A DNA stretch of 64,000 nt, from positions 121,913 to 185,912 of the forward strand of contig CAWGAF010000002.1 in the NCBI GenBank assembly GCA_963820495.1, read 5' to 3'. The notes under the pieces were generated by a model that saw only the letters and a list, made by a program, of their open reading frames with translations, ran no database searches and was not told the DNA's origin. Both the position numbers and the translations under genes were made by a program. Positions 1 through 64,000 of the stretch are shown piece after piece. Source of the DNA: an uncultured Chloroflexia bacterium. GTDB taxonomy: Bacteria > Chloroflexota > Dehalococcoidia > GIF9 > UBA5629. Positions within the stretch are counted from its first letter, which is position 1. Every line of letters begins with the position of its first letter.

Positions 1-736
1 GTAGGCGCAGTTCAGGTCCGCCGCCATAGAGTTCACTGGTGATTCCACGGTCAGAAGGACTGTTGATAGGATCATTACTGTCTAACAGATATAACTTAAC
101 TCGTCCCACCTTGGTTTCCCAGGCACGCAACCACAAAACACGCCCAGGAAAGTCTATTGTAATCCGAAGCCAATCACCATTTTTGTCGCGAACTGGCATA
201 ATTGGTAGCTGGCTGGGGTCGTTGTATGGATAAAACTCGGTCTGATCCCCTTGAGTATCTATTACTTGGCGGAAATAACCCTGTTGGTACATGAGCCCCA
301 CACCAACTAAAGGCACGCCAAGATCGCTTGCAGTTTTAAGGTAATCACCAGCCAATATTCCAAGGCCCCCAGCGTAGATTGGCAGTGCTTCGCTTAAACC
401 GAACTCCATGCTAAAATAGGCTATACTCAGTGGTGACTTAGGATAAGCTTGTTGGAACCAGGCGGTTCCTTCTGTAGCCTCACGGTGCGCTATCACCAGG
501 TCATTCATAAGTCTGCCGAACTCAGCATCAGCAACAAGTTCTTGGAGGCGAGATGTGGTAACCATTTGAAGGATGAGCCATGGGTTGTTGGTGGTACTCC
601 ATAGTTCTGGGTCGATGCGTTCCCATAACTTGTCGGCGGCATGATTCCATGACCAGCGCAAATCCAGTGCCAGATTTGCCAATTCTTCCAGCCCTTTTGG
701 CAGTTGGGGTAGTAAATAGTAATTGGATACAGTCAC
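1..736 (-). CDS. alpha-glucan phosphorylase family protein (GT35), N-terminal ~245 aa; gene continues beyond window start
   Basis: Absent from ORF track (partial, GTG start). My minus-strand translation from GTG at 736 reads VTVSNYYLLPQLPKGLEELANLALDLRWSWNHAADKLWERIDPELW...YFSMEFGLSEALPIYAGGLGILAGDYLKTASDLGVPLVGVGLMYQQGYFRQ... and stays open to position 1. AGGT lies 7 nt upstream of the GTG, with an in-frame TAA further upstream. Confidence 0.8.
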   Translation of the reverse strand, partial: MTVSNYYLLPQLPKGLEELANLALDLRWSWNHAADKLWERIDPELWSTTNNPWLILQMVTTSRLQELVADAEFGRLMNDLVIAHREATEGTAWFQQAYPKSPLSIAYFSMEFGLSEALPIYAGGLGILAGDYLKTASDLGVPLVGVGLMYQQGYFRQVIDTQGDQTEFYPYNDPSQLPIMPVRDKNGDWLRITIDFPGRVLWLRAWETKVGRVKLYLLDSNDPINSPSDRGITSELYGGGPELRL

Positions 737-895
737 GATGTTTACCTGCGAACGATACGTCTCACCCCATTGAATGCTATTCTTTTCAGTTTTCCCTCTA
801 ATTCGCGTACTGACATGAATTTAGACTGTTGATGCTTTACTATTGACCCGCCGTTTGAATTCTTTGCTATCCCGCGGCTTGCGGCCAAATTTTCT

Positions 896-1579
896 TTACA
901 CCAGCATATAACCAAATGCTTTCTTGCTAATGATCCGCGAGGGTTTAGCAGGTTCAGGTTCTACTTTTTCACGCAGTCTGTGAATTAACTGGTCGATTGT
1001 GGCATCGGATATAGCCGAAGGGTCCTTACTTTCGGGCCACACTGCTTCAATTATCTCGTCTCGCGAGCATACATTTCCGGCATTTTTATAAAGGAACAGT
1101 AGCAGTTCATACTCTTTTTTGGACAGTTTCTTTTGCTTGCCGTCTATTAGGGCCTCTTTTTTCCCCTCCTCGATGTTCAGCCATGTCACTAGGAGTACTT
1201 TGCCGTGCTTACCGGTCAGGACTTCTTTCTGATGAATTATACTGGTGCCTTCAGATTCCTTGAACACCAGTATGATGTGTGCTGAAGTGCCTTCCAACCC
1301 AAGGCCGATCTTGCTGTTGTGCTTGAGTTCATATAAATTGCCGGTAATTATCCTGTCATCATTCAGCATTGTGCCATTGGTACTGCCAAGGTCCTTCACC
1401 CAATACTTGTCATCCTTCTGTAGTATTTCTACATGACGCCTGGAAACAACTTCGTCGTTCAATTCTATATCAGGTTTGTTCTGCGAAGTGAGGCGGCCTA
1501 CTACGACGACCGGTTTATTTAAGGTAAATGTTTTACCAATATCCTCGGCATTACCGCTCTTCACAATTATGAAAGCCAA
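896..1579 (-). CDS. FHA domain + OmpR/PhoB-type winged-helix DNA-binding regulator
   Basis: 227-aa ORF with TTG start and GAGG 6 nt upstream. The N-terminus has FHA hallmarks (VVVGR...SRRHVEI...GSTNGTMLND). The C-terminus (LSKKEYELLLFL...IDQLIHRLREKV...GYMLV) looks like a Trans_reg_C wHTH. Confidence 0.8.
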   Translation of the reverse strand: MAFIIVKSGNAEDIGKTFTLNKPVVVVGRLTSQNKPDIELNDEVVSRRHVEILQKDDKYWVKDLGSTNGTMLNDDRIITGNLYELKHNSKIGLGLEGTSAHIILVFKESEGTSIIHQKEVLTGKHGKVLLVTWLNIEEGKKEALIDGKQKKLSKKEYELLLFLYKNAGNVCSRDEIIEAVWPESKDPSAISDATIDQLIHRLREKVEPEPAKPSRIISKKAFGYMLV

Positions 1580-1658
1580 GCGTAACCTCTAAGCATACAG
1601 GGTCTAATTTGCCTATTGCAGTATAATATAGTGATCACAATAGTTAAAGAACCATGAG

Positions 1659-1700
1659 TTTGTCAGATTCATATTAGGTATTTGTCAGATATCTGTCAAG
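1659..1700. promoter_or_regulatory. three phased TGTCA direct repeats (candidate operator for adjacent wHTH regulator)
   Basis: TTTGTCAGAT occurs at 1659-1668 and again at 1681-1690, then CTGTCAAG at 1693-1700. The TGTCA cores start at 1661, 1683 and 1694, giving spacings of 22 and 11 bp. The site lies in the divergent intergenic region between 896-1579 (-) and 1759-2352 (+). Confidence 0.4.
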
Positions 1701-1758
1701 CAACGTACTTATCAATTGATTAGACTTTTATGAAAACCATGGATAAACGAAGAAAGCT

Positions 1759-2352
1759 GTGAAACGACTGAAGGTATTATGTAGGGTATGTAATACAGAG
1801 AATGATTCCAACGAAGGAGTCTGCCAGGGATGCGGGGTGTCTCTTGACGTGATAGAGCCGGGCAGTGGTGAATTAAAAATCATCTGCCCAAGGTGCCAGA
1901 ACACAAACAATGCCGGCAGTTTCTTCTGTTATACCTGCGGGAAATATTTCGCTGACATAGATCAAGCAAAGACAGGTTGTGGGCCCAATAAACGAGGACG
2001 GGGTGCACTAATGCGCTCTGCACCGAAGGCCAGGGTGATTATGCCAGGCGGGGCTGAAATAATGCTCACGGGCGCCCCTGTGTTCATAGAACGCAGCGAC
2101 TTTGATAGCACGCTGCCACATGAAATATTGATGAGCATTTCCAGACAGCATATTTTAATTACTTATAGTAGAGGCAAATATTACCTGACAGACTACGGGC
2201 ACGAAGGTAAGGGGAGCACTAACCATACCAGGCTTAACGGCATTGATATATATAAAAAAAGAAAGAAGGCTCTCAAAGACGGTGATAAGATTGAACTGGC
2301 TGGTCAGCCAGAACTTACCCTGACTTTCAGGTTGCTACAAGAGCCGAGCTGA
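1759..2352 (+). CDS. double zinc-ribbon + FHA domain protein
   Basis: 197 aa, GTG start. Two zinc ribbons (CRVCNTEN...CQGCG and CPRCQNTN...CYTCG) are followed by FHA motifs (ISRQHILI...GSTNHTRLNG...DGDKIELAG). Confidence 0.8.
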   Translation: MKRLKVLCRVCNTENDSNEGVCQGCGVSLDVIEPGSGELKIICPRCQNTNNAGSFFCYTCGKYFADIDQAKTGCGPNKRGRGALMRSAPKARVIMPGGAEIMLTGAPVFIERSDFDSTLPHEILMSISRQHILITYSRGKYYLTDYGHEGKGSTNHTRLNGIDIYKKRKKALKDGDKIELAGQPELTLTFRLLQEPS

Positions 2353-2376
2353 AGGAGAAATGTTTGGAGGACCCGA

Positions 2377-3180
2377 TTGGAAACAGGTTATAGCTGGGAC
2401 ACAGGACTCTTAAGAGAGATCAATGAGGATAGCATTCTGTGCACCAGCTTTGATCTCAAGACCCACCTGGGAGTCATCTCCGCTGGCCTCTTCGCGGTTG
2501 CAGACGGCATGGGGGGGTACAGTGCTGGTGAAATCGCCAGCGATATTGCCATAAAGACTCTCCATGCAGGGTGTATTTCAGGCCTCCTCGCCCAAAGCCC
2601 TGCTCCACCGCTCTCTATTTTGGCCGCTGCCTTCGACGAGGCTAACAGTAAAGTTATAGAATTTGCCAGCGACACGGATCTGAAGGGCATGGGTACTACC
2701 CTGACCGCTGTACTTGTGATTGGTGGGGATATGTATTTGGCCCACGTAGGTGATTCCAGGTGTTACATAATTAACACCTGGGAGACTATCCAGGTCTCAA
2801 AAGACCATTCCGTAGTCCAACAGCTTGTAGACGAAGGGACTATCACGCCAGAACAGGCAAGGAACCACCCACGCCGGAACGAGATAACACGCGTCCTTGG
2901 TTATTCTAGGGACATTGTCCCGGACCTACATCAGGTAAAACTATATTCAGGTGACAATATCCTTCTCTGCTCTGACGGTCTCTGCAGCGTGCTGCCTTCA
3001 AGTAAGATATCTGAAACCGTCATAGGTTCTGCCAACCCTAACGATGCCTGTACTGACCTGACCGCTCAGGCCAATCTGGCGGGAGGGCCAGACAATATAT
3101 CGGTAATAATAGTAAAGCCCAGCAACCTTCCATCCTGGCAGGCCGTGACCACAGCCCAAACCAGCATTAGGAGAATGTAA
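2377..3180 (+). CDS. PP2C-family Ser/Thr protein phosphatase
   Basis: 267 aa. PP2C motifs: REINEDS, FAVADGMGGYSAGEIAS, GMGTTLTAV, AHVGDSRCY, LLCSDGL, GGPDNISVIIV. Confidence 0.9.
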   Translation: METGYSWDTGLLREINEDSILCTSFDLKTHLGVISAGLFAVADGMGGYSAGEIASDIAIKTLHAGCISGLLAQSPAPPLSILAAAFDEANSKVIEFASDTDLKGMGTTLTAVLVIGGDMYLAHVGDSRCYIINTWETIQVSKDHSVVQQLVDEGTITPEQARNHPRRNEITRVLGYSRDIVPDLHQVKLYSGDNILLCSDGLCSVLPSSKISETVIGSANPNDACTDLTAQANLAGGPDNISVIIVKPSNLPSWQAVTTAQTSIRRM

Positions 3181-4202
3181 TGTGGGGGACGAGTAATGTT
3201 TTATTATTAATGGCCCTGGTCTATGCAGCTTTGGTGGTAACTATCGTTATATTTTTAAGTATACGCAAGCGTAAGAAGGGCCGTTCGCGTTCGGGCCAAA
3301 AGAAGGCACAGGTACCTACCTCTATAAGTAATAACACCTACATCATTAACGGGCGCTATGAACTAATGTCACCGCCTCACAAGCAGGGTGGCATGGCAAC
3401 CATTTGGCTTGCGGTCGATCGCAAAACAGGCAGGACGTGCGTTATCAAAACACCGCGCAGGGGTACTACGATAGATAATGTGTACCTTGAAAAGCTCCTG
3501 TTAGAAGCCAGCTATTTGAAGAGGCTCAAACATCCTAACATAGTCAAATACTTTGACGATTTCTACTATAAGGGCGAATTTCACCTTGTCATTGATTACC
3601 TGAATGGGGAAACTCTGATGGCATCATCGCCGAGGTCTCCCTTTGATGAACAACAGGTCATCTTCTGGGCTTGCCAGCTGCTAGATGCGCTTTCTTACAT
3701 ACACGCCGGCGGCATAGTTCACAGGGACGTTAACCCTAAGAACATAATGCTGCGCAACGATGGTACGGTCGAGCTGATCGATTTTGGCACGGCGAAAGAC
3801 TTGAATGATGCTAGTAAAAATAAGACAAGCATTGATCCGTTTACGCAGATCATGAACAAGGGCTTTGATATCCCAGAGCTGTTCATAGGCGGGGAAAGCG
3901 ACCAGCGCTGTGACCTCTGCGGCCTGGCACAGACCTGCATATATCTCCTTACGCTCAATCCGCCAAACGAGATTTGCTCGAGCTTGTTCAAATCCAACTG
4001 GCCACGCTCGTACAGTGAAGCCACAACTATTGCTGATTACCTTATGACAGCTGGTGTATCAAATCGTACGGCAAAGTGTCTGGCACAAGGCATCTTGTTC
4101 TTCCCAGGCAAGAGGTTCGCTGACGCACGCGCTATGTCGGCTGCATTGTCATCAGCATTGGGTTATCCGCTAAAACCAGTGGAGGTGCTGTTACAGAAGT
4201 GA
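3180..4202 (+). CDS. Ser/Thr protein kinase with N-terminal membrane anchor, no ectodomain
   Basis: 340 aa; the start overlaps the PP2C stop (TAATG). An N-terminal TM helix (LLLMALVYAALVVTIVIFL) is followed by kinase motifs: CVIKTP (VAIK-like), HRDVNPKN catalytic loop, DFGTAKD. Confidence 0.85.
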   Translation: MWGTSNVLLLMALVYAALVVTIVIFLSIRKRKKGRSRSGQKKAQVPTSISNNTYIINGRYELMSPPHKQGGMATIWLAVDRKTGRTCVIKTPRRGTTIDNVYLEKLLLEASYLKRLKHPNIVKYFDDFYYKGEFHLVIDYLNGETLMASSPRSPFDEQQVIFWACQLLDALSYIHAGGIVHRDVNPKNIMLRNDGTVELIDFGTAKDLNDASKNKTSIDPFTQIMNKGFDIPELFIGGESDQRCDLCGLAQTCIYLLTLNPPNEICSSLFKSNWPRSYSEATTIADYLMTAGVSNRTAKCLAQGILFFPGKRFADARAMSAALSSALGYPLKPVEVLLQK

Positions 4203-5311
4203 GAGGCACTTTACTGTTACTTTCTATTGCGTTGATTTTAGGAGCCTTTGCAGCGCTGCTTGGCCAAACGGCAGATGTTGGTGGGGTAGGCGCACCGACG
4301 GATAATTCTACAATACCAAATTCCCCTGCTATTGACCAATCTCAGGATGAAATCAAGCCGTCGGTGAACTATGTCCTGCGAGGGCCTACGTCACAGTCCA
4401 AAAGTACACCGCCCAATTTCATCCCCAGTTTCATAGCGACATCGGAACAGGACAAATTCAAGGTCACTGCAAATGAAACCTGGTATCTGGACGTGGACAT
4501 CAATACGCCCGGATGGCTTTATATTTATGAATATTTTCCCGGGGGAGAGGACTTCCAGGGAAAATGGATAGCCTATAAATGGCAATTGCTGCAAAGCGGC
4601 CTCTGGAAGCTTGGCCCGTTCACTCCCGAGAATAATGAACCAGAGGGGCAGCATATATACCGGATTTGGTTTTACAGCGATGGTCAGTGGGCTGAGGAAG
4701 ACCCCAATGCCACGCAGAATAATCTTGTTTTCTGGACATATTCCAAAGGCCAGATTGCTGAGCAACCTGCAGAGCAAGTACCGCCACAACCACTGGTAGC
4801 CCCTGTAAAAGAAACCACGTTGCTTGACCAGTTGCACGGACTTATCACCCCACCGATGGTGCTGTGGTTCGGTCCCTTGGCCTTTATTGTCATCGTCATG
4901 CTCGGCCTTTATCTGTTTTGGAGGTATGCTAGGCGGGCTAGAAGTCAGGAGCCAGTATCACTGCCTGATGAGTCAGAGTTTGAAGTACCATCCGCGGTAT
5001 TACCATCAGTCGCACTCAGTGCCAAAATAGCGCTACCCAACGGTTTGGAGATCCAGATCGCCGGCAAAAGCAGAGTGATAGGGCGAGTTGAACTCGCCAG
5101 GGCGCTTGGCTTGGATGAACTGGGGCTCATCTCGAGACGACACTTCGAAGTTAGGTCGGAATGCGAGCAGTTCTACATTGAGGACCTGGGCAGCGCTAAC
5201 GGCACCAGACTCAACGGTGCAGATATCAAAGGCAAAGGGCCAGTCAGCCTAAATAACGATGACGTCATAGAACCGGCCGGCGCAATAAGTCTAAAGTTTT
5301 ATGTTCCTTGA
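4199..5311 (+). CDS. single-pass membrane protein, secreted ectodomain + cytoplasmic C-terminal FHA domain
   Basis: 370 aa; GTG start overlaps the kinase stop (GTGA). Contains a signal peptide, an ectodomain with the PGWLYIYEYFP...GLWKLGPF motif, a TM helix (LAFIVIVMLGLYLFW), then FHA motifs (IGR...SRRHFEV...GSANGTRLNG). Confidence 0.8.
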   Translation: MRGTLLLLSIALILGAFAALLGQTADVGGVGAPTDNSTIPNSPAIDQSQDEIKPSVNYVLRGPTSQSKSTPPNFIPSFIATSEQDKFKVTANETWYLDVDINTPGWLYIYEYFPGGEDFQGKWIAYKWQLLQSGLWKLGPFTPENNEPEGQHIYRIWFYSDGQWAEEDPNATQNNLVFWTYSKGQIAEQPAEQVPPQPLVAPVKETTLLDQLHGLITPPMVLWFGPLAFIVIVMLGLYLFWRYARRARSQEPVSLPDESEFEVPSAVLPSVALSAKIALPNGLEIQIAGKSRVIGRVELARALGLDELGLISRRHFEVRSECEQFYIEDLGSANGTRLNGADIKGKGPVSLNNDDVIEPAGAISLKFYVP

Positions 5312-5482
5312 CCCTGTAAAGGTCAATCAGAGATTAACCCCATCAAACTATTCCGTCCACCATCTTCCTTTTTGTCAGGAAACTGTCAGTTAACTGTCAG
5401 ACTGTGGTCAAGCAGTCCACTTCCGGCACGTGTATATTTAACCTTGATAAGGAAATATTATATTTGGGAGTTGACAGTCATA

Positions 5483-7039
5483 ATGAAGAAGATTTTAGTG
5501 GCGATTCTTATTATTATCTTGGTCCAATCAGTCGCTATTATTGCAATCTCACCTGTCTATGCCCAGGACTACCCGCTTCCGCCGTTAAGCCCTGATGTAT
5601 CATGGCAACCTCCGTATCAAGGAGGGCAGTTTATGGAGCCCCAGGTGGGCGTAGAAACGTACAGCCAAACTTGGTCTAACCTACAAATTTCGCCGCCGTT
5701 GGCCGTTGCACCGGGAACCCCGAGCTCTATAGTAAATGCTTACCTTGTCAATAGCTACGGACAGATCCTGACCGACCTGTATCGTAACGGGATATGTTAT
5801 CTAATTGTGTCTTTTAACGGTCCGGGCTATTTCTATCTATGGGAATATTACCCTTCTGGCACCACATCTTACGGACACTGGCTTTGTTACCGATGGTACC
5901 GCCCATACGCTGGCGTCTGGAGGGTCGGGCCATTCGCTGCTGAGTCCTTTGACCCTGCTGGCAGGCATATCTGGAAGATGTGGTTCCTTTCTGGGTACTC
6001 CTGGTCAACTCGGTTACTGAGTTTTAATTTCACCAGGAGCTATTATCCGCCAGACATACCAGGCCTGACACCTGGGCTTATTCATTCACCAGTGATTAAC
6101 TCATTCAGTGCCAACAAATCTTCTGTCGAGGCAGGGGAGACAGCAATCCTGACCTGGACAACCACATATGCTGACAGCGTGACTATATCGCCGGGTGTTG
6201 GAACAGTCGCTGCCTCTGGCTCCACGTCAGTCACTCCAGCTTCCACAATCAGTTATACATTGGTGGCGAGGGGTAAATCGGGCAACCCCGCATCATCGAC
6301 TGCAACCATAACGGTTATACCTAGGCTTCCACCCAATATCAGCATCGGCCAAGCCACAATACAGAGCGGGCAGTCAACATCCCTATCCTGGAATGCCCCC
6401 GGAGCGATCCAGGTATCAATAACGGATGTTGGCAATGTCGGTAACAGTGGGACTACGCAGGTATCGCCGGATAACACAACTACTTACACACTTGCCGCTA
6501 CTTATATTGATGGTACTGCGCAGTCTACATCCGTAACAGTTAACGTAGAGCGGCCGCCATATTTGCTCTGGGGCATTATAACTTTATTGGCAGCAGCAGT
6601 CGTTGTGATAGTTATCTTACTTGTCAGGAGATCTGCGGCAGTCCCCCGGGCACAGGCGGCAGATACACAAGGAGCTTACACGCCAGAGTCAAAAGCAACA
6701 CTTTCCACTGATACATTGCCGGCCACCACGCCGGTAGAGGAGGTTGCCGCGGCTAAGCTTGCCATGCCAGATGGGAACGAGATACTACTGGCAGGCAATG
6801 CCAGGTCTTTCGGTCGGCATGACTTTGAAGAATTCATGCTGCGTGATCAAGTCTCTTATATATCTAGGCAGCACATCAACATCTGGCACGAAAGCGGTCA
6901 CTACTACATTGAGGATCGCAGCAGCACCAACGGCACCAAGATCAATGGTACAAATATCAAGGGAACCGGCCGGCATGCACTTGATGACGGCGATGTAATT
7001 GAGCTTGCAGGCAAATTGAGCATCACTTTTAAAAAATAA
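5483..7039 (+). CDS. single-pass membrane protein, paralogous ectodomain + two Ig-like repeats + cytoplasmic C-terminal FHA domain
   Basis: The track ORF begins at 5372, but the signal peptide MKKILVAILIIILVQSVAIIA starts at ATG 5483. The ectodomain motif PGYFYLWEYYP...GVWRVGPF is paralogous to 4199-5311. Then come two repeats of ~85 aa, a TM helix (IITLLAAAVVVIVILLV) and FHA motifs (FGR...SRQHINI...SSTNGTKINGT). Confidence 0.8.
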   Translation: MKKILVAILIIILVQSVAIIAISPVYAQDYPLPPLSPDVSWQPPYQGGQFMEPQVGVETYSQTWSNLQISPPLAVAPGTPSSIVNAYLVNSYGQILTDLYRNGICYLIVSFNGPGYFYLWEYYPSGTTSYGHWLCYRWYRPYAGVWRVGPFAAESFDPAGRHIWKMWFLSGYSWSTRLLSFNFTRSYYPPDIPGLTPGLIHSPVINSFSANKSSVEAGETAILTWTTTYADSVTISPGVGTVAASGSTSVTPASTISYTLVARGKSGNPASSTATITVIPRLPPNISIGQATIQSGQSTSLSWNAPGAIQVSITDVGNVGNSGTTQVSPDNTTTYTLAATYIDGTAQSTSVTVNVERPPYLLWGIITLLAAAVVVIVILLVRRSAAVPRAQAADTQGAYTPESKATLSTDTLPATTPVEEVAAAKLAMPDGNEILLAGNARSFGRHDFEEFMLRDQVSYISRQHINIWHESGHYYIEDRSSTNGTKINGTNIKGTGRHALDDGDVIELAGKLSITFKK

Positions 7040-7057
7040 ATATAAATAGGAGGTACA

Positions 7058-8377
7058 ATGAATTTCAGAAAGGCAATCCTAATCTTGGCAGTAGCATTAT
7101 TAATATGCTCTGCGACATTATTACAGGTCACACCGACATTCGCTGCAGCGGTCGTGGCGAGCGAACATGGGGTGTCATTGCAGGACCTTCCACCGCCACC
7201 TCCACCTCCACCACCACCACCTCCACCTCCACCACCTCCTCCACCTCCACCTCCACCTCCACCTCCACCTCCACCTCCACCTCCGCCTCCACCTCCACCT
7301 CCGCCTCCACCTCCACCTCCACCTCCACCTCCACCTCCGCCTCCACCTCCACCTCCACCTCCGCCTCCACCTCCGCCTCCACCTCCACCTCCACCTCCAC
7401 CTCCACCTCCACCTCCTGCACCGCCGAGGTGGTACCTTCCTAGTTATCTAGGTCCATGGCCTTATACTTGGAGGTTGCCAAATTACATATGGCCAAACGT
7501 GGTAATAATTGAGCAACCTCAAAAGCAGCCTGTCTATGCGCCGGTAGTTAACTCGTTTACCGCTAATCCGGGTTATATTCATTCGTATGAGACAGTTGTA
7601 TTAACGTGGACCGTGAGTAATGCAGATACAGTTACCTTATCCCCTGGGATTGGTTCAGTTCCCAATTCCGGCTCATACAATGTGAGCCCTGGTTATACAA
7701 CTACCTATACTCTTTCTGCTACTAATAACGCCGGCAGTGTCAGCGCCAGCACCACTGTGACGGTTGTTCCATACGCTTCCGCTTTAAACACCAGCATAGG
7801 CACCCAAGTCATAAGCGATGGGAGCGTTGTCAATGCTGGTGCCAGCGACATCGTGCCCCTCGGGTTCGGGGGTGGCGATGGACCGTTTAATTCATGGCCG
7901 CCGTATGTCCTGTTGATTGGCTTGCTGGTTATAGCGGGCGCGGTTATAGCAGTTTTTCTGGTCAAAAAACCCGCTGTAGCCCATGCAGGACGCCGTGCCA
8001 GCGCGCCTGCAGGATACCTGGCTTGGGCTACCGATACACCAGTTGCAACTAGAACTCCACAAACCACGCCCATTGATGCCGGGACTTCAGCGAAGTTCGT
8101 AACGCCGGATGGGGGGCACATATCCGCATCAGGAAATGTCGAATCTCTGGGAAGGAATGATTTCCAATCTTTTGTGATGCCAGACGAAATCAGCCTGATT
8201 TCCAGGGAGCACATACGAGTCGAATGCGAAAATGGCAAGTACTACATAGAGGACCGTAATAGCACTAATGGCACTAGGATTAACGGGTCTAGAATCACTG
8301 GCAAAGGCAGGTTCTTATTGAGGGATGGTGATGTGATCGAGCTTGCTGATGTACTTACCATTATCTTCAAGGCTTAA
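7058..8377 (+). CDS. single-pass membrane protein with 76-residue polyproline tract, Ig-like repeat and cytoplasmic C-terminal FHA domain
   Basis: 439 aa, AGGAGG SD. Order of elements: signal peptide (TFA/AAV), polyPro tract, a repeat similar to those of 5483-7039 (VVNSFTANP...TYTLSATN), a TM helix (VLLIGLLVIAGAVIAVFLV), then FHA motifs (LGR...SREHIRV...NSTNGTRINGS). Confidence 0.8.
   Translation: MNFRKAILILAVALLICSATLLQVTPTFAAAVVASEHGVSLQDLPPPPPPPPPPPPPPPPPPPPPPPPPPPPPPPPPPPPPPPPPPPPPPPPPPPPPPPPPPPPPPPPPPPPPPPPPPPPAPPRWYLPSYLGPWPYTWRLPNYIWPNVVIIEQPQKQPVYAPVVNSFTANPGYIHSYETVVLTWTVSNADTVTLSPGIGSVPNSGSYNVSPGYTTTYTLSATNNAGSVSASTTVTVVPYASALNTSIGTQVISDGSVVNAGASDIVPLGFGGGDGPFNSWPPYVLLIGLLVIAGAVIAVFLVKKPAVAHAGRRASAPAGYLAWATDTPVATRTPQTTPIDAGTSAKFVTPDGGHISASGNVESLGRNDFQSFVMPDEISLISREHIRVECENGKYYIEDRNSTNGTRINGSRITGKGRFLLRDGDVIELADVLTIIFKA
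7190..7417 (+). repeat. imperfect hexanucleotide repeat (CCACCT / CCGCCT)n encoding 76 consecutive Pro codons
   Basis: Read codon by codon in the frame of CDS 7058-8377, every codon from 7190 to 7417 is CCN. It is followed by GCA CCG CCG. Confidence 0.95.
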
Positions 8378-8394
8378 CAGTACTAAGAGCCAGC

Positions 8395-8439
8395 ACTTGT
8401 GAAGAAAACAGGTGCTGGCTCTTGTTTTTCTGTTCGTAA
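8395..8439 (+). terminator. rho-independent terminator after the FHA operon
   Basis: Perfect 12-bp stem (AAGAGCCAGCAC at 8395-8406, GTGCTGGCTCTT at 8422-8433), 15-nt loop, then GTTTTT. Confidence 0.75.
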
Positions 8440-8826
8440 TCTAAAATGTGACCTGCTCCTTCAATGACGAGCAGTGTTTTATAGTTTTTAAGCTAGCTTC
8501 GTTTTGTTTCTGGGGTGTTGTTTTGCATCAGGGTATACTAAGAAGTCTGTTAGCAAAAAAGTCACTTTGACTGGTGGAGCTTACTGTACCAAACAAAGAA
8601 CTTTTACCGTGGGTTTTAGCCTTCATACCTAGCTTAATTTTCACAATTGGGGGAGCAAAGCAACATAAAGTGGGGGTATAGTCTATTCTGTTTGAAGATG
8701 CAATGATCCGATGATTCGCTATACGATATAATCAGAATGGTTCAGATCGGGGAAATTGGCGTGAACCAGTTAACAAAATACTAATTTGTCTTTATATTTA
8801 TACAAGGGTTTTTAGAAGTTATTCAT

Positions 8827-8855
8827 TTCATATACCAGATAAATGATGCTATAAT
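8827..8855 (+). promoter_or_regulatory. candidate extended -10 promoter for the DUF262 gene pair
   Basis: TGCTATAAT (TGnTATAAT) at 8847-8855, with a weak -35 TTCATA 17 nt upstream. It lies ~55 nt upstream of ATG 8910. Confidence 0.35.
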
Positions 8856-8909
8856 CACATACACTCATATATGGCAGAATATATTTTACATTATTAGGGT
8901 AAGGTAACA

Positions 8910-10610
8910 ATGCCTGATCATATCTCTCTTAAATGTATTCTTGAATTACTAGATAATCACTTTATTATCCCTTCCTATCAGAGAGGTTATCGATGGACAT
9001 CTCAAGAGGTAAACGATCTACTGAATGACATTTGGGAGTTTACTAAAAAGGATCAAAAATCTAAAAAGGAATTCTATTGTTTACAACCTATCATCGTTAC
9101 ATCTAATGAGAATGGATATATCGTAATAGATGGACAACAGAGATTAACTACCATTTATATTATTTTCGAAGTATTGAAAGAAATAAAAAACCACTTAACT
9201 AAAAAAATGTTTACTCTCGAATATCAAACGAGAGAAGATAGTGAATATTTTCTTAAAAATATTGAAACATCTCGACAGGATGAAAATATCGACTATTACC
9301 ACATATGTAACGCATATACAACAGTACAGAATTGGTTTGAAACTAAACAAGGTTCACCGAAAATAGATATTTTGAGTACGTTATTACGTGATGATGATAG
9401 TGGACACAATGTAAAAGTTATTTGGTACGAGGTTGATTCGACTTCAACGCTTGACCAAATAGAAATATTTACTCGAATTAACACTGGGAAAATTCCACTC
9501 ACTAATGCTGAACTTGTGAAAGCCTTATTATTGCGAGAAGATAATTTTCAGGGTAATGAGAAAGGCGTACGCTTAGCTCAACTAGAAATGGCTTCAGATT
9601 GGGATAACATTGAGTATAGTCTTGGGGATAACCAATTGTGGTACTTCCTTTGTGATAACCAAAAACAATACGAAAATAGAATAGAATTTATATTTGATTT
9701 GATTGCAGGTACATCAAGTTTAGATAGATACCATACATTTAGATATTTTAATAAGCAACTCACTGAGTCTATGAGTGCTGATACTATCTGGCAACAAATA
9801 AAAAGATACTATCTTACATTCTTCGAATGGTTCGAACGTCGTGAATATTATCACCTTATCGGTTACCTTATCTCTTTGGGAGAAAGCGTAAAAAACCTAG
9901 AGTCCCACTCTTCAACAAAATCAAAATCTGAGTTCAAAGAGTTCTTAGAAGGTAAAATCAAAGATCATGTTAGATATAATATCGACGAACTCAATTACGA
10001 TGAAGACCGAGTTAAAATAAAGAAAATTCTTTTATTGTTCAACATTGTTACTCTACTTTCTAATAAAAACACAAATGCGCGATTTCAATTTGGAAGATAT
10101 AAGACTGAAGAATGGGATATCGAACATATTCATTCAGTGCAATCAGAAAGACCGGAAGCGACAAATCACAAGATTGACTGGTTGAAAGAAGTGTATAGTT
10201 ATACAGAGAACGAGGACCTAAAAAAAGAAATAGAAAATTATCTAGAATCAAGACATGATCAGGATGATGATACATTTGTTAGCTTATTTGACAAGATACT
10301 GCAGGCCTACAGTGAAGATGGTGTAGTTGAAGATATAGATGATATTTCTAATCTGGCTTTATTAGATTCAGGAACAAACCGAGGATATAAAAATGCAGTA
10401 TTTCCGATAAAAAGGCAAAGAATTATAGAAAAAGATACTTACGGGACTTTTATCCCCTTATGTACAAAAAATGTTTTCATGAAATACTATAGTAAAAAAG
10501 TAAATCAAATGACATTTTGGGGTAAAAATGATCGAAAAGCATATTTAGAGGCACTAAAACAAGTATTATCACCGTATATACTAAATATCGAAGATCAGAC
10601 TGATGAATGA
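8910..10610 (+). CDS. GmrSD-like DUF262 + DUF1524 (His-Me finger) protein, putative type IV modification-dependent restriction enzyme
   Basis: 566 aa. The N-terminus has IIPSYQRGYRW and VIDGQQRLTT (DUF262/ParB-like NTPase motifs). The C-terminus has WDIEHIHS...NLALLDSGTNRGYKNAVFPIKR (DUF1524-like nuclease motif). The region is strongly AT-rich. Confidence 0.75.
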   Translation: MPDHISLKCILELLDNHFIIPSYQRGYRWTSQEVNDLLNDIWEFTKKDQKSKKEFYCLQPIIVTSNENGYIVIDGQQRLTTIYIIFEVLKEIKNHLTKKMFTLEYQTREDSEYFLKNIETSRQDENIDYYHICNAYTTVQNWFETKQGSPKIDILSTLLRDDDSGHNVKVIWYEVDSTSTLDQIEIFTRINTGKIPLTNAELVKALLLREDNFQGNEKGVRLAQLEMASDWDNIEYSLGDNQLWYFLCDNQKQYENRIEFIFDLIAGTSSLDRYHTFRYFNKQLTESMSADTIWQQIKRYYLTFFEWFERREYYHLIGYLISLGESVKNLESHSSTKSKSEFKEFLEGKIKDHVRYNIDELNYDEDRVKIKKILLLFNIVTLLSNKNTNARFQFGRYKTEEWDIEHIHSVQSERPEATNHKIDWLKEVYSYTENEDLKKEIENYLESRHDQDDDTFVSLFDKILQAYSEDGVVEDIDDISNLALLDSGTNRGYKNAVFPIKRQRIIEKDTYGTFIPLCTKNVFMKYYSKKVNQMTFWGKNDRKAYLEALKQVLSPYILNIEDQTDE

Positions 10611-12810
10611 TAATGACGGCCAAAAATTAACTTTTCTCGATATATTTAGAGATAAGGAATATTTGGTTGAAATACCAATAATCCAGAGAGATTATGCTCA
10701 TGGAAGAGAATCAGCTTCTAGAGTGAGGAGTAATTTTTTAACTTCCTTATACCATTCTCTCCAAAAAGATGAACCACTCGACCTGGATTTTATATATGGC
10801 AGTATTTCCGATGGTAAATTAATTCCGTTAGATGGTCAGCAAAGACTTACGACACTATTTCTTCTTCATTGGTATCTTGCATCTAAAGAAGGGTACTTAG
10901 AGGATTTTAACAGTATACTCAGAATTGAGAATAGATCTAAATTTACATATGAAACAAGAACAACGTCGCGTGAATTCTGTAATGCATTAATTGCACATGA
11001 GATTGTGATACCTTCTTCACTAACCACCAAAATAAGTGAAACCATTAAGGATGCTCAGTGGTTCTATATTTCTTGGGAAAAAGATCCGACAATCAAGTCA
11101 ATGCTCGTTATGCTCGATGCTATTCATGAGAAATTCATAGACAGTATAGATTTTTACAATAAGCTATCCAAAACTGATAATCCAGTTATTAGTTTTCAAT
11201 TTATTGAGCTCAAGGATTTTGGGCTATCAGACAGCTTGTATATCAAAATGAATGCGCGGGGTAAAGAACTAACTCCATTCGAAAACTTTAAAGCAAAATT
11301 CGAGAAAGTATTGGAAATCTATGATACCGAAAATGATACCAATCTAAAAGAAAACTTCTCTTTGAAAATAGATACTATATGGCCTGACATTTTCTGGAAA
11401 TATAGAGATAAAAAAACCAATTCATTTGACGAGAAAATAATGAATTTTATTCGTATATTAGCTACTAATGAGTATGTAGTCATCTCGGAAAATCTAAACT
11501 TTCTATATTTAGGGAGGTTGATTAATGCGAGAGTGATAGAATTCGATGATCTTGTTGAATTAGATTGTTTAAATACAGCATTTTTCTTATCGGTAATAAA
11601 TACGCTTGATACTCTCAGTGACAAAGGGAAAACAGGTATAAGGGAATATTTACCAAATAATGATTTATTGTCCGAATCTCAGTTATTTCAAGGGGCAATC
11701 GAATATAACTTGTCATATCCAGAGAGAATACAACTTTATGGGTTATTTAGTTATTTAAATGAATTTGGTAACAGTGATAAATTGATTGAATGGATTCGTG
11801 TTGTCAGGAATCTAACTGAAAACACTCGGATTGATGAAATACCTGATTACGTGTCTGCGCTGAAATCGATTAATCAACTCTTTACACATTCAAATGAAAT
11901 TCTTGAATACGTTTCTGATGCTTCAAACGAAATTAGAAGTTTTGCCGCGATTCAAGTTTCCGAAGAAAGACTTAAGGCTTTGCTTATTCAAAAAAGCGAT
12001 AGATGGAAACAAGCTATTGTCAATATTGAAAACCACGGGTATTTTAAGGGGCAAATCGGTTTTATACTGAAATTTTCTGGCATCACCGATTACTATCGAG
12101 AAAATACCAATGTTGATTGGTCAGCCACTGAGGATGGTAATTATTTCAATAAGTTTTCTGAATATTCATTAAAAGCTAATTCGGTCTTTATCCAGACGGG
12201 CTTGAAAAAGTTCAATGATTACCTATTTGAGCGAGCTCTACTATCTAAAGGTAATTATACGCTTAGTAAAGGTCTAAATAATAGTTTCTTAGTGGATTCT
12301 GATAGAGATATCGGATGGAAAAGGTTGTTACGAGATGATAATCAAAAAAGAGATTACGTAAAAGAATTATTGGATGATTTAAGAACATCTGAAATTGAAA
12401 AAGATCTACAAATCATAGTAGATCACTCCACTATCACAGATTGGAGAAAGTATTTTGTTGAATACCCTGAAATGATCGGTGCTTGTGGTACTAGCAAATT
12501 TATTCGATGGGAAAGTAGTAATGATATTTTACTTCTGAAAAGGACCAAAACTAATGGGTTGCACAGTGAATATTCCTCTTACGCTTTATGTGTGAAACTT
12601 AGAAGAATGGGGCATACTGTCTTGTATAGGGAAAGTAATTCAGTAGATTACTGGAAATATATTTATTATATCAATGGGCATAATATTATGATCTACTATG
12701 ATTACTTCGAAGGAGAATGGCACTACTTCATTAAGTATCAAGACGTCACTACCACCCATAAATTTCAAGATGAAGTCTTGTCATATTTAAAAGATAATGG
12801 AATCATTTAA
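10603..12810 (+). CDS. DUF262 domain protein with long uncharacterised C-terminal region
   Basis: 735 aa; the ATG overlaps the upstream stop by 8 nt (ATGAATGA). The N-terminus has IPIIQRDYAHGR and LDGQQRLTTLFLLHWYL. I could see no clear H..P / N..N nuclease motif in the C-terminal ~450 aa. Confidence 0.7.
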   Translation: MNDNDGQKLTFLDIFRDKEYLVEIPIIQRDYAHGRESASRVRSNFLTSLYHSLQKDEPLDLDFIYGSISDGKLIPLDGQQRLTTLFLLHWYLASKEGYLEDFNSILRIENRSKFTYETRTTSREFCNALIAHEIVIPSSLTTKISETIKDAQWFYISWEKDPTIKSMLVMLDAIHEKFIDSIDFYNKLSKTDNPVISFQFIELKDFGLSDSLYIKMNARGKELTPFENFKAKFEKVLEIYDTENDTNLKENFSLKIDTIWPDIFWKYRDKKTNSFDEKIMNFIRILATNEYVVISENLNFLYLGRLINARVIEFDDLVELDCLNTAFFLSVINTLDTLSDKGKTGIREYLPNNDLLSESQLFQGAIEYNLSYPERIQLYGLFSYLNEFGNSDKLIEWIRVVRNLTENTRIDEIPDYVSALKSINQLFTHSNEILEYVSDASNEIRSFAAIQVSEERLKALLIQKSDRWKQAIVNIENHGYFKGQIGFILKFSGITDYYRENTNVDWSATEDGNYFNKFSEYSLKANSVFIQTGLKKFNDYLFERALLSKGNYTLSKGLNNSFLVDSDRDIGWKRLLRDDNQKRDYVKELLDDLRTSEIEKDLQIIVDHSTITDWRKYFVEYPEMIGACGTSKFIRWESSNDILLLKRTKTNGLHSEYSSYALCVKLRRMGHTVLYRESNSVDYWKYIYYINGHNIMIYYDYFEGEWHYFIKYQDVTTTHKFQDEVLSYLKDNGII

Positions 12811-13198
12811 ATCTTGAAAATTCCATAACGATCTACACTAACCACGATCTCGAGTGGCCATAAAAGCCTTGCTTCCAGTGACCCTCCCCGCCTGGATTGG
12901 TTCACCCTGCATTAGAGTTTCCGCGGTCATACAGCAGGAGGCTTTTTCCTTTCGTTTTTTTACATCTCGCCACCACCCGGGAGGGGGCGACAATCTAGCG
13001 CTTTCTTCGACTCTAATTTTATGTCTTTTTGTTGGAAAATGTAGCTAAATACTCACAAAACACGAAGCATATTAACAACAGAATAATAAATGAAAATCCA
13101 TGGACTGAACGCTTGTCCCCTTGAAACGATTTTAGTATGACATTATCGGGCATGGGTTCTTTATTCAGTACAGTATATGGCCAATTTATGAAGCTAAG

Positions 13199-13271
13199 TG
13201 GAGCTGATGGGATTCGAACCCACTACCTTCTGACTGCCAGTCAGACGCTCTCCCAATTGAGCTACAGCCCC
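13199..13271 (-). tRNA. tRNA-Ala (anticodon GGC)
   Basis: Minus-strand sequence GGGGCTGTAGCTCAATTGGGAGAGCGTCTGACTGGCAGTCAGAAGGTAGTGGGTTCGAATCCCATCAGCTCCA folds as a 73-nt cloverleaf. It has a G3:U70 identity pair, anticodon loop CTGGCAG and a TTCGAAT T-loop. No CCA is encoded. Confidence 0.93.
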
Positions 13272-13430
13272 ACGATTGCGAATGGAGATATATAGTCTAG
13301 CATAAGATAGATTTCAGGGCAATGAACTGCGCTTGTGTGCTGATAGGTTGACAAATTGCGGGAAAAGCTGTAGTAATAGTATTAGTAAATATATATGGCT
13401 AGAATAGCCAGCATGAAGGAATAATACGAA

Positions 13431-13514
13431 ATGGGTGACTTAATACCCGTTATTGTTATCGGGGTTATAGTGGTAGGTGTAGCGATATTTTTTTCTCTGT
13501 GTAGATGGCACTGA
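13431..13514 (+). CDS. possible 27-aa single-TM micropeptide
   Basis: ATG...TGA encodes MGDLIPVIVIGVIVVGVAIFFSLCRWH, with GAAGGA ~10 nt upstream. It is below the track length cut-off and has no other support. Confidence 0.2.
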   Translation: MGDLIPVIVIGVIVVGVAIFFSLCRWH

Positions 13515-13523
13515 CGGCTGCTG

Positions 13524-13733
13524 TTAGTGTTTCAACGGTCTTCCCCAGGCATCTTTGCGGTAATCACTGGCGATGAGTACTATATCGCTTAGCCACCAGA
13601 CGAAAAAACATCCCAGCGTAACTAGCTTGACGATCGCAGAGCGAGTCCTGCCGATGTAAAAGCGGTCAGCACCAAAGAAGCCGAGAAATATAGATAAGAG
13701 TAGGGCTACCAGCCAGCTTTTTTCTTTTCCCAT
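13524..13733 (-). CDS. TM2 domain membrane protein
   Basis: 69 aa with the FLGFFGADRFYIGRT motif typical of TM2 domains; two TM helices. Confidence 0.75.
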   Translation of the reverse strand: MGKEKSWLVALLLSIFLGFFGADRFYIGRTRSAIVKLVTLGCFFVWWLSDIVLIASDYRKDAWGRPLKH

Positions 13734-13736
13734 AGT

Positions 13737-14345
13737 TTAAACTCCTATTCCTGTCCAACGTAGTATAGACCCCAAACCATAATAGCCCAGGTAGGCGACT
13801 GCCATACCTTTTATGGTCTTGCCTGCCCAGCATAAAAAGAAGAACTTAGTCAGCCCGAAACGCATGGCACCGGCTATTGCTGTGAATGGGAAAAACAAGG
13901 GGTTGATAATAGATGACATGGCAAAAACGGCTATTGAACCACGGCGGCGTAGCCAATACTCGAATTTGGTGGTAAAGCGATGGTCAATTGTTTCCAATTT
14001 TGTTACTCCACTACGTCCGCCGTAACCAGTGAGATAAATAATTATGCTACCAATTGCTTCACCAAGTCCAGCTAAGGCTCCAACTATAGAGGGCTCTAGT
14101 ATACTACCCAGTGTAAAAACGACCAGCAGGCCAGGGACGGGGATAAGGATGGTTACCCCGGTAATGATACTGATAATAAGGACACCGAGGTAGCCATAGC
14201 GGCCTGCCCTTTGAATATAGTCCCAGTAAACGATGACTAAAGCGCATAAAGCCAGGACAAGCACCAGCCCTACGGCACTGATGAGGTACTCACGTTTTCT
14301 GGAACTACTTTTATTTTCCTCAGTTATCCCAGTTGGGTTTGCCAT
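13737..14345 (-). CDS. DedA/VTT-superfamily (YqaA-like) membrane protein
   Basis: 202 aa and polytopic. The ATG directly abuts the clpB stop (TAAATG). Sequence pattern: GVTILIPVPG...GEAIGSIIIYLTGYGG. Confidence 0.6.
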   Translation of the reverse strand: MANPTGITEENKSSSRKREYLISAVGLVLVLALCALVIVYWDYIQRAGRYGYLGVLIISIITGVTILIPVPGLLVVFTLGSILEPSIVGALAGLGEAIGSIIIYLTGYGGRSGVTKLETIDHRFTTKFEYWLRRRGSIAVFAMSSIINPLFFPFTAIAGAMRFGLTKFFFLCWAGKTIKGMAVAYLGYYGLGSILRWTGIGV

Positions 14346-16259
14346 TTATTTTGCAGCTCTTGCTTTTTTCTTGGTGCTAAAGCTTAATCCGCTGCCATCA
14401 ACGCTGCTGATGAAGATATGGCTGCCTTCTTTAAACTCACCACTGAGAATCTTGTTGGACAAGGGATTCTCTACATAGCGCTGGACAGCTCGGCGCAGTG
14501 GACGTGCTCCAAAGGCTGGTTCAAAACCTTCCTTGAGCAGCCAGGATTTTGCCTCATCATCCAGTTCCAGTACTATATTACGGTCTGCCAATCGTTTCTG
14601 CACTTCATTAATTAACAGGTCTACAATCTTCTTCAAATGTTCCTCAGTAAGAGGATGGAAGATGATGATATCGTCTATTCTGTTGAGAAACTCAGGGCGG
14701 AAGGTCCGTTTCAGAGCATTATCTATAGTCCCCTTCAACCTATCGTAGTCGCTCTTTTCCTGTTTTTCCTGGCGGGCAAAGCCTATTGCCTGTCGCTGGA
14801 ATTCCTCGGTACCCAGGTTGCTGGTCATTATTACGACGGTATTTCTGAAGTCAACTGTTCTGCCATGGCCGTCGGTTAACCTGCCATCCTCGAGTATTTG
14901 GAGCAGGATATTGAAAACATCAGGGTGCGCCTTCTCAATCTCGTCAAAAAGGATTACCCGGAACGGGCGCCGTCGCACGGCTTCGGTCAATTGTCCTGCT
15001 TCTTCATAGCCGATATATCCAGGCGGAGCGCCGACAAGGCGTGAAACCGTATGTTTTTCGCCGTACTCGGACATATCTATCCGAATTAGGGATTCCTCAT
15101 TATCGAACAGAAATTGAGCCAGTGCTTTAGCCAACTCCGTTTTGCCGACGCCGGTGGGGCCTAAAAAGATGAAGCTGCCCACAGGGCGTTTGGGGTCTTT
15201 GAGACCAGCTCTGCCACGTCTGATGGCTTCCGATATAACGGAGACAGCTTCTTCCTGGTTGACAATTCTGTCATGCAGTCTTTCCTCCATGTGAAGTAAT
15301 TTCTCAGCTTCACCCTCCAGCATGCGAGATACCGGGATACCGGTCCACTTGGCAACCAGCTCAGCGATGGTCTCCTGGTCTACGGGTTTATCGAATTTTT
15401 TCTCTTTACGCCACGCTGAATCTAACTGCTCATGCTCCGGTTCCAGGCGTAACCGCTGTGCCCTTATTTCGGCTGCTTTCTGATAGTCTCCCTGCTGAGC
15501 TGCTGATTCCTCTTCGTTTTGCAGTTGCTTTATCTGGATGTCCAGTTTTTTGATATTATCAGGTTTACTTTCCATGTCGATATGTATCTTGCTGGCTGCT
15601 TCGTCAATGAGGTCTATAGCTTTATCTGGCAGAAATCTATCCGAGATATAGCGCTGGCTCAGTTGAGCTGCAGCTACCAGTGCGGAATCATCTATCTTGA
15701 TTTTATGGTGAGCTTCATATCTGGGACGCAGAGCATGCAGCATTTCTATAGTCGCCTCAACGCTGGGCTCATTGATAAATATTGGCTGCAACCTTCGTTC
15801 TAATGCTTTATCCTTCTCAATATGCTCACGGTATTCATTTAGAGTGGTGGCTCCGATACATCTAAGCTCGCCACGTGCCAGCGCAGGCTTTAGCATATTG
15901 CTGGCATCAATGGCTCCCTCGGCAGCACCGGCACCAACGACAGTGTGCAACTCGTCGATGAATAAAACCACTTCTCCATTGGACTGGCGAACTTCATCTA
16001 TCACCGCCTTCAGCCGCTCTTCAAACTCGCCTCGAAATTTGCTGCCGGCAACCAGCGCTGCCATATCCAAGGCAATTACTCTTTTATTTTTTAGAGAATC
16101 AGGTACATCGCCAGCGGCGATTTTCTCAGCTAGACCTTCAGCAATGGCTGTTTTGCCTACGCCAGCCTCACCGATAATGACGGGGTTATTCTTGGTTCGG
16201 CGAATCAATATCTGCATTACTCGTTTTATTTCGTCATCACGCCCGATCACAGGGTCCAA
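14346..16259 (-). CDS. clpB: ClpB disaggregase, NBD1-middle domain-NBD2 fragment (downstream part of a frameshifted clpB)
   Basis: 637 aa: [13 protein letters not shown], Walker A GEAGVGKT and GPTGVGKT, a coiled-coil M domain, and GARPLRR. ClpB homology continues upstream of the track start in this frame ([23 protein letters not shown]). Confidence 0.9.
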
Positions 16260-16792
16260 TTTCCCCTTGCGAGCAAGCTCGGTAAGGTCACGCCCATACT
16301 TTTCCAGGGAGCGGTACTTGCTTTCGGCTCTGGGTCCTCAGCCCGATGTCCACCCCGGATATCCTTAACTGACTGATAAATTTTTTCCTTGTCGATGCCA
16401 AATTCTTTCAGTATAGTGGCTGTTTCACCGCTGCTTTCGCTAGCAAGAGCGATAAGCAGATGCTCCACGCTGATAAAGTTGTCTTTAAATTGCTCAGCTT
16501 CGCGAGCGGCACTTTGCATTAGGCTGGCAATTCTGGGGGTAGCATAGATTTGGGCTCCTCCCTGGTTCATCTGGGGGGCATTGTCCAGAGTGGCTTGCAC
16601 CTGTCCTTTTAATGCTTCTATATTTACCCCCAGCTTTTCCAGTATTTGCAAAGCTATGCCGCCTTCTTGGCGCAGCAAAGCTAAAAAAAGGTGTTCTACA
16701 TCCCACTGGCTATGGCGGTAGCCAATGGCAATCTCCTGGGAAGCAGCTATTACTTCCCTTGCTTGCTCAGTAAATTTTTCTGGTCTTATCAT
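16247..16792 (-). CDS. clpB: ClpB N-terminal domain fragment (upstream part of a frameshifted clpB)
   Basis: 181 aa with two Clp_N repeats ([16 protein letters not shown]..., ...[11 protein letters not shown]). Homology ends at ...[13 protein letters not shown] and is followed by an out-of-frame tail. Confidence 0.85.
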
Positions 16793-16801
16793 TTATCTCT
16801 C

Positions 16802-17083
16802 CTATTTAACACCAAATTCCTCTTGAATAAGCTTGTCTCTATATTCAAGGGCTAATGGACATTCAGTGCCCAGACACTTGGCTATCTTCAGTTTAATTGT
16901 CTTATCAAATTTTTGCTTCCTATCCTCAAGAGTCTTTTGCTTATAGCGATAGTACCAGGCACATCTGGTCGTCCAGTCCTTATCTACCATGATGGTAACA
17001 TCATCGTCGACGTAATCACAGCGGATAGTGGTGGCCGTTATCTGCCAGCTGCCTGGTTTAAGGTCTGTCCTTGCCTGAATCAT
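16802..17083 (-). CDS. hypothetical 93-aa Cys-containing protein inside the hspR-clpB operon
   Basis: The ORF overlaps the hspR stop by 4 nt. It has four Cys (C22, C41, C70, C75) and no family recognised. Confidence 0.6.
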   Translation of the reverse strand: MIQARTDLKPGSWQITATTIRCDYVDDDVTIMVDKDWTTRCAWYYRYKQKTLEDRKQKFDKTIKLKIAKCLGTECPLALEYRDKLIQEEFGVK

Positions 17084-17433
17084 TTTAAGCCTCTTTTTCT
17101 TGATTTCTTATTTTTTGCTGGATGACTGGTTTGCTTTGCCTGCTCCAACTCTGAGGTAAGTTCATTTATCTGTTGTTGCATTTCAGCCATTTTCTCTGCC
17201 ATGCGAACCACTACCTCAACACCAGCAGGATTTACGCCGAGGTCGTTCATCAGCGTTTTTATGTGGCGCAGCTGCTCAATATCGCTTTCGGAGTAGTAGC
17301 GAACATTTCCCTCGGACCGATATGGCTGTACCAGTCCCAACCTTTCATAGTAGCGCAGAGTATGTGTTTCGATTCCTACTATTCTAGCAGCGATACTGAT
17401 GACATATCTGGGTTCTGAATCTGGTAAAGACAT
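17080..17433 (-). CDS. hspR: MerR-family heat-shock repressor HspR
   Basis: 117 aa with YVISIAARIVGIETHTLRYYERLGLVQP...YSESDIEQLRHIKTLM. It sits between a J-protein gene and clpB, as in known HspR operons. Confidence 0.8.
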   Translation of the reverse strand: MSLPDSEPRYVISIAARIVGIETHTLRYYERLGLVQPYRSEGNVRYYSESDIEQLRHIKTLMNDLGVNPAGVEVVVRMAEKMAEMQQQINELTSELEQAKQTSHPAKNKKSRKRGLK

Positions 17434-17468
17434 TTTATATTATCACCTTAAAAATATCATTATAGTCA

Positions 17469-18464
17469 TTAATTAGGGCGAAGAGCCCTCAACTGCTCAA
17501 ATAGTTGCTTCTCCTTTTGGGTCAACTTTGTGGGCAGAACCACTTTCACTTTAGCGAAAAGGTCACCATGTTGTGTTAGGTTGCCCAGATGCGGCATACC
17601 TTTCCCTGCGAGGCGAAATACATTGCCGTTGGGAGTTTCCGGCGGGATTTTGAGAGCTAACTTACCCTTTAGGGTTGACAATTCTGCCTCGCCGCCCACA
17701 ATGGCAGTGAGCAAGGGTACAGAAACGTCGGTATGGAGGTCATCTCCTTTGCGCTCAAAGGTCTTGTGGGGCAGCATCTTCACGATCAACTCAAGATCGC
17801 TTTTAGCTCCACCGGCGCCTGCGCCGCCTTGTCCAGCCAGGCGTATCTTGGAACCATCTGTGACACCCGGTGGTATCTTGACTTCAATGCGCTTCATCTT
17901 GGGGAAACTGCCTGAGCCGCCGCAGGCAGAGCAGGCTTTACCCCGTACCCTGGCTGATCTACCGGTACCACTACAGGCGGAACAAGCGTCTTCGCTCTGA
18001 AGTTGAAACATGCGTGTAGTACCCTGATAGGCTTCTTCCAGAGTAACTTCTATAGGATGTTGAACACTCTTGGGCTTGCTAGGACGGCGAGAAGCAAAGG
18101 TGCCAGTGCCGAATCCCTTAAACAGATTCTCAAAGACGTCACCGACACCGCCAGCGTCACCAAAGTCATAGGTAGTGTAAGTTCCGCCTTTGGGAAAATC
18201 CCATTGAGCTCCTTGTCCAGCCTTAGAGAATTGGTCGGCATATTGCCACTGCTCACCAAATTGGTCGTATTTTTTCCGCTTTTCTGGATCAGAAAGAACC
18301 TCGTGAGCTTCGTTTATCTCCTTAAATTTGGCTTCTGCAGACTTATCCCCGGGGTTGACATCCGGATGATATTTCCGGGCGAGACGGCGATAAGCCTGTT
18401 TTATTTCCTTTTCTGTGGCACTGCGACCGACCCCTAATATATTGTAATAGTCTTTTCCTGGCAT
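17469..18464 (-). CDS. DnaJ-family co-chaperone with reduced zinc-finger (two CxxCxG motifs)
   Basis: The track ORF extends to 18683, but the J domain begins at [12 protein letters not shown] (ATG 18464, GAGG 6 nt upstream). HPD motif, G/F-rich region, CSACSGTG and CSACGGSG. Confidence 0.85.
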
Positions 18465-18482
18465 AAACTTACCTCGTGGTCT

Positions 18483-18511
18483 ATTATAATTTATTTCTGC
18501 AATAGAGTCAA
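18483..18511 (-). promoter_or_regulatory. near-consensus sigma70-type promoter for the J-protein-hspR-clpB operon
   Basis: The minus strand reads TTGACT-17 nt-TATAAT (-35 at 18511-18506, -10 at 18488-18483), ~19 nt upstream of ATG 18464. Confidence 0.6.
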
Positions 18512-18627
18512 CAGTGTCGGCAAGAAATATAAAATAATTTGTTAAGAAATTGTGACAAAAAATTAATAATATATGATAGTTATTATCAGAGTGGAGCCCA
18601 AGTAGAATACAAAAGGAGGAGAGATTT

Positions 18628-19107
18628 ATGAATCTAGTACGCTGGAACCCTGTTCGCGAGATGGTGACTTTGGGACAAGCCATGGATAGTATGTTTGACC
18701 ATGATTACTTCCGACCGTTCTGGCTGTCTGTTGAGTCCGGTGTAAATTTAGTTCCTGCTATTGACATGTATGAGACTGATAATGAGATAGTGGTCAAGGC
18801 GACTATGCCTGGAGTGGAGGCAAAGGAGCTTGATATTAACATTACTGGCGATACTCTTACTATAAAAGGTGAGACCAGCTCAGGAAAAGAAGAGAAGAAG
18901 GAAAATTATTACTAACAGGAATGCAGCTACGGCACCTTCGCCCGTAGCATAACGCTGCCTGCTGGAGTGGAGACTGATAAGTCTGAAGCAAGCCTGGATA
19001 GTGGTATATTGACTTTGACTTTACCTAAAGCCGAAAGTGTTAAACCGAAGTCTATTAAGGTTAAGGCAAAGAAGGCTATAGAAGGCAAAAAAGAGGTTAA
19101 AAACTAG
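18628..19107 (+). pseudogene. Hsp20/alpha-crystallin small heat-shock protein interrupted by an in-frame TAA (18913-18915)
   Basis: The track ORF stops at 18915 (…KEEKKENYY*). The same frame continues QECSYGTFARSITLPAGVETDKSEASLDSGILTLTLPKAESVKPKSIKV... to TAG at 19105-19107. Together these make a normal 159-codon ACD protein. Confidence 0.8.
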
Positions 19108-19110
19108 ATA

Positions 19111-19686
19111 TTACTGCTGGGCTCCACTCGCAGATTGTAAACTGTCCAGAAGTTGTTTGATGATATTGGCTGTAGCTCCCCAGATAATCCGTCCGTTGTA
19201 TTCATAAGTGTAGGTTATTACCGTTTCATTGTTGTCGATCACGTATTCCTGCTTAAAGCGCGACTTATCCATTAAAGCAGAAAGCGGTATATCGAGGATC
19301 TCAGCAATCTCATGAGGATTCCTGATGAATTTGTAGGGATAAGGAATGAGCGCTACAAATGGTGAGATTAGGAACCCAGAAGTTGTGGTCGGAGTATCAT
19401 CCAGTTCACCTACAATTTCCACATCTTTGGGATCTAATCCTACCTCTTCCCAGCTTTCCCTGAGGGCTGTCTCCAGTAGACTGGAGTCGGCTTTGTGGGG
19501 TTTCCCACCAGGGAAGGAGATCTGTCCCTTATGCTGAAGCACATCGCTGCTTCTTTGGGTGAGCAGGAGGCGATATTCTTTGCCATCATTGAAGAGCGGG
19601 ACAAGAACTGCCGCTGCGTTCAATTTTTTATCGGTTAGCCTTTTCTTCTGTCGGCAGGAAAAAATTTGCCTAAGATTATAATCCAT
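19111..19686 (-). CDS. NUDIX hydrolase, CoA pyrophosphatase-like
   Basis: 191 aa with Nudix box GQISFPGGKPHKADSSLLETALRESWEEVGL. Confidence 0.8.
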   Translation of the reverse strand: MDYNLRQIFSCRQKKRLTDKKLNAAAVLVPLFNDGKEYRLLLTQRSSDVLQHKGQISFPGGKPHKADSSLLETALRESWEEVGLDPKDVEIVGELDDTPTTTSGFLISPFVALIPYPYKFIRNPHEIAEILDIPLSALMDKSRFKQEYVIDNNETVITYTYEYNGRIIWGATANIIKQLLDSLQSASGAQQ

Positions 19687-19836
19687 TGTAATCCATCATA
19701 CATCAGTGATTGTTGGCTATACAAATTTGAAAACTTCTTGTGTTTGCTGAGTGTGAGCAGTTGATAAACGATTTGTATTTGAGACTTGTCAGGCGGCCGA
19801 ATTATTGTCTATACTGTAGGTTTGAGGACTATCAAT

Positions 19837-20952
19837 ATGCGTGCTGAAAAAGATTATTATGAAATACTCGGTGTGTCCAGAGATGCCAACACTGAGCAGA
19901 TTAAACGAGCTTTCCGCAAGCTAGCGTTCCAATATCACCCTGACCATAACAGAGACCCTGAGGCTGGGGAGAAATTTAAGGAGATTAACGAGGCTTATGA
20001 AGTCCTCTGCGATGCTGAGAAACGCGCTTCTTACGATCGATATGGGCGGGTATCTACTTCAGATTGGCCTGGGGGTTTTGAAACCTTTAATTTTGGCGGT
20101 TTTGGAGACCTCTTTGAAGCTTTCTTTGGAGGGGCGACAACAACTTCTAAACGCCGTGCTCCTAAGAAAGGGGCTGACCTACAAGTCAATCTCACTATTT
20201 CTTTTGAGGAGGCAGTATTTGGTGGCAAGAAGGAGATTGAGATTGGACGGGTAGAAAATTGCTCTTTGTGTCGTGGCATTGGCAGTAAACCAGGAACAAA
20301 TCCTCAGAAATGTTCTGATTGCAATGGCACTGGCCAGGTACGACGTACCCATGAAAGTCTCTTCGGGCATTTTGTTCAGGTTATTACCTGTCCCAGATGC
20401 AATGGCGAAGGTACCAGTATTGCTGATCCCTGCCCGGAATGCAAGGGTGGTGGGAAAGTGAAAGTCAAGCGCAAGCTGGCGGTTATTATACCTGCAGGAG
20501 TAGATGAAAATTACCGGATGCGCTTAAGCGGAGAAGGTCAGGCTGGTGTTTATGGTGGCTCACCAGGTGATGTCTATATCGCTTTTTCCATTAAACCGCA
20601 TGAATTCTTTGTGCGGGAAGGAAATGATATTATTTGTGAGCTGTCAATTAACTTTGCCCAAGCGGCACTCGGAGGCAATATAGAGGTGCCTACCCTTGAT
20701 GGCCCTACAATGTTAAAAATACCGCCGGGCACACAAAATGGCAAAGTTTTTCAGCTTAAGGGCAAAGGGGTATCACGTGTTGATGGAAAAGGTAGAGGGG
20801 ACCAGCTGATTCAAGTAAGAATAATAACTCCGCAATCTCTGGATGAAAAGCAGAAGAAGCTTTTCGAAGAATTAGCTAGGACATTGCCCGAGGCTGAAGT
20901 ATCTGGAGAAGGAGCTAAAAAGAAAAAGGACAGGATGAGGTTTGGGGATTAG
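19837..20952 (+). CDS. dnaJ: chaperone DnaJ (full four-motif zinc finger)
   Basis: The J domain starts at [13 protein letters not shown] (ATG 19837; the track start at 19786 is an extension). HPD motif, [32 protein letters not shown]. Confidence 0.9.
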
Positions 20953-21947
20953 ATGTTTGCCTCGGGTTTTAGCCCGGATTTAAATCGGTTGGTTATTTCC
21001 ATTGGCGGCAGGGACTCGAATAAAACTCCATATATCAGGTTAATAATCGGTACTTTTAGTCTTAACTTGGTTGCCAGTTTATGTGCAGCTACAGTGGTAT
21101 CAATCCCCTCAGCAATGTTAGACATGGCTGCTTTTACTTCGGTTAAAGAGCGTCCTGAGGCTACTTCGCGGCCGACAAAGTGATTGCGACTCTGGGGACC
21201 AGCGCAGGTGGCAATAAGATCACCCAGCCCAGCCAGTCCATAAAAGGTGCTAGACCTGGCGCCAAGTGCTATACCCAGGGAAGTAACTTCGTCCCAGCCT
21301 AAAGTAATAAATGTGGCTTTGGCATTGTCGCCCAAACCCAGGCCATCGACCATCCCTGCTCCGAGTGCAATTACATTCTTTAATGCCCCGCATAACTCAA
21401 CACCAATAACGTCATCACTGGTGAAAATGGCGAAATTAGGTGAATGAAACAATTTGCGGGTCTTTTCTGCAATTTCAGCATTTTGGGAAGCCAATACAGA
21501 GGTAGCTGGTAGTCCCCGGTTGATTTCTTGAGATAGATTGGGCCCGGAAAGCACACAAACCTGCTCCGTTGGTGTACTGGGAATTTCTTCTATTATTATC
21601 TCTGACATCCTCTTGCCGCTATCTGCCTCCAATCCCTTAGCAAGGCTAACATGAATCATTCTGGGAGTTGTATGATTTCCTATCTTTCTGATTGTCTGAC
21701 GCAGGCTTTGAGCAGGTATCGCCCAGATTACGACTTCCGCCGCTTGCAAGGCTTTATCATTGTGGCTGGTGAAGGTAAGGCGTTTGGATGGCACGATATT
21801 TGCCGGATATGCTTGCAGCAACTTGCTTAGCTCTTTTGCTTTGGCTTCAGTTCTGGCCCAGATATTAACGGTTACACCATTATTTGCCAATAACCGACCG
21901 ATGGTGGTGCCCCAGGTTGTGGCACCTATAATAGAAACATTTGGCAT
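20949..21947 (-). CDS. gpsA: NAD(P)H-dependent glycerol-3-phosphate dehydrogenase
   Basis: 332 aa: [10 protein letters not shown] Rossmann N-terminus, [20 protein letters not shown] motifs; adjacent to plsY. Confidence 0.88.
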
Positions 21948-21951
21948 AATT

Positions 21952-22644
21952 TTAATTGGCCTGTGGGGGGCCAGTTAAAGAGTCAGGCTTGTTAGTCTCG
22001 ACCTTGTCGCCGAGGCGGCGCTCAGTGCGGGTTTGCAGCCTGCCAATGTTGCTGCGATGCTGGTAGGCAATTATGATTACTGCCAGTACGCTGTAGGCTA
22101 GGTAAATTGGGGGAAATCCATATACTACGGTCAGGATTATCAGCAATATCATTGTGCCCAGTGCGCCCAAAATGGAGCCCATGGATACGTATCTGGTTAG
22201 CGTGGCAGTTATAAGCACAATAAGACCGCCGAATAAAGCCGCTGCTGGGCACATAACAAACCAACTACCGAAATAGGCAGCAACCCCTTTGCCACCGCGA
22301 AATTTAATGTATATAGACCAGCTATGTCCCACCATTACCATTACGGCGGCTAGAACCTGGGCAAACTGCCAGTTAAGTGGGAAACCAGCTATGACTAGAA
22401 CATCATTGCCCATTATTATCTGGGCCAGGAACACGGCTAAGGCCGCCTTGCCTAGGTCGAGGACAATTACTACAATCGCTGCTCTGGTGCCTGCAATTCT
22501 CAATACATTGGTACTGCCGATGCTGCCGCTGCCGTGCTTGGTTACATCCACTTTGCCCATTAACCAGCCGAAGATTAGGCCAAAGGGTATTGCTCCCAGA
22601 AGATAAGCGACGACAGCAGCAGCGATAAGTTTCCCGATTATCAC
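21952..22644 (-). CDS. plsY: glycerol-3-phosphate acyltransferase PlsY
   Basis: 230 aa, polytopic, with GSGSIGSTNVLR and FRGGKGVA motifs. Confidence 0.88.
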   Translation of the reverse strand: MIIGKLIAAAVVAYLLGAIPFGLIFGWLMGKVDVTKHGSGSIGSTNVLRIAGTRAAIVVIVLDLGKAALAVFLAQIIMGNDVLVIAGFPLNWQFAQVLAAVMVMVGHSWSIYIKFRGGKGVAAYFGSWFVMCPAAALFGGLIVLITATLTRYVSMGSILGALGTMILLIILTVVYGFPPIYLAYSVLAVIIIAYQHRSNIGRLQTRTERRLGDKVETNKPDSLTGPPQAN

Positions 22645-23984
22645 TGTTTCTTTCCCCCTACCCTTTTTGGCTTTCTTCTTGGGGCCTTCTTAAACAGGAA
22701 GCGCAACGAGGTGCCTGAGAAACCAAAGGTTTGGCGGAGTTTGTTTTCCAGGTAACGCTGATAGGAGAAATGTACCAGCTTGGGATCGTTTACCAAGAAA
22801 GAAAATGTCGGAGGGTTGACTCCATCTTGATAAGCTCGGATAACCTCTAGCCTCCTTAATCCTTTTCGCGGTGGCGCATGACTTGATACTGCTTGCTTAA
22901 TGAGCTTATCGATCACAGAATCGGGTAACTGTTTTTGCCTTTCCTGCCAAATTTCCATGGCTGTGGGTATTATCCTGTCCACGCCCTGTCCGAATTTGGC
23001 TGAGACAAATAGAATGGGTACATGTGCCGCGAACTTGAGCCGTTGTCTGACCTGAGCAGCATATTCCTCTTGAGGATGTGATGAAAGGGTATCCCATTTA
23101 TTAATTAGTAGAATCATTCCTTTGCAGGATTCTTTAATGTAGCCAGTGATGTGGCTGTCCTGGGCAGTGATGAATTCAGTAGCATCGGTGACCAACAAGG
23201 CAACATCGCAGCGGTTAATGGCTCGTAAAGACCTAATCAAACTGTAATAATCTATGCCTGTGCCAGAGCGCCCACGTCGCCTGATACCGGCAGTATCAAT
23301 CAGCAATAAATCTTGACCGTCATAGTGGAAGACGGTATCTACTGCGTCTCGTGTCGTTCCTGGAACCTGGTCTACTATAGCTCTTTCCTCACCGACAATG
23401 GTATTCAGCAGCATTGACTTGCCAGCATTAGGCCGTCCCACGATGGCCAGCTTGGGCATGTTTACATCAGCCGTAATGCTGGGTGGTAACTGTGGGATTA
23501 GTGAGATTACCCTGTCTATGAGGTTATTAATACCTCGGCCATGGTGGGCACTTACTGCCAGTGGTAAACCTAAGCCCAACTGGTAAAAGTCATTTAGCTG
23601 GTTTTCCAGCTTGGCATTGTCTGCTTTATTAGCGACCAGAACTATTGGTTTGCTGCTTTTACGAAGCATATCTGCTATTTCGCGGTCGGTGGTAATTACA
23701 CCGTCTTGAATGTCTGATAAAAAGACAATGACATCGGCTTCGGCAATAGCCGACTCGACCTGGTGCTTGATCTTCTGGTTCATAGATGAGTTTGGAGATG
23801 GGTCTAAACCGCCAGTATCAATTAAGGTGACTTCATGACCATGTAAAGAGGTGTCAGCAAATACACGGTCTCGTGTTGTTCCGGGCAGGTCTTCGACAAT
23901 AGCTATCTGCTTGCCCACCAGTCGGTTGAACAATGCTGACTTGCCAACGTTGGCTCTGCCTACTATAGCGACAACGGGTTTCAT
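22641..23984 (-). CDS. der: ribosome-associated GTPase Der/EngA (two G domains + KH-like)
   Basis: 447 aa with GRANVGKS and GRPNAGKS P-loops, DTGG/DTAG and NKAD/NKWD motifs. Confidence 0.92.
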   Translation of the reverse strand: MKPVVAIVGRANVGKSALFNRLVGKQIAIVEDLPGTTRDRVFADTSLHGHEVTLIDTGGLDPSPNSSMNQKIKHQVESAIAEADVIVFLSDIQDGVITTDREIADMLRKSSKPIVLVANKADNAKLENQLNDFYQLGLGLPLAVSAHHGRGINNLIDRVISLIPQLPPSITADVNMPKLAIVGRPNAGKSMLLNTIVGEERAIVDQVPGTTRDAVDTVFHYDGQDLLLIDTAGIRRRGRSGTGIDYYSLIRSLRAINRCDVALLVTDATEFITAQDSHITGYIKESCKGMILLINKWDTLSSHPQEEYAAQVRQRLKFAAHVPILFVSAKFGQGVDRIIPTAMEIWQERQKQLPDSVIDKLIKQAVSSHAPPRKGLRRLEVIRAYQDGVNPPTFSFLVNDPKLVHFSYQRYLENKLRQTFGFSGTSLRFLFKKAPRRKPKRVGGKKQ

Positions 23985-24046
23985 AATTATTTACTACCTG
24001 AAAACTGATTTTACAACCAGCCCCATTAATAAAAGGATATCATTTG

Positions 24047-24976
24047 CTATTTGGCTCGTCCAGACTTATGGAAAATCTCAGCCAGTAATGCCCTTTGGAG
24101 ATGTAGCCTGTTTTCCGCCTGGTCGAAGACTACAGAGCTGGGGTGGTCCAGTAGACCGGCAGCGATTTCTTCACCATGGTGAGCTGGCAGAGGATGCATG
24201 AAGATAACATCTTTCTTGGCTAATGAAAGTAACGTAGCGTTAACCTGATAGCTGGTAAAAACACTACGACGTTTTTCGGCCTCAGCCTCCTGCCCCATGC
24301 TTGTCCATACATCGGTATAAACTATGTCGGCATCTTTTACCGTTTGCTTTGGGTCTGAATTCAGGACAATCCGGCTGCCGGTATTAGCAGCGATTTCTCT
24401 GGCTTTCTGTAATATTTGCTTGTCTATCTCATAGCCGGCTGGCGAAGCGATTTTAAAATTAACACCGGTAAGCGCTGCGGCGAGAAGCAGACTATGAGCC
24501 ACGTTATTGCCATCGCCTACATAAGCCAGCTCTAAGCCACGAAGTTTTCCTTTTTTCTCATTAATGGTCATTATATCAGCTAGTGCCTGGCAGGGGTGCT
24601 CAAAATCAGAGAGGGCATTAATCACCGGTACATTTGAGTGCTGAGCCAAAGTCACTAGAGCCTGGTGAGAAAAAGTGCGGGCGATAATGCCATCAATATA
24701 GCGACAAAGCACCTTGGCTACATCGGAAACTGGTTCTCTTTTACCCAGCCCTACCTCGCTGGGGGAGAGATATAGGCAATAGCCACCTAGCTGATGTATG
24801 GCCACTTCAAAGCTAACTCGCGTGCGTAGAGACGGTTTTTCGAAAAGAAGTGCCAGAACCTTCCCTGATAGCAATTGCGGCGCTGCTTTCCGCTTCATTT
24901 CTATAGCTTTTTTAACAAGCGATTCAGCTTCTGCAGCGCTTAAATCAGCTACAGAAAGAAAATCTTTTGTCTTCAA
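24047..24976 (-). CDS. argF: ornithine carbamoyltransferase
   Basis: 309 aa: FEKPSLRTRVSFE, HPCQALAD, DVWTSMGQE, HPLPAHHGEE. Confidence 0.88.
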   Translation of the reverse strand: MKTKDFLSVADLSAAEAESLVKKAIEMKRKAAPQLLSGKVLALLFEKPSLRTRVSFEVAIHQLGGYCLYLSPSEVGLGKREPVSDVAKVLCRYIDGIIARTFSHQALVTLAQHSNVPVINALSDFEHPCQALADIMTINEKKGKLRGLELAYVGDGNNVAHSLLLAAALTGVNFKIASPAGYEIDKQILQKAREIAANTGSRIVLNSDPKQTVKDADIVYTDVWTSMGQEAEAEKRRSVFTSYQVNATLLSLAKKDVIFMHPLPAHHGEEIAAGLLDHPSSVVFDQAENRLHLQRALLAEIFHKSGRAK

Positions 24977-25336
24977 CCTTGCCCCCTTAGAGGAGTTTTT
25001 TCAGTATAGCATAATCATCAGGATAGTATATAATGTGGAGAGTGTTGAAAACTCATATTCAACCCCTTTTATCCCCCAGTCTTGGGGGAATCAGGAAGTT
25101 GGGGGACACCCCCAGACCCTCGGCATCCACCTCAGGTGGACTACACCTCTTTTACAGCAGTCTCAATGTGCTAGTTTTTTCCTTTGCTATGATCGCAATG
25201 ACAGAAATTGTATTTAGAAGAAGAGGGGGTCAGATGCGTGAGTTGCATAACAATTCGTAAAAGACTTGTCCTTGTGGGTGAAGGTGATGATCTCAGGGTA
25301 TATAAGAGGGGCTTGCCCTTCTTAAGAGAAAATCTT

Positions 25337-25364
25337 CCCTCTCCCCTTATTTAAGGGGAGAGGG
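25337..25364. repeat. near-perfect palindrome CCCTCTCCCCTTA-TT-TAAGGGGAGAGGG upstream of polA
   Basis: 13-nt arms read directly from the sequence. It lies 16 nt upstream of the polA TTG start, within a hairpin-rich 400-bp intergenic region. Confidence 0.7.
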
Positions 25365-25379
25365 ATAAAGGGTGAGAGG

Positions 25380-26267
25380 TTGATAAATAAAAGAGACAAA
25401 CCATTACTGTTATTGTTTGATGGGAACGCTCTGGTGCATAGAGCTTTTCACGCCTTGCCCCCCTTAACTGTATCCAAGACGGGCGAAATGGTGAATGCAG
25501 TCAGAGGCTTTGCTGCTACTCTGCTAAAGATGCTCAAGGAGAACAAGCCAACTTACTGGGCAATTGCTTTCGACAGGCCTACACCGACCTTTAGGCATGA
25601 GAAATTTGCTGACTATAAAAAACAGAGACCTCCAACTCCTCCGGAGCTGGTCAACCAGATAGAGCGGGCACATCAGCTGGCAGATGCCTTTTACCTTCCC
25701 ACATTTGAAATCGATGGTTATGAGGCCGATGATATTTTGGGAGCTTTAAGCCGGCAAGCAAGTCAGCAAGGCATAGAAACTATCATTGTTACTGGTGATA
25801 ATGACATGCTTCAGACTGTGTCGCCAACGGTTAGAGTAATGTCACCGAGACGATCCTTTAGCGACACCGTGATTTACGATGAGACAGGAGTCCAAAATAA
25901 ATATGGCATTGGTCCAAAGCAACTTGCTGATTTTAAGGCGCTAACTGGTGATCCCTCCGATAATATTCCGGGCATATCAGGCGTAGGCGAAAAAACAGCA
26001 GTCAAGCTTTTGCAGCAATTCGGCAACCTTCAGGGAATTTACAATCACATTGATGAAGTGACCCCTCCTAAATTACAAGCTTTGCTTCGGGAGCATAAAG
26101 AGCAAGCTTTTCAAAACAAAGAGCTGGTAACCATTGTTACTGATGTGCCTGTAACCTTGAATCTGGATAACTGCCAGGTCAGTGCTTACGACCGAAATCG
26201 AGTCGTTGACCTTTTTCGTGAGCTGGAGTTTGTCCATCTGCTTCCTAGCTTACCAGAGGAGGATTAA
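25380..26267 (+). CDS. polA: DNA polymerase I 5'-3' exonuclease (FEN-like) domain, separate ORF
   Basis: 295 aa: LLLFDGNALVHRAFHA, GYEADDILG, VTGDNDMLQ, DNIPGISGVGEKTA. It ends at TAA 26265-26267, in the linker before the 3'-5' exo-like domain. Confidence 0.88.
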   Translation: MINKRDKPLLLLFDGNALVHRAFHALPPLTVSKTGEMVNAVRGFAATLLKMLKENKPTYWAIAFDRPTPTFRHEKFADYKKQRPPTPPELVNQIERAHQLADAFYLPTFEIDGYEADDILGALSRQASQQGIETIIVTGDNDMLQTVSPTVRVMSPRRSFSDTVIYDETGVQNKYGIGPKQLADFKALTGDPSDNIPGISGVGEKTAVKLLQQFGNLQGIYNHIDEVTPPKLQALLREHKEQAFQNKELVTIVTDVPVTLNLDNCQVSAYDRNRVVDLFRELEFVHLLPSLPEED

Positions 26268-26277
26268 ACAGACTTCA

Positions 26278-28101
26278 ATGGTGACCCATGTTCAAGATTT
26301 ACCCAAGGTAAACTATCATATTATCAGTACTGATTATGTTCTGGGCAAACTCATTAGCCAGTTGACGGAGGCCGGTGAGTTTGCCGTTGACCTGGAAACT
26401 TCGAGCATAGAAGCTGTGACGACAGAGCTTGTGGGCATATCTCTGGCATCAGCCCCGAACGAAGCTTTTTATATTCCGGTAGGTCATCGCACTTTGAGCA
26501 CTGTAGTCCAGTTACCTTTAGCTCAAGTTATTGCCAGGCTTAAGCCTCTGCTTGAGAATGCCAAGCTGAGCAAGATAGCACAGAATGGCAAGTTTGATAT
26601 GACGGTGCTTGCCGAGCAAGGAGTAAGACTCCAGAATCTAGACTTTGATACCATGATCGCCGCTCATCTGCTTGGAGAGAAACCTATTGGTCTTAAGGCG
26701 CTGGCTTTTAACAAGCTGGGCATTGAGATGATGCCAATCGATGATTTAATCGGCAAAGGCGCTAAGCAGATTTCTATGGCGCTGGTAGAAATAGAACGGG
26801 CGGCAGATTATGCCTGTGCTGATGCTGATATGACCCTCAGGTTGAAACAGGTATTTGAACCTGAGCTGAAGAAGCAAGAGCTGTGGCAGCTTTTCAGTGA
26901 GGTAGAGATGCCACTGGTGCCGATACTGGTGGATATGGAAAGAACCGGAGTGGCTCTGGATACCGAGTTGTTACGTAATATGTCGGGTAGCATGGGAGAA
27001 GAAATGCTCAGACTGGAGAAGGAAATTTATGGCTTTGTTGGCCATGAGTTTAATATAAACTCTTCTCAGCAACTGTCTAAAATACTTTACGATGAGTTGC
27101 ACCTGTCCCGGTCACGCAAAACCAAAAGCGGTTATTCTACCGATGCCTCAGCACTCGAAGAACTGAAGGGTACTCATCCCGTAATCGACCTTATCCTGCA
27201 ATACCGCCAGCTTACCAAGTTGAAGTCAACGTATACCGATGCTTTTTTGGCATTGGTTAATCCTAAAACAGGAAGAATACATACCAGTTTCAATCAGACG
27301 GGGACCAGTACCGGTCGACTTTCCTCCAGCGAACCTAACCTGCAGAATATTCCCGTACGGGGCGAATTAGGAGAAAAAATCAGGCAAGCTATTATTGCTC
27401 GACCAGAGTGGTACCTTTTGTCTGCCGATTATTCCCAGATTGACCTCAGAGCATTAGCTCATATCTCACAGGACACAGAACTGATAGCCACTTTTTTGCG
27501 AGATGAAGATGTTCATACCGCCACTGCATCGCGGGTGTTCAATGTTCCCGCTGAAGAAGTAACCCCAGCCATGCGCCGCGTGGCTAAGACCGTCAATTTC
27601 GGCGTTATCTATGGCATGAGTGATTATGGATTGGAGCAGGCTACTGATTTTAGCCGGGAGGAAGCAGCCCAGTTTATTGCCTCGTATTTTGAAAAATATC
27701 CCAGGGTTAAAGAATATATTGAAGCTACTAAGACTCAGGCAAGGGAGCTTGGTTATGTGCAGACGGTGCTGGGCAGGCGGCGTTATGTTCCTGAGATAAA
27801 GTCTCCTAATCGACAGATACGGGAAGGTGCCGAGAGGATGGCAATAAATATGCCGGTGCAAGGCACTTCCGCTGACATAATCAAGGTCGCTATGATTAAC
27901 ATACATCGTGAAATAGAAAGACGAAATTTAAAAAGCAAGATGATTCTGCAGGTTCATGATGAGCTTGTATTCGAGGTACATCACGAGGAGATAAATACAG
28001 TGAAAGAGTTGGTGGCTGAATTGATGCCCAGTGCTCTAAAGCTTACCGTGCCTTTGAAAATAGATATCAAGATGGGCAGGAACTGGGGGGATATGGGATA
28101 A
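26278..28101 (+). CDS. polA: DNA polymerase I 3'-5' exo-like + polymerase domains (Klenow-like), separate ORF
   Basis: The first 32 codons of the track ORF (from 26182) overlap the other frame and show no homology. Homology starts near ATG 26278: FAVDLETSS, STDASALEEL, RIHTSFNQTGTSTGRLSS, DYSQIDLRALAH, TVNFGVIYG, QVHDELVFE. Confidence 0.88.
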   Translation: MVTHVQDLPKVNYHIISTDYVLGKLISQLTEAGEFAVDLETSSIEAVTTELVGISLASAPNEAFYIPVGHRTLSTVVQLPLAQVIARLKPLLENAKLSKIAQNGKFDMTVLAEQGVRLQNLDFDTMIAAHLLGEKPIGLKALAFNKLGIEMMPIDDLIGKGAKQISMALVEIERAADYACADADMTLRLKQVFEPELKKQELWQLFSEVEMPLVPILVDMERTGVALDTELLRNMSGSMGEEMLRLEKEIYGFVGHEFNINSSQQLSKILYDELHLSRSRKTKSGYSTDASALEELKGTHPVIDLILQYRQLTKLKSTYTDAFLALVNPKTGRIHTSFNQTGTSTGRLSSSEPNLQNIPVRGELGEKIRQAIIARPEWYLLSADYSQIDLRALAHISQDTELIATFLRDEDVHTATASRVFNVPAEEVTPAMRRVAKTVNFGVIYGMSDYGLEQATDFSREEAAQFIASYFEKYPRVKEYIEATKTQARELGYVQTVLGRRRYVPEIKSPNRQIREGAERMAINMPVQGTSADIIKVAMINIHREIERRNLKSKMILQVHDELVFEVHHEEINTVKELVAELMPSALKLTVPLKIDIKMGRNWGDMG

Positions 28102-28102
28102 G

Positions 28103-28912
28103 ATGCCCGAGCTTCCTGAAGTAGAAACCATAAAGAATGAACTTCTGTCGCATGTTGTGGGACGGCAATTTATCGGGGTGGGGGTTTATGACGAAAAACC
28201 GATCCGCCAGCCTGCGGTTGGTGAATTTTGCTACAAATTGGTAGGGCAGAGTATAACGGGTCTGGAACGCCGAGGCAAATACCTTATTTTCCATCTATCA
28301 GGTGGTTGGGTGCTGGTGGTGCATTTGAGAATGACCGGTGCCCTGCTGCTGAATCCTAGCCAGGATGAGCGTTTTGCCAGAGTGGCTTTTCAGCTCGATG
28401 ACGGCAGCCAGCTTGTTTTTTCTGACCGAAGGCGGCTGGGGGTTATGTGGTTGGATGAAAACGAAAAAGCTATAGTAGAGAAGCTCGGTGTTGAGCCACT
28501 TACGGCGGACTTCACTGTGGAAAAGTTGGCTGAGATGGTGAAAGGTCGCCATGCGCCGATAAAAGCTGTTCTGCTGGACCAGGCTATTGTTGCTGGTATT
28601 GGCAATATGTATGCCGATGAAGCACTATTTATCGCTAAAATCAACCCGTTGAAGAAAGCAGGAGAATTATCTTTACAGGAAGTTAAATCCCTCTATAAGG
28701 CGATAGTTAATGTCTTACGGTCGGCAATTGATAATAAGGGTGCCAGTGTTGATACTTATAAACGTCCTGGGGGTGAGCTGGGTACTGCCCATTACGAGTT
28801 CCATGTTGCCCACCGCCGCAATGGCACCTGCGATGTATGCGGTGCTGCTATCCAGCGAATTGCCGTCCGAAACCGCGGCACTTATTTCTGCCCTGTTTGC
28901 CAGAAGCTGTAA
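28103..28912 (+). CDS. mutM: formamidopyrimidine-DNA glycosylase
   Basis: 269 aa: MPELPEVETI N-terminus, H2TH region, C-terminal zinc finger CDVCGAAI...CPVCQ. Confidence 0.9.
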   Translation: MPELPEVETIKNELLSHVVGRQFIGVGVYDEKPIRQPAVGEFCYKLVGQSITGLERRGKYLIFHLSGGWVLVVHLRMTGALLLNPSQDERFARVAFQLDDGSQLVFSDRRRLGVMWLDENEKAIVEKLGVEPLTADFTVEKLAEMVKGRHAPIKAVLLDQAIVAGIGNMYADEALFIAKINPLKKAGELSLQEVKSLYKAIVNVLRSAIDNKGASVDTYKRPGGELGTAHYEFHVAHRRNGTCDVCGAAIQRIAVRNRGTYFCPVCQKL

Positions 28913-28921
28913 ACCCCTAAA

Positions 28922-28992
28922 TGTCATCGCGAGTCCCGATGCAATCGGGACGTGGCAATCCCGTGGGATCGATGGGAACCCACGAGTACCTA
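28922..28992 (+). repeat. REP-like structured intergenic element, copy A (starts 9 nt after mutM stop)
   Basis: Sequence is TGTCATCGCGAG, then the hairpin GTCCCGATgcaATCGGGAC, then GTGGCAATCCCGTGGGATCGATGGGAACCCACGAGTACCT. An inverted copy lies at 34032-34091. Confidence 0.75.
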
Positions 28993-29084
28993 ATGTACAA
29001 GCGTCAATGCTAATGTGGCTAGCGCATCTTATAAATATCTTAACATCATTGTGATATAATCCCTCTCAAAAAGGAGTGATTACA

Positions 29085-29480
29085 ATGGAGAAAGAGATCG
29101 TTAAAACTCCAACATTAGCTCCCCCATATGCACCATATTCGGCAGGAGTAAAAGTTAAGAAGGTAGGCACTTTTGTTTTCATTTCGGGGGTGGTTCCTAA
29201 CGATGTTGATGGGACAATCGTTTTCAAGGGAGATATCAAGAAACAAATGGAACAGGTTCTAAGTAACCTCAAGGTTACCCTAGAGGCTGCTGGGGCAACC
29301 TTCAAAGATGTTGTAGTGCTGACTACGTATGTTACAGATATGAGAGATTATTTAGCAACTAAGACGGACCATTGGTATCTTGCGCATTTTAATAACCCTG
29401 CTGAAACTCTTGTTGGGGTAAAAGACCTGGCTAATGTAGGTCAGATGTGCGAGGTTTCGGCTATGGCAGTTGTCGAATAG
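29085..29480 (+). CDS. ridA: RidA/YjgF/TdcF-family reactive intermediate deaminase
   Basis: The track start GTG 29076 overlaps the SD AAGGAG (29071-29076), so ATG 29085 is preferred. Motifs PYSAGVKV..., C-terminal CEVSAMAVV. Extended -10 TGATATAAT at 29052-29060. Confidence 0.8.
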   Translation: MEKEIVKTPTLAPPYAPYSAGVKVKKVGTFVFISGVVPNDVDGTIVFKGDIKKQMEQVLSNLKVTLEAAGATFKDVVVLTTYVTDMRDYLATKTDHWYLAHFNNPAETLVGVKDLANVGQMCEVSAMAVVE

Positions 29481-29570
29481 GTAACTGCCCCCGAGTAAAT
29501 GCAGTAACAAAATGGCTAATTGTATGAAGGCTCCATCTGTATAAGTATGAAGGTAGAAGACCTTCAACTG

Positions 29571-30281
29571 TTATTCTTGCTTCGTTATGCCTTCTGTTTC
29601 CTTGCTTACCTTCTCTACATACATACATGCTTCCTGAAAGGCAGGCAGGCCCTCTTTTTGCCACTGAAGGGTTTTTTCACCTAGAAGCTTTATAAGAAAT
29701 TCAGTCATCCCAACTGCGCTCCTCAGCAGCGCATGACATGTAGCTACAAAATGTCTTTCAACGTAATTCGCACCAAGGTTGACTCTGTTTTCTTTCCAGT
29801 TAGCTGTCAGCCCCATAGCCAATTGGCGTGGGTGCGCTATCTCACTAAGTTGTCCGTAGTTCATATCCCAATTTTTTCGGAACTTAGGCGATATGTCATT
29901 TGCCATCTGTGCAAATTTACTAAATCTTGCTTTCCCAGCCAGCAATGTCTCCACTGTTTCCGTCCTTATCTCACAATGTCTACAAGTCAGGTAGTCCTCC
30001 TCCACCGCGCGAATCAAAATTACCGCTTGACTATAGTATCCTTTCTGTAAAAGGTCATACGCACAACGCAAGGAGTTGAAACCTCGCACAACAAGTAGCA
30101 ACCACGCTAATTCCAGCCGTGGAACTTCTCCTGTCTTGAATTCGGGCAAAACTCTGAATCCAGCCAGATAACTGTTGAGTAGGTTTTTTATAAGATTAAG
30201 TTCAGCCTTCTTGTTAGTAATAGTAGTGTTTTTTACCTGTAGTTCCAATTGCTCAGGACTTGGCCAAGTTTCTACTGCCAT
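29571..30281 (-). CDS. hypothetical protein (weak resemblance to AbiV/DUF5677-type helical proteins)
   Basis: 236 aa, all-helical by composition. The segment LLQKGYYSQAVILIRAVEEDYL resembles the AbiV/DUF5677 core only from memory. It lies in the accessory block. Confidence 0.55.
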   Translation of the reverse strand: MAVETWPSPEQLELQVKNTTITNKKAELNLIKNLLNSYLAGFRVLPEFKTGEVPRLELAWLLLVVRGFNSLRCAYDLLQKGYYSQAVILIRAVEEDYLTCRHCEIRTETVETLLAGKARFSKFAQMANDISPKFRKNWDMNYGQLSEIAHPRQLAMGLTANWKENRVNLGANYVERHFVATCHALLRSAVGMTEFLIKLLGEKTLQWQKEGLPAFQEACMYVEKVSKETEGITKQE

Positions 30282-30530
30282 TTTTCCTGCCCTCCCTATA
30301 GACGGTTAGTTTACGTGTACTCTATACTGTTCAAGGATGGTAGTCAATTTCATACAGCTGCACAATGTGCCTTAATGTTCAGGCTCATCCTGTGTTAGAG
30401 ATCGATACGCCCCCCAGGCTCGTCTTGTATTGGAAGAGAGCGGAGCTTCCTTTATCCCCCTCAATAGTTTTATAATTGGAGAAAGAGGCACGAAGAACAG
30501 AGAACGTTATAAGAGATTGGGGCCAGTAGT

Positions 30531-30851
30531 ATGAATAGCTACAGTATCAAGTTAACTACCGGAGTATTAATGCTTTTAATTGTTTCTGCTTTACTTGCCC
30601 TTGTTTCCTGTGATAGTCCTCGCTATACCGCAGACCAGGTAATAGTCATCGCACAGAATTATTCCCCAGAAAAATGCTCTACGGGGGGTCATCTTGATCT
30701 TCATAGTCTTAAATGGGTGGGCGCGTCCTATTACGATCCTTCATGGGAAGCTGAATATGCCGGTAATTCTATTTGGGAAATAAGAAAGAAGTGTCAGCAG
30801 AGAGTTGTATCAACATTTTACTTTGACGAAAAAACGACAATGATTAGGTAA
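30531..30851 (+). CDS. small lipoprotein, unknown function
   Basis: 106 aa with a signal peptide and LVSC lipobox. Confidence 0.6.
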   Translation: MNSYSIKLTTGVLMLLIVSALLALVSCDSPRYTADQVIVIAQNYSPEKCSTGGHLDLHSLKWVGASYYDPSWEAEYAGNSIWEIRKKCQQRVVSTFYFDEKTTMIR

Positions 30852-31024
30852 ATATAAACCGTAGGGTCTTTTTGTTATAAAAGCTCTGTCTGTATTCCGC
30901 CTCTCTTTTCTCCCCCGCTCACTTCTACCCTAGGCCATCAATCAAATACATTTATATTCCTTCCGCTTAAAGTTATTGCCTACCATTAGGATATGTGGTA
31001 GATTGATAGCTAGGGGTGTCGTGA

Positions 31025-31564
31025 ATGAATGACGTGTTCTGGGCTGCCTTCGGAGGTGGTATTGGTGGTGGTGTTATTGTCACACTCCTAGCGATCTTTC
31101 TAAAGTGGCTTTGTGAGAGACCACTCCTCAATATTAGTATGGTAATCAAGCATAAGCCTCCACATATGTCCGTAGCTGAATTTAAAAATAAGCTTGGGAT
31201 TCCCTTTGATCAGCAAGTAAACATAAAACCCGCGGACACCAGGGTAATACTCATCAAGATAATGAATCCGCATCCGAAAGTGATTACTGTTGAGAAGTTG
31301 GGATTTAGTTATAAATCTAAGTCAGGTGACTTAGATTTTATGGAGCCGGGTCAATATGAACTCTCATACGAAATTAAAGAGAATAAGGCAGTTCAAATTG
31401 AAATGTCTGAAGCGGATTTATTTGCTCCCTTAATGGTAAAGGATAAGAAACCATCTGATATCAAATATGTGTGGGTTGAAACGCAAGCAGGTAAATTCAA
31501 AAATAAAATTGATAGAAAAACAATAGTCGAACTTGATAACTGGTTCCAAGAAAAGCAAAATTAA
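31025..31564 (+). CDS. hypothetical N-terminally anchored protein
   Basis: 179 aa: one N-terminal Gly-rich TM helix, then a beta-rich soluble part; no family recognised. Confidence 0.55.
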   Translation: MNDVFWAAFGGGIGGGVIVTLLAIFLKWLCERPLLNISMVIKHKPPHMSVAEFKNKLGIPFDQQVNIKPADTRVILIKIMNPHPKVITVEKLGFSYKSKSGDLDFMEPGQYELSYEIKENKAVQIEMSEADLFAPLMVKDKKPSDIKYVWVETQAGKFKNKIDRKTIVELDNWFQEKQN

Positions 31565-31743
31565 CTAAATTGGCTTTGCGGGTAGGTTTCAAACGTGCGA
31601 CCAACCGGTTACTAGCTCGAAACATCCGGCAGTAGTCCTATCTGCACATTCTGACGTTTTGTGTGATTTAAAACGAAACGATGGATTTTTGTCCTGCTAT
31701 ATTGCCTTGCAAGTTATTAGTTTATTAATTTGCGAAAATTTAC

Positions 31744-32313
31744 CTAGTTGCTTTTAAGCTTTTTCAGTACCCAGGCGATTTTCTTGCCAAAGTTCCAGGC
31801 TGTTGACATACCTTCTTCGTCGCTTGTCACTTCACCTTTTTCTTTGCCAAAGGCTATGTTCCAGTATGTTGATCCGGGTATTACTAACCCCAGAACTTGA
31901 AACCAGAAGGTGAGCTCCGCAAGTGTAAAGTTGTGACCAGCGCGTCGTGCTACAACCAATGGACCACCAACTTTGCCACTGAAAGGTTCGCCATTATGGC
32001 GTGATACGTAGCCCGTCCGCTCCATGAATGCTTTAATCAGGGCGGTAGCTGAGCCGTAATATACTGGAGAGGCCAGGATTATGCCGTCAGCTTCTTTCAT
32101 TTTCAGGTATATAGGAAATAAATCATCCTCAATTGAGCATCGTTCTTCTTTTACGCAGACCATACAGGCATTGCATGGTTTTATATCCAGCCCAGCCAGT
32201 CGGATGAGTTCCGTATCCAAACATTCCTCAGCGATAGCCTTAAGTGCATGAGCAGTTAATATTTCTGTGTTGCCGCTCTTTCGAGGGCTGCCAACAATAC
32301 CTATTACTTTCAT
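31744..32313 (-). CDS. iron-sulfur flavoprotein / NADPH-dependent FMN reductase family
   Basis: Preferred start is MKVIGIVGSPRKSGNT (ATG 32313, AAAGGGG SD); the track start is 32343. Compact Cys motif CNACMVCVKEERC (Cx2Cx2Cx5C). Confidence 0.75.
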   Translation of the reverse strand: MKVIGIVGSPRKSGNTEILTAHALKAIAEECLDTELIRLAGLDIKPCNACMVCVKEERCSIEDDLFPIYLKMKEADGIILASPVYYGSATALIKAFMERTGYVSRHNGEPFSGKVGGPLVVARRAGHNFTLAELTFWFQVLGLVIPGSTYWNIAFGKEKGEVTSDEEGMSTAWNFGKKIAWVLKKLKSN

Positions 32314-32483
32314 GTTACCCCTTTCAACAAGATATTCCTTCATATTATTATATAGAATGGTAGGTCATGTTCCTAATGCTGGTATGAAATTGATTAAATA
32401 TTTTGGCTTTTTGTGTGATGGGAAATGTTAATCGGTGATTTGGGTGAACTATTCTGTCGTAAAAATTTTTGATGAAAGATGAG

Positions 32484-32654
32484 TCAATGAGGGGATATAA
32501 TTTCGCCAAGCCCGAAAAACAAAACAAAAAGGCCGATTAACATAGCCAGAAAAACGAGAATAGACCGCTCTCGATTTCTTATGACGCCAATAAGTCCGGT
32601 AAGAAAGGAGAACACGCCGGAAGTTCCTGCGAGCAGCATTGGGATTGTGAGCAC
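32484..32654 (-). CDS. possible small two-TM membrane protein (51-56 aa)
   Basis: My translation in a frame not reported by the track reads (V)LTIPMLLAGTSGVFSFLTGLIGVIRNRERSILVFLAMLIGLFVLFFGLGEIISPH*. Candidate starts are GTG 32654 or ATG 32639. There is no convincing SD. Confidence 0.3.
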   Translation of the reverse strand: MLTIPMLLAGTSGVFSFLTGLIGVIRNRERSILVFLAMLIGLFVLFFGLGEIISPH

Positions 32655-33074
32655 AAAGTTGTTTAAAATGTTTCGCCACCCCGCTGCCCTGAAGCGACAA
32701 GAAGTAGGAATGCTATTAAAAGTACAAGGAAAGCTAAGGCCAATCCGGTTGACTATTTACCTAAAGGCGTTTTCGGCAAGACACTAACTCGCATGCTTTT
32801 ATTATATATGTCAACAGAATACATGCTAATAAACAGCTTTCTCTTAGCATTGCCTTGAAATGCTGGTTCTAGTACAGGCTTTTTTGTACATGCAATAGCT
32901 TCATTACTAATAGCTTCATTACTACAGGTGTATGTCAAGGTAGTCTGGATTGTTTATTAGGGGGCTAGGTCAGAGTGGTCAGGAGAGCTAACCCCCTCGA
33001 ATAAGAGGAGAGCCCGATTATGGTAAAAATAATCCGTACTTCTTATATTAAATTTTAATCAGTAATATAATTAG

Positions 33075-33581
33075 CTATTTTTTCTTCCCAACTGCTGCCG
33101 CAACTTCTATCTCTATTAACATATCAGGCAAGTCTAGTTTAATATCTTTAAGCAGAACTCCCGCTCTCCGATTTTCATTAAGGTCAGGGCAGTGTTTGGC
33201 CCAGAATTGTTCCGTGGCTTCAAACATATCCCAGTTATCATCCCTATTCACCAGAAAATAGTTGATCCAGTAGATATCCTCCAACTTAGCGCCCAAGCCC
33301 TCTAATATTTCCTTAATCCTTGTCCAGCAGGCCGTCGTTTGCTCTTTAATTCCTCCAACAACATTACCTACACGTTGTCTTTCTTCGTTCCAGTTCATTG
33401 GTTCTCTATCGGTCTCGGGATTTCTTCCTGTGTGTCCTGATAAATAGATAATCCTGTCTACCTGGTCTAGTTTCATTTCAATTGCTGCTGCCCACGGCAT
33501 CTTCCCCGCTTTATGATAGAAAGGGTAAAGCGTGAAACCGGGATACACCTTTTTCTCTTCTTTTCTCATCCAGTTTGGCAT
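33075..33581 (-). CDS. RidA/YjgF-superfamily protein (divergent, 168 aa)
   Basis: Contains IYLSGHTG...GGIKEQT...IEIEVAAAV, the C-terminal signature typical of the family; longer than canonical RidA. Confidence 0.5.
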   Translation of the reverse strand: MPNWMRKEEKKVYPGFTLYPFYHKAGKMPWAAAIEMKLDQVDRIIYLSGHTGRNPETDREPMNWNEERQRVGNVVGGIKEQTTACWTRIKEILEGLGAKLEDIYWINYFLVNRDDNWDMFEATEQFWAKHCPDLNENRRAGVLLKDIKLDLPDMLIEIEVAAAVGKKK

Positions 33582-33884
33582 TCTAACCTCCTAGTTAAAA
33601 TATGCTTTGAAGTGATTTAGCTATTTCGTAGATTTTTAAATAAGCTCCTCGCTCAGCAGCCATAAAAACTTATTGTACTATATCATAAAGAGTTGCGCTA
33701 TAAAATAGGAGAAGTCGGAGATTCTGCTATCTATAAAAACTGGCGGCTTTTACACTAATTTCGGGGCATGTTTTAGATAGTATTCTGCTTTCGCTGCGCG
33801 CATACGGTATCCGATTGGATTAGCTGAGCAGTTTAAGGTTAGGATGAAAGGGAAGCGTCAGAGGAATAGCTACAAAGTCATCCT

Positions 33885-34091
33885 TGACCTCTTGATGACA
33901 GGTTGTGTTACAAGGTAAGGTACTCGGAATCCTCCTTGAGTTTCGAGATTTCTTCATCGTCCCGACTTTATCGGGACTCCTCGCAAAGACAGAGTGGAAG
34001 GTCTTGCAATGGCAAATTTCCCCGCACAATCTAAGGTACTAGTGGGTTCCCTTTGATCCCATGGGATCACCACGCTTCTCTCGCGATGACA
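33885..34091 (-). repeat. cluster of 2-3 degenerate REP-like units; best unit (copy B) at 34032-34091 starts 9 nt after gltX stop
   Basis: The minus strand reads TGTCATCGCGAG-AGAAGC-GTGGTGATCCCATGGGATCAAAGGGAACCCACTAGTACCT. Further related units lie at ~33950-33990 (GCGAGGAGTCCCGATAAAGTCGGGACG) and ~33885-33900 (CCTGTCATCAAGAG). Confidence 0.7.
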
Positions 34092-34100
34092 GGTGTGAAC

Positions 34101-35555
34101 TCAAGAGGTTGTAAGTTTATCCAGGGCTGATTTCAAGCGCTGGAAACAGCGTTCTTTGCCAAGCACTTCCATGGTTTGGAATAGGGGTGGAGCTGCTGTT
34201 CTGCCGGTGGTTGCTATACGCAATAGTCCGAAGAAAACGCCGGTCTTGAGTTTGAGTTCCTCAGACAGGGGGCGCAGAATTGACTCTAAAGAATCTGTAG
34301 TCCAGCCATCCAGCCCTTCTAGCCTTGATATGGTCGTCTGAAGAACCTGAACTGCCTGAAATTTGTCAATTTTATGCAGCAGTAAACTGGTATCATATTC
34401 CAGCAGCTTGTCAGTGAAAAAGAACTCGGTTAACTGGGGAACTTCCAGTAAGGTTTTAGCCCTATCCTGGGTGAGAGGCATAATATGTTGCAGATAGGTG
34501 GTATCAAGAGGACGCTTGATTTGTGCTGGTAGGTTATTCTCCAGGAAAGGAATGGCTTGCTTGGCGAATTCATCGGCGCTTAGGCTGCGAATGTAGACTC
34601 CGTTCATCCAGTCCAGTTTGTCTTTGTTAAACACGGCGGCAGTTTTACTCACGCGCTCCAGAGAGAAGTGTTTTATTATTTCCTGCCTAGTTAGTAGCTC
34701 GGTCTTGTCGTCAAATGACCAGCCGAGTAGTGATAAGAAGTTAATCATCGCTTCTGCCAGATAACCCTGCTCTTTGTATTCATTTATGGAGGTAGCTCCA
34801 TGGCGCTTGCTTAGTTTGGAGCGGTCGGGTCCCAGTATCATAGGCAGATGGGCAAACTGGGGTGGCTGCCAGTCCAGAGCCCGGTAAAGCAAAATGTGGC
34901 GCGGCGTGCTTGAAAGCCATTCGTCAGCCCTGAGAACATGTGAAACCGCCATCATGTGGTCATCGATGATATTTGCCAGATGGTAGGTGGGATAGTCATC
35001 AGATTTAAGGAGCACAAAGTCGTCCAGAGTGTTGTTTTCAAAGACGATATTGCCGCGTATCAGGTCGCAGAAAGAAGTTTGTCCGCCCAGGGGCGATTTG
35101 AAACGGACTACGGGGGTGATGCCGCTTTTTTCCATTTCCTTTCTTTTCTCAGGAGTCAGGTTGCGGCAATGACGGTCATAACCCGGCGGCTGCTTGCGGC
35201 TCATCTGTTCCTGCCGCAGTGTATCCAATCGTTGGGAAGAGCAATAGCAAAGGTAAGCTGCATCTCGCTTCACCAACTCATTTGCTATCTCGTGGTAATG
35301 CTTTAGTCTTTCTGATTGGAAATAGGGCCCTTCGTCCCAGTCAAGCCCAAGCCAGCGTAAGCTGCCTAGAATCATGTCCACAGCACCTTCTACCCGCCGG
35401 GCAACGTCTGTGTCTTCGATGCGCAGGATGAAAGTGCCGTTGTTATGGCGGGCAAAAAGCCAGTTGAACAAGGCAGTCCTGATATTGCCGAGGTGGGGGT
35501 AGCCAGTGGGGCTGGGAGCAAAACGAACTCTAGCCTTGGTATCGGGACTAGCCAA
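34101..35555 (-). CDS. gltX: glutamate--tRNA ligase
   Basis: 484 aa: RFAPSPTGYPHLGN (HIGH-type motif), KLSKRHG (KMSKS-type motif). Confidence 0.92.
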   Translation of the reverse strand: MASPDTKARVRFAPSPTGYPHLGNIRTALFNWLFARHNNGTFILRIEDTDVARRVEGAVDMILGSLRWLGLDWDEGPYFQSERLKHYHEIANELVKRDAAYLCYCSSQRLDTLRQEQMSRKQPPGYDRHCRNLTPEKRKEMEKSGITPVVRFKSPLGGQTSFCDLIRGNIVFENNTLDDFVLLKSDDYPTYHLANIIDDHMMAVSHVLRADEWLSSTPRHILLYRALDWQPPQFAHLPMILGPDRSKLSKRHGATSINEYKEQGYLAEAMINFLSLLGWSFDDKTELLTRQEIIKHFSLERVSKTAAVFNKDKLDWMNGVYIRSLSADEFAKQAIPFLENNLPAQIKRPLDTTYLQHIMPLTQDRAKTLLEVPQLTEFFFTDKLLEYDTSLLLHKIDKFQAVQVLQTTISRLEGLDGWTTDSLESILRPLSEELKLKTGVFFGLLRIATTGRTAAPPLFQTMEVLGKERCFQRLKSALDKLTTS

Positions 35556-36024
35556 CTTTTCCTCTTGCTAAGTATTCTGTGGTGAAGGCTACCTGCCTTA
35601 CGGGCAGTTTTACTACATAGGTATCGGCTATCTTGTCATGTAGCCCTTGTTTGCGGCTGTCAAAGGCAATCCAGATGAAACCGATGAAAAGGATAATGGT
35701 GGAAACAATGCAGCCCAAATAGCGTAGAAGGGCGTATTGCCAGGTGATTGGGGAGCTGTCAGTGCGAATAATTTTGATCCCTGTTACCATCTTGCCTGGA
35801 GTCTGTCCCCGCCATGCCCAGAAAGCGACAACATAGACAATCTCAATTAGCCATGACATGAAAGAGAAGATAAGAATAAATATAGAAGTTGGAACCAAAA
35901 GGATAATAAATCTGAAAATAGCATAGCAGACAATGGACAGGATGATGAGGTCGACTATGACGGCACCGAGCCTAATCCAGAAGCCAGCGTATTCTAAGGC
36001 ATATTCTTCTGGCTTCTTTTTCAA
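35548..36024 (-). CDS. RDD-family membrane protein
   Basis: 158 aa: YAGFWIRLGAVIVDLII, three TM helices, GLHDKIADT. Confidence 0.75.
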   Translation of the reverse strand: MKKKPEEYALEYAGFWIRLGAVIVDLIILSIVCYAIFRFIILLVPTSIFILIFSFMSWLIEIVYVVAFWAWRGQTPGKMVTGIKIIRTDSSPITWQYALLRYLGCIVSTIILFIGFIWIAFDSRKQGLHDKIADTYVVKLPVRQVAFTTEYLARGKVG

Positions 36025-36068
36025 TTCGGGCTCCTCTGGTTGAGTACTCGACTACTTTCTTCGAGCTT

Positions 36069-36380
36069 CTATTTCTTGGTGAGGATGCGATGTATACCTT
36101 CGAGCTGGCTCAGGTATCTCTGCAGGCGTTCGACCAGTTGTTCTGCTTCTTTCAATCTATTTCTGGTATCTTCCATTTGTGACTGAACTTTGAACAGAAA
36201 CTCGTTTCGTTTGGCGCCTAATTCACCTTCAAAGCCCGCTAATGCTTGAAGCTCTTCCTCACTGCCTATGAGTTGGTTCAGTAAGTCGCCCTCTCTTCCC
36301 AGCTGGTCTCTCTTAATTTGGCTAAAAGCTCTGTTTGGGTCTTTCATATCATCCGCCTTTTGTTGTCTACAATGTAGCAC
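36069..36380 (-). CDS. hypothetical coiled-coil protein
   Basis: 103 aa by the track (GTG start). An alternative ATG at 36347 (MKDPNRAF...) has AAGGCGGA upstream. No family recognised. Confidence 0.5.
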   Translation of the reverse strand: MLHCRQQKADDMKDPNRAFSQIKRDQLGREGDLLNQLIGSEEELQALAGFEGELGAKRNEFLFKVQSQMEDTRNRLKEAEQLVERLQRYLSQLEGIHRILTKK

Positions 36381-36498
36381 ATTAGTGTGGTTTTAATCAA
36401 CAGGCATAATCCTCACCTTTGTCTACTACCTGCTTTTTCTAAATAGGGATGGGTATAGAGGTTTTTATTAGGGTGGGGCTTCGCTACATTGAAACCTA

Positions 36499-37416
36499 TT
36501 AGTGCTGTTTTATCAGTTCTAAGGCTTGTTTTAAGTCCTGAGGTAGTTCACAGGTGAACTCTTTAAATTCCTCGCTGGAAGGAATGTGGAAACCCAGGCG
36601 ATAGGCGTGGACAAATTGTCGCTTGAGGTGAGCTGATTTGACTCCATAAACTGGGTCGCCAACGACGGGGTAGCCAATTGCCGAGAGATGGACGCGTATC
36701 TGGTGAGTTCGACCAGTTTCAAGGGTGACTTCAAGCAGAGTGTAGTTATCCAGGTATTCCTTAACCCTATAGCCAGTTCTGGCTTGTCTGCCTGAGGTTA
36801 CGACCGCCATGAGTTTGCGATTGGCTGGGTGACGACCGATGGGAGCTTCGATAATTCCTCTTGTTGGGGTCAATTTACCTTTGACTAGAACAAGATAACC
36901 CTTGTATACGGAACGAGTTTTAAATTGGTTAATTAAATTTTGTTGGGCAGGACTATTCTTAGCAATAACCATTAGCCCTGAAGTGTCTTTATCCAAGCGG
37001 TGGACTATGCCCGGACGCAGGGAATCACCGAACTTGGCGAGGTCAGGGCAATGGGCTAACATAGCATTAACCAGGGTGTGACTGGTATGTCCCGGGGCAG
37101 GGTGGACGGTTAGCCCAGCTGGCTTATTCAATACGACGAGGTCATTATCTTCGTAAACAATATTCAGCGGTATTGGTTCGGCAGCAAGGGAAATTGGTTC
37201 TGGATGTGGCAGACTAAAGCTTATTTTATCTCCAGTATTAAGTTTCTGGCTTACCTTTGCGCCATATCCATTGACCATGATGTAACCTTGCTCGATTAGC
37301 TTTTGGATGTAGGAGCGTGACAGGTCAGTGTATACTTTAGCCAGGTACTTATCCAGGCGGATTGCAGCTTCAGTTATCTGGATTGTTTTTACTTCTGGTT
37401 TAGGAGGTACGACCAT
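36499..37416 (-). CDS. rluD: RluA-family 23S rRNA pseudouridine synthase (RluD-like, S4 domain)
   Basis: 305 aa: N-terminal S4-like domain, HRLDKDTSGLMV catalytic motif, GRTHQIRVH. Confidence 0.88.
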   Translation of the reverse strand: MVVPPKPEVKTIQITEAAIRLDKYLAKVYTDLSRSYIQKLIEQGYIMVNGYGAKVSQKLNTGDKISFSLPHPEPISLAAEPIPLNIVYEDNDLVVLNKPAGLTVHPAPGHTSHTLVNAMLAHCPDLAKFGDSLRPGIVHRLDKDTSGLMVIAKNSPAQQNLINQFKTRSVYKGYLVLVKGKLTPTRGIIEAPIGRHPANRKLMAVVTSGRQARTGYRVKEYLDNYTLLEVTLETGRTHQIRVHLSAIGYPVVGDPVYGVKSAHLKRQFVHAYRLGFHIPSSEEFKEFTCELPQDLKQALELIKQH

Positions 37417-37879
37417 CTTTTTTTTTCAGTCCTAATATAAGGAAAACAATAAGGACGATTACTCCGACGGTGATGGCTGAATCGGCAATATTAAATGCAG
37501 GCCAATAAAAATCATGCCAGAGACGAACGAGGATGAAATCAGTAACATGCCCGAAGCGAATGCGGTCGATCATGTTGCCCAGAGCGCCGCCAAAAACCAG
37601 TCCCAGGGCTATAGTACCCAGAGTATTGGATCGAGGAAGGTGGCGGTAAAAAAGCAAAATTACTACCAATCCCACTATGGCGATGATGGTTAGCAGAAAA
37701 GACTGATTAGTAATCAGGCTAAATGCTGAACCGGTGTTTTGTAAGTGGGTGATGCTGAAGCGCCCTATCTCGGGGAAGGATTCTCCAGGCAACAAATTAG
37801 CTCTTATCCAGGATTTGCTTAGTTGGTCAGCGGCTACCACAAAGGCAGCAATGAACAGGAATGTCCACCTTCTCCACAC
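37400..37879 (-). CDS. lspA: lipoprotein signal peptidase II
   Basis: 159 aa with four TM helices, NTGSAFS and FNIADS motifs. Confidence 0.88.
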   Translation of the reverse strand: MWRRWTFLFIAAFVVAADQLSKSWIRANLLPGESFPEIGRFSITHLQNTGSAFSLITNQSFLLTIIAIVGLVVILLFYRHLPRSNTLGTIALGLVFGGALGNMIDRIRFGHVTDFILVRLWHDFYWPAFNIADSAITVGVIVLIVFLILGLKKKDGRTS

Positions 37880-37880
37880 G

Positions 37881-38276
37881 TTATGGTGTCGACCTGCTCC
37901 TGGTATTTTTTGTCTGGCTTGCTCTGCAATTCAGGCATAAGACAGCATGGGGAAGTGCTTCGAGTCTGGCCGGTTCTATTGGCTTACCGCATTGGTCACA
38001 TATACCATATGTGCCAGCATCATACTTTTGTATAGCACGGTTTATTTTAGACAGAACATCTATAACTTGTTTCTCTAGAGCCATCCTCTTTTCCAACTCC
38101 ATGACTTCGGTGGCTTCCTCTTCTCTTTTACCAAAAGGACTACCTTCGCGTCTTTCGTCGGCTGGCCCAATCTTTACTTTCAATTCTTCCAGCTCTTTAT
38201 TGAGACGTTCTCGCTCTTTCAGAAGGTGATTATAAATTTCAGCAACATCAGTCATCTTGTAAACCTGTAATAACAT
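37881..38276 (-). CDS. DksA/TraR-family C4 zinc-finger protein
   Basis: 131 aa: coiled-coil N-terminus, then CDQCGKPIEPARLEALPHAVLCLNC. Confidence 0.75.
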   Translation of the reverse strand: MLLQVYKMTDVAEIYNHLLKERERLNKELEELKVKIGPADERREGSPFGKREEEATEVMELEKRMALEKQVIDVLSKINRAIQKYDAGTYGICDQCGKPIEPARLEALPHAVLCLNCRASQTKNTRSRSTP

Positions 38277-38412
38277 ACTGTAGATGCTATTCTAACTCAT
38301 GATATAAATGTTTATCAACCTTTTTCTCTGCATACCTCTCGACTGATAGGTAAAGAAAATACTTTAAAGCGCAGAGCTGCTCTCTAAAGCCCCGATACAG
38401 GGACGAATAGGA

Positions 38413-39180
38413 TTAGTCAGCCATGAGCCGAAGCTGGCGTATGGTGTTTACAGCTTGTCCTTGCCAATGGTTATTGGCAAAGATGAAGGTCTTCCCAGCT
38501 AGGCCATCTATTTTTCGTATTTTTGGCAGCCATTCATACAGTTCTTCTATCGAATAGGTATAATCGTATCGCTCATAGGCATATTCATGTTGCCACCACT
38601 TAGCTGCATTTCTACCATGAAAGCGTATATAACCTATATTGCTGGTAACCTCAGCTACTGGCGGCATTAGCCGCGGTAACTTTGGCTCATCAACAGAACA
38701 GAAGCCAAGGTTGTGGCTGCGGAGCCAGTCGAATACCTCTGGATTTATCCATTGTGCATTGCGAAATTCCACAACTAATGGCAGGTCTCCCAACCTTTCC
38801 CGAAAAAGTTCGACATAGTCCTGGTTATGCCGATTGAAACCAAAGCTGTAAGGAAACTGGGCTAACACACAACCAAGCTTACCAGCATCGATAAAAGGAC
38901 GGAGCATCTGGACAAAAGATACAAAAGCTGCGTTTTCATTTTGGCGAGTATGAGTCATGTCCTGGTTTGCCTTGATAGAAAACAAAAAACCTTCTCCAGT
39001 CTTGGCAATCATATTATTGACCACAGAAAGTTTGGGTATAGCGTAATAGGTGGAATTCAGCTCGAGAGCATTGAATTCGAGGGCATAGAGGCGAAGCCAC
39101 TCCTGCCGTGGCATGATGGGAGGATAAAAATGACCTACCCAATCATTATAACTGAATCCTGAAGTGCCAAAGTAGAGCAT
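38413..39180 (-). CDS. DUF72 (UPF0759) family protein
   Basis: 255 aa: MLYFGTSGFSYNDWVGHFYP N-terminus typical of DUF72, FEFRN-like VEFRNAQW. Confidence 0.8.
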   Translation of the reverse strand: MLYFGTSGFSYNDWVGHFYPPIMPRQEWLRLYALEFNALELNSTYYAIPKLSVVNNMIAKTGEGFLFSIKANQDMTHTRQNENAAFVSFVQMLRPFIDAGKLGCVLAQFPYSFGFNRHNQDYVELFRERLGDLPLVVEFRNAQWINPEVFDWLRSHNLGFCSVDEPKLPRLMPPVAEVTSNIGYIRFHGRNAAKWWQHEYAYERYDYTYSIEELYEWLPKIRKIDGLAGKTFIFANNHWQGQAVNTIRQLRLMAD

Positions 39181-39320
39181 AGCTCAGCTTACCACAGTTA
39201 CTGAAAGAAAGACACATAAATCAAAAGGTTTTACCAACCTCATGCACGCGCTGCATTTCTTGTGAAAGAAGATAGGGAAAAGACTTTAGTTAAGATTAAA
39301 GTAGTCTTGCAGGCTTAAGC

Positions 39321-39482
39321 TTATCTAACAACAGCCGCAAAAATGGCTATTAAGCCAATTACAATAAGATAGATTCCCACCACGTAGTTCAGTATCTTGG
39401 GGAAAATCATCACGATGATTCCAAAAATTATGGTTACTACTCCCCACAATAGACCACCTACAGGCAAGGAAAAACCGGTCAT
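39321..39482 (-). CDS. small two-TM membrane protein, DUF3096-like (53 aa)
   Basis: Below the track cut-off. ATG is preceded by GGAGGG at 8 nt. Translation: MTGFSLPVGGLLWGVVTIIFGIIVMIFPKILNYVVGIYLIVIGLIAIFAAVVR*. Confidence 0.65.
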   Translation of the reverse strand: MTGFSLPVGGLLWGVVTIIFGIIVMIFPKILNYVVGIYLIVIGLIAIFAAVVR

Positions 39483-39797
39483 AATGATTTCCCTCCTTTC
39501 TACTTATTAATGCTAGAGTTCAAATAACTGGTCCTTTAATTTCTGTGCCAGAACTTTTTGCCACAAAAAGTTTTCCCTTGAGATAGAATTTGGAAGCCTT
39601 TTCTAATTTTAACCTATGATGTCAATGGGAATGGAATGTTATGAAATTCTTACTGGTGGTGAGGACTAGCGATTAAAAGTTAGGATGATTCTGATACGAT
39701 ACCAGCATTTAACTTGTTATCAAAATTGAATGGGACAGCTAGCGAATTAGTTGGACACTTGCTGCCCCGAATGGTTGAAAGATAAGAATAACAGGTT

Positions 39798-41711
39798 CTA
39801 CACTTCTCTGAATTCGCCTTCTACGGTGCCTTCCTCGCCACCTTGTTGTTGTTCACCGCCATGAGGAGGTGGCTCACCGCCGCCGGGTGGTGGTGGTGTT
39901 GGCCCAGCCTGTTGTTGATAAACTGCAGCACCGACTTTTTGCATCAAATCGGATAGCTCACGAGTGGTATTACGAATGTAGTTTATATCGCTGCCCTGAA
40001 GGGCTGAGCGTAATGCTGCTATTTTCCCCTCAATTTCCTGTTTTAAGTCAGCAGGCACTTTGTCACCTTGCTCGCGGAAAATTCGCTCGGCAGTATAGAT
40101 AAGACTATCCGCGTTGTTACGTGCCTCTATTTCCTCCTTCTTCTTGGTGTCTTCAGCAGCGTGGGCCTCTGCATCTCTAGCCATCTTCTCTATCTCTTCC
40201 TTGCTCAGACCACTGGATGCAGTGATGGTAATTTTTTGTTCCTTGCCAGTACCTTTGTCCTGTGCTCGGACGTTTAAAATTCCATTAGCATCGATGTCAA
40301 AGGTAACTTCAACTTGGGGAACGCCTCTCGGTGCCGGCAGAATACCATCAAGTATGAAGCGTCCCAGTGTTCTATTGTCGGCTGCCATGGGACGTTCACC
40401 CTGTAAAACATGTATTTCTACGGAGGGCTGATTATCAGCTGCCGTGCTGAAAATCTGGCTTTTTGCGGTGGGTATAGTAGTATTGCGTGTGATGAGGGGT
40501 GTAGCCACGCCACCTAAAGTCTCGATACCTAGAGTAAGCGGTGTAACATCGAGTAGAAGTACTTCTCTCACATCTCCCTTAAGTACGCCTGCCTGAATAG
40601 CTGCACCCAATGCCACTGCTTCGTCAGGATTGATTCCCTTTATCGGTTCCTTGCCGAAGAACTGCCGGACCATGTCTTGAACCTTGGGCATTCTGGTCTG
40701 GCCGCCAATTAGCACCACATCGGTAATCTGGGCTGTAGTGAGGTCTGCGTCTGATAAAGCTTTGCGACATGGCTCCATAGTCCTTTCCAGTAGATCATGT
40801 GCTAATTGTTCCAGCTTAGCACGAGTTAGATTAATGTTCATGTGTTTAGGGCCTGAGGCATCAGCAGTAATAAAAGGCAAGTTTATATCAGTCTGGGCTA
40901 CAGTCGATAACTCTTTTTTGGCTTTTTCGGCGGCATCCTTAAGCCTTTGAAGAGCCATCCTGTCTTGTCTCAAGTCTATGCCCGCTTCTTTTTTGAACTC
41001 ATCGCATAACCAGTCCATGATTATCTGGTCAATATCATCGCCGCCGAGGTGGGTATCGCCATTAGTAGACTTTACCTGGAAAGTGCCTTCACCGAGCTCA
41101 AGTATGGATATGTCAAAAGTGCCACCGCCCAAGTCATAAACAGCGATGGTTTCTTCTTTCTTTTTATCCAGCCCATAGGCCAATGATGAGGCTGTGGGCT
41201 CGTTAATGATGCGGAGCACGTTTAGGCCAGCTATCTTTCCAGCATCCTTGGTTGCCTGGCGTTGGCTGTCATTGAAATAGGCAGGCACCGTGATCACTGC
41301 GTCAGTAACTTTTTCACCAAGATAGGCTTCGGCATCGATCTTTAACTTCTGCAGGATCATGGCTGAAATTTCAGGGGGACTATAATCCTTGCCACCCATG
41401 GCTACTTTGGCATCACCGTTAGGAGCTTCAACAATCTTATAGGGTAGGCGCTTTATGTCATTTTGGACTTCAGTGTCTTTGTACTTGCGCCCCATGAGAC
41501 GCTTGATGCTGAATATTGTATTCTCGGGGTTGGTAACCGACTGGCGTTTTGCCAGCAATCCCACCAGACGTTCGCCCTTTTTATCGATAGCAACCACAGA
41601 TGGCGTAAGCCGCTCACCCTCGGAATTGGGGATAATTTTAGGTTCGCCACCTTCAATAACTGCTACCACACTTAAAGTAGTTCCTAAGTCAATTCCTATA
41701 GTTTTTCCCAT
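39798..41711 (-). CDS. dnaK: chaperone DnaK (Hsp70)
   Basis: 637 aa: [25 protein letters not shown]; Gly/Pro-rich C-terminus. Confidence 0.97.
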
Positions 41712-41741
41712 GTTCTCCTCCTTGCAGATATGCAGTTAATA

Positions 41742-42332
41742 TTACGAATCTGTTGTCTCGTTCGGTTTCTCTTCCTCTGTCTTTTCTTTGTCTTCATCAG
41801 TGTATTTGTGCTCTTTACCCTTGCCAACTACGACCAAAGCTGGTCGTAACAACCTATCCTTTAGCTTATAACCCTTCTGTACCTCATTAATTACTATTCC
41901 CTCTTTTCCCTCCAATTGTGCTACAGCTTCATGGAGGCTTGGTTCGAAGGGTTTGCCTACGGCTTCAACTTCAGTTAGCCCCTGTGACTCCAAGACTGCT
42001 CTGAGTTTGCGATGAATAAGCAAGACACCATCAACCCAAGTGAGTTTTGCTAGTTTTGGTGGTAGCGAGGTAATAGCCCGTTCCAAATCATCTAGTACTG
42101 GCAGGAGATTAAGGATAAGAGCCCAGTTGGCATAAGCGGTAGTCTCATTCTTTTCCTGCTCGGCACGCCTTTTGTAGTTACTGAAGTCGGCTTCTGCCCT
42201 CTGCCAGTTAGCCAGATATTTATCCGATTTCTCTTTTTCCTCTGCCAGATTGCGCTTTAGAGTTCCGATATCCTCCTCTGCAGCTACTCCGGGTGCTTCG
42301 TTTTCAGGTCTTACCTCATTTTCTTCAGCCAA
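41742..42332 (-). CDS. grpE: nucleotide exchange factor GrpE
   Basis: 196 aa: acidic N-terminus, RAEADFSNYKRR, GYKLKDRLLRPALV. Confidence 0.92.
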   Translation of the reverse strand: MAEENEVRPENEAPGVAAEEDIGTLKRNLAEEKEKSDKYLANWQRAEADFSNYKRRAEQEKNETTAYANWALILNLLPVLDDLERAITSLPPKLAKLTWVDGVLLIHRKLRAVLESQGLTEVEAVGKPFEPSLHEAVAQLEGKEGIVINEVQKGYKLKDRLLRPALVVVGKGKEHKYTDEDKEKTEEEKPNETTDS

Positions 42333-42353
42333 TCCTAATCTCCTCTCTCAGTA

Positions 42354-43397
42354 TTATTGTTCTTCACCGCAAACCCCGGCTAAAAGATAACTTAGTACGT
42401 CGGACATATAGCCCACAGTGGAAATAGCTCTGCGGTAATCCATGCGAGTAGGGCCGATAACACCAACTGCGCCTCTGACCTTTTGGGGTATACCATATCG
42501 ACTTAGCACTAAACTTAAGTCTTTAAGCGATTCGTCGTGACTTTCCTCACCGATGACGACTTGTACTCGCTCATTTTCTAACTGCTTGTGTAGCACTGAC
42601 TTGAGCCAGTCTTTAGCTTCCATTAATTCCATCATTCTGAGCATTCTGTCTTTACCAATGAACTCAGGTTGTCCCAGCATCAGGCGTAATCCTTCAATGT
42701 AAGTTGCATGATATTCAAGCTCGTCTTCTGTAGCCATCATATCAGCTATAGCTTCGGTTATCCTCTGTTCTTCAGAAGTTGATGTAAGTTTCTTAGTTGA
42801 TACTTGGGCACTGCTCAAACCGGCATAGTTGGCGTTTAGCTTATTAGCGATACTGGTTAGTTGTTCCTGAGTTATCGGTTGGCTAAATGGTAGAAGTTGC
42901 TGTTTGAGCACCGTTTCGCTCAGTACCAGAATTAGCAAAGCTAGGAATTCGTGTAATGATACTAGCTCCAGGTGTTTAAATCGGCATTGATTTGCCTTGG
43001 GAAAAGTAACTACAGCAGCATTGCCAACAAGGCGGGCCATCAGTGCTGCTGCTAGCTTAAGCCATCTTTCGACTTCTTCTTCTACATTATGAAATGAGTC
43101 ACGAATGCGGTATTGCTCCTCCATAGGAAGCTCAATGTCTTTGGATATTGACTCGACATGGTGACGATAGCCCTTAGCTAGAGGTACACTACCGGCAGAG
43201 GTATGTGGCTTGGTGATATAGCCTTCTTTTTCCAAATATGCCATATCATTGCGGATAGTTGCTGAACTTATACCGAGTTTATAATTACGGAGGATAGTCT
43301 CTGAAGCAACAGGCAATGCCGTAGCTATATACTCAGCTACTATTATATTGAGAATAGATTTTCTTCTTGGAGTAAAACCACTTGCCAATTTTAGCAC
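42354..43397 (-). CDS. hrcA: heat-inducible transcription repressor HrcA
   Basis: 347 aa: wHTH N-terminus (RKSILNIIVAEYIATALPVAS), GAVGVIGPTRMDY. The track GTG start (43397) lies inside CIRCE. TTG at 43388 has GGAGAG 8 nt upstream and may be the real start. Confidence 0.9.
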   Translation of the reverse strand: MLKLASGFTPRRKSILNIIVAEYIATALPVASETILRNYKLGISSATIRNDMAYLEKEGYITKPHTSAGSVPLAKGYRHHVESISKDIELPMEEQYRIRDSFHNVEEEVERWLKLAAALMARLVGNAAVVTFPKANQCRFKHLELVSLHEFLALLILVLSETVLKQQLLPFSQPITQEQLTSIANKLNANYAGLSSAQVSTKKLTSTSEEQRITEAIADMMATEDELEYHATYIEGLRLMLGQPEFIGKDRMLRMMELMEAKDWLKSVLHKQLENERVQVVIGEESHDESLKDLSLVLSRYGIPQKVRGAVGVIGPTRMDYRRAISTVGYMSDVLSYLLAGVCGEEQ

Positions 43398-43417
43398 TCT
43401 CCGCTTGTGACTGCTAA
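43391..43417 (-). promoter_or_regulatory. CIRCE operator (HrcA binding site)
   Basis: TTAGCACTC-N9-GACTGCTAA matches the consensus TTAGCACTC-N9-GAGTGCTAA at 17/18 positions. It sits directly between the promoter and the hrcA start. Confidence 0.9.
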
Positions 43418-43427
43418 TTTATTATTT

Positions 43428-43456
43428 ATTATAATGTAATGCCTAGGGTATGACAA
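43428..43456 (-). promoter_or_regulatory. sigma70-type promoter of hrcA-grpE-dnaK
   Basis: The minus strand reads TTGTCA-17 nt-TATAAT (-35 at 43456-43451, -10 at 43433-43428), 10 nt upstream of CIRCE. Confidence 0.7.
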
Positions 43457-43464
43457 GTCAGAAC

Positions 43465-43494
43465 ATAAAAGGCGACTTCGAAGTCGCCTTTTAT
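43465..43494. repeat. perfect 30-nt palindrome ATAAAAGGCGACTTC/GAAGTCGCCTTTTAT (bidirectional terminator-like; resembles IS termini)
   Basis: Read directly from the sequence. The core GGCGACT...AGTCGCC equals the outermost 7 nt of both inverted repeats of the neighbouring IS1595-family element. Confidence 0.8.
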
Positions 43495-43672
43495 CTGGTT
43501 CGTTATTAAAATAAGGCGACTATACCGCCATAACAGGTATAGTCTCAAAATATCCCTCCACAAGATTACTTCAAATTAATAATACTTCAAGGGAACTTAA
43601 CTGTGCAAAAACCAACACTATATGTCGTTCTTTTGGTATTATGGATTGGGGTAATTTTGTTAGGAGGTTTTT

Positions 43673-44173
43673 ATGCCAAAATTCTCTTGGGGCAAAGTTA
43701 AGGACACGATGGGTGGAATTGGGAATAAAATTGCGAAAATGCTGGAATTATTTATCAGGGAAATCAAAGAATGGGGAATATATGTCAAGTCAAGGGGCTA
43801 TATACTCCTACGGCGTTTTTGGTATATTCTGTCAATCACGTCAGTTGCTGCATTCATTATTACTATCGTTTTTCCTTTGTTCAACATTATTCCTACGGAG
43901 ACATTACAGGCAATGAACATTATTGTTATTTTAATGCTGGCGTTAGTTCTTGGTATCCCCATTTTGAGTTTACTGGTTTACTCGTTTTCATATCGTGGCA
44001 GAAAAGTTTTTGATGAAATAATCCATTATCAAGACCAATTAGCACTAGACAAGTTTAGAGGAAAAATGATGGATGATATGAAAATAATCAAATCTAAGTT
44101 GGAAAACATTGAGAATAAACTAGACAATCATGAAGATAGATTACAGAAAATCGAAAATATTATAGACAAGTAA
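43673..44173 (+). CDS. passenger gene 1: two-TM membrane protein with C-terminal coiled coil
   Basis: 166 aa, TAGGAGGT SD. TM helices SITSVAAFIITIVFPLF and IIVILMLALVLGIPILSLLVY. The tail KLENIENKLDNHEDRLQKIENIIDK has heptad-like repeats. Confidence 0.65.
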   Translation: MPKFSWGKVKDTMGGIGNKIAKMLELFIREIKEWGIYVKSRGYILLRRFWYILSITSVAAFIITIVFPLFNIIPTETLQAMNIIVILMLALVLGIPILSLLVYSFSYRGRKVFDEIIHYQDQLALDKFRGKMMDDMKIIKSKLENIENKLDNHEDRLQKIENIIDK

Positions 44174-44174
44174 A

Positions 44175-44720
44175 ATGAATACTATTACAATAGCAACAAG
44201 AAAACCGTTTTTACATAGGACAAAGCCAATGGATGTATTATGGGGAGCTTGGGTAAAGGAACTCAGAGATAACCCTAGTGACCTACGTGCCTTCGACGTA
44301 ATTGGTATTTATGACACCATTCACAAAAAAGGAAAGCCCGATTTCCCTTTTACAACTGATTTACAAATTGTCCTAGCTTATAGGGTGACGGATAGTTCAG
44401 AATTTGGTCAAATATATCAACTTACTTTCGATTTCAGAGACCAGTTCGGAGTTAATCAAATTTTCAAAATGAACGACCAGATTATTGCTTACGAAGGCGA
44501 TATTCCTGTTCAATTATACGAAACATATGAATTTAAGAATGTTACGATAAAAGAGCCAGACTTCTATAAGCTAAGTGTTTTACTTGATGGACACTTTATA
44601 CTATATATTCCTTTACGGATTAATGCACCCAAAATGGTGATTGTTGAAGATGCAGAGAGACAGATTACAACAGAATTATGGCCTGAAGATTATGATGAGT
44701 ACAAGAAAAAGGGGAAATAA
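44175..44720 (+). CDS. passenger gene 2: soluble hypothetical protein
   Basis: 181 aa; starts 1 nt after the gene 1 stop; beta-rich; no family recognised. Confidence 0.6.
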   Translation: MNTITIATRKPFLHRTKPMDVLWGAWVKELRDNPSDLRAFDVIGIYDTIHKKGKPDFPFTTDLQIVLAYRVTDSSEFGQIYQLTFDFRDQFGVNQIFKMNDQIIAYEGDIPVQLYETYEFKNVTIKEPDFYKLSVLLDGHFILYIPLRINAPKMVIVEDAERQITTELWPEDYDEYKKKGK

Positions 44721-44723
44721 GTT

Positions 44724-44963
44724 ATGTTCAAAAAGAGGGTAACTCAATTTACAATAAAGCAAAGAGCTGGCGAATCGCCGGATATATTAGTCACTAGAAC
44801 GCAGTATATACCTATTCCTCTTAAGCATTCAAAGACAAAGGGGAAAAACAAGCCTATTGACTACGGTATTACAGAGGAACAATTCGATACTATTCTAAAA
44901 AAGGCAGCACAACCAACTAAAAAGCTTAAAACTGATTTGGAAAAATTAGATAAGGGTAGTTGA
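44724..44963 (+). CDS. passenger gene 3: small basic hypothetical protein
   Basis: 79 aa, AAGGGGA SD, Lys-rich. Confidence 0.55.
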   Translation: MFKKRVTQFTIKQRAGESPDILVTRTQYIPIPLKHSKTKGKNKPIDYGITEEQFDTILKKAAQPTKKLKTDLEKLDKGS

Positions 44964-44964
44964 A

Positions 44965-45285
44965 GTGAGAATCTTTGGCTGGTTATTACTTTTCATTGGG
45001 TTGGTTTCACTTTGGTTGTTATGGCCTTACATAGTTGGATTTTCTGGGCTCACTATTCCTACTGTTACAACTGATAACGGGGTTATGAGGTATGTACCCG
45101 GGGCAATTGTACAGTATAAAATACCTTTTTGGATGATTTTGCCACCATGTTTGTGTATTGGATTTGGAATTTGGTTAGGAGTTCGCAAACGCCAAAAACC
45201 AAAATATACTGTTTGCCCCCATTGTCATTCGCCAATCAGTTTGGAACAGAGGTTTTGTATTAACTGTGGGAGTAAATTAGATTGA
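44965..45285 (+). CDS. passenger gene 4: two-TM membrane protein with C-terminal zinc ribbon
   Basis: 106 aa; GTG start 1 nt after the gene 3 stop; CPHCHSPISLEQRFCINCGSKL. Confidence 0.6.
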   Translation: MRIFGWLLLFIGLVSLWLLWPYIVGFSGLTIPTVTTDNGVMRYVPGAIVQYKIPFWMILPPCLCIGFGIWLGVRKRQKPKYTVCPHCHSPISLEQRFCINCGSKLD

Positions 45286-45288
45286 GAA

Positions 45289-46137
45289 TTAAATCTGATT
45301 CAGAAAAAGCTCGAACATTGACCTTTCATCAAAACGATGGTTATAACGGAATGCATACTCATTCAAATAAGATTGTAAGTATTTAGGTGAAACAGAATGA
45401 TAAACGCCATTGATACCACGTTTAATTTGAGACCAGAAACCCTCGATATTGTTGACGTGGGCTTTACCACGGACGTATTGCTTGGCTCTGTGATTGATTC
45501 TTTGATGATTAAATCCGATATAAGTAAGATGGTCGTAAGTAGGGAATTCATCAGTATAAATGATGGTATTCTTGGATATATTCCTGTTAATCATAGGGGT
45601 TATCGTAGACCGTTTAGCATCGGGGACAACGGAAGCCATGACTTTGCCTTTTCTTTGGACAAGGCCGACTACAACGGTTTTACCCTGTGCCCCACGACCA
45701 CGTGTGCCATGACGAGCACCGCCGACGTAGGTTTCGTCAATTTCAACTTCGCCAGTAAATATAGAGGATTCTTCACTAAGAAGTGTTCTAATCTGTTTAA
45801 ACATTCTCCAAGCAGTTTTATACGTAACGCCTGTCTCTCTTTGAATCTGTTTAGCAGAAATACCGCATCGAGTAGAAGCCATACGATGTATAACTTCAAA
45901 CCAAGTTCTAAGTGGAGTAGCGGACTTATGAAAAATTGTGCCAGCAGTCGGGTAAACTTGGTGATTGCAGTAATCGCAATTATAGCAATGGCGATTAGCA
46001 ATTTTATGATGTTTGGTTACTCGCTGGCAGTTCGGACAATAAATCCCGTCTGGATAGCGTTGATTCTTAATCCATTCAAGGCAAGTATCGTCATCTGGAA
46101 ACTTTGCGTCAAAATCATTTGTCGTAAACTTTTGCAT
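45289..46137 (-). CDS. IS1595-family DDE transposase with N-terminal zinc-ribbon
   Basis: 282 aa: CPNCQRVTKHHKI...YNCDYCNHQV ribbon, EIDETYVGG, IIYTDEFPTYD, VNNIEGFWSQIKR. Confidence 0.88.
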   Translation of the reverse strand: MQKFTTNDFDAKFPDDDTCLEWIKNQRYPDGIYCPNCQRVTKHHKIANRHCYNCDYCNHQVYPTAGTIFHKSATPLRTWFEVIHRMASTRCGISAKQIQRETGVTYKTAWRMFKQIRTLLSEESSIFTGEVEIDETYVGGARHGTRGRGAQGKTVVVGLVQRKGKVMASVVPDAKRSTITPMINRNISKNTIIYTDEFPTYDHLTYIGFNHQRINHRAKQYVRGKAHVNNIEGFWSQIKRGINGVYHSVSPKYLQSYLNEYAFRYNHRFDERSMFELFLNQI

Positions 46138-46160
46138 TTCTCTATCCCCCTTACACAGGT

Positions 46161-46189
46161 ATTATATCATAAAACTTACCTGTTGTCAA
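46161..46189 (-). promoter_or_regulatory. consensus sigma70 promoter for the transposase inside the right IS end
   Basis: The minus strand reads TTGACA-17 nt-TATAAT (-35 at 46189-46184, -10 at 46166-46161), followed by the AAGGGGGA SD and ATG 46137. Confidence 0.65.
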
Positions 46190-46213
46190 GGGATAGTCGC
46201 CTAAAATAAAATA

Positions 46214-47383
46214 CTATTTCTCAGTATAAGTAACTTCTAGTTTAACTTCTGACCACTCAATCCATTCAGCTTTATTGTTAGCATTGTATGGTTTCATAAA
46301 CAAGGCTTCTGCCTGAAAGCGGGTGGCGGCTCCATCAGCAAGTTGGCCCACCTCTGGAGTCACATCTAGCACAGTCGGCGGTTCATAAGAGCTCATAATT
46401 GCTTTCTGAAGTTGGCCGCCTGTTATGGTGAAATCAGGAAGTCTATCGACATAGCGTACCGTCCATAATTTTAGTCCACCAAGTGATTCAGCTCCGGTCT
46501 CAAGAAAAGGATTGCCGGATATAGACCTTGTAGTGAATATCAACTTGGCATCTTTCACCTCGGTTCCATTGAGGCTCCATATGTTAAAGCTCCAAAAGGC
46601 GCGGTAACCGACATTCTTCTCATCATCGCCAGCTCTAGTTCTAGAGTTGTCCTTGTCACCTTTTGAGTCTACAGTGCCTGTTTCTTCTTGGACTACATTA
46701 ATAGTAACAGTCTTAGTTGCTGTAGCTACGGTAACGACAACATTACCTTGAGTCTCTCCGCCTTTGCCATCGCTGACTAGGACTGTAATATTGAATGTAC
46801 CACCTTTGTTGGGGGGAAACCAGGTAACTTGATTACCTACGCCTGTAATGTTACCATCAGTGACTTTCCAGCTATACTTAATTGCATCGCCATCAGGGTC
46901 GCTAGCGACGCAAGTTATCAGAGAACTGCCACCGGGACCTATAACGGATGGATTAGCAGAGACGGATACTTGTGGATTATTATTAGCCCCAACGCTTAGG
47001 TCTAATGACTTTTGTGTAGAAGCGCCTTTGCCATCGTCTACTGTGGCTGTAATAGTATATGTCCCATATTGCTCGGGAGCTTGCCAGGTAACTATATGAC
47101 TAGTACCGCTGAAGTTGCCTCCAGTAGCTGACCAGGTGAAATTCAATTTGTCGTCATTCGGATCTGAGGCAATGCACTGAATTTCAACCGTGCCTGAAGG
47201 ATAAATTTGTGTCTGTGCTGGAGTCAGGCTTGAGATAACTGGAGGCTGGTTGCCAGTAGGAGCGGGAGACGGTGTTGGTGCTGGAGGTGCTTGACTGGGA
47301 CCGCATGCGCTGCCTAATGCGATTACTGCAATCAGTATCAGAAAAATAATGGCAAATTTTACTATTGGACTACTCTTATTCAT
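46214..47383 (-). CDS. secreted/lipoprotein with two PKD/Ig-like repeats and an uncharacterised C-terminal domain
   Basis: Preferred start is MNKSSPIVKF... (ATG 47383, AAAGGGGA SD); the track start is 47398. Signal peptide ends ...ALGSAC. Two ~90-aa repeats (IQCIASDPNDDKLNFTWSATGG; ITCVASDPDGDAIKYSWKVTDG). Confidence 0.75.
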   Translation of the reverse strand: MNKSSPIVKFAIIFLILIAVIALGSACGPSQAPPAPTPSPAPTGNQPPVISSLTPAQTQIYPSGTVEIQCIASDPNDDKLNFTWSATGGNFSGTSHIVTWQAPEQYGTYTITATVDDGKGASTQKSLDLSVGANNNPQVSVSANPSVIGPGGSSLITCVASDPDGDAIKYSWKVTDGNITGVGNQVTWFPPNKGGTFNITVLVSDGKGGETQGNVVVTVATATKTVTINVVQEETGTVDSKGDKDNSRTRAGDDEKNVGYRAFWSFNIWSLNGTEVKDAKLIFTTRSISGNPFLETGAESLGGLKLWTVRYVDRLPDFTITGGQLQKAIMSSYEPPTVLDVTPEVGQLADGAATRFQAEALFMKPYNANNKAEWIEWSEVKLEVTYTEK

Positions 47384-47570
47384 ACTATCCCCTTTCATAT
47401 GTATTTATATTTAATTTAAATGGAGCAATATATGACTAGGTAACTTTTGGATAAAGTATAGCATACTTGCTTGAGTTGTTGATATAATTTAGTGCTGGAG
47501 TTTTTATTACAGGGTGACTCTTTATTATGCGAAATTGAGCGCGACTATAATAGACGTATATTAAGGCTAG

Positions 47571-47945
47571 CTATTGGTTAGTGCTTGCTGAAATATCATA
47601 GCGCACGGTTTTCCAGGCGTCAGGGCTGATAAACTGAATATTGAACTGCCATATCTCGCCTATTTCCCAATTCTGTTTGCTGGTTGATGCTGTGTGTAAT
47701 AGATTACCATCTTTGTCGTAAAAGTTAACACTTATGTAAGCGGAGCTTAGCCTAAGATTACTAACATTCTTAGCTTTGCCATCAACCGTAGCTTTACTTT
47801 GAAGTACATCACCCCCAAACTTATGTATACTTAAGTTATGGTCAATGATTTGTATTTCAGTACCCGCTTCTTTTTCAGCACAGGCAACCAAAATGAGTGA
47901 TACTGCAACTAAACATATAACTATAACTTTAATCGTTAGACTCAT
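47571..47945 (-). CDS. lipoprotein, FxLYD-domain-like
   Basis: 124 aa with LVAC lipobox. The VNFYDKDGNLL motif resembles the FxLYD domain. Confidence 0.6.
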   Translation of the reverse strand: MSLTIKVIVICLVAVSLILVACAEKEAGTEIQIIDHNLSIHKFGGDVLQSKATVDGKAKNVSNLRLSSAYISVNFYDKDGNLLHTASTSKQNWEIGEIWQFNIQFISPDAWKTVRYDISASTNQ

Positions 47946-48010
47946 CCGGCGTCCTCTTTAGCAGTAGCGTTCCAGAATGAAAAAAACTGAATTATATTGA
48001 TACTCCTTTT

Positions 48011-48415
48011 TTATTTCCTGGAGCAGCTTTTACAACCCTGTTTTTGGTTTTCATTTACAACTACACCAATAGTTAGAGTAGCTTGCGAACTGCTGCCTTT
48101 GCTATCCTCAACAATGACCATAATATGGAAATCACCATAGGCATTTGGTGCTTTCCAGGTGACAATAGGTCCTGTTCCAATAAATGTACCATCGGTACAT
48201 GACCATTTGAAGGTCATGTTATCGCCGTCTGGATCAGTAGCAATACACTGGAGCTCTGCCTTTCCCGTAGGGTAAACAAGCATGGTATCGGCTTCCAGAC
48301 TTGAGATTTTAGGTGGCTGGTTAACCGATATGCTACATGCGTTAGCAAGCGATGAAATGATAATCAGTATGATTAACATAATGCCGAACTTTGCTCTGTA
48401 AAGATAAGGTTTCAC
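48011..48415 (-). CDS. lipoprotein with one PKD/Ig-like repeat (paralogous to repeats of 46214-47383)
   Basis: The track ORF runs to 48502. GTG 48415 gives a typical signal peptide MKPYLYRAKFGIMLIILIIISSLANAC. Repeat: LQCIATDPDGDNMTFKWSCTDG. The start is uncertain (ATG 48379 is also possible). Confidence 0.65.
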   Translation of the reverse strand: MKPYLYRAKFGIMLIILIIISSLANACSISVNQPPKISSLEADTMLVYPTGKAELQCIATDPDGDNMTFKWSCTDGTFIGTGPIVTWKAPNAYGDFHIMVIVEDSKGSSSQATLTIGVVVNENQKQGCKSCSRK

Positions 48416-48710
48416 GGATGTACTCTTTGTATTTTTAAACTCAATAGAGTATATACAGGACTGATGGTTTTGACAAATTGTCAATTTGAGATTGGTTGTC
48501 AAACTTTCACTCCTTGAGACCGCTAAGTTTACAACTGCAAAGACTGAGGCATGATTGCTGAAAAATAATTGGCTATTGGTTTTTGACCTGTGTCTATTGT
48601 TGACTCATGCCTTTTGTCTAATGACAAGCCATGAGCTACTAGAAATTTTGTTTGACCTTAGTTGAATGACGGTGATATTATGCGTTAAATATTCCTGCGG
48701 AGGTCTCCCG

Positions 48711-49955
48711 TTGATTAGAAAAGAGCTACAAGATATTGACGTTGCCCGAATTTTGGAACTTGAGGCAAAGCGACAAAAGGAAACTATAAATCTTATCGCT
48801 GCTGAGAACTATGCCAGCCGGGCTGTATTGCAGGCACAGGGTTCGGTTTTAACGAACAAATATGCTGAAGGTTACCCTGAGCATCGGTATTATGCAGGCT
48901 GTCCTTTCGTAGATGAAGTCGAGACCTTGGCTATTCAAAGGGCTAAGAAGTTGTTCCATGCTGAACATGCTAATGTTCAGCCTCACAGCGGCAGCCAAGC
49001 TAATATGGCAGCCTATTTTGCTTTGCTAGAGCCTGGTGATACGGTGATGGGAATGACTTTAAGCCACGGAGGCCATCTAACTCATGGAGCCCCGGTAAAT
49101 TTTTCCGGTAAATGGTATAAGTTTATCTCTTATGGTATTAATGGGCAGACCGAAAGATTGGATTATGATGAAATAGAAAAGTTAGCTCTGAAACACAAAC
49201 CGAACCTCATTATGGCTGGAGCCAGCTCCTATCCTCGAATTATTGACTTTGAGCATTTCCGTCGTATCGCTGACAAAACAGGTGCCAGACTGGTTATTGA
49301 TATAGCCCATATTGCTGGATTGGTGGTTGCCAATTTGCATCCTTCTCCTGTTCCCTTTGCTGATGTGATTACTTCATCCACTCATAAGACTTTGCGAGGC
49401 CCACGTAGCGGTTTTGTGTTGTGCAAAAACGAATTAGCTTCAAAAATTGATGCTGCTGTTTTCCCTATGATGCAAGGTGGGCCTCTAATGCATGCTATTG
49501 CTGCTAAAGCCGTGGTATTTTTTGAAGCCATGCAGCCTGATTTTGTCAGCTATCAGAAAGCGGTACTGGAAAATGCTGCTGTTCTGGCTCAGGAACTTCA
49601 GCGAGGCGGTTTTAGATTGGTTTCTGGTGGCACTGATAATCATCTTGTATTGGTGGATCTGACCAAAACCGGGATAACTGGTAGAACTGCTCAAGATGCT
49701 CTCGAGGCTGCTGGTATACTGGTTAATCGAAATGCCATTCCATTTGATAACAAACCCCCACAAATTGCCAGTGGCATTAGGCTGGGCACACCGGCTGTTA
49801 CCACCAGAGGCTTTGGTATTGAAGAGATGAAACAAGTCGTCTCTATGATCACTAAAGTGCTGTCAATCCCTGATAGTAAAGAGATTGGGCAACAAGTTAA
49901 AGAACAAGTAGTTGCCATGTGCCAGCGGTTTCCTGTACCGGGAATCGATTATTAG
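48711..49955 (+). CDS. glyA: serine hydroxymethyltransferase
   Basis: Preferred start is TTG 48711 (GGAGG 7 nt upstream); the track start is 48666. Motifs LIAAENYAS and [14 protein letters not shown] (PLP Lys). Confidence 0.92.
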
Positions 49956-50089
49956 TTGTAACAAACAGCCCTATCGTAAAAGAAGCAAAGAACTACTTGA
50001 TGAGTTGCCACTCAGGAGTCTAAGCTTTAAATCTTTCCTGAAATATTATGGAGCAGTATACAGTACCTGCTATTGAAGCTCATGAAAAT

Positions 50090-50767
50090 TTAAAGTTTGG
50101 TAAGTTTACTAAGTTTCTCATAGCTAGGGCAGATTTTCTGTAAGACACATTGGTAGCAGCGCGGGCGTTGGGCTTTGCATATTTTCCTGCCGTGTTCTAT
50201 AAGCAAGATGTGAAAAGTGTAGATGTCATTTTGGGGGATGATGCTTTCCAATGCCTTATGGGCTTCATCTACGGAGATATTATTACCAATTAAATTAAGC
50301 TTTTTGGCAACTCGGAATACATGTGTATCCACTGGTAAAGCTGGCATTCCCAATGAGAAAAGCAATACGCAGCTTGCTGTTTTCATACCTACTCCTGGCA
50401 GTTGCATCAGCCAATTTCTGGCTTCAGCCACAGTAAGTTGTTTTAAAAAACCTAGTTCTAAATTACCTCTCTTGAGCCTGATTGTCTCAAGTGCCTGCTT
50501 GATATACCTGGCTTTGATTTCTCCCAGCCCGCCAGGTCTGATAGATTTAGAGATTTCGTCTATACTGGCATCAGCTACATCTTGCCAGTTACCAAATGAA
50601 GCCATGAGATATGCAAAGGCTCTATGTGAATTTCCATCAGATGTATTTTGTGAGAGGATTGTTTGCACTAGTACTGAAATTGGATTTTGGTTAGGCTGAC
50701 ATTCAAGGTAACCATATTCATGGCTTAATAAGTTCAAGGTTTGTTCAATAATCGGGCTTTCTTTCAT
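50090..50767 (-). CDS. nth: endonuclease III-like HhH-GPD DNA glycosylase with 4Fe-4S cluster
   Basis: 225 aa: LPGVGMKTASCVL HhH motif, CKAQRPRCYQCVLQKIC cluster motif. Confidence 0.8.
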   Translation of the reverse strand: MKESPIIEQTLNLLSHEYGYLECQPNQNPISVLVQTILSQNTSDGNSHRAFAYLMASFGNWQDVADASIDEISKSIRPGGLGEIKARYIKQALETIRLKRGNLELGFLKQLTVAEARNWLMQLPGVGMKTASCVLLFSLGMPALPVDTHVFRVAKKLNLIGNNISVDEAHKALESIIPQNDIYTFHILLIEHGRKICKAQRPRCYQCVLQKICPSYEKLSKLTKL

Positions 50768-50920
50768 TTATATTATGGTGCCATTATACATATAAAGAGG
50801 ACATTCTCAAACTCTTAATATTTTCGGAGTTAGCTCGGTGTTAAAATTGTATGTTGTAATACGATAATCGTGTTTAACATATTAATATTAGTTAATCTAT
50901 TGAAAAGAAGAAGCGAAGAA

Positions 50921-51860
50921 CGCAATGTTTCCGTAGAAATCCGACAGTCCATGTAAAATCATGGACATGCAAAACAGGACATTAATAACACTTTGCTGGG
51001 AGTTATATGAACAAGGAATTCCTAAGGTACACATTGCTAAAAGGCTGGATAAAAATCGCGAGACCATACATATCTGGATACAGAACATCAAAGAACATGG
51101 ACTTCTCTCATTCCTGGATAACTACGAGCAATCCAAGAAAGGTGAGAGGAAAAGAAGGCAAGTAGACCCGCTAGTAAAGAGATTAGTCTGGGAAATCAGG
51201 GAGCGCGAATACTATTGTTGTGGTCAGAAGATTCAATATTATTTAGAGCTTGAACGTGGTATCCACCTCTCGGTTCCTAAGATATATGAGATACTAGCGG
51301 AGAAATATTTAATTCGGTCCAAATGGAAGAAAAATAAAGTGAGAGGATTGATACCAAAAGCATCAATGCCCAGAGAAGTAATTCAGATGGATACAATTGA
51401 TTTCGGGGACATTTATGCATTCACTGCGATAGACATTTTTACCAGAGAGGCAGATATTCTATTAGCTCCGGAGCTCACTGCCAGGTACGGTTCCAGATTT
51501 CTAGTTAAGAGTATGAAGAGGAGATTTGGGCAGCATGTGCATCTTATTCAGACTGATGGCGGTCCAGAGTTTAAGGCAGACTTCCTCATGCATGTACATT
51601 CTTTCTGTGATCGTCACAGGGTAGCTAGGCCATATCGTAAAAATGAACAATCTTATATTGAGAGTTTCAACAGAACGGTAAGAAAAGAGTGCCTGGGCTG
51701 GTCAAAATATCGTGCTAAACAATTGCCTGAGTGCATAGAAATGGTAGAATCTTTCCTGAAGCGCTATCATTATCATCGTCCACATATGAGCTTAGGGATG
51801 AAGCCACCATTACAAAGATTAAAGAAGGAGGTAGACTGTCGGATATTTACGGAGAATTAA
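50921..51860 (+). mobile_element. IS481-family-like insertion sequence (~940 bp)
   Basis: Imperfect IRs: TTTCCGTAGAAATCCGACAGTC (50928-50949) versus GACTGTCGGATATTTACGGAGA (51834-51855). A direct repeat (AA)GCGAAGAA occurs at 50911-50920 and 51859-51868. The exact termini are uncertain. Confidence 0.65.
50961..51860 (+). CDS. IS481-family DDE transposase (HTH + rve integrase core)
   Basis: 299 aa: N-terminal HTH, DTIDFGD...IQTDGGPEF...NEQSYIESFNRTVRKE...YHYHRPHMSL. Confidence 0.85.
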   Translation: MDMQNRTLITLCWELYEQGIPKVHIAKRLDKNRETIHIWIQNIKEHGLLSFLDNYEQSKKGERKRRQVDPLVKRLVWEIREREYYCCGQKIQYYLELERGIHLSVPKIYEILAEKYLIRSKWKKNKVRGLIPKASMPREVIQMDTIDFGDIYAFTAIDIFTREADILLAPELTARYGSRFLVKSMKRRFGQHVHLIQTDGGPEFKADFLMHVHSFCDRHRVARPYRKNEQSYIESFNRTVRKECLGWSKYRAKQLPECIEMVESFLKRYHYHRPHMSLGMKPPLQRLKKEVDCRIFTEN

Positions 51861-51947
51861 GCGAAGAATTTACTTATTTTGGAACCTGTAGTACTATTAT
51901 ACAGCCCTAATTTTAGACCATATTAACCTCAAGGAGAAGCCCCATTA

Positions 51948-54467
51948 ATGTCTGAACACGTCTTTATAAATTGTACCGTCGGAGGTCCTATTTCAGTATA
52001 TGTCAGAGGTGGAAAGATAGTTAGGGTGCGACCACTGGTAATTGATGAGAAGGATTTAAACCCATGGACAATTGATGCTAGAGGTAAAAAGTTCTCGCCG
52101 CCTAAGAAAATTACACTGGCACCTTATACAGTTACAGAGAGGCAAAAAGTTTACTCAGAAGACAGGATTAAATACCCATTAAAGAGGGTGGACTTTGATC
52201 CTGATAGCAAGAACAGGCTTACTGAAAACAGAGGTAAGTCAAATTATGAGCGAATAAGCTGGGACGAAGCGCTGGATATAATTGCTGGCGAGATTAAAAG
52301 AATAAGGAATAGCTATGGCCCAGAAGCTGTCACTGCCATAACTTCATCTCACCATAACTGGGGTTACGTAGGTTACAGGTTTGGGGCTTTCGAGAGGTTC
52401 TTTAATGTACTGGGACATACATTTATCTACCATAATCCGGATAGCTGGGAGGGTTTTCACTGGGGTGCTCCGCATGTCTACGGTTTTTACTGGAATTTAG
52501 GATGCCCTGAACAATCGGACCTTCTCACTGATACTTTAAAACATACCGACATGATAGTCTACTGGTCTAATGATCCTGATAGTACTCATGGAGGCTACTG
52601 TGGACAGGAGTCAGCAAGATGGCGGCTCTGGTTAAAGGAGTTGGGGATAAAGCAGGTTTTTATTGATCCGTTTTGCAACTATACTGCATCAATTCTGGGA
52701 GATAAGTGGATAGCTCCGAAGGTGGGTACCGATTCGGCAATGGCTCTGGCTATAGCATATGTCTGGCTTAAAGAAAATACGTACGACAAAGACTATTTGA
52801 CCAAGAGGACAATTGGATTTGAAGAGTTTAAGAAATATGTGTTAGGTAATAGCGACGGAGTGCCAAAGACCCCTGGATGGGCAGAGGAAATAACTGGGGT
52901 TCCCTCCAGAACTATGGTTGCCCTAGCCAGGGAATGGGCATCCAAGAGGACATCATTATCATGTGGGCTTCGTGGGGGTTGGGGTGGCGCTATGAGACTG
53001 GCATACGGGCATGAATGGGCAAGATTGATGATACTTTTGCAAGCTATGCAGGGTTGGGGCAAACCTGGTGTAAGTATGTGGGGAACTACCTCAGGGGGAC
53101 CTCATAATTCGAATTTCAAGTTTCCTGGATATTCTGATCCGGATGCCAGATTGTCAATGACGCGAGCAGCTAAAAAAATAATAAATAACCCAGTCGAACA
53201 GCGTCTCTACAGGATACTTTTCCCTGATGCCATTTTAAATCCCCCGATCCACTGGATAGGGGAAGGGTTCTGTGGGCAATCAATAGAGCAGCAGTTCAAG
53301 CCCTATACTTATCCCATGCCAGGTAAATCTGAAGTAAAGATGTTCTACCGTTATGGTGGTGCTTTTATTGGCACTATGACAGAGACGAATAAATGGGTAA
53401 AGGCATATCAAAGTCCCAAACTTGAATTTGTGGTTAATCAGGACTGCTGGTGGTGTACTGAAACGAGGTTTGCAGACATCATTCTGCCAGCATGCACCAA
53501 TCTGGAACGAAATGATATTTCGCAGTGGGCAGAGCCAGGCGGGTACTCTGCGGACTCTTCCAGCGGCTGTAACTTCAGGGTAATTGTGTACCAGCAGAAA
53601 TGTATCGAGCCATTGTATGAATCTAAACCTGATTATGAGATCTTTGCTTTGCTGGCAGAAAGACTGGGAATGAAAGGCGATTTTACCGAAGGTAAATCGG
53701 CAGAAGATTGGACAAAGGCAATATTTGACATAACCGACTTGCCCAAATATATATCGTTTGAAGATTTTAAAGAAAAGGGCTATTTTGTAGTCCCAGTTCC
53801 AGAGGACTATAAACCGACAGTAGCGCTTCGCTGGTTCTATGAAGGTAGAGCTTGTGATACACCTACTCATGGTAATCCCAAGAGGGGTACGACGAAAGCC
53901 CATGAATTAGCGTCATATAGCGGCAAGATAGAATTCGTATCAGAAAGCTTAAAGAAATATATGCCTGATGACGAAGAACGGCCACCAATGCCCAGATATA
54001 TACCTAGCTGGGAAGGGCCGACATCAGCGATTGCCAAGAAATATCCGTTGCAGCTTGTATCTCCACATGTTAGATATTCTTACCACACTCACTATGACAG
54101 ACGTAATGCCTGGATAAGTGATATTCCAGGGCACCGTATAATTAAAGATGGTTACTACTATCAGACTGTAAGAATTCATCCTGCTGATGCTGAGGCAAGA
54201 GGAATAAAGAATGGGGATGTAGTAAGACTTTATAACGATCGGGGTAGTGTACTGGGCGTGGCACAGGTTACTGAACGTATACGTCCAAGCGTTGTTCATA
54301 GTTATGAGTCTTGTGCTCAGTATGACCCGCTGGAACCAGGGAAAGTTGGGAGTACTGATAAAGCAGGATGCGTGAACTTACTCTCTCCTTCGAGGATGCT
54401 TTCCAAGAATGCGCCGGGTATGGCGAATAATTCCTGTCTCATAGAGATCGAGAAATGGGAAGGGTAA
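51948..54467 (+). CDS. molybdopterin oxidoreductase, pyrogallol-phloroglucinol transhydroxylase large-subunit-like (no adjacent beta subunit)
   Basis: 839 aa, DMSO-reductase-family layout, with no N-terminal Cys cluster and no twin-arginine signal. It aligns by eye along its C-terminal ~435 aa with the partial paralogue at 62666-64000. The N-terminus (INCTVGGPISVYVRGGKIVRVRP...) resembles the Pelobacter acidigallici enzyme as I recall it. Confidence 0.75.
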   Translation: MSEHVFINCTVGGPISVYVRGGKIVRVRPLVIDEKDLNPWTIDARGKKFSPPKKITLAPYTVTERQKVYSEDRIKYPLKRVDFDPDSKNRLTENRGKSNYERISWDEALDIIAGEIKRIRNSYGPEAVTAITSSHHNWGYVGYRFGAFERFFNVLGHTFIYHNPDSWEGFHWGAPHVYGFYWNLGCPEQSDLLTDTLKHTDMIVYWSNDPDSTHGGYCGQESARWRLWLKELGIKQVFIDPFCNYTASILGDKWIAPKVGTDSAMALAIAYVWLKENTYDKDYLTKRTIGFEEFKKYVLGNSDGVPKTPGWAEEITGVPSRTMVALAREWASKRTSLSCGLRGGWGGAMRLAYGHEWARLMILLQAMQGWGKPGVSMWGTTSGGPHNSNFKFPGYSDPDARLSMTRAAKKIINNPVEQRLYRILFPDAILNPPIHWIGEGFCGQSIEQQFKPYTYPMPGKSEVKMFYRYGGAFIGTMTETNKWVKAYQSPKLEFVVNQDCWWCTETRFADIILPACTNLERNDISQWAEPGGYSADSSSGCNFRVIVYQQKCIEPLYESKPDYEIFALLAERLGMKGDFTEGKSAEDWTKAIFDITDLPKYISFEDFKEKGYFVVPVPEDYKPTVALRWFYEGRACDTPTHGNPKRGTTKAHELASYSGKIEFVSESLKKYMPDDEERPPMPRYIPSWEGPTSAIAKKYPLQLVSPHVRYSYHTHYDRRNAWISDIPGHRIIKDGYYYQTVRIHPADAEARGIKNGDVVRLYNDRGSVLGVAQVTERIRPSVVHSYESCAQYDPLEPGKVGSTDKAGCVNLLSPSRMLSKNAPGMANNSCLIEIEKWEG

Positions 54468-54549
54468 ATCACTAGCGAATGTAGTGTCTGTTGAATAAGA
54501 TTAAATGATATGGGATACTAAGTATAAACGATTTTAAGGAGGTTGAGTA

Positions 54550-55341
54550 ATGAGATTTGTCGATCCTCACCTGCATACGGACATGATAGACGATGTTATT
54601 TTGGAAAAACTTTCCATGGCTGGCATGGAGGCAGCGATCGTTCCTTCGCCACATATGTTGAAAGGTTCGGGGACGGCTGACACAATATTCCGCCTGTGGC
54701 GTAGGTTTCTCGACTTCGAAGTGAATAGTGCTAAGTCCATGGGTTTTGAACTTTTTGTTTCTTTAAGCATTCCATTCTATGGATTAGATGCTAAGAACAT
54801 TGAGGAATGTCTTAAAGAACTGCCTAATTACCTTAAACATGATAGGGTTGTGGCTATTGGAGAAATTGGTCTAGACTGTGGTATTGAAGATGAAAAGGAT
54901 CTCTTTAAAGCGCAATTGAAAATAGCCAAAGAGCATAACCTGCCGATAATAGTACATTCTGCTATTAGATTGGCTCCACAGGCTTCTACAGTTATAAAGC
55001 AAATAGTAGACGTGATCAACGAGGAAAAGTTTCCTATTGAACGAGTGGTTTTAGACCATACTGGTGAAAGCTCTTTTGACTATCGGATAAAAACTGGAGC
55101 TATGGTTGGATTGAGTGTATGTCATGATAAAATGCCGCCTGAAATAGCTGCCGATTATGTGATAAAGAATCCAGGTAAAAGAGATAAGTTAATAATAAAT
55201 TGTGAACTTGCGGGCGGAGATTTCTACTTTACGGTGCCAAGAGTAATTATGGCTATGAGAATGATGGGCTTAAGCCATGATGAGATAGAAAACGTTGTCT
55301 GGGAAAACCCTAGGAAGTTTTTTAAGCTGCCACTGAAATAA
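54550..55341 (+). CDS. TatD-related metal-dependent hydrolase
   Basis: 263 aa: FVDPHLHTD N-terminus, AIGEIGLD, IIVHS, LDH motifs. Confidence 0.7.
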   Translation: MRFVDPHLHTDMIDDVILEKLSMAGMEAAIVPSPHMLKGSGTADTIFRLWRRFLDFEVNSAKSMGFELFVSLSIPFYGLDAKNIEECLKELPNYLKHDRVVAIGEIGLDCGIEDEKDLFKAQLKIAKEHNLPIIVHSAIRLAPQASTVIKQIVDVINEEKFPIERVVLDHTGESSFDYRIKTGAMVGLSVCHDKMPPEIAADYVIKNPGKRDKLIINCELAGGDFYFTVPRVIMAMRMMGLSHDEIENVVWENPRKFFKLPLK

Positions 55342-55433
55342 GATTTTAGTGAGATTGGTTAGTTAGGTAATTGAGTTTGGTATAAAAGATAGAGTTGCAG
55401 GCTGTAAGCCTGCAACTCTTTTTATTAATTAGA

Positions 55434-56699
55434 CTATTTCTTGTATTTACTACTTCTCTTTTTCTCTAGTTCAGCGAGGTAAACTTTCCAGGGTTTCTCG
55501 TCCTCGGCCATTCTGTCACGGAATTCTGGTCCCACTTCCGTATGGTCTTTCCTGTCGAGTATTACCCACAGCGGGAAAGGCTCAGCTGGAGGACAGCCAC
55601 CGGAAAACGGACTACCTTGGCCTCGGTGTTTCTTAAGGCAGTCGCCCACAAGTATAACATCTTTGCCAAGTTTCAATCCCTTAGGAAGCTCCTTCTTGCG
55701 ACCGACGACGATAGAAATACCCTTATTCTTTTCGTACTCGCCCATTGCCTTTAGCCTTTCCATAGTAAGTGCCAATAATCCCTGACAACTACTGCAGCTA
55801 CCTTCCGCATAAAATTTGTATTCTGGCCATGTATTGAATCCCTTGAGATAAGGTAACCATAGTTTCTTATATACTTCCTTTATAGATTTGCCTCGGACCT
55901 CGATGAATTTTTCTTCGTAGTGTCCCAGTCCACGTTCACGGGCTGGTTCAAAGTAGGCGACTTTCTTAATGTCTAGCCCAATCATACGGCAAATGGTAGC
56001 ATCTACTGCTACAGGATCCTTCCCGGCTACAACGCAGCCAAAGTCAACCGGCGTGGTACTGTGAGGGCCAAAACCCTCCGCAGGACGAATCATGTCTACT
56101 ATGTTAAGGTCTGCCTTGATGACAGACCAGACGTCCATCATAGCTGCTGCCAGATCAGTCTGGTGCATCTGGTAATGGACCTTATCCTGCACTACCCCTT
56201 TAATGTTTTTGAGTGCGCAGGTAAATACCATGCTGGCATGCGATTTGAAGATAGGTATGTTAACTATGTGATCTGCTTCTAGAAGAAATCTGGGTAACAG
56301 TACGCTGGTTATAGCGGACCTGGCATCCCGAATAGGAATCTTTATCAGGTCTTTTTCCCGTTTAATATCGATAATTTTATCTATACCTGCTTCCTTGGCA
56401 GCTTTACCGATACCAGTTACCTCGAGGGCTTCTAGGGTGTCGCAACCAATAGCTGCTGCCTCAGCCAGGATAATCTCCTTTGGCTGGGCTTTACGTAATA
56501 TTTTAATAACCGCGGTTACAAAAGCGGGGCTGGTGTTGGCGCTGGTCTCAGGAGGAATAGGGTGCCCCGAGTTGGGTTTGATGACTACTGTCGAATTCGG
56601 CTTGATTAGATTATCAATCCCGCCTAAAAGAGACAGTGCCTCCTCTATCATTTTCTCCGGGTTAGTTCCCTTGACTATGGAAACGACTGATTTAGCCAT
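55434..56699 (-). CDS. DUF362 domain protein
   Basis: 421 aa: NSTVVIKPN motif near the N-terminus, Cys-containing C-terminal extension (CSSCQG, CLKKH). Confidence 0.7.
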   Translation of the reverse strand: MAKSVVSIVKGTNPEKMIEEALSLLGGIDNLIKPNSTVVIKPNSGHPIPPETSANTSPAFVTAVIKILRKAQPKEIILAEAAAIGCDTLEALEVTGIGKAAKEAGIDKIIDIKREKDLIKIPIRDARSAITSVLLPRFLLEADHIVNIPIFKSHASMVFTCALKNIKGVVQDKVHYQMHQTDLAAAMMDVWSVIKADLNIVDMIRPAEGFGPHSTTPVDFGCVVAGKDPVAVDATICRMIGLDIKKVAYFEPARERGLGHYEEKFIEVRGKSIKEVYKKLWLPYLKGFNTWPEYKFYAEGSCSSCQGLLALTMERLKAMGEYEKNKGISIVVGRKKELPKGLKLGKDVILVGDCLKKHRGQGSPFSGGCPPAEPFPLWVILDRKDHTEVGPEFRDRMAEDEKPWKVYLAELEKKRSSKYKK

Positions 56700-57051
56700 A
56701 CTAACATCCCCTCCTTTAATCCCTATTGAGCATATTGCCTAGAGGTAAATTATTATAGCACATGCAGAATTACCTTTAAATTATAAAAGAAGTTCAGTAT
56801 TATTTGTTTAAATATTGTTTGTAAATAGGTTTATGCCTATGAAATAAATTACAAATGTAATTTGTTTTGAAGATTGCACCAGATATGTTGACACCCAACT
56901 GAAAGATTGCTTATTATTATTCACATATATCGATAATACACCTGTTTAGGCACACTGAAGCTGTATGAAGTAGAGATATTTGAGGGATAAGGATGTGTGT
57001 GGTAAACCAGAGTGTTAGTCGAGAGATATAGCAGGCATAAAAGGAGGAGAA

Positions 57052-57528
57052 ATGCTAAAGAAAATATTAGTTCCCCTTGACGGCTCCAAACTGGCGGAGT
57101 GTGCTTTACCGTATGTAGAGGAGCTGGCAGCAAAACATGTAGCTGAGGAGGTTGTCTTAATCAGTGTCACAGAGCGTATTCAGGGATTTAGACCTATAGA
57201 GGATTTGGGCTCGCCAACTGAAGAGCGTCTAGCGCCCGAGGCTGTAGGCAAAATGGAAAGACAAGCGATGAAATATCTTGATAGGATAGCCAAAAGTTTA
57301 GAGGGCAAGGGTATTAAAGTGACCAAAGAAGTGCCCTTGGGGAATCCTGCAGAAGAAATTATCATCTATGCAGAGATTAAAGGTTGTGATCTTATTGCGA
57401 TGGCAAGCCATGGGCGTGGTGGCCCCAGCAGGTGGGTGCATGGTAGTGTGGCAGATAGAATCCTCAAGGCTGTCCACGTACCAGTCATGATCATACGGGC
57501 ACCTGGCTGTGCTGCAATTGGTAAATGA
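57052..57528 (+). CDS. universal stress protein (UspA family)
   Basis: 158 aa: KILVPLDGS, DLIAMASHGRGG...GSVADRIL. Confidence 0.85.
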   Translation: MLKKILVPLDGSKLAECALPYVEELAAKHVAEEVVLISVTERIQGFRPIEDLGSPTEERLAPEAVGKMERQAMKYLDRIAKSLEGKGIKVTKEVPLGNPAEEIIIYAEIKGCDLIAMASHGRGGPSRWVHGSVADRILKAVHVPVMIIRAPGCAAIGK

Positions 57529-57558
57529 GCCGCCAGAGAAACGTAATAAAATATTACT

Positions 57559-57620
57559 TAAGAACTACCACCATAGCTGAAGTTGTGACGTGCTGCTTGC
57601 AGCTATGGTGGTAGTTCTTA
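57559..57620. terminator. perfect 21-bp inverted repeat between convergent genes (bidirectional terminator-like hairpin)
   Basis: TAAGAACTACCACCATAGCTG (57559-57579) pairs with CAGCTATGGTGGTAGTTCTTA (57600-57620) across a 20-nt loop. An A/T-rich tract lies on the left side only. Confidence 0.55.
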
Positions 57621-57676
57621 GTGAATTAGCCTGCTAGCAAAAAGGAAAGGCGATTTTCTTCGATCCAGAGTTGTAT

Positions 57677-58609
57677 TTAGTAATTAACCTTGTCCTTCCC
57701 TTTTAAGCCCAGTATCTTTCTGGCTTCGTCGGGAGTAGCTATTTCTCGGCCAAGCTCTCTGGCGATTCTTACCACTTTTTCTACCAGTTGTGCATTAGTG
57801 CCGAGCTTACCCTTTTCAATAAAGATATTATCTTCCAGACCTACCCTGGCGTGCCCCCCCATCATTATCGATAGTGTTGCCAGATTAAATTCTGCTGGGT
57901 AGCCGGCACCGATTACCGACCACTTGTAGTTTTCTGCACCGAACAGTCTATCGGCAGTATGCTTCATGTACATAACATCTTCTATAGTGGAACCGATTCC
58001 ACCTAAAATTCCAGTAACAAATTGTATCCACAGTGGAGGCTTGAGGATATTTTTCCTCAGCAGGAAGTTAATATTGTAAAGATGACCGACATCGTACGCC
58101 TCGTGTTCCGGCTTAGTGTCATTTTCCTTCATGGTTTGGCAAAAGTGTTCAATATCAGCGAAAGTATTTCTGAAGATGAACTCTTTGGTGCTTTCGGCAA
58201 ATTGTTTTTCCCACGGGTACTTGTACTCCTCGTCCTTATATCGATCGACTATGGGATGGATTGAAAAATTAATCGACCCCATATTGAATGTGGCGAGTTC
58301 AGGCTTAAGTGCAGGGACCACTTTTACTCTATCCGCTGCAGTCATATCAGCAGTACCACCAGTAGTCACGCAGACTATCACATTGCTGCGTGCCTTTATG
58401 CCAGCGGCAATTTCCTTGTATACGGCTGGATCGGTCGTTGGCTTGGCAGTCTTGGGGTCCCTGCCGTGAATATGTACTGAGGCTGCCCCAGCGTTAGCTG
58501 CTCTTACAGCATCGTCGATAATCTCTTGAGGTGTTAGAGGTAGGTGAGATGTCTGTGTTGGGAGGGTTATATTGCCAGTTAGGGCACAAGTTACAATTAG
58601 TTTTTCCAT
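57677..58609 (-). CDS. BKACE-family (DUF849) beta-keto acid cleavage enzyme; candidate triacetate acetoacetate-lyase
   Basis: 310 aa: LIVTCALTGN...LPLTPQEIIDDAVRAANAGAASVHIHGRD, typical BKACE N-terminus. Confidence 0.75.
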   Translation of the reverse strand: MEKLIVTCALTGNITLPTQTSHLPLTPQEIIDDAVRAANAGAASVHIHGRDPKTAKPTTDPAVYKEIAAGIKARSNVIVCVTTGGTADMTAADRVKVVPALKPELATFNMGSINFSIHPIVDRYKDEEYKYPWEKQFAESTKEFIFRNTFADIEHFCQTMKENDTKPEHEAYDVGHLYNINFLLRKNILKPPLWIQFVTGILGGIGSTIEDVMYMKHTADRLFGAENYKWSVIGAGYPAEFNLATLSIMMGGHARVGLEDNIFIEKGKLGTNAQLVEKVVRIARELGREIATPDEARKILGLKGKDKVNY

Positions 58610-58693
58610 TTATAGTTTATGAGTCCTCCTTTATTGTACTCTATATTAATTATAAGTTATGTTGTAGTTAGAGTTAAATTTTTATTAAGCCAC

Positions 58694-59641
58694 CTAGCTT
58701 CGTTGCTTTCGAGAGTAATCTATAAGGTACTTTAAAAGATTTTCTCTAGTACGCTTGATAATTTCCGGTGTCCAGTTATCATAGAAGCCTTTCCCCGATT
58801 TAAACCCAAGCTCTCCTTTCTTTACTTTTTCTTTTAAAAGGGGTGATGGGTTGGGAGAAGCCTCTAAATGCTTTAAAACAGTGTTGTGTATAGCTAATGT
58901 CAGATCCAGCCCAGCCATATCAGCGTTCTCAAGCGGCCCTAGAACTGCTACTCTGATACCGAAACTCTGCTTGATGGCAGCGTCAACAGTGGCGGCATCA
59001 GCGATGCCATTTTCCACGATTGAGATTGCCTCTCGCCACAGGGCGTGCTGAAGACGGTTGGCGACAAAACCTGGCACATCCTTCAAACACTTGATGGGAT
59101 ATTTGCCAGCTTTTTTCATAAATTGATAGGTTATTTCCATAGTATCATCAGAGGTATCTTTCCCCTTTACTACTTCAACCAGAGGAATGAGATACGGTGG
59201 GTACCAGAAATGTGTTCCCACGATTCTGTTTCTATTCTTAGCTTTAGAAGCTATCTCAGTTATGCTAATTACAGATGTATTGGTTGCCAGAATCTTTTCG
59301 GGAGGGGATATCTTGTCTAGCTCTTGAAACGTATCCTGCTTTATTTTGAGGTCCTCGGCTATAGATTCGATAACGATGGGGGCATTGGCCACTGCTTCAG
59401 CCATGTCTCTGGTAGTTTTTATCTTGCCTACAATTTTTGCTATTTCCTCATCTTTGCCGGCTTGGTCTGCTAGCAAAGGGGCTAGCTCTCCTTTGACGCC
59501 TTCAATAGCTTTGTCCAGGGTCTGCTGTGTTCTGGAAAAGAGTGTGACCTGATAACCGGACTTGGCGAAGTGCAACGCCAATCCGTGTCCTATCATACCT
59601 GCGCCTAGTAAAGCAATACTACGAACCTCTTCAGCCTTCAT
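58694..59641 (-). CDS. 3-hydroxyacyl-CoA dehydrogenase-family NAD(P) oxidoreductase; candidate 3-hydroxy-5-oxohexanoate dehydrogenase
   Basis: 315 aa: IALLGAGMIGHG Rossmann motif, PGFVANRLQ, 3HCDH C-terminal domain pattern. Confidence 0.75.
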   Translation of the reverse strand: MKAEEVRSIALLGAGMIGHGLALHFAKSGYQVTLFSRTQQTLDKAIEGVKGELAPLLADQAGKDEEIAKIVGKIKTTRDMAEAVANAPIVIESIAEDLKIKQDTFQELDKISPPEKILATNTSVISITEIASKAKNRNRIVGTHFWYPPYLIPLVEVVKGKDTSDDTMEITYQFMKKAGKYPIKCLKDVPGFVANRLQHALWREAISIVENGIADAATVDAAIKQSFGIRVAVLGPLENADMAGLDLTLAIHNTVLKHLEASPNPSPLLKEKVKKGELGFKSGKGFYDNWTPEIIKRTRENLLKYLIDYSRKQRS

Positions 59642-59728
59642 TGGGATAACTCCTTATATAACAGAAATGATACTAGATTGAGTATATATTTGTATTTATT
59701 TATCGAAGCACGAAGATGGGATTCTAGC

Positions 59729-60067
59729 TTAGTAGTTCACACATACCAGCATGGTTACTATCTTGTTAGTCTTGTTTATAATTTCTCTTCCCTCAAATGG
59801 AGCTATATACAGGGAGTCCATGGGTCCAAGAGTGAACTCTTCTGTTTTAGATTTAATGGTGATTTCTCCATCTAGGACAATATACACTTTCTCTGTGGGT
59901 GAATCTTCATAGGCCCATTCAGAACCACCAGCAGGGAGGAAATATGAAAGCCCCATCCAGAATTTCTGGATACCTGTTTCATCCTTGCCTTGTAGTCTTA
60001 GAGTGGATACATTAAAATGCTTTGGTGCTGCATAGGGTTTAACATCACTAAGTCGAACCTTTTTCAT
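59729..60067 (-). CDS. cupin-domain protein
   Basis: 112 aa, small beta-barrel pattern (VYIVLDGEITI...GPMDSLYIAP). Confidence 0.65.
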   Translation of the reverse strand: MKKVRLSDVKPYAAPKHFNVSTLRLQGKDETGIQKFWMGLSYFLPAGGSEWAYEDSPTEKVYIVLDGEITIKSKTEEFTLGPMDSLYIAPFEGREIINKTNKIVTMLVCVNY

Positions 60068-60136
60068 ATTTCCTCCCTAATGAATTTTCTATCGTTATTT
60101 ATTTTTAGAGTGGCTTTAATTTAAGTTCAAGTTGAT

Positions 60137-60898
60137 TTACTGATCACCAGAATCAACGATGGCGACTAATCTGACCATTGAGCCATCCCCTTTGACCCAC
60201 CGGATTGGAAATCCAGCTAAAGTAACTCTCTTACCTACTACTTTGTCAATGTCGCCGCCGACATTTTCGTAACCCATGATGCCATTTTTCAAAATGATGT
60301 TGTGGCAGGGTTCCCATAGCGGAAAATCGTCTATTACTTTGCGTCCGGTCTCTTTTTCATACTCAGCACATACGTCCGGCCGCAATGGACCTAATCCGTG
60401 AGGACCTATCGCGGTAGCCAGCGGATGGTCAAGAGCCTGCTGGTCAACGCCGACACATTTCACACCCTTCTGTACGAACCAATCACCAGCTTCTTTGTAA
60501 AGACCAGGTGAGTAGCAAAAATACTTTGTGTTATCTCCATAATATATATGCCAGTGAGTGTGTACGATGACTATATCCCCCTTTTCAATCTTGGGTTTGG
60601 CTTTTTCTAAGTCGTCTGGGGTGATTACGCCCCATTTGTTTTTGGGAATGTCGACGACAACTCCAGTGCCATAGTACTTTTCCAAGGGGATTTCGTCGGT
60701 GTACATGCCTCCCTCGAAGACATGAGCTGGGGAATCAGCGTGTGTTGCACAATGCATAGTAGTGGTGATTTTTTGAGTTAGTACTCCAGCCTTGGCGTGG
60801 TAATGTATTCTCTCAATTTGGACATCCGAAAAATAGGGCCATAGTGGCACACCAAAACCCCAAGGATGACTTAAATCTACAAGTTGCACTTTTCCCAT
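60137..60898 (-). CDS. putative-cyclase-family metal hydrolase; candidate dihydrophloroglucinol cyclohydrolase
   Basis: 253 aa: HCATHADSPAHV matches the HxGTHxDxPxH cyclase/formamidase motif. Confidence 0.75.
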   Translation of the reverse strand: MGKVQLVDLSHPWGFGVPLWPYFSDVQIERIHYHAKAGVLTQKITTTMHCATHADSPAHVFEGGMYTDEIPLEKYYGTGVVVDIPKNKWGVITPDDLEKAKPKIEKGDIVIVHTHWHIYYGDNTKYFCYSPGLYKEAGDWFVQKGVKCVGVDQQALDHPLATAIGPHGLGPLRPDVCAEYEKETGRKVIDDFPLWEPCHNIILKNGIMGYENVGGDIDKVVGKRVTLAGFPIRWVKGDGSMVRLVAIVDSGDQ

Positions 60899-61045
60899 AG
60901 CAGGATACCTCCTTTAATGTTGTTACTTAGTTCTTGAATAACTCGGGCTCAAGCTTTGAGCTACTCCGGTACCTGTGTAAATAATATTTTCCTATTTCTT
61001 TTCTTTGCCTCCTTCCCGAAAGAAATCATCATTCGATGGTTTTTA

Positions 61046-61810
61046 CTACCAGGTAGTTACACCGCCATCAACATACACTACCTGACCAGTAACAAAATCG
61101 GAAGCTTTTGAAGCCAAGAAAATTGTAGGCCCAATAATATCTTCGGGCATTGCCCAGCGACCGAGCGGAATGCGGGCTTTCATTCTTTTGGCGTACTCTG
61201 GGTCGGCAAGTGCAGGGCGGGTAAGTTCAGTTTCTACGACAGTAGGCGCTACTGCATTCACGAGTACATTGTGTTTAGCCCACTCGCAGGCTAATGTTCG
61301 TGTCAGAGTATCTACAGCTCCTTTACTGGGGCAGTATGCTGCGTAGTCCACAGGAAGGCCGTACCGGCCTCTTACTGAGGATACATTCACTATCTTGCCG
61401 TTTTTTTGTTTAATCATTACACGTCCCACTGCCTGGCAGCAGACAAAGGTACCACGAGCATTGATATCCATTACCTGTTGCCACTCGTCAATAGGAAAAG
61501 TTTCAGCAGGATGGCGAATGGCGATACCGGCAGCGTTCACCAGAATATCAATGCGTGGGAATTCTTTCAGTACACGTGCTACCATATCCTCTACTGATTT
61601 CACCTGAGTAACATCTGTGGAGGTGGCTAGGGCTTTTCTTCCTTTGGATTTTATATCCTTGGCTGTTTCTTCCAGATGTCCAAGTTTGCGGCTGGTTACT
61701 ACAACATCAGCACCTGCATCAGCAAGCCCCAGAGCTAGAGCACGTCCAATACCACCAGCACCACCAGTTACGATGGCAACTTTGCCTGTCAAATTAAATA
61801 AATCGCTCAA
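61046..61810 (-). CDS. short-chain dehydrogenase/reductase; candidate phloroglucinol reductase
   Basis: 254 aa: TGGAGGIGRA, NAAG, S...YCPSK catalytic triad pattern. Confidence 0.8.
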   Translation of the reverse strand: MSDLFNLTGKVAIVTGGAGGIGRALALGLADAGADVVVTSRKLGHLEETAKDIKSKGRKALATSTDVTQVKSVEDMVARVLKEFPRIDILVNAAGIAIRHPAETFPIDEWQQVMDINARGTFVCCQAVGRVMIKQKNGKIVNVSSVRGRYGLPVDYAAYCPSKGAVDTLTRTLACEWAKHNVLVNAVAPTVVETELTRPALADPEYAKRMKARIPLGRWAMPEDIIGPTIFLASKASDFVTGQVVYVDGGVTTW

Positions 61811-61835
61811 GTTATCCTCCTTTTCAAGACGTTAT

Positions 61836-62663
61836 TTACGCTTTGCTTAGATTGATTGCCCCCAGATAATTGTCAGTTTTCAAGTCAACGTCGATTGTCT
61901 TTGCTGTGTAGCCTTTGCATTCAATCTTTACGGAGTATTTTCCAGCAGCCAGACTATCAAACATGAAGTCACCGAAAGTGTTGGCCGTAGCCTTGGTTGA
62001 TTTGCCGTTTGAGGTTAGGGTTACCGAAGCTCCTTCAGCGCACTCGTTCTTGTCACCATAAGCTACCGATCCAGCGATGAAAATTTTGGGCACATTCATA
62101 TAAAGGACTCTTGGATTTGTTTTATATTGAGGGTAGAGGGGTTCTGTCTTCCCTGAAGCTACGAGTTTGGCTACCTCGCTCTTAGGATCATCAAGGTCAC
62201 CAAATTTAAGAGCCTCGCTGGGGCAGGAAAGTACGCATCTGGGTATCTTTCCTTCCTCAAGCCTGTGAATGCAGAGAGTGCACTTTTGAGGTAGCTTCTT
62301 CTCTTCGTTCCAGAATATTACTTTGTAAGGGCAGGCATCTACTATTTGCTTTTGACCGACGGCTTTCTTGGGGTCTATAATCACTATCCCATCAGGTCTT
62401 TTAGTTACAGCACCATCTTTGGCAACTTTCATGCATGGGGCATCGTCACAGTGCACACAAAGGGCGGGCACATAAGCTACCTTTATACAGGGGTAGGTGC
62501 CACGCTCGCGCTTAATGGGGTTGATCCAGAATTGGTCGAACCTGGGCTGAGCTGCAGAATAGGGAGGATAATTGTTCTCCCAGTACTCATCTTTACAGGC
62601 AGCAAAGCAGCAATAGCATGCAGTGCATCTTGATACGTCTATCACCATACCATATTTAGCCAT
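61836..62663 (-). CDS. transhydroxylase small (beta) subunit-like: 4Fe-4S ferredoxin domains + C-terminal beta-sandwich
   Basis: Preferred start is MAKYGMVIDVSRC (ATG 62663, GGAGGG 7 nt upstream), giving 275 aa. CTACYCCFAAC plus further Cys groups. The C-terminus (GKYSVKIECKGYTAKTIDVDL) is carboxypeptidase-regulatory-like. Confidence 0.8.
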   Translation of the reverse strand: MAKYGMVIDVSRCTACYCCFAACKDEYWENNYPPYSAAQPRFDQFWINPIKRERGTYPCIKVAYVPALCVHCDDAPCMKVAKDGAVTKRPDGIVIIDPKKAVGQKQIVDACPYKVIFWNEEKKLPQKCTLCIHRLEEGKIPRCVLSCPSEALKFGDLDDPKSEVAKLVASGKTEPLYPQYKTNPRVLYMNVPKIFIAGSVAYGDKNECAEGASVTLTSNGKSTKATANTFGDFMFDSLAAGKYSVKIECKGYTAKTIDVDLKTDNYLGAINLSKA

Positions 62664-62665
62664 TT

Positions 62666-64000
62666 TTATGCCCTCCATTTCTCAATTTCAATTAAGCAGG
62701 AGCCTGGAGCCATACCACAGGCATTCTTGGATATGAAGCGGTGTGGTGTCAGCAAATTGATGCATCCACCTTTGTCTGGAGATTCTCCCGGTTCACCAAT
62801 AGGCTCGTAGATAGCGCAGGATTCCCAGGCGTGAGCTACACCAGGTGGAACTCGGTTAGTAACCTGGGCACTTAAGAGCACAGCCCCTCTATCATTGAAA
62901 GCTTTGACAATGTCGCCTTCTTTAATACCTCTCTTTTCCGCATCCTTGGGGCTGATACGGAGTACCCAGTAGTAATGGCCATCTGGTGCTTTCACTCTGT
63001 GCTCTGGCACTTCATTCATCCAGCTCTCCTTGCCGTCATACATTGTGTGGAAGCTATACCTGGGATGTGGTGTGATTATCTGGATAGGATACTTGGAGTA
63101 TAGCTCTGTGGTGCGGTGACCTTCCCAGGAAGGAATATATTTAGCCACCGGTGGGCGCTCTGGGTCGTTGGGGTCAAACCTCTTGAGACTGGTTGCTTCA
63201 AACTCAATCTTGCCAGTTTGGGTAGCCAATCCTGACTCATCAGGTAGGCTCATTATGCCGCCACCAGCTGGACCCCAGTCAGGTGTATCCTTTCGTCTAC
63301 CTTCGGCAAACCATCTCAGTGCTGGAGTGGGTTTGTAATTCTTGGGTATCGGAACCACAAAGTAACCTTTCTTTTCGAAATCTTCCCAGGATATATATTT
63401 GGGCAGGTCTGTTGACTTGTAGTATTGCTTACACCAATCGTAGAGTGTTTTGCCGCCGTCGGTGAACTTCTCATAGAAGCCAAGCCTCTTTGCGACTAAG
63501 GCAAAGATGTCATAGTCTGCCATTGATTCGCCCAGAGGCTCAATGCATTTCTTCTGCAGGACGATAGTGCGGCGGTTAGTTCCAGAGGAAGAGTGAGGAA
63601 TATAGCCTGAGCAATTACCCCATTCGCCGATATCCCATCTCTCGAAGTTAGAGCAGGCAGGCAATATGATGTCGGCAAATTTAGCTTCACCTTCCATGTA
63701 GATGGACTGGTTGACCACGAAATCCAGGTTAGGACTCTGGTACATCTTGACCCAGCGGTTGGTATTGGTCATAGTGCCAATATAGGCGCCGCCATATCTC
63801 CAGAACATCTTTCCCGTAGAGAATCCATCTTCAGGATACTTGTATTTCTTGAATTGCATTTCGGTTGAGTTACCGCAGAAACCCTTGCCTCGCCACTCAA
63901 TAGGCGGGTTCATGATAGCTTCAGGAAGAAGTAACCTGGGTATATGCTGTCCCAGGGGGTTGTTCACCATTGAGGCTACGGTGTGCAGCGTAATGCCGCG
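62666..64000 (-). CDS. pyrogallol-phloroglucinol transhydroxylase large (alpha) subunit-like Mo enzyme, C-terminal 444 aa; gene continues beyond window end
   Basis: The frame stays open to 64000 (RGITLHTVASMVNNPLG...), so the track Met at 63970 is internal. It is paralogous to 51948-54467 and ends ...CLIEIEKWRA. Confidence 0.85.
   Translation of the reverse strand, partial: RGITLHTVASMVNNPLGQHIPRLLLPEAIMNPPIEWRGKGFCGNSTEMQFKKYKYPEDGFSTGKMFWRYGGAYIGTMTNTNRWVKMYQSPNLDFVVNQSIYMEGEAKFADIILPACSNFERWDIGEWGNCSGYIPHSSSGTNRRTIVLQKKCIEPLGESMADYDIFALVAKRLGFYEKFTDGGKTLYDWCKQYYKSTDLPKYISWEDFEKKGYFVVPIPKNYKPTPALRWFAEGRRKDTPDWGPAGGGIMSLPDESGLATQTGKIEFEATSLKRFDPNDPERPPVAKYIPSWEGHRTTELYSKYPIQIITPHPRYSFHTMYDGKESWMNEVPEHRVKAPDGHYYWVLRISPKDAEKRGIKEGDIVKAFNDRGAVLLSAQVTNRVPPGVAHAWESCAIYEPIGEPGESPDKGGCINLLTPHRFISKNACGMAPGSCLIEIEKWRA

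Follow-up and report, generated by a model that had tools for sequence, protein, structure and literature searches.

What does a bacterial cell do with a threonine kinase that has no ectodomain of its own and is encoded among five FHA proteins? The question is raised by seven ORFs at positions 896-8377 of the window, the whole 64-kb stretch of Dehalococcoidia DNA analysed here. The first-pass annotation had read them as a seven-gene phospho-threonine (pThr) signalling locus, and this content holds: the ORFs match its coordinates exactly, and an HMM check run on every one of them gave FHA, PP2C, Pkinase and Trans_reg_C calls that exceed the curated cut-offs, amounting to five FHA domains, one Stp1-type PP2C, one Hanks kinase and one OmpR/PhoB-type winged helix (wHTH). 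We conclude that the cassette is a real, conserved and undescribed variant of Hanks-kinase signalling, and we infer that it operates as a self-contained, autoregulated Hanks-type pThr signalling module in three transcription units, a reading to which we assign a probability of about 0.58. Our literature search found no paper describing this architecture, in agreement with the annotation's remark that it knew of no characterised system of the kind. The genes are as follows.

896-1579, minus strand: G1, an FHA-wHTH regulator of 227 aa, with an N-terminal FHA domain, a linker of ~30 aa containing the invariant Thr112, and a C-terminal OmpR/PhoB-type winged helix.
1759-2352, plus strand: G2, a cytoplasmic protein of 197 aa with a double zinc ribbon and an FHA domain (Pfam DZR 33.6, FHA 39.4).
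2377-3180, plus strand: G3, a PP2C Ser/Thr phosphatase of the Stp1/IreP type with no TM segment (Pfam PP2C 52.5; NCBIfam NF033484).
3180-4202, plus strand: G4, a Hanks-type kinase of 340 aa (Pkinase 115.6 bits) anchored by one N-terminal TM segment and lacking an ectodomain.
4199-5311, plus strand: G5, a type-I membrane protein with a signal segment, a Trp-rich beta-sandwich ectodomain, a TM segment at 221-239 and a cytoplasmic FHA domain (43.5 bits).
5483-7039, plus strand: G6, a type-I membrane protein with a signal peptide, beta-sandwiches at 56-184, 204-279 and 285-356, a TM segment at 360-381 (363-381 by hydropathy), a Thr-rich disordered linker and an FHA domain at 425-517.
7058-8377, plus strand: G7, a paralog of G6 with a signal segment, a poly-Pro run, one Ig-like domain, a TM segment at 284-302, a Thr-rich linker and an FHA domain (55.6 bits).

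The arrangement of these genes is not chance, because practically every locus long enough to show it has the order G1<->G2-G3-G4-G5-G6(-G7), and the cassette is strictly syntenic in ~38 species-level MAGs of uncultured Dehalococcoidia although its flanks differ. Co-conservation in relatives, on which the first-pass annotation had staked its proposal, is thus strongly upheld. The same annotation described the six plus-strand genes as overlapping or closely spaced, which is true of G3/G4 (1 nt, at 3180) and G4/G5 (4 nt, 4199-4202), but they do not form one tight unit, since a 171-nt gap with its own predicted promoter and operator precedes G6. The cassette is best explained as three transcription units, namely G1 on the minus strand, G2-G5 and G6-G7.

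The signalling enzymes are well conserved. G3 scores 237.7 bits on the Stp1/IreP equivalog NF033484, for which the cut-off is 230. By hydropathy and the positive-inside rule, the only TM segment of G4 lies at residues 7-25 and is followed by RKRKKGR, which leaves ~6 extracellular residues and no ectodomain and bears out the earlier description of an anchor-only kinase. The VIK lysine, alphaC glutamate, HRD, DFG, the activation-loop threonine of FTQI and DIPE are invariant in 32 G4 orthologs; the catalytic loop reads HRD(V/I)NPKN, with asparagine replacing the catalytic-loop lysine, and the activity or specificity of the kinase may therefore be atypical. G1, G5, G6 and G7 carry the signature residues of pThr binding (G-R, S-x-x-H, N-G). 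The FHA domain of G2 carries variant binding residues, E-R and N-H, which do not change among G2 orthologs, and in 25 of these the second ribbon (CPRC...FFCYxCG) and the FHA motifs FIER, SRQH and STNHT are also invariant. We propose that membrane-anchored G4 as writer and G3 as eraser would set the pThr state of the cassette proteins, with Thr112 of G1, the activation loop of G4 itself and the Thr-rich linkers next to the TM segments of G6 and G7 as likely targets, and that these marks would be read by the five FHA domains.

Immediately downstream of the cassette lies a low-GC island with two GmrSD_N genes, and this prompted us to consider an anti-phage defence kinase system, to which the matches of G4 to PADLOC PD-T4-6 (143 bits) and mad6 (128 bits) would also point. 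However, these matches span only the generic kinase domain; G3 has weak PDC-M21C matches (E ~8e-6, 23-24 bits), and G1, G2 and G5-G7 have no PADLOC match. Moreover, the cassette is a syntenic core feature of its lineage, whereas the island (32% GC versus 48%) is absent from relatives, and we regard a role in defence as highly improbable.

The putative output of the module is G1, which scores 62.9 bits for FHA and 71.8 bits for Trans_reg_C in Pfam. Among 429 homologs, the best 120 are all at least 73% identical and share the same two domains. Thr112, 6-7 residues past the last FHA strand, is invariant across 35 orthologs, and a threonine occupies this position in 10/12 distant members; the AF2 model of G1 is of low confidence (pLDDT 40.5). 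FHA-wHTH proteins constitute a wide family (~70 of the best 150 representative clusters), and five of seven distant contexts adjoin Hanks kinases, usually with PP2C and/or FHA genes, while a sixth (L084/L085) has FHA genes only. The DNA-binding domain is an OmpR/PhoB effector domain, closest to those of DrrD, VicR, WalR and RegX3. Members of this family bind tandem direct repeats as head-to-tail dimers, and the cassette contains two near-invariant operators of this form, Op1 before G2-G5 and Op2 before G6-G7, each consisting of four 11-bp-phased (T/G)GTCA units ending in GTCAAGCA, followed after exactly 18 nt by a -10 box.

1621-1629, minus strand: invariant GTATAATAT block, from an alignment of 26 intergenic regions, at constant spacing to the GGAGGT ribosome-binding site and start codon of G1.
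1660-1702, plus strand: Op1, four 11-bp units TTGTCAGATTC ATATTAGGTAT TTGTCAGATAT CTGTCAAGCA, from the same alignment.
1721-1726, plus strand: -10-like TAGACT of the G2-G5 operon promoter, 18 nt past the terminal GCA of Op1.
5372-5414, plus strand: Op2, four 11-bp units TTGTCAGGAAA CTGTCAGTTAA CTGTCAGACTG TGGTCAAGCA, in the G5/G6 gap.
5433-5438, plus strand: -10 box TATATT of the G6-G7 promoter, 18 nt past Op2.
8384-8424, plus strand: intrinsic terminator 7 nt past the G7 stop codon, with a T run and a 17-bp stem that includes 8 GC pairs, ending the G6-G7 unit and the cassette.

Column identity in Op1 is 0.93 as against 0.62 in the remaining intergenic region (26 sequences), and a TAnnnT hexamer stands exactly 18 nt past its GCA in 23/24 species. 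Op2, kept in 29 species, has a column identity of 0.84 versus 0.54 for the remaining intergenic DNA, with TATAGT, TATATT or TATACT at exactly the same distance in 29/29; it stays with G6 even where insertions have split G5 from G6 (L023 and L037). There is no -35-like hexamer at either plus-strand promoter, P(G2) or P(G6). On the other side of the divergent region, the GTATAATAT block is probably the -10 element of the G1 promoter, if we are right to assign it to the minus strand, where a promoter scan also returned TTAACT-16-TATACT ending at 1620. Read on that strand, Op1 units 4 and 2 give TTGACA-17-TAATAT (promoter match 10/12), a possible second G1 promoter that Op1 would overlap.

It could be argued that the protein bound at Op1 and Op2 is instead an ordinary response regulator of a two-component system, such as the host PhoB, and that G1 has different targets or none here. 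The TGTCA core at 11-bp spacing does resemble the E. coli Pho box (the Pho box of PhoB is CTGTCAT-N4-CTGTCAT). Furthermore, the same operator type precedes unrelated genes on other metagenomic contigs (DUF4349, VWA/YfbK, glucan phosphorylase and AAA_35), on one of which (L141) it adjoins a different Trans_reg_C protein of 546 aa, so another OmpR-family protein could be the binder. Against this, arrays with at least three of the four phased units occur in 699 kb of lineage DNA only as Op1 and Op2, and none was found in 756 kb of unrelated loci. Within the window, exact TGTCA-N6-TGTCA occurs three times, always in the two cassette gaps and twice in Op2 (5373 and 5384). The operator also accompanies G1 homologs whose neighbouring genes differ: L084 (46% identity) has TTAGTCAGATAATTGTCAAGCA; the L139 homolog (53%), whose divergent neighbour encodes a CARDB/InlB-repeat surface protein, has a site of the Op1 type with a CATATTAG unit; and at L211 (~30%) three 11-bp-phased TCAG-core units, TGTTCAG, TTGTCAG and TGTTCAG, precede an FHA-PP2C-kinase operon. 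No response-regulator gene is found in the cassette or its flanks, and the best NCBIfam wHTH match of G1 is itself PhoB-like, which makes a TGTCA preference plausible for G1. A conventional regulator at these sites therefore seems quite unlikely.

The first-pass annotation had proposed the FHA-wHTH protein as the transcriptional output of the locus. Direct-repeat operators of the OmpR/PhoB type, conserved at the two promoters of the cassette, favour this, but a downstream regulon does not emerge: the only demonstrable targets are the cassette's own operons, and the circuit is therefore best read as an autoregulatory loop. According to our model, G1 probably switches the cassette's own two promoters, acting like an OmpR/PhoB response regulator with an FHA domain in place of the receiver. 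Its pThr-dependent FHA engagement would bring it onto the tandem repeats for class-II activation of P(G2) and P(G6), activation rather than repression being our guess from promoter geometry alone. The most economical forms of engagement would be a pairing in trans, in which the FHA domain of one G1 molecule, should Thr112 be accessible, holds pThr112 of another, or else recruitment to and release from the membrane complex. At Op1, G1 may also turn off the overlapping minus-strand promoter.

Where a signal might enter is a separate matter. The first-pass annotation suggested that sensing may be delegated to G5-G7 as receptor-like adaptors that dock on the phosphorylated kinase; spelled out, their ectodomains would detect external ligands, and docking of their FHA domains on a kinase that is autophosphorylated but has no sensor would gate the signal to G1. 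The lack of an ectodomain in G4 and the invariant FTQI threonine suit this idea, as do the G3-G4-G5 overlaps, which suggest stoichiometric production of kinase and G5, and the large ectodomains, conserved at 40-75% identity beside intact FHA domains. The topology it assumed is confirmed: by hydropathy each protein has an N-terminal signal-like segment and one TM segment, then basic residues and a cytoplasmic C-terminal FHA domain (50.6 bits in G6, against a Pfam cut-off of 20.7 bits for all three). The ectodomains themselves do not look like receptors. That of G5 (residues 57-167) is 32% identical to residues 66-177 of G6 (E 6e-21), and no annotated relative was found for this Trp-rich N-terminal domain, which is specific to the lineage. 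The AF2 model of G6 (pLDDT 73.9) shows three Ig-like beta-sandwiches and gave generic tandem Ig-like matches in Foldseek. G7 is 35% identical to G6 over 385 aa, but most of its supposedly large secreted ectodomain is an uninterrupted run of 76 prolines (nt 7190-7417), and in orthologs this region is hypervariable in length and composition (poly-Pro, Thr-Ala or Cys-rich low complexity), unlike a ligand pocket. Domain, structure and ortholog searches of the three ectodomains found no PAS, Cache, PASTA, CHASE or solute-binding fold, and no sensor domain was identified in the cassette. Because G6 and G7 would be made from the promoter regulated at Op2, they resemble outputs, substrates or scaffolds no less than inputs. 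Ligand sensing by these proteins is thus doubtful, though it retains some plausibility.

A further reading is that of a scaffold. FHA/pThr-mediated clustering of membrane proteins has been described for Rv1747 and FhaA, and phosphorylation might here mainly drive such clustering in an envelope or cell-division scaffold, with transcription as mere housekeeping feedback; the cassette would then be the peptidoglycan-less Dehalococcoidia counterpart of actinobacterial fhaA-fhaB-pstP...pknB. Its FHA-PP2C-kinase order and membrane-anchored FHA proteins do resemble fhaB-pstP-pknB, and the FhaB/FipA model matches G1 (56.6 bits) and G6 (39.9 bits), although both fall below the equivalog cut-off of 125. 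The disordered linkers beside the FHA domains of G6 and G7 are 16-17% threonine (16% in G6), compared with 7-9% across the entire proteins, and would offer multivalent FHA/pThr contacts; the G5 linker has no threonine. The poly-Pro and Ig-like ectodomains look structural, and the proteins are highly conserved in a core-like neighbourhood (ClpB, DnaJ, Der, PlsY). Nevertheless, at none of the loci examined does the cassette contain or adjoin rodA, pbpA, ftsW or any divisome gene, and operators so elaborate and invariant argue for regulated over constitutive expression, so that we think a primarily scaffolding role unlikely. In the autoregulated module that we favour, G5-G7 would be the regulated products, Ig-like and poly-Pro cell-surface proteins with their tails tethered to the kinase complex, and the module would tune how much of its own envelope-spanning components is made and probably also how they cluster.

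Such a module would be a threonine-phosphate counterpart of the classical bacterial two-component regulator, seemingly undescribed by anyone. G1 and the OmpR/PhoB response regulators are alike in their effector domain, but where those proteins have a receiver, G1 has an FHA domain.

The cassette is built entirely from parts of known kinds, namely a Hanks kinase, a Stp1-type PP2C, FHA domains and an OmpR winged helix-turn-helix (wHTH), and is arranged as three transcription units, G1, G2-G5 and G6-G7, with a terminator carrying a 17-bp stem directly 3' of G7. All seven ORFs lie exactly where the first-pass annotation had placed them, and each of the domain assignments made there scored above its Pfam gathering threshold.

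Genes of the cassette (positions in the window)
G1, 896-1579, minus strand: FHA and Trans_reg_C domains (Pfam); 227 aa
G2, 1759-2352, plus strand: double zinc ribbon and FHA (Pfam)
G3, 2377-3180, plus strand: PP2C (Pfam); Stp1/IreP equivalog (NCBIfam NF033484)
G4, 3180-4202, plus strand: Pkinase (Pfam)
G5, G6 and G7, plus strand: one C-terminal FHA each (Pfam)

Matches to FHA (PF00498) reached 39.4-62.9 bits in five cassette proteins, against a cut-off of 20.7. As markers of phospho-threonine (pThr) binding we took the Arg of the G-R loop, the Ser and His of S-x-x-H and the Asn of N-G. G1, G5, G6 and G7 all have the corresponding motifs in conserved form (GR, SRRH/SRQH/SREH and NGT), while the FHA domain of G2 has ER and N-H-T variants yet retains the Arg, Ser, His and Asn.

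The kinase, G4, scored 115.6 bits against Pkinase, and its VIK Lys, alphaC Glu (LxEA), HRD, DFG, activation-loop Thr (FTQI) and DIPE motifs are invariant in 32 orthologs; possession of the VAIK Lys, alphaC Glu, HRD Asp, catalytic-loop Asn and DFG Asp identifies it as a Hanks-type enzyme. Its catalytic loop (residues about 172-179) reads HRD(V/I)NPKN in 32/32 orthologs, with Asn at the place of the usual Lys and a Lys two positions later. Ser/Thr kinases have HRDxKxxN here, and the Lys at D+4 of G4 takes the position of the Arg in the HRDLAARN loop of tyrosine kinases. This change could alter specificity or activity. As had been described from the sequence, the kinase has only an anchor: hydropathy and the positive-inside rule give a single N-terminal transmembrane segment (7-25) followed by RKRKKGR, and no ectodomain. 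There is no PASTA domain in G4, the PASTA-kinase model NF033483 aligning with the kinase domain alone (113.6 bits, cut-off 450) and the protein ending with that domain. The phosphatase, G3, matched NF033484 over its full length at 237.7 bits (cut-off 230), which makes it a Stp1/IreP equivalog. We rejected the possibility that these genes constitute an anti-phage defence system. PADLOC returned substantial matches (PD-T4-6, MADS) only to the kinase domain and weak PDC-M21C matches to G3 (E about 8e-6, 23-24 bits), but the former are generic to kinase domains, no matches were found in G1, G2 or G5-G7, and the cassette is a conserved syntenic core.

The DNA-binding protein of the cassette, G1, matched Trans_reg_C along the whole profile (1-77) at 71.8 bits, against a cut-off of 26.2. 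The closest solved relatives of its wHTH are DrrD, VicR, WalR and RegX3, and the solved structures most similar to its FHA domain are GarA and OdhI. Residues 1-100 are FHA, with no match to Response_reg, and NCBIfam response-regulator equivalogs fell far under their cut-offs (e.g. PhoB, 64.8 against 270). Since it has no receiver domain, G1 is not a response regulator by membership, nor is it of the EmbR/SARP type, there being no match to BTAD and the domain order being FHA then wHTH. An AF2 model of G1 built on a 14-sequence alignment reached a pLDDT of 40.5 and was set aside. The architecture recurs well outside the cassette: among the best 150 matches of a profile search of 1.84 billion representative proteins, about 70 were FHA plus wHTH over their whole length (205-240 aa, 90-250 bits). 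We compared seven distant contexts in which such a gene occurs.

Neighbours of distant FHA-wHTH genes
L087: Pkinase-TPR
L089: Pkinase
L090 (Bacillota MAG): PP2C and Pkinase-TPR
L211: triple-FHA, PP2C and two kinases
P0250 contig: FHA, two VWA, DZR-FHA, kinase and PP2C
L084/L085: FHA genes only
L212: no kinase, PP2C or FHA genes

A Hanks kinase thus lies within a few genes of the FHA-wHTH gene in 5/7 of them. A threonine of G1, T112, situated 6-7 residues after the last FHA strand (FKESExT-x-[ILV]-[ILM]), does not vary among 35 orthologs and occurs in 10/12 distant members of the family; placed C-terminal to the FHA domain, it would be too close for binding in cis.

There are 429 G1 homologs in the protein collection, the best 120 of which are all at least 73% identical and all FHA plus Trans_reg_C. 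A scan of species-representative genomes recovered full-length orthologs (60-86% identity) in about 38 genomes, nearly all labelled as Dehalococcoidia, Dehalococcoidales or Chloroflexota MAGs. A BLAST-based script found the order G1<->G2-G3-G4-G5-G6(-G7) in essentially every locus of sufficient length, with identities of 40-86%, and the genes flanking the cassette vary from genome to genome. The first-pass annotation had made its proposal depend on co-conservation of these genes, and the synteny in about 38 related loci bears this out. Two contigs of the same MAG (VGOO01; L007 and L009) each carry a G1/G2 copy, 81% and 79% identical to that of the window, which suggests that the cassette has two paralogs there or that the bin mixes strains.

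On the left of the cassette, a minus-strand gene for a DUF3417/alpha-glucan phosphorylase (2-820) lies downstream of G1 and runs off the edge of the window. On the right, beyond the G7 terminator, is a low-GC island (8500-13300; 32% GC against about 48%) with two GmrSD_N/DUF262 genes (8910-10610 and 10603-12810), the first of which gave PADLOC matches to HEC-06, Orf5 and SspE. The island lies between that terminator and tRNA-Ala(GGC) (13198-13271), is missing in relatives and probably represents a defence island that has become integrated. Further along, a minus-strand ClpB (14346-16792) is apparently divided between two ORFs, one for Clp_N (16247-16792) and one for AAA (14346-16259), which overlap by 13 nt. 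A frameshift, an error in sequencing or a real division of the gene could account for this.

Two four-unit direct-repeat arrays precede the G2-G5 and G6-G7 units.

Operator arrays (positions in the window)
Op1, 1660-1702, G1/G2 divergent gap: 43-bp block TTGTCAGATTC ATATTAGGTAT TTGTCAGATAT CTGTCAAGCA
Op2, 5372-5414, 171-nt G5/G6 gap: TTGTCAGGAAA CTGTCAGTTAA CTGTCAGACTG TGGTCAAGCA; conserved in 29 species

Op1 is near-invariant in 26 species and set in intergenic DNA that is variable and has indels; column identity inside the operator and outside it is 0.93 against 0.62 for Op1 and 0.84 against 0.54 for Op2. In the 64 kb of the window, TGTCA-N6-TGTCA has only three exact matches, one in Op1 and two in the G5/G6 gap. 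Both arrays end in GTCAAGCA, and a TAnnnT hexamer lies exactly 18 nt past the array end (Op1, 23/24 species; Op2, 29/29), with no -35-like hexamer at either promoter. In 699 kb of lineage DNA, arrays with at least 3/4 phased units are confined to Op1 and Op2, and 756 kb of unrelated loci contain none. Furthermore, where insertions part G5 from G6 (L023, L037), Op2 remains with G6. This is the layout of a textbook class-II activator site for a winged helix of the OmpR/PhoB type, precisely the type to which the DNA-binding domain of G1 belongs. An invariant GTATAATAT block at 1621-1629, at constant spacing to the G1 ribosome-binding site, is probably the G1 -10 element. The minus strand of Op1 itself contains TTGACA-17-TAATAT, a 10/12 promoter match, and G1 bound at Op1 might repress this possible second promoter of its own gene while activating the G2 operon.

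Two other candidates were discarded. One was Op1 as an RNA element: the 10-bp palindrome of the window, CAGATATCTG, is not conserved in other species (CAGATAGCTG, CAGAAAGCTG), whereas the direct repeats are, and Rfam over the window matched only the tRNA. The other was the gap between G1 and the phosphorylase gene (821-895) as an operator, since it has only 2/4 phased units. Inserts of 50-110 bp are found on both sides of Op1 in L012 and between the -10 element and G2 in L024/L025, beside the operator/-10 module and never within it; they have CCCC...GGGG inverted repeats (e.g. CCCCTTTATCCCCC...GGGGGAAA) and resemble small mobile repeat elements.

Similar sites beside three G1 homologs link the operators to G1. 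P0241 (L084; 46% identity) has TTAGTCAGATAATTGTCAAGCA in its divergent gap. The homolog in L139 (53% identity) is divergent from a different gene, encoding a CARDB/InlB-repeat surface protein, and has an Op1-type site that includes the odd CATATTAG unit, 18 nt from TAGACT. P0284 (L211; about 30% identity) has three 11-bp-phased TCAG-core units, TGTTCAG, TTGTCAG and TGTTCAG, before an FHA-PP2C-kinase operon. These three observations point to G1 as the putative owner of the operator. In the AT-rich divergent gaps of L089 and L090 the only periodicity, of TCAA or TTGAAT, is ambiguous, and these gaps were not counted as operators.

The same type of site in non-cassette contexts counts against its being exclusive to G1. 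A metagenome scan gave at least 120 loci, about half of the matches listed being cassette sites, and at least 10 non-cassette loci had at least three phased units, against about 0.1 expected by chance. In L107, L108/L129/L174, L113, L136, L171, L205, L210 and L141, at least three phased TGTCA units followed by GCA, 18 nt and TAnnnT precede genes for DUF4349, VWA/YfbK, AAA_35 and small unknown proteins, none of them related to the cassette. The L141 site lies beside a 546-aa Trans_reg_C protein, and in L160 a glucan phosphorylase gene (112-2604) whose product is 49% identical to that of the window is preceded by a three-unit phased TGTCA site and TATAAT. The non-cassette sites could mark additional members of the regulon, or they could be bound by related regulators. 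The Pho box, to which PhoB binds under phosphate limitation, consists of tandem 11-bp repeats with a CTGTCAT core. Op1 and Op2 match it in repeat geometry and TGTCA core; near the cassette there is neither a pst nor a pho gene. A rival explanation, which we consider improbable, is that the two operators are bound by a PhoB-like regulator of the conventional kind.

The three membrane proteins, G5-G7, were correctly anticipated to be single-pass with a cytoplasmic FHA domain. By hydropathy and the positive-inside rule, each has a signal-like N-terminus, one transmembrane segment, basic residues and then FHA, and it is from the signal-like segment, the membrane helix and the basic residues trailing it that the type-I topology follows. 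The AF2 model of G6 (pLDDT 73.9) comprises a signal helix, three beta-sandwiches, a transmembrane helix, a disordered Thr-rich linker and FHA, and a Foldseek search of it against the PDB found only generic tandem Ig-like proteins (ICAM-1, GhpA, SGBP-B, titin). The G5 ectodomain is homologous to the first, Trp-rich sandwich of G6, a domain with no Pfam family and no relatives beyond these proteins; all that a profile search recovered were 16 fragments of the same lineage. The paralog of G6, G7, has a hypervariable region rich in poly-Pro, Thr-Ala and Cys in place of the N-terminal part. In the window this region includes 76 consecutive proline codons (CCN) at 7190-7417, with strong negative GC skew (-0.26), and among orthologs its length and composition change freely (poly-Pro, (Thr-Ala)n, Cys/Tyr-rich or PAPVVETT repeats). 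Thr makes up 16-17% of the cytoplasmic linkers of G6 and G7, and is absent from that of G5.

The first-pass annotation had cast these proteins as receptor-like FHA adaptors doing the sensing for a kinase that has no sensor, with the FHA-wHTH protein as output. The anchor-only kinase and the cytoplasmic FHA domains agree with that model, but none of the ectodomains resembles a ligand sensor, being Ig-like sandwiches and hypervariable low-complexity stretches, and we regard it as unlikely. They look like an envelope-spanning surface structure, as would suit a complex that is mainly a structural or divisome-like scaffold. Neither the cassette nor about 38 related loci contain a SEDS or PBP gene, matches to the FhaB/FipA equivalog (FhaB_Rv0019c) reached at most 56.6 against a cut-off of 125, and such a role too is in our estimation unlikely.

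The best-supported reading of the cassette is an autoregulated pThr module. G4 would write and G3 erase pThr marks that the five FHA domains read; G1, an OmpR-type factor with FHA where the receiver would be, would control the promoters of the G2-G5 and G6-G7 units; and the surface proteins G5-G7, themselves regulated, may be tethered to the kinase complex by their FHA domains and Thr-rich tails. More generally, we tentatively propose, with a probability of about 0.4, that FHA-wHTH proteins form a widespread class of 'phospho-threonine response regulators' that has so far gone undescribed. In it, pThr would be set by a Hanks kinase and removed by a PP2C, probably on the conserved Thr just past the FHA domain; FHA:pThr pairing in trans would dimerise the protein, as Asp-phosphorylation does for OmpR/PhoB; and the dimer or oligomer on 11-bp-phased direct repeats would activate the kinase operon and genes for cell-surface proteins. 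Alongside the observed anatomy, conservation, operator geometry and family-wide kinase linkage, we infer that G1 binds the operators, that it does so in dependence on pThr, that T112 is the acceptor and that the regulation is positive at the two operons.

Literature searches found no description of FHA-OmpR-wHTH regulators or of this cassette, and nothing relevant on FHA in Dehalococcoidia/Chloroflexi or on FHA with Trans_reg_C. To our knowledge, routes from Hanks kinases to transcription are known in only a few cases, such as EmbR, cross-phosphorylation of response regulators and the FHA-containing enhancer-binding proteins (FHA-EBPs) of Myxococcus. The cassette is compact, conserved, widespread and immediately testable as a circuit of one kinase, one phosphatase, one FHA-wHTH factor, two near-invariant operators and an invariant candidate phospho-acceptor Thr, and the same regulator family occurs beside Hanks kinases in other phyla. 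If G1 binds its operators pThr-dependently, exchanging the receiver for FHA would be a general kinase-to-DNA solution. Phospho-threonine regulators of this kind would amount to a two-component system rebuilt in full around Ser/Thr kinases and occurring in Chloroflexota, Bacillota and other phyla; its most elaborate form would be the Dehalococcoidia cassette, with five FHA readers. Such binding by G1 would also offer an initial way into how uncultured Dehalococcoidia regulate their envelope; their cultured relatives are not known to have peptidoglycan, and hence the usual ligand of PASTA kinases.

G1 shares its C-terminal effector domain with OmpR/PhoB regulators, and the 11-bp-phased repeats of the cassette, like their boxes, are direct repeats; they lie at constant spacing to the -10 and take the place of a -35 element (class-II activator geometry). 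However, G1 has no receiver, phospho-Asp or histidine kinase; FHA takes the receiver's place, and its partners are a Hanks kinase and a PP2C as enzymes. EmbR, which with PknH of Mycobacterium tuberculosis also joins an OmpR-type wHTH and FHA in one polypeptide coupled to a Ser/Thr kinase, has the order wHTH-BTAD-FHA, whereas G1 has FHA first, no BTAD and 227 aa rather than about 388, and is divergently linked to the kinase operon that it apparently autoregulates. Jelsbak, Givskov and Kaiser reportedly described FHA-containing sigma54 enhancer-binding proteins in Myxococcus xanthus in 2005. These resemble G1 in having an N-terminal FHA domain instead of a receiver, for control by Ser/Thr kinases, but differ in that their output is an AAA+ sigma54 activator with HTH rather than an OmpR wHTH and in that they are not known to belong to a kinase/PP2C/FHA cassette of this kind. 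The Thr next to the G1 FHA domain and the Thr-rich linkers of G6 and G7 recall the cis/trans FHA:pThr switching and clustering of GarA/OdhI and Rv1747-type switches, which act on metabolic enzymes or an ABC transporter rather than on DNA. Eukaryotic FOXK1/2 likewise have an N-terminal FHA followed by a winged-helix DNA-binding domain, but the forkhead subfamily is unrelated to that of G1 and the likeness is one of analogy only.

Among kinase loci, Stk1/Stp1 of Firmicutes (PrkC/PrpC, IreK/IreP) are similar in that G3 passes the phosphatase equivalog and in that the PP2C gene lies immediately before the kinase gene and overlaps it, and differ in that G4 has no extracellular domain and falls below the PASTA-kinase cut-off. 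The actinobacterial fhaA-fhaB-pstP-rodA-pbpA-pknA-pknB cluster also unites FHA proteins (one membrane-anchored), a PP2C and membrane Hanks kinase(s) in a conserved block. In contrast to it, the cassette has no PASTA domains on its kinase, no rodA/pbpA and a soluble PP2C, and possesses three type-I FHA proteins whose ectodomains are Ig-like or poly-Pro, together with operators and an FHA protein dedicated to DNA binding.

Follow-up and report, generated by a model that had tools for sequence, protein, structure and literature searches.

An open reading frame (ORF) at nt 7058-8377 (+ strand) of the 64-kb stretch of DNA analyzed here (hereafter the window) encodes a protein of 439 amino acids that includes a run of 76 consecutive prolines (P76). 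The reading that we favor, to which we attach a probability of about 60%, is that this tract is genuine and translated, and that it forms an extracellular polyproline-II (PPII) stalk at the free N-terminus of a type-I (N-out, C-in) single-pass FHA protein.

The presence of the polyproline tract in the assembled sequence is confirmed. Positions 7190-7417 (+) read directly as 76 consecutive CCN codons, corresponding to aa 45-120, which are followed by A-P-P. Codon reading and ORF translation agree exactly with the preliminary description, which had placed 76 proline codons here in an imperfect 6-nt array. This imperfect (CCT CCA)n array was recovered by Tandem Repeats Finder at 7189-7416, with a period of 6, 38.5 copies, 89% matches, and a score of 372. 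The codons used are CCT (36), CCA (34), and CCG (6); CCC is absent (0/76), as opposed to 23% of the proline codons elsewhere in the window. When all six frames of the window were searched for runs of at least five prolines, only this tract was found. As proline makes up about 4.9% of the codons in the other long ORFs of the window, the chance of a 76-residue run would be roughly 1e-99. The tract was also read in the other two frames, as poly-Ser/Thr or His/Leu (ORFs 7105-7443 and 7167-7451), and these readings were rejected because only the proline frame joins conserved flanks.

The tract is a trait of the protein family. Pure proline runs of 18 to 101 residues are found at the same site in nine relatives: 48 in L125, 25 in L124, 23 in L123, 26 in L127, 27+22+10 in L126, about 101 in L208, 53 in L210, 21 in L209, and 18 in L207. 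The P48 locus belongs to GCA_041643135.1 and the ~P101 locus to ERZ25039515 contig_114361. The in-frame length variability that had been anticipated from the repeat unit is thus observed between relatives. Indeed, L125 (P48) and L208 (P101) share 92-94% DNA identity with a two-fold difference in the tract, and comparison with the 98%-identical L001 revealed a one-codon indel and a GCA>CCA change. In 10 relatives, the signal peptide shares its reading frame with the downstream body. Between genomes, the tract has the features of a contingency locus, with a repeat unit that is a multiple of 3 and a copy number that differs among close relatives. All full-length orthologues examined, down to about 45% identity, have a proline-rich stretch that lies after the signal peptide and before the Ig-like domain; in the more distant ones it consists of impure PPxPP stretches, and in the clade of the window it is pure poly-Pro whose length changes fast and in frame. 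The exact 3' flank of the tract gave 0 matches in a scan of metagenome contigs.

Codon usage within these tracts points to selection acting on the peptide. In the shorter orthologous tracts, third positions are near-random (1.25-1.46 bit) with zero non-Pro codons, and CCC is rare in orthologous proline tracts (7 of ~530 codons). Synonymous codons scrambled in this way without any non-Pro codon, together with the rarity of CCC, argue for selection for translated proline; with CCC avoided, C homopolymers do not arise. The P53, P76, and P101 tracts combine internal repeats of 53-80 nt with low third-position entropy, and these long repeats suggest recent tandem duplication or slippage of multi-codon blocks.

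The protein is organized as a signal peptide, 15 residues, the P76 tract, a Trp/Tyr-rich segment, an Ig/PKD-like beta-sandwich, a transmembrane (TM) helix, a Thr-rich linker, and the FHA domain. The architecture given earlier (signal peptide, Ig-like domain, TM helix, cytoplasmic FHA) was recovered in the AF2 model (helix at 3-22, sandwich at 163-237, TM helix at 280-302) and by the Pfam FHA match. The gene begins after an 18-nt gap from the stop codon of the upstream paralog, and a Shine-Dalgarno sequence, AGGAGG (7048..7053, +), can be read 4 nt 5' of the ATG; a matching GGAGG-N4-ATG layout is present in L002. The signal peptide (aa 1-29; 7058..7144, +) has a positive n-region (MNFRK), a hydrophobic h-region (AILILAVALLICSATLL), and then TFA-A, with small residues at -3/-1 of a TFA-AA site. 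By inspection, it is a cleavable-looking Sec-type signal peptide with a putative cleavage site, and the same n-h-c layout with an AxA-type site (VSA, ASA, TFA) recurs in the full-length orthologues examined. The hydrophobic core of the orthologues also holds a conserved Cys (LL[IV]CSA). A lipoprotein anchored through this residue (Cys17) was considered and rejected, as positions -3 to -1 (L-L-I/V) are unlike a lipobox and the AxA site follows.

Cleavage would leave a short mature N-terminal peptide (aa 30-44, AAVVASEHGVSLQDL; 7145..7189, +) ahead of the tract; in orthologues, the segment between the signal peptide and the prolines spans ~10 to 200 residues, in many cases rich in Thr/Ala. After the tract stands the Trp/Tyr-rich segment (aa 124-162, RWYLPSYLGPWPYTWRLPNYIWPN...; 7427..7543, +), which is modeled with low AF2 confidence and corresponds, in the alignment with the upstream paralog, to the last part of the aromatic N-terminal domain there; a W/Y-rich segment or a Cys-rich variant occupies this place in the orthologues examined. 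The beta-sandwich ectodomain (aa 163-237; 7544..7768, +) has a pLDDT of 93-98. For Foldseek it was modeled alone (pLDDT 95-98), as the full-length model matched FHA structures only. The best match of this seven-to-eight-strand sandwich was the PKD domain in an S-layer protein of the archaeon Methanosarcina (1l0q; E 8e-4, 30% identity), with titin Ig domains next. A Pfam search of the protein at E <= 0.01 returned no family except FHA and the related Yop-YscD_cpl; because no PKD, Big, or Ig Pfam model matches, the Ig/PKD assignment stands at the fold level only.

The TM helix (aa 280-302; 7895..7963, +), an AF2 helix, is followed by KK...RR, in line with the positive-inside rule. The cytoplasmic Thr-rich linker (7964..8092, +) contains, from the family alignment, a T336-T-P-I motif in which T336 (nt 8063-8065) and P338 are at least 90% conserved among 44 sequences, and T336 is a candidate phospho-acceptor. 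The FHA domain (aa 346-439; 8093..8374, +; AF2 346-438) matches Pfam PF00498 at aa 364-429 with 55.6 bits, compared with a gathering cut-off of 20.7 (E 7e-15). Its predicted pThr-binding residues (G365-R366, S382-x-x-H385, and N404-G405) are invariant in 44 family members. The model of this domain (pLDDT ~90) matched Mycobacterium tuberculosis FhaA (3poa/3oun; target TM-score 0.78-0.80, probability 1.00) and GarA, and also OdhI. It has the 11-stranded beta-sandwich fold of FHA domains, and the domain is predicted to bind phosphothreonine peptides.

The polyproline gene lies in an operon, of which it is the last gene, as an intrinsic terminator with a 17-bp stem and a T run follows at 8384..8434 (+). 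Immediately upstream is a paralog (5486..7039, +; Pfam FHA) with a signal peptide, an aromatic domain, two Ig-like domains, a TM helix, and an FHA domain, which shares 35% identity with the polyproline protein over 385 aa (E 1e-56). A third membrane FHA protein (4199..5311, +) has a signal peptide or TM segment, an aromatic domain, a TM helix, and an FHA domain. These are preceded by a Hanks-type Ser/Thr kinase with one N-terminal TM helix (3180..4202, +), a PP2C phosphatase (2377..3180, +), and a double-zinc-ribbon FHA protein (1759..2352, +), and a divergent FHA and winged-helix (Trans_reg_C) regulator is encoded at 896..1579 (-). Only ~5 residues of the kinase stand outside the membrane, so that it has no sensor ectodomain; no PASTA domain or other kinase ectodomain and no RodA/PbpA in the operon were found at this locus. 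The operon, with its kinase, PP2C, zinc-ribbon-FHA protein, and three paralogous membrane FHA proteins, is conserved in the Dehalococcoidia relatives examined: it is present as a whole in L002, with the FHA/winged-helix regulator in the same position, and both preceding FHA genes are present in L123-L125 and L207-L210. The pairing of an ectodomain-less kinase with three ectodomain-bearing FHA proteins in a conserved operon suggests a split-receptor design.

The physical picture of the stalk differs from the rigid 23-24 nm spacer described at first. The product 76 x 0.31 nm = 23.6 nm gives the contour length of the tract and not its reach, and cis-Pro kinks are expected. With assumed persistence lengths, a worm-like-chain estimate for P76 gave 13-18 nm rms. 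Already in P20, ~30% of the molecules have a cis-Pro kink (PMC8054241), and the cis content of polyproline rises with length (PMC3101224); by extrapolation, one kink or more would be expected in the majority of P76 chains. AF2 predicts an extended chain with a pLDDT of 80-86 for the tract, and AF2 is blind to cis/trans populations. The notion that the stalk holds the N-terminus far from the membrane did not stand either, as only ~15 residues precede the tract after signal-peptide cleavage; the tract is for this reason a free N-terminal extension and not an inter-domain spacer. The predicted protein has no folded domain at the stalk tip.

Under the stalk reading, P76 would reach outward as an extended, semi-stiff element from the single membrane of a monoderm lineage, and it may enter or cross a surface layer or bind aromatic-rich partners. 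All three draft Chloroflexi genomes in one study were predicted to be single-membrane cells, two of them without a peptidoglycan synthesis pathway (PMC3971608). The three FHA proteins could serve as the extracellular modules that the kinase is missing, docking to the kinase or to each other through pThr-FHA contacts for which T336-T-P-I is a candidate site; this wiring is entirely what we infer. The two Chloroflexi genomes that lack the peptidoglycan pathway are reportedly Dehalococcoidia-related.

A different role for the same helix is conceivable. As a multivalent ligand for aromatic-rich partners, the PPII helix could act as a binding platform that gathers the three FHA proteins, and the kinase with them, at the membrane. 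Candidate partners are the Trp/Tyr segment next to it and the N-terminal domains, also rich in Trp/Tyr, of both upstream paralogs. PPII helices are classic ligands of the aromatic-lined SH3, WW, and GYF domains (PMC12856214), the orthologues examined have a W/Y-rich or Cys-rich segment after the tract, and both upstream paralogs have aromatic-rich ectodomains. However, AF2 does not predict a contact between the stalk and the aromatic segment with confidence, profile searches of the cluster proteins did not detect any SH3, WW, or profilin-like domain, and analogy is the sole basis of the proposal, which we regard as unlikely.

Translation of the tract raises another possibility. P76 contains 75 consecutive Pro-Pro bonds, counted from the sequence, and XPP/PPX motifs are known to stall ribosomes (PMC12856214, PMC4176338). 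From established knowledge, translating P76 would need EF-P, which is reported in all bacteria (PMC4218817); no efp gene was found among the ORFs scanned in the 64-kb window. With such a requirement, synthesis of the protein is probably slow and its yield low. It is possible that the pausing itself, rather than the peptide, is under selection as a translational throttle that slows elongation during membrane targeting; such a throttle could also limit how strongly the last operon gene is expressed, or make its expression depend on EF-P activity. In E. coli, polyproline motifs show enrichment close to N-termini and after TM helices, and they have been proposed to aid membrane insertion (PMC5811046). 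The tract begins at residue 45, which would be about when the signal peptide exits the ribosome tunnel, and half of its codons are CCT, a slow codon (PMC12856214). However, three to five prolines suffice to stall, and 76 to 101 far exceed what pausing needs. A more than five-fold length variation among close relatives is unlike a tuned timer, the impure PPxPP stretches of distant orthologues keep an extended proline-rich peptide and not maximal stalling, and other ultralong tracts (see below) sit mid-protein, between domains. This explanation therefore appears quite improbable to us. Reviews of proline translation treat a 20-Pro tract as artificially long and state that Bacillus subtilis has none above four (PMC12856214). 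P76, and the ~P101 of a relative, are under evident selection and would thus offer a natural extreme on which EF-P and its helper factors can be tested.

We also considered that a functionally indifferent proline-rich linker might have been inflated by slippage in some lineages at little cost or benefit. The extreme variability of the tract length, the recently duplicated appearance of the longest tracts, and the bare distal end would all fit a tolerated runaway repeat. Consecutive prolines are costly to translate (PMC5811046, PMC12856214), though, so an indifferent tract should erode, and yet the segment is retained in full-length orthologues to ~45% identity. The scrambled synonymous codons of the shorter tracts, free of non-Pro codons, and the avoidance of CCC also speak against neutrality, and the odds that we give this explanation are as low as those of the throttle.

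A change of topology is very unlikely. If the signal sequence were an uncleaved anchor, the proline tract and the Ig domain would form a loop tethered at both ends, lying along or arching over the membrane. The conserved Cys in the hydrophobic core is consistent with this arrangement, but the N-terminal helix is short, and a conserved small-x-small site comes after the hydrophobic core in the orthologues examined. In addition, the Ig-to-TM linker (~42 aa) would not be long enough to run alongside an arm extended over 24 nm.

Gene annotation has missed the N-terminal part of the protein. Gene callers dropped the N-terminus in 10 of the 10 relatives for which upstream DNA was examined, and the public annotation that matches the gene of the window is a truncated 292-aa version, also without the N-terminus; an exact look-up of the full 439-aa protein in public records gave no match. 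With the signal peptide and stalk discarded, the protein is filed as a 280-310-aa 'FHA domain protein', seemingly without a secretion signal. The annotated start, GTG 7499, was rejected: it leaves no signal peptide, would put the Ig domain in the cytoplasm and the FHA domain outside, and ignores the conserved in-frame N-terminus and the Shine-Dalgarno sequence.

The contig of L001 (a short-read JGI contig and the only other assembly of the same species) breaks ~20 codons into the tract, and the 28 nt at its start, which include an in-frame stop, do not match any part of the window; this contig end may be chimeric or may reflect a true strain difference. In the window itself, clpB is split by a 1-nt frameshift, probably a 1-nt indel, which suggests that the assembly carries some indel errors, and two 1-nt frameshifts flank the P101 tract of L208. 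Although these observations could favor an assembly artefact, with a repeat that was expanded, collapsed, or chimeric and a true tract that is much shorter or impure (or, in a weaker form, a long tract of a length other than exactly 76), we consider it the least probable explanation, because the longest exact internal repeat within 7100-7500 is 53 nt and all k-mers of at least 55 are unique, so that reads or k-mers of that length resolve the tract and it can in principle be assembled, because the reading frame is preserved across the tract, because independent assemblies of nine relatives have pure runs at the same site, and because the matching public gene lies on a 1.34-Mb contig, which makes the assembly highly contiguous.

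Several known systems resemble parts of this protein. Like the proposed stalk, the central proline-rich domain of TonB (PF16031), a periplasm-spanning rod, is an extended PPII segment of a single-pass protein with a role in reach outside the cytoplasmic membrane (PMC12204202). TonB, however, has an N-terminal anchor with an SHLS motif and a C-terminal globular domain at the far end, whereas here the anchor is C-terminal to the stalk and the distal end is free. The tract of E. coli TonB is made of Pro-X repeats (EP/KP), in contrast to the homopolymer found here, and TonB works with ExbBD across a periplasm, while the present host is probably a monoderm. No TonB_C or TonB_polyP Pfam match was obtained in the polyproline protein. 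The stalk would work like a PPII reach element, but the protein is not a TonB, its topology being the opposite. The SpvB linker of Salmonella is also pure poly-Pro from a slippage-prone array; it has 9 to 24 prolines among isolates, and its length is reported to affect function (PMC7763567). It differs in joining two folded domains of a secreted toxin, in being three to ten times shorter, and in having neither a membrane anchor nor an FHA domain.

On the cytoplasmic side, the FHA fold and the pThr-binding residues match those of FhaA/Rv0020c, FipA/FhaB, GarA/OdhI, and EmbR. The mycobacterial and corynebacterial systems have STPK and PstP, and the gene described here clusters with a Hanks-type kinase, a PP2C, and an FHA-winged-helix regulator. 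The conserved Thr motif ahead of the FHA domain may recall the phospho-switch of GarA/OdhI. By contrast, the FHA proteins of these systems are cytoplasmic or have another topology, none with a signal peptide, a poly-Pro stalk, and an Ig ectodomain, and the operon here, unlike the mycobacterial systems, is without RodA/PbpA and has a kinase without PASTA domains.

Proline spacers of this kind are known, and P76 is an extreme example. A (CCN)40 scan of genome contigs revealed real-looking pure runs of at least 40 prolines at 45 or more other prokaryotic loci, several of them within recognizable envelope proteins; about half of the matches listed were poly-C/poly-G contig junk, and the genome of the window was not among the matches listed. 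The pure CCN runs at these other loci comprise 40-158 codons, mix synonymous codons, and lie in frame within proteins whose domains can be recognized. We tentatively suggest, while holding it to be rather doubtful, that homopolymeric proline stalks (about 50 to >150) are a widespread and overlooked class of envelope element, of which the present one would be a selected, fast-evolving 'ruler'. If so, stalk length would set the reach of a kinase-coupled FHA receptor through the surface layer, and stalk synthesis would demand an unusually capable EF-P system, making these proteins natural extreme substrates for the study of proline translation. Ultralong stalks would have stayed hidden because short-read assemblies break inside them and gene callers start after them, an annotation blind spot in which signal peptide and stalk are discarded together.

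Most of the other ultralong tracts link two domains, or an anchor to a domain, in proteins of Actinomycetes, Proteobacteria, and Thermodesulfobacteriota, and these tracts show no sequence relationship with the polyproline FHA family; among those proteins that were domain-scanned, 0/10 had an FHA domain. They include a lipoprotein in which P29-S-P78 precedes a subtilase domain (L103), a FecR with P158+P46 (L118), a SpaA-like protein with P96 (L016), a cupredoxin with P88 (L062), an fn3 protein with P62+P48 (L013), and a GSDH with P56 (L027). A pure P41 was also found in a TonB (L085).

The polyproline FHA protein gene (7058-8377, forward strand) is a 439-aa ORF in which aa 45-120 are 76 consecutive prolines (nt 7190-7417; P76), followed by A-P-P. 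Direct translation confirmed exactly the run reported in the preliminary description. The reading frame is unbroken across the tract, an AGGAGG lies 4 nt 5' of the ATG, the gap to the upstream gene's stop is only 18 nt, and a terminator with a 17-bp stem is found 3' of the stop codon. P76 is the only run of at least five prolines in any frame of the whole window and, since proline makes up only ~4.9% of codons in the other ORFs, chance is not a candidate explanation. Our sequence analyses support a type-I membrane FHA protein with a predicted N-terminal poly-Pro stalk that is translated, extracellular, under selection and fast-changing in length, encoded in a conserved kinase/phosphatase/FHA operon.

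The gene is the last of a cluster that comprises an FHA and winged-helix regulator (896-1579, reverse strand) and, on the forward strand, a zinc-ribbon and FHA protein (1759-2352), a PP2C phosphatase (2377-3180), a Hanks-type kinase (3180-4202), a membrane FHA protein (4199-5311) and its paralog (5486-7039). The complete gene order was found again in the related locus L002, and the two preceding FHA genes recur in L123-L125 and L207-L210; the named homologues are 'Dehalococcoidia bacterium' MAGs. The kinase has a single N-terminal TM helix with only ~5 residues outside the membrane and thus lacks a sensor domain. All three membrane FHA proteins are paralogs (35% identity over 385 aa between the polyproline protein and the 5486-7039 product). 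The products of the two upstream genes share an aromatic-rich ectodomain (motifs YxWEYYPxG...W..Y+W...G.W+.GPF) for which no Pfam match was found. Because a W/Y segment 3' of the Pro tract aligns with the C-terminal end of this domain, the stalk may have replaced most of it in the polyproline protein. The three FHA ectodomain proteins would supply the extracellular modules missing from the kinase and couple to it by pThr-FHA docking, in the manner of GarA/OdhI; T336-T-P-I, near-invariant in 44 family members, is a candidate pThr docking site. The operon points to an uncharacterised split kinase/FHA receptor in Dehalococcoidia.

Pfam placed the FHA domain at aa 364-429 (E 7e-15), and its signature (G365-R366, S382-x-x-H385, N404-G405) is invariant in the 44 family members. 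An AlphaFold2 model built on the alignment of this family comprises an N-terminal helix (aa 3-22), an extended Pro tract (pLDDT 80-86), a Trp/Tyr-rich segment of low confidence, a beta-sandwich (aa 163-237, pLDDT 93-98), a TM helix (aa 280-302) followed by KK...RR, a disordered Thr-rich linker between the TM helix and FHA, and an FHA fold (aa 346-438). Foldseek matched the FHA part to M. tuberculosis FhaA and GarA and to OdhI, and the sandwich, modelled alone, to the PKD domain of a Methanosarcina S-layer protein (1l0q, E 8e-4) and to titin Ig domains. The domain order and topology proposed earlier (signal peptide, tract, Ig-like domain, TM helix, cytoplasmic FHA) were borne out by Pfam, AlphaFold2 and Foldseek.

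All-trans polyproline is stiff. The computed contour length of an all-trans PPII helix of this size is 76 x 0.31 nm = 23.6 nm, and a worm-like-chain estimate with persistence lengths of 4.4-13 nm puts the rms end-to-end distance at 13-18 nm. In water, a cis kink is already present in about 30% of P20 molecules (PMC8054241), and multi-cis species rise with polyproline length (PMC3101224); extrapolated to P76, one kink or more would be expected in roughly three-quarters of the chains. The rigid 23-24 nm rod previously envisaged therefore holds as a contour length but not in its rigidity, and 'semi-stiff extended stalk' is the fairer wording. The stalk would extend from the Ig/PKD domain on the outer side of the only membrane of a monoderm lineage; in a study of three draft Chloroflexi genomes, peptidoglycan synthesis is missing from two, and a single membrane is predicted for all three (PMC3971608). 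Its role could be one of reach or contact, perhaps into a surface layer or onto aromatic-rich partners. Several of the rival explanations are compatible with this stalk model. The rival given the most weight, a PPII binding platform, is still unlikely.

Tract length changes quickly between relatives. L125 and L208 carry P48 and P101 although their flanking DNA is 92-94% identical, and L127 and L209 (90% identical) carry P26 and P21. L001, a 98%-identical strain whose contig stops ~20 codons into the tract, can be compared with the window over the tract's final 60 nt, where a one-codon indel, two synonymous changes and GCA>CCA separate the two. The in-frame variability suspected from the hexamer array is thus seen between relatives; the exact flank of the tract had no match in the contig scan. 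P76 consists of 36 CCT, 34 CCA, 6 CCG and no CCC codons (against 23% CCC among the Pro codons in the rest of the window), and CCC accounts for 7 of ~530 codons in the orthologous tracts. Because CCC is avoided, a C homopolymer longer than 2 never forms in the tract; a review describes CCC-CCU pairs as slow and liable to +1 frameshifting (PMC12856214). Tracts of 21-48 codons have third positions nearly random among A/T/G (conditional entropy 1.25-1.46 bit, maximum 1.58), internal repeats of at most 26 nt and zero first- or second-position changes. CCC avoidance and this synonymous scrambling point to protein-level selection for proline. P53, P76 and P101 show low third-position entropy (~0.8 bit) and internal repeats of 53-80 nt, a signature of recent multi-codon block duplication. 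The picture is one of expansion by duplication/slippage atop purifying selection for proline. An indifferent runaway repeat would share the duplications but not the selection, and is rather unlikely. We give similarly low weight to a translational throttle. EF-P dependence would be expected for such a Pro run on established grounds, and the gene offers a natural extreme substrate for proline translation.

The N-terminal helix is followed by TFA|AA, and full-length orthologues that were read have VSA or ASA in the same layout; signal-peptidase cleavage is thus likely, and an uncleaved signal anchor, which would retain the same helix, is improbable. Only ~15 residues would precede the tract after cleavage. 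The tract is therefore better described as a free N-terminal extension than as a linker between folded parts, and the earlier view of a spacer holding the N-terminus off the membrane was not upheld.

More than 200 homologues were found. All full-length gene calls have a Pro-rich stretch after the signal peptide with pure runs of at most 11, and most close homologues are only 280-310 aa as called, starting just after the tract. We read the upstream DNA of ten such short-called genes; nine contigs reach far enough, and the tenth (L206) ends inside the tract. All nine encode a signal peptide and a long poly-Pro in frame (L208 nearly so), with pure runs of 48 (L125, GCA_041643135.1), 25 (L124), 23 and 12 (L123), 27, 22 and 10 (L126), 26 (L127), 101 (L208), 53 (L210), 21 (L209) and 18 (L207, within ~80 Pro-rich residues). 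In these ten relatives, gene callers had started 3' of the tract, often with a spurious opposite-strand ORF across it. Likewise, the public protein entry P0121 (NCBI/ENA, 1,336,719-bp contig) matches the window gene exactly from GTG 7499 (7499-8377) and is called as 292 aa, so the signal peptide and the entire P76 are unannotated in the public record. The orthologue comparison that the preliminary description had called for thus gave pure runs of 18-101 at nine loci. P76 is the second-longest seen in the clade, where long pure poly-Pro is the rule, and is therefore not an oddity of one assembly. The array (Tandem Repeats Finder: period 6, 38.5 copies, score 372) is assemblable because it is imperfect, its longest exact internal repeat being 53 nt and every k-mer of at least 55 unique. 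A gross assembly artefact is very improbable.

It should be noted that clpB (reverse strand) is split into a Clp_N ORF (16247-16792, 181 aa) and an AAA ORF (14346-16259, 637 aa) by an apparent single-base deletion, with the junction near 16335-16345 reading ...DPEPKAS..., where the coding sequence passes into the other frame. Whether an assembly indel or a genuine frameshift, it bears on trust in the exact tract length. On either side of the L208 tract (nt 1146-1448; ENA ERZ25039515 contig_114361; ~101 Pro codons: CCA 34, CCT 40, CCG 27, no CCC) lies a 1-nt frameshift, so that neither the signal peptide nor the gene body is in frame with it. The two frameshifts are probably long-read indel errors, since fragmented genes are also seen elsewhere in this sample (L002); a real pseudogene is the less likely alternative. 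Nine of 13 related loci (L123 2342-2422; L124 2480; L125 2506; L126 925; L127 3616; L128 3666; L207 932; L208 826; L209 1014) have a conserved mini-ORF, MNFRKTIFILTTAFLVCSVLLLKFKK, always of 26 codons, ~100 nt before the polyproline gene; the window, L002, L129 and L210 lack it. The mini-ORF resembles a duplicated signal-peptide segment that has been retained as a tiny hydrophobic protein or a leader peptide.

P76 is very unusual against model organisms and less so against sequence space. In E. coli, 91% of polyproline motifs are triple prolines (PMC4218817), and the longest Pro run in B. subtilis is four, a 20-Pro construct being termed artificially long (PMC12856214). A scan for at least 40 consecutive CCN codons in one genome per species (185,579 species) revealed at least 45 loci with mixed-codon Pro runs of 40-158; about half of the 120 matches listed were poly-C junk. 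These loci (L103, L118, L016, L116, L062, L013, L027, L085 and ~37 more) belong to other phyla, with several runs in frame in envelope-type proteins. Ten were scanned against Pfam and eight had recognisable domains, including a subtilase lipoprotein (L103, P29-S-P78), a FecR protein (L118, P158 and P46), and SpaA-like (L016, P96), cupredoxin (L062, P88), fn3 (L013, P62 and P48), GSDH (L027, P56) and TonB (L085, P41) proteins. Contig names suggest that most of the loci derive from long-read MAGs, as would be expected if short reads fail on such tracts; P76 exposes a blind spot in assembly and annotation. No description of ultralong poly-Pro runs as a class was found in the searchable literature. 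There is precedent for the mechanism in TonB, whose PPII domain spans the periplasm (PMC12204202), and in SpvB of Salmonella Gallinarum, whose pure polyproline linker has 9 to 24 residues depending on the isolate, with a reported functional effect (PMC7763567). P76 belongs with the known proline-rich PPII envelope spacers with slippage-driven length variation, as a striking case. In L028 (Metamycoplasmataceae MAG, CBDHHR010000826.1), kilobase-scale (CCGCCT)n and related dinucleotide/hexanucleotide arrays translate to P231 or P190 flanked by (SA)n, (FS)n and (RL)n; they look like non-coding or artefactual low-complexity DNA, not protein.

Directly downstream of the FHA operon are two adjacent GmrSD-family genes (type IV restriction, DUF262; 8910-12810, forward strand), adjoined by tRNA-Ala (13198-13271, reverse strand). 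None were seen behind the operon in related loci, so the pair may form a small defence island. The remaining window is ordinary chromosome (dnaK/grpE/hrcA, dnaJ, der, polA, gltX, glyA, molybdopterin oxidoreductases). It has two DnaJ-type genes (17469-18683, reverse; 19786-20952, forward), one canonical and the other extended at its N-terminus and matching a zinc finger weakly, and two DMSO-reductase-family molybdopterin oxidoreductases (51948-54467, forward; 62666-63970, reverse).

Follow-up and report, generated by a model that had tools for sequence, protein, structure and literature searches.

Organization of the locus

The stretch of DNA that was analysed (64 kb, hereafter the window) carries a complete IS1595-family element of 2687 bp (window 43515–46201), composed of a single transposase gene and passenger genes, between a PKD-lipoprotein gene and the promoter of hrcA in a Dehalococcoidia-like genome. 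The features of the locus are the following.

43417–43391, minus strand: CIRCE operator, TTAGCAGTC-N9-GAGTGCTAA (direct reading)
43456–43428, minus strand: hrcA promoter, TTGTCA-17-TATAAT (promoter scan, direct reading)
43465–43494: native terminator of the PKD gene, a GC-rich hairpin (15+15, perfect) bordered by A/T runs (repeat search)
43507–43514: left copy of the target site duplication (TSD), TAAAATAA, read directly and identical to 46202–46209
43515–43539, plus strand: distal (cargo-side) terminal inverted repeat (IR), GGCGACTATACCGCCATAACAGGTA, 20/25 versus the other end
43673–44173, plus strand: passenger ORF1, 166 aa, an orphan with an AGGAGG ribosome-binding site (RBS)
44175–44720, plus strand: passenger ORF2, 181 aa, DUF6941 β-sandwich protein (Pfam DUF6941, 1.1e-09)
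44724–44963, plus strand: passenger ORF3, 79 aa, small basic protein, conserved partner of ORF2
44965–45285, plus strand: passenger ORF4, 106 aa, with a C-terminal zinc ribbon (Pfam Zn_Ribbon_1, 8.7e-08)
45289–46137, minus strand: IS1595-family transposase, 282 aa, intact ORF (Pfam and NCBIfam profile matches)
46142–46196, minus strand: predicted fold-back hairpin, only in RNA entering from outside (inverted repeat and RNA folding)
46161–46189, minus strand (46189 to 46161): transposase promoter, TTGACA-17-TATAAT, 12/12 consensus, extended −10 TG
46177–46201, minus strand: transposase-proximal terminal IR, GGCGACTATCCCTTGACAACAGGTA (reverse complement of 46177–46201), 25 bp, imperfect
46202–46209: right copy of the TSD, TAAAATAA, read directly, 8 bp, perfect
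46214–47398, minus strand: PKD/Big_9-domain lipoprotein gene (Pfam), stop codon 46214–46216, 4 nt from the TSD

Both terminal IRs open with GGCGACTAT (a GG start) and have positions 1–12 and 19–25 of their 25 bp in common. A repeat search ranks the 43515/46201 pair first in length among the inverted repeats of the region. Its combined IR and TSD score is 28; 40 random placements, scanned as a null, gave at most 24, apart from a single placement that met another, real inverted repeat (28951/34074). The duplicated TAAAATAA is a common AT-rich 8-mer with seven occurrences in the 64-kb window, both strands counted. The GC content of the element is 37.1% versus 44.4% in the flanks and is evenly low over the whole 2.7 kb. 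There is no second IR inside the element, the closest interior match to the terminal 12-mer being 9/12, and with one transposase gene, one IR pair and no further copy in the window the element is not a composite transposon. A third IR-like site at 18798 was dismissed as a chance match because it lies within an Hsp20-like coding sequence.

The original prediction had named the same two ends, with their 20/25 match and flanking TSDs, a transposase at 45289–46137 with a consensus promoter inside the right end, the lack of a second IR after the transposase stop, and four convergent genes in the remaining space. All of these were found where they had been placed, the four genes being the plus-strand ORFs that occupy 43673–45285.

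The transposase and its promoter

The transposase matches Pfam DDE_Tnp_IS1595 (PF12762; 3.4e-46, 157.5 bits, cut-off 27), Pfam Zn_ribbon_IS1595 (PF12760; 4.8e-08, 33.3 bits, cut-off 25.4) and NCBIfam transpos_IS1595 (NF033547; 4.9e-66, 222.7 bits, cut-off 75). These matches, the 8-bp TSD and the GG ends bear out the family assignment proposed earlier. Among 56 clade members, the zinc ligands C34, C37, C54, and C57 are kept in at least 98%, D134 and D196 in 56/56, E232 in 54/56, and K239 in 56/56; R264 and R268 are also conserved, the former within an E260-x3-R264 motif. By their motif pattern, D134, D196, E232, and K239 are the putative catalytic residues. The dN/dS of 0.04–0.08 versus the sister elements described below indicates purifying selection. 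The nearest relatives, from metagenomic elements, are 84% identical; in public data the window transposase stands alone in its cluster, and exact-protein look-ups with the transposase and HrcA returned no match.

The −35 hexamer of the transposase promoter is part of the terminal IR, where TTGACA at positions 13–18 is almost invariant among relatives. This consensus promoter would drive the expression of the Zn-ribbon and DDE(K) transposase, which would act by DDE-type transposition, being bound at both ends and making a staggered 8-bp cut. Insertion duplicated the 8-bp AT-rich target TAAAATAA.

The passenger genes

According to its hydrophobicity profile, ORF1 has two hydrophobic segments, at about residues 48–76 and 78–107, followed by a coiled-coil-like tail. 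It shows a weak match to PADLOC RTasSLATT (2e-05, 22.4 bits, residues 52–155), with no SLATT match in Pfam and no partner (RT, SMODS or other) encoded by the element; a search among 5.8 billion proteins returned no homologue except itself. ORF2 is called in public data as a 163-aa protein starting at Met19 (window 44229). Its homologues, 53–78% identical, are located within sister IS1595 elements, and its dN/dS of 0.14–0.29 is that of a gene under purifying selection. An AF2 model from 31 sequences reached a pLDDT of 89.4, an earlier one from seven sequences being too poor (pLDDT 60). The PDB matches of the model are generic β-sandwiches with TM<0.5 (UNC119/RhoGDI/Wzt-CBD), for which reason no function was derived from them; among viral proteins, the closest match is to an uncharacterised protein from a phage (target TM 0.84). 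ORF2 belongs to a tiny DUF6941 subfamily that numbers 31 representatives in 1.84 billion.

ORF3 is 65–82% identical in the elements L081, L082/L084, and L085, always directly 3′ of the DUF6941 gene, and has no family match in Pfam, PHROGs, PADLOC or NCBIfam. Profile searches detected no DNA-binding or nucleotide-binding domain in ORF2 or ORF3. ORF4 carries two hydrophobic segments before its zinc ribbon, as seen in the hydrophobicity profile, and has a homologue (48% identical) at the same position in L085 only. PHROGs and NCBIfam searches with the cargo yielded nothing useful, as did a literature search on DUF6941/PDC-S45 biology, and the promoter scan identified no cargo promoter. The stop codon of ORF4 lies 3 nt from that of the transposase gene; because the two are so close and convergent, cargo and transposase transcription would probably impede each other.

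Sister elements and the wider clade

The cargo core, made up of the DUF6941 protein and the small basic protein, recurs in four sister elements at different sites, each with its own perfect 8-bp TSD: TAACTTTT in L081, TTAAAATA in L082/L083, where the insertion lies within an HtrA-like ORF, and TAATATAA in L085. L082 matches L084 with 100% identity over 3031 nt, but their flanks differ. The distal end of the sister elements shares GGnnACTATrCC...ACAGGTA, and ORF2, ORF3, and the distal IR accompany the transposase at these four other sites. The small membrane or zinc-ribbon ORFs beside the core vary among the sister elements, and PADLOC returned no match for these variable ORFs. An IS1595-type transposase gene adjoins the DUF6941 gene in eight of the ten recovered loci (L081–L085 and L168–L170), the identity of the truncated ORF of L170 being inferred, while in L086 and L087 the DUF6941 gene stands beside an IS6/IS240-type or unannotated gene. 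The IR pattern search found no ends in L168–L170 or L086/L087. The lineage of the element has co-inherited the core of DUF6941 and small basic protein with the transposase.

The same end architecture, counted at an IR of at least 18/25 and a TSD of at least 7/8, was found in 55 of 80 related loci, 52 of them with a perfect 8-bp TSD. The IR/TSD match, whose failure to recur in other copies the original prediction had named as grounds for its own rejection, is thus reproduced in these loci and in the four sister elements. The 55 elements measure 1701–6450 bp, with the main cargo ORF convergent, and since none is shorter than 1.7 kb the clade is one of passenger-carrying 'transporter IS'. The perfect 8-bp TSDs of the relatives each have their own sequence, with 79% A+T. 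The clade consensus of the proximal IR is GGyrAnTATCCCTTGACA..GTA, and in most relatives, as here, the distal and proximal IRs differ at positions 13–18. The cargo of the 55 elements is wholly different, without ORF2/ORF3. About one third of the clade cargo ORFs match PADLOC models (PDC-S45, PDC-S42, PDC-M24B, LmuA, type I/IIG R-M), most of these matches being predicted, unvalidated candidates dominated by one family; 7/10 cargo proteins of the closest Dehalococcoidia relatives have no PADLOC match. A literature search on IS1595 elements as defence carriers returned nothing useful.

The insertion site

The element is inserted 4 nt past the stop codon of the PKD-lipoprotein gene, 12 nt before the terminator hairpin 43465–43494 and 58 nt from the −35 box of hrcA, whose operator was named by the CIRCE consensus, which we take to be established. 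The position of about 60 bp upstream of the hrcA promoter given in the original prediction therefore stands, with the correction that the insertion, lying between the PKD stop and the terminator, is within the 3′ UTR of the PKD gene as well. It parts this gene from its native terminator, and PKD transcripts now enter the transposase end of the element.

Relatives have conserved PKD-hrcA-grpE synteny. In three of them (L089, L090, and L092), the PKD-hrcA spacer measures 135–245 bp, the transposase is absent, and a hairpin equivalent to 43465–43494 separates the PKD stop from the hrcA promoter. Removal of 2695 bp from the window leaves a 121-bp spacer with the same order of stop, terminator, promoter, and CIRCE as in these relatives. 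Their spacers agree with the boundaries first proposed, in an empty-site comparison that is at synteny level because the closest HrcA relatives are only 62–67% identical. The exact 24-nt empty-site junction was not found in metagenomes. Taken jointly, we hold the IS1595-family identity, the boundaries, and the insertion site of the 43515–46201 element to be established with high confidence.

The effect of the insertion on hrcA is probably small, since the native terminator still separates the hrcA promoter from the element. On the minus strand, 43529–43515 of the distal IR and the adjoining T-rich sequence are scored as a terminator-like hairpin, which along with the retained native terminator would insulate hrcA.

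Predicted fold-back of read-through RNA

In RNA entering from outside, the IR segment CUAUCCCUU...ACAGGUA is predicted to pair with UACCUGU...GGGGGAUAG in the Shine-Dalgarno region, forming a hairpin with a predicted MFE of −22.1 kcal/mol (z −4.46). RNA beginning after the −10 box is predicted to be unstructured. The same fold is predicted in L081, L082, and L085; L082 shows a compensatory change, and the covariation is modest. An Rfam scan gave a tRNA at 13199–13271 as its sole match. PKD read-through transcripts would contain the IR, which would pair with the Shine-Dalgarno region and block translation of the transposase, while transcripts from the element's own promoter would leave the RBS free. 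The view that the IR may serve as a fold-back protection against read-through activation of the transposase is moderately supported. The IR/leader complementarity could instead act as a DNA operator palindrome bracketing the promoter. Family-wide, it is restricted to a subclade (perfect in 4/56 members and at least 6/7 in 11/56).

The arrangement recalls the fold-back inhibition of IS10/IS50, in which the terminal repeat of an outside transcript is likewise complementary to the transposase RBS, the element's own transcript starts downstream of the complementary segment, and the −35 is embedded in the IR. It differs from IS10/IS50 in that the transposase belongs to another family, the structure is a predicted one, and a DNA operator is an equally possible role for the complementarity; moreover, the fold-back of the window is conserved in its own lineage and some near relatives, not clade-wide.

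Discussion

[quoted passage not shown] The element shares with the IS1595 tIS a single transposase with N-terminal Zn-ribbon and DDE_Tnp_IS1595 domains, an 8-bp AT-rich TSD, short IRs with a GG start, and passengers between the transposase and one IR. Its four ORFs lie inside one IR pair together with a single transposase, and no IS copies flank them, as in a tIS. It differs in being a new sequence, the nearest transposases being those of 84% identity. Passenger-carrying IS1595 elements were reportedly described as 'transporter IS' by Siguier, Gagnevin & Chandler in 2009, with the ISfinder subgroups ISNwi1+/ISPna2+. Presumably, 2.7 kb is within the size range of these passenger-carrying subgroups, and the ISNwi1 group, which we take to have ggnnatTAT ends and DDEK+ER4, is compatible with the GGCGACTAT, D-D-E-K, and E260-R264 of the element. 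To our knowledge, the combination of DUF6941, a small basic protein, and membrane/zinc-ribbon ORFs is not among the described tIS passengers. Defence-carrying transposons (e.g. Tn7-like) similarly combine variable cargo with a conserved transposition module, but the clade elements are far smaller (1.7–6.5 kb), have one transposase and no targeting machinery, and the window's own cargo has one weak PADLOC match only.

The imperfect IRs (20/25), the seven occurrences of the AT-rich TAAAATAA in the window, and the orphan status of ORF1 would also fit a mobile unit of only about 1 kb, in which case the four plus-strand ORFs would be residents of the host genome and the match of IR and TSD on the left would be due to chance. 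However, no IR-like sequence follows the transposase stop (best 9/12), the relatives' spacers of 135–245 bp correspond to the 121 bp left without the 2695 bp, ORF2, ORF3, and the distal IR move with the transposase at four other sites, 55/55 clade members reach at least 1.7 kb, and the low GC is uniform over 2.7 kb. We regard the 1-kb unit as effectively refuted, its likelihood being minute. The 2687-bp element is, we infer, recent and probably still mobile: its TSD is perfect, its ORF is intact and keeps D134/D196/E232/K239, its promoter is strong, its GC is low (37% versus 44%), and a sister element is present at two sites in 100% identical copies. Its ends differ at 5/25 positions, a pattern seen in demonstrably mobile sister elements as well. 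On the other side, neither a second copy nor a same-species empty site of the exact element was found. It is rather unlikely that this copy, although correctly delimited, is fixed and no longer mobile, either silenced or needing help from elsewhere: there is one copy in the 64-kb window, the transposase is a singleton whose nearest relatives are 84% identical, and convergent cargo transcription and the fold-back hairpin would both hold the transposase low, yet this copy has a perfect TSD, an uninterrupted ORF that retains every catalytic residue and a consensus promoter, and its ends fit the pattern of the sister element found identical at two sites.

The ORF2/ORF3 pair might be an accessory module of the transposon (a transposition regulator, a target-choice factor or an addiction module) rather than usual cargo, given the IS1595-type transposase gene beside 8/10 DUF6941 loci, the tiny subfamily of 31 representatives among 1.84 billion, and its co-divergence with the transposase under purifying selection. 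We consider this improbable: 55 elements with the same ends transpose with other cargo and without ORF2/ORF3, and the pair is therefore dispensable for movement; the fold occurs in phage proteins too, and neither DNA- nor nucleotide-binding domains were detected. The cargo would most likely act as a membrane-acting module to the benefit of the element or the host in phage/mobile-element conflicts, which is the weakest step of the proposed scheme. A tentative, and in our view doubtful, extension is that the clade, abundant in Dehalococcoidia and Acidobacteriota according to this same reading, is a dedicated miniature vehicle for anti-phage/conflict genes and that the window cassette, in which a two-TM SLATT-like protein and the DUF6941 β-sandwich would join the small basic protein and the zinc-ribbon protein with its TM segments, is a new membrane-acting defence or exclusion system that spreads by riding the transposon. 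If so, the convergent layout would couple cargo expression to transposition control. As the variable ORFs of the sister elements and 7/10 cargo proteins of close relatives have no PADLOC match, the window cargo is not claimed as a defence system.

For the annotation of this genome, the exact boundaries of the mobile element are now set: the four 'hypothetical' genes beside hrcA are imported cargo and not part of a heat-shock locus, and the PKD-lipoprotein gene has lost its own terminator to the insertion. The element is of an ordinary kind and leaves the current understanding of IS biology as it stands. The clade to which it belongs, large and uncatalogued, brings together small IS1595 elements with passenger genes from uncultured Chloroflexota and Acidobacteriota. 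The cargo slots of this clade, with many uncharacterised and predicted defence genes, offer a compact place to mine new conflict systems, and the retention of cargo by an IS can be studied in it in a simple form.

Ends and transposase of the element

The transposon spans 2687 bp, with a GC content of 37.1% against 44.4% in the remaining window, and carries four passenger ORFs convergent with its transposase gene (tnp). Its features are as follows:

43507-43514 and 46202-46209, target-site duplication (TSD) TAAAATAA, directly beside both ends
43515-43539, left end, distal (cargo-side) terminal inverted repeat (IR), reading GGCGACTATACCGCCATAACAGGTA
43673-45285, plus strand, ORF1 to ORF4
45289-46137, minus strand, tnp
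46189->46161, minus strand, tnp promoter, TTGACA-17-TATAAT
46177-46201, right end, proximal (transposase-side) IR, reverse complement GGCGACTATCCCTTGACAACAGGTA

Direct reading places the ends and the 8-bp TSD exactly where the original prediction had them, the two IRs being identical at 20 of 25 positions, and the repeat search found no longer inverted repeat in the region. The combined IR and TSD score is 28; under the same scoring scheme, 40 random placements in the window reached at most 24, with one exception that also scored 28 and corresponds to a separate, real inverted repeat of 41 nt (28951-28991/34034-34074, 85% complementary). A 22-nt inverted repeat (28931-28952/33958-33979) adjoins the latter, the two bracket about 5 kb with four ORFs, and the 18-mer GGGAACCCACNAGTACCT is confined to these two flanking sites (0 expected). 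An intergenic repeat or MITE present in inverted copies could account for these repeats; they could also bound another mobile or invertible segment.

The window holds a single copy of the transposon; an IR-like 12-mer at 18798 is a chance match within an Hsp20-like gene. This Hsp20/alpha-crystallin-like ORF (18628-19104, plus strand) has a good ribosome-binding site and an in-frame TAA at codon 96 (18913-18915, between KENYY and QECSYGTFARSITLP), which may mark a pseudogene or a read-through site, or may be a sequencing error.

The transposase ORF is uninterrupted (282 aa) and exceeds the curated cut-offs of Pfam DDE_Tnp_IS1595 (3.4e-46), Pfam Zn_ribbon_IS1595 (4.8e-08) and NCBIfam transpos_IS1595 (4.9e-66). 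When aligned with 55 relatives (56 sequences in total), its four zinc-ligand cysteines are at least 98% conserved, D134, D196, K239, R264 and R268 are invariant, and E232 is kept in 54 sequences. A compound transposon is ruled out. The element shows every IS1595-defining feature that was examined, which supports its original assignment to this family, and it may belong to the ISNwi1(+) subgroup, judging by the ISfinder consensus.

Insertion site

The element lies between hrcA and a gene for a PKD/Big_9 lipoprotein, with the following features around it:

42354-43397, minus strand, hrcA
43417->43391, minus strand, CIRCE operator of hrcA, TTAGCAGTC-N9-GAGTGCTAA
43456->43428, minus strand, hrcA promoter, TTGTCA-17-TATAAT
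43465-43494, perfect 15+15 hairpin with A/T runs (repeat search)
46214-47398, minus strand, PKD/Big_9 lipoprotein gene, ending 4 nt from the right TSD copy

A search of metagenomes for the exact 24-mer of the empty-site junction gave no match. The nearest relatives of HrcA share 62-67% identity with it, and three of their loci (L089, L090 and L092) retain the order orf124-PKD-hrcA-grpE, with a PKD-hrcA gap of about 135-245 bp and no transposase between the two genes. If the element is taken out of the window together with one copy of the TSD, a spacer of 121 bp remains. It is arranged as in these relatives: the stop codon is followed after about 30 nt by a GC-rich terminator hairpin, and then come a TTGACA-type promoter and CIRCE. 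Judged by synteny, this supports the predicted boundaries. The comparison also refines the original location near hrcA: the element entered the 3' UTR of the PKD gene at a point ahead of the terminator. The PKD gene would thus be cut off from its own terminator, and its transcripts would continue into the element from the transposase side. The native terminator would still shield hrcA, and a minus-strand terminator-like hairpin formed from the distal IR (43529-43515) may add to this shielding, probably leaving hrcA insulated from the inserted DNA. Plus-strand promoter-like sites at 43405-43435 (GTGACT-17-TATAAT, 10/12) overlap the hrcA promoter and CIRCE and face the element, and the bidirectional-looking hairpin 43465-43494 lies in between.

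Related elements

A transposase search of species-representative genomes returned 80 loci, mainly from Dehalococcoidia/Chloroflexota and Acidobacteriota MAGs, with transposases 54-70% identical to that of the window. Ends were sought without bias as the best combination of IR and TSD around each transposase, and 55 of the 80 loci gave an IR of at least 18/25 with a TSD of at least 7/8. The TSD is a perfect 8-mer in 52 of these 55, with an A+T content of 79%, and the end consensus is GGyrAnTATCCCTTGACA..GTA. The 55 elements measure 1701-6450 bp (median 2267); all carry cargo, and a bare IS of about 1 kb does not occur among them. In nearly all, the main extra ORF begins beside the distal IR and is read towards the transposase gene, convergent with it. 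Their distal IRs typically differ from the proximal ones at positions 13-18, which correspond to the -35 box; the 20/25 match of the window element is therefore the normal state and not a sign of decay. Elements of other IS families are nested within three of the loci (L049, L050 and L053).

Sister elements with the same cargo core

None of the window passenger ORFs recurs in the 55 related elements. With ORF2 as the query, six homologues were recovered (49-78% identity), on contigs sharing the order small ORFs, DUF6941 gene, ORF of about 80 aa, another ORF and convergent IS1595 transposase. Sister elements with mapped ends are as follows:

L081, 7133-9947, 2815 bp, TSD TAACTTTT
L082, 127-3241, and L083, 32-3146, 3115 bp, TSD TTAAAATA, within an HtrA/DegP-like protease ORF (flanks ...DLAVIKI and NATNLPAA...)
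L085, 2759 bp, TSD TAATATAA

Compared with the window element, the transposase is 73-84% identical, ORF2 53-73% and ORF3 65-82%. Among the sister elements only L085 has a counterpart of ORF4 (48% identity), and the ORFs 5' of ORF2 encode unrelated small membrane proteins. With dS saturated, tnp has a dN/dS of 0.04-0.08 and ORF2 one of 0.14-0.29; the cargo core (ORF2 and ORF3) has therefore long been retained together with the transposase. The elements of L082 and L084 are identical across 3031 nt yet have different left flanks, that of L084 being GC-rich, which is direct evidence of recent movement.

The DUF6941 subfamily of ORF2 counts 31 representatives among 1.84 billion clusters, and its distant members likewise adjoin IS1595-type transposase genes. 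Two sister-type elements holding DUF6941 and a 92-aa ORF also carry, between cargo and transposase, a 417-aa N6_N4-methyltransferase/Mrr_cat fusion (L168:934-2187 and L169:927-2180), which looks like a restriction-modification enzyme. In the most distant ORF2 homologue (49%; L086:280-1658 and L087:1-1421), start and stop codons overlap with an upstream gene, which is an IS6/IS240-type (rve/DDE_Tnp_IS240) transposase in L086 and a 299-aa ORF without annotation, cut by the contig end, in L087. This context suggests that the DUF6941 module was captured by more than one IS family.

Passenger proteins

ORF1 (166 aa) combines two hydrophobic segments with a helical tail, weakly matches a PADLOC SLATT-type model (2e-05) and gave no homologue in the protein search. 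The AF2 model of ORF2, the DUF6941 protein, is an all-beta sandwich (pLDDT 89.4) with generic matches in the PDB (TM<0.5); among viral proteins, the best match comes from an Anoxybacillus phage and is uncharacterised (target TM 0.84). ORF3, a small basic protein, matched no family, and ORF4 carries a zinc ribbon at its C terminus in addition to two hydrophobic segments.

Among 96 cargo ORFs of the 55 related elements, Pfam identified trypsin-like peptidases (10), PIN domains (2), DUF1828 (2), an N6-methylase/HsdR-N protein and nested IS elements. PADLOC (E<=1e-5) returned PDC-S45 (22), PDC-S42 (4, plus 3 by a second model), PDC-M24B (2), LmuA (2) and type I/IIG restriction-modification components, a count dominated by a single family and in which the PDC models are predicted candidates only. 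PDC-S45 is a family of about 350 aa, found in Acidobacteriota, that partially matches trypsin-like peptidases. Example loci of the clade are L035:6851-7933, L017:6933-7847 and L004:6824-9250, all on the minus strand. In the closest Dehalococcoidia relatives, seven of ten cargo proteins had no PADLOC match. For the window cargo, the likeliest reading, tentative and in itself less probable than not, is a conflict-related, membrane-acting role.

Transposase expression

The promoter scan bore out the predicted consensus tnp promoter inside the right end: it scores 12/12, has an extended -10 TG, and its -35 hexamer is formed by IR positions 13-18. The tnp ATG is preceded by a strong ribosome-binding site, AAGGGGGA. 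The leader RNA containing the IR is predicted to fold (-22.1 kcal/mol, z -4.46) into two helices, one pairing IR bases CUAUCCCUU with Shine-Dalgarno bases GGGGGAUAG and the other IR positions 19-25 (ACAGGUA) with UACCUGU just past the -10 box; for the leader beginning past the -10 box, no structure is predicted. The same fold is predicted in L081, L082 and L085 (-19.5 to -23.2 kcal/mol), with a compensatory change in L082 (ACAAGUA with UACUUGU).

Across 17 leaders of the Dehalococcoidia clade, 71% of inner-helix cells pair, against 15-51% with a slid partner, and pair 22-44 alternates between CG, UA and GC. Perfect complementarity of IR and leader occurs in 4 of 56 elements, where 0.2 are expected and 2000 permutations gave at most 3; the feature is therefore real, and confined to a subclade. 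IS10 and IS50 are protected against read-through by fold-back, and the pairing predicted here is similar: RNA bearing the IR would fold and sequester the Shine-Dalgarno sequence, as a protection from read-through. Alternatively, the complementarity could reflect an operator palindrome acting around the promoter at the DNA level. Convergent transcriptional interference between cargo and tnp is likely, as only 3 nt and no terminator separate their stop codons.

Classification and significance

The IS1595 family is described as having 8-bp TSDs, a transposase with Zn-finger and DDE_Tnp_IS1595 domains and a preference for AT-rich targets (PMC8101967, PMC12561309), with which the TSD length, transposase domains and AT-rich targets of the clade agree. 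It was in this family that 'transporter IS', which carry passenger genes, were first described (PMC3129680, citing Siguier et al. 2009). The window element fits this already known class, of which it is a further member, and its copy is plausibly still mobile. The main points of interest are the multiple uses of the IR, which apparently acts as transposase site and also as -35 box and anti-Shine-Dalgarno sequence, and the clade-wide, mostly uncharacterised cargo.
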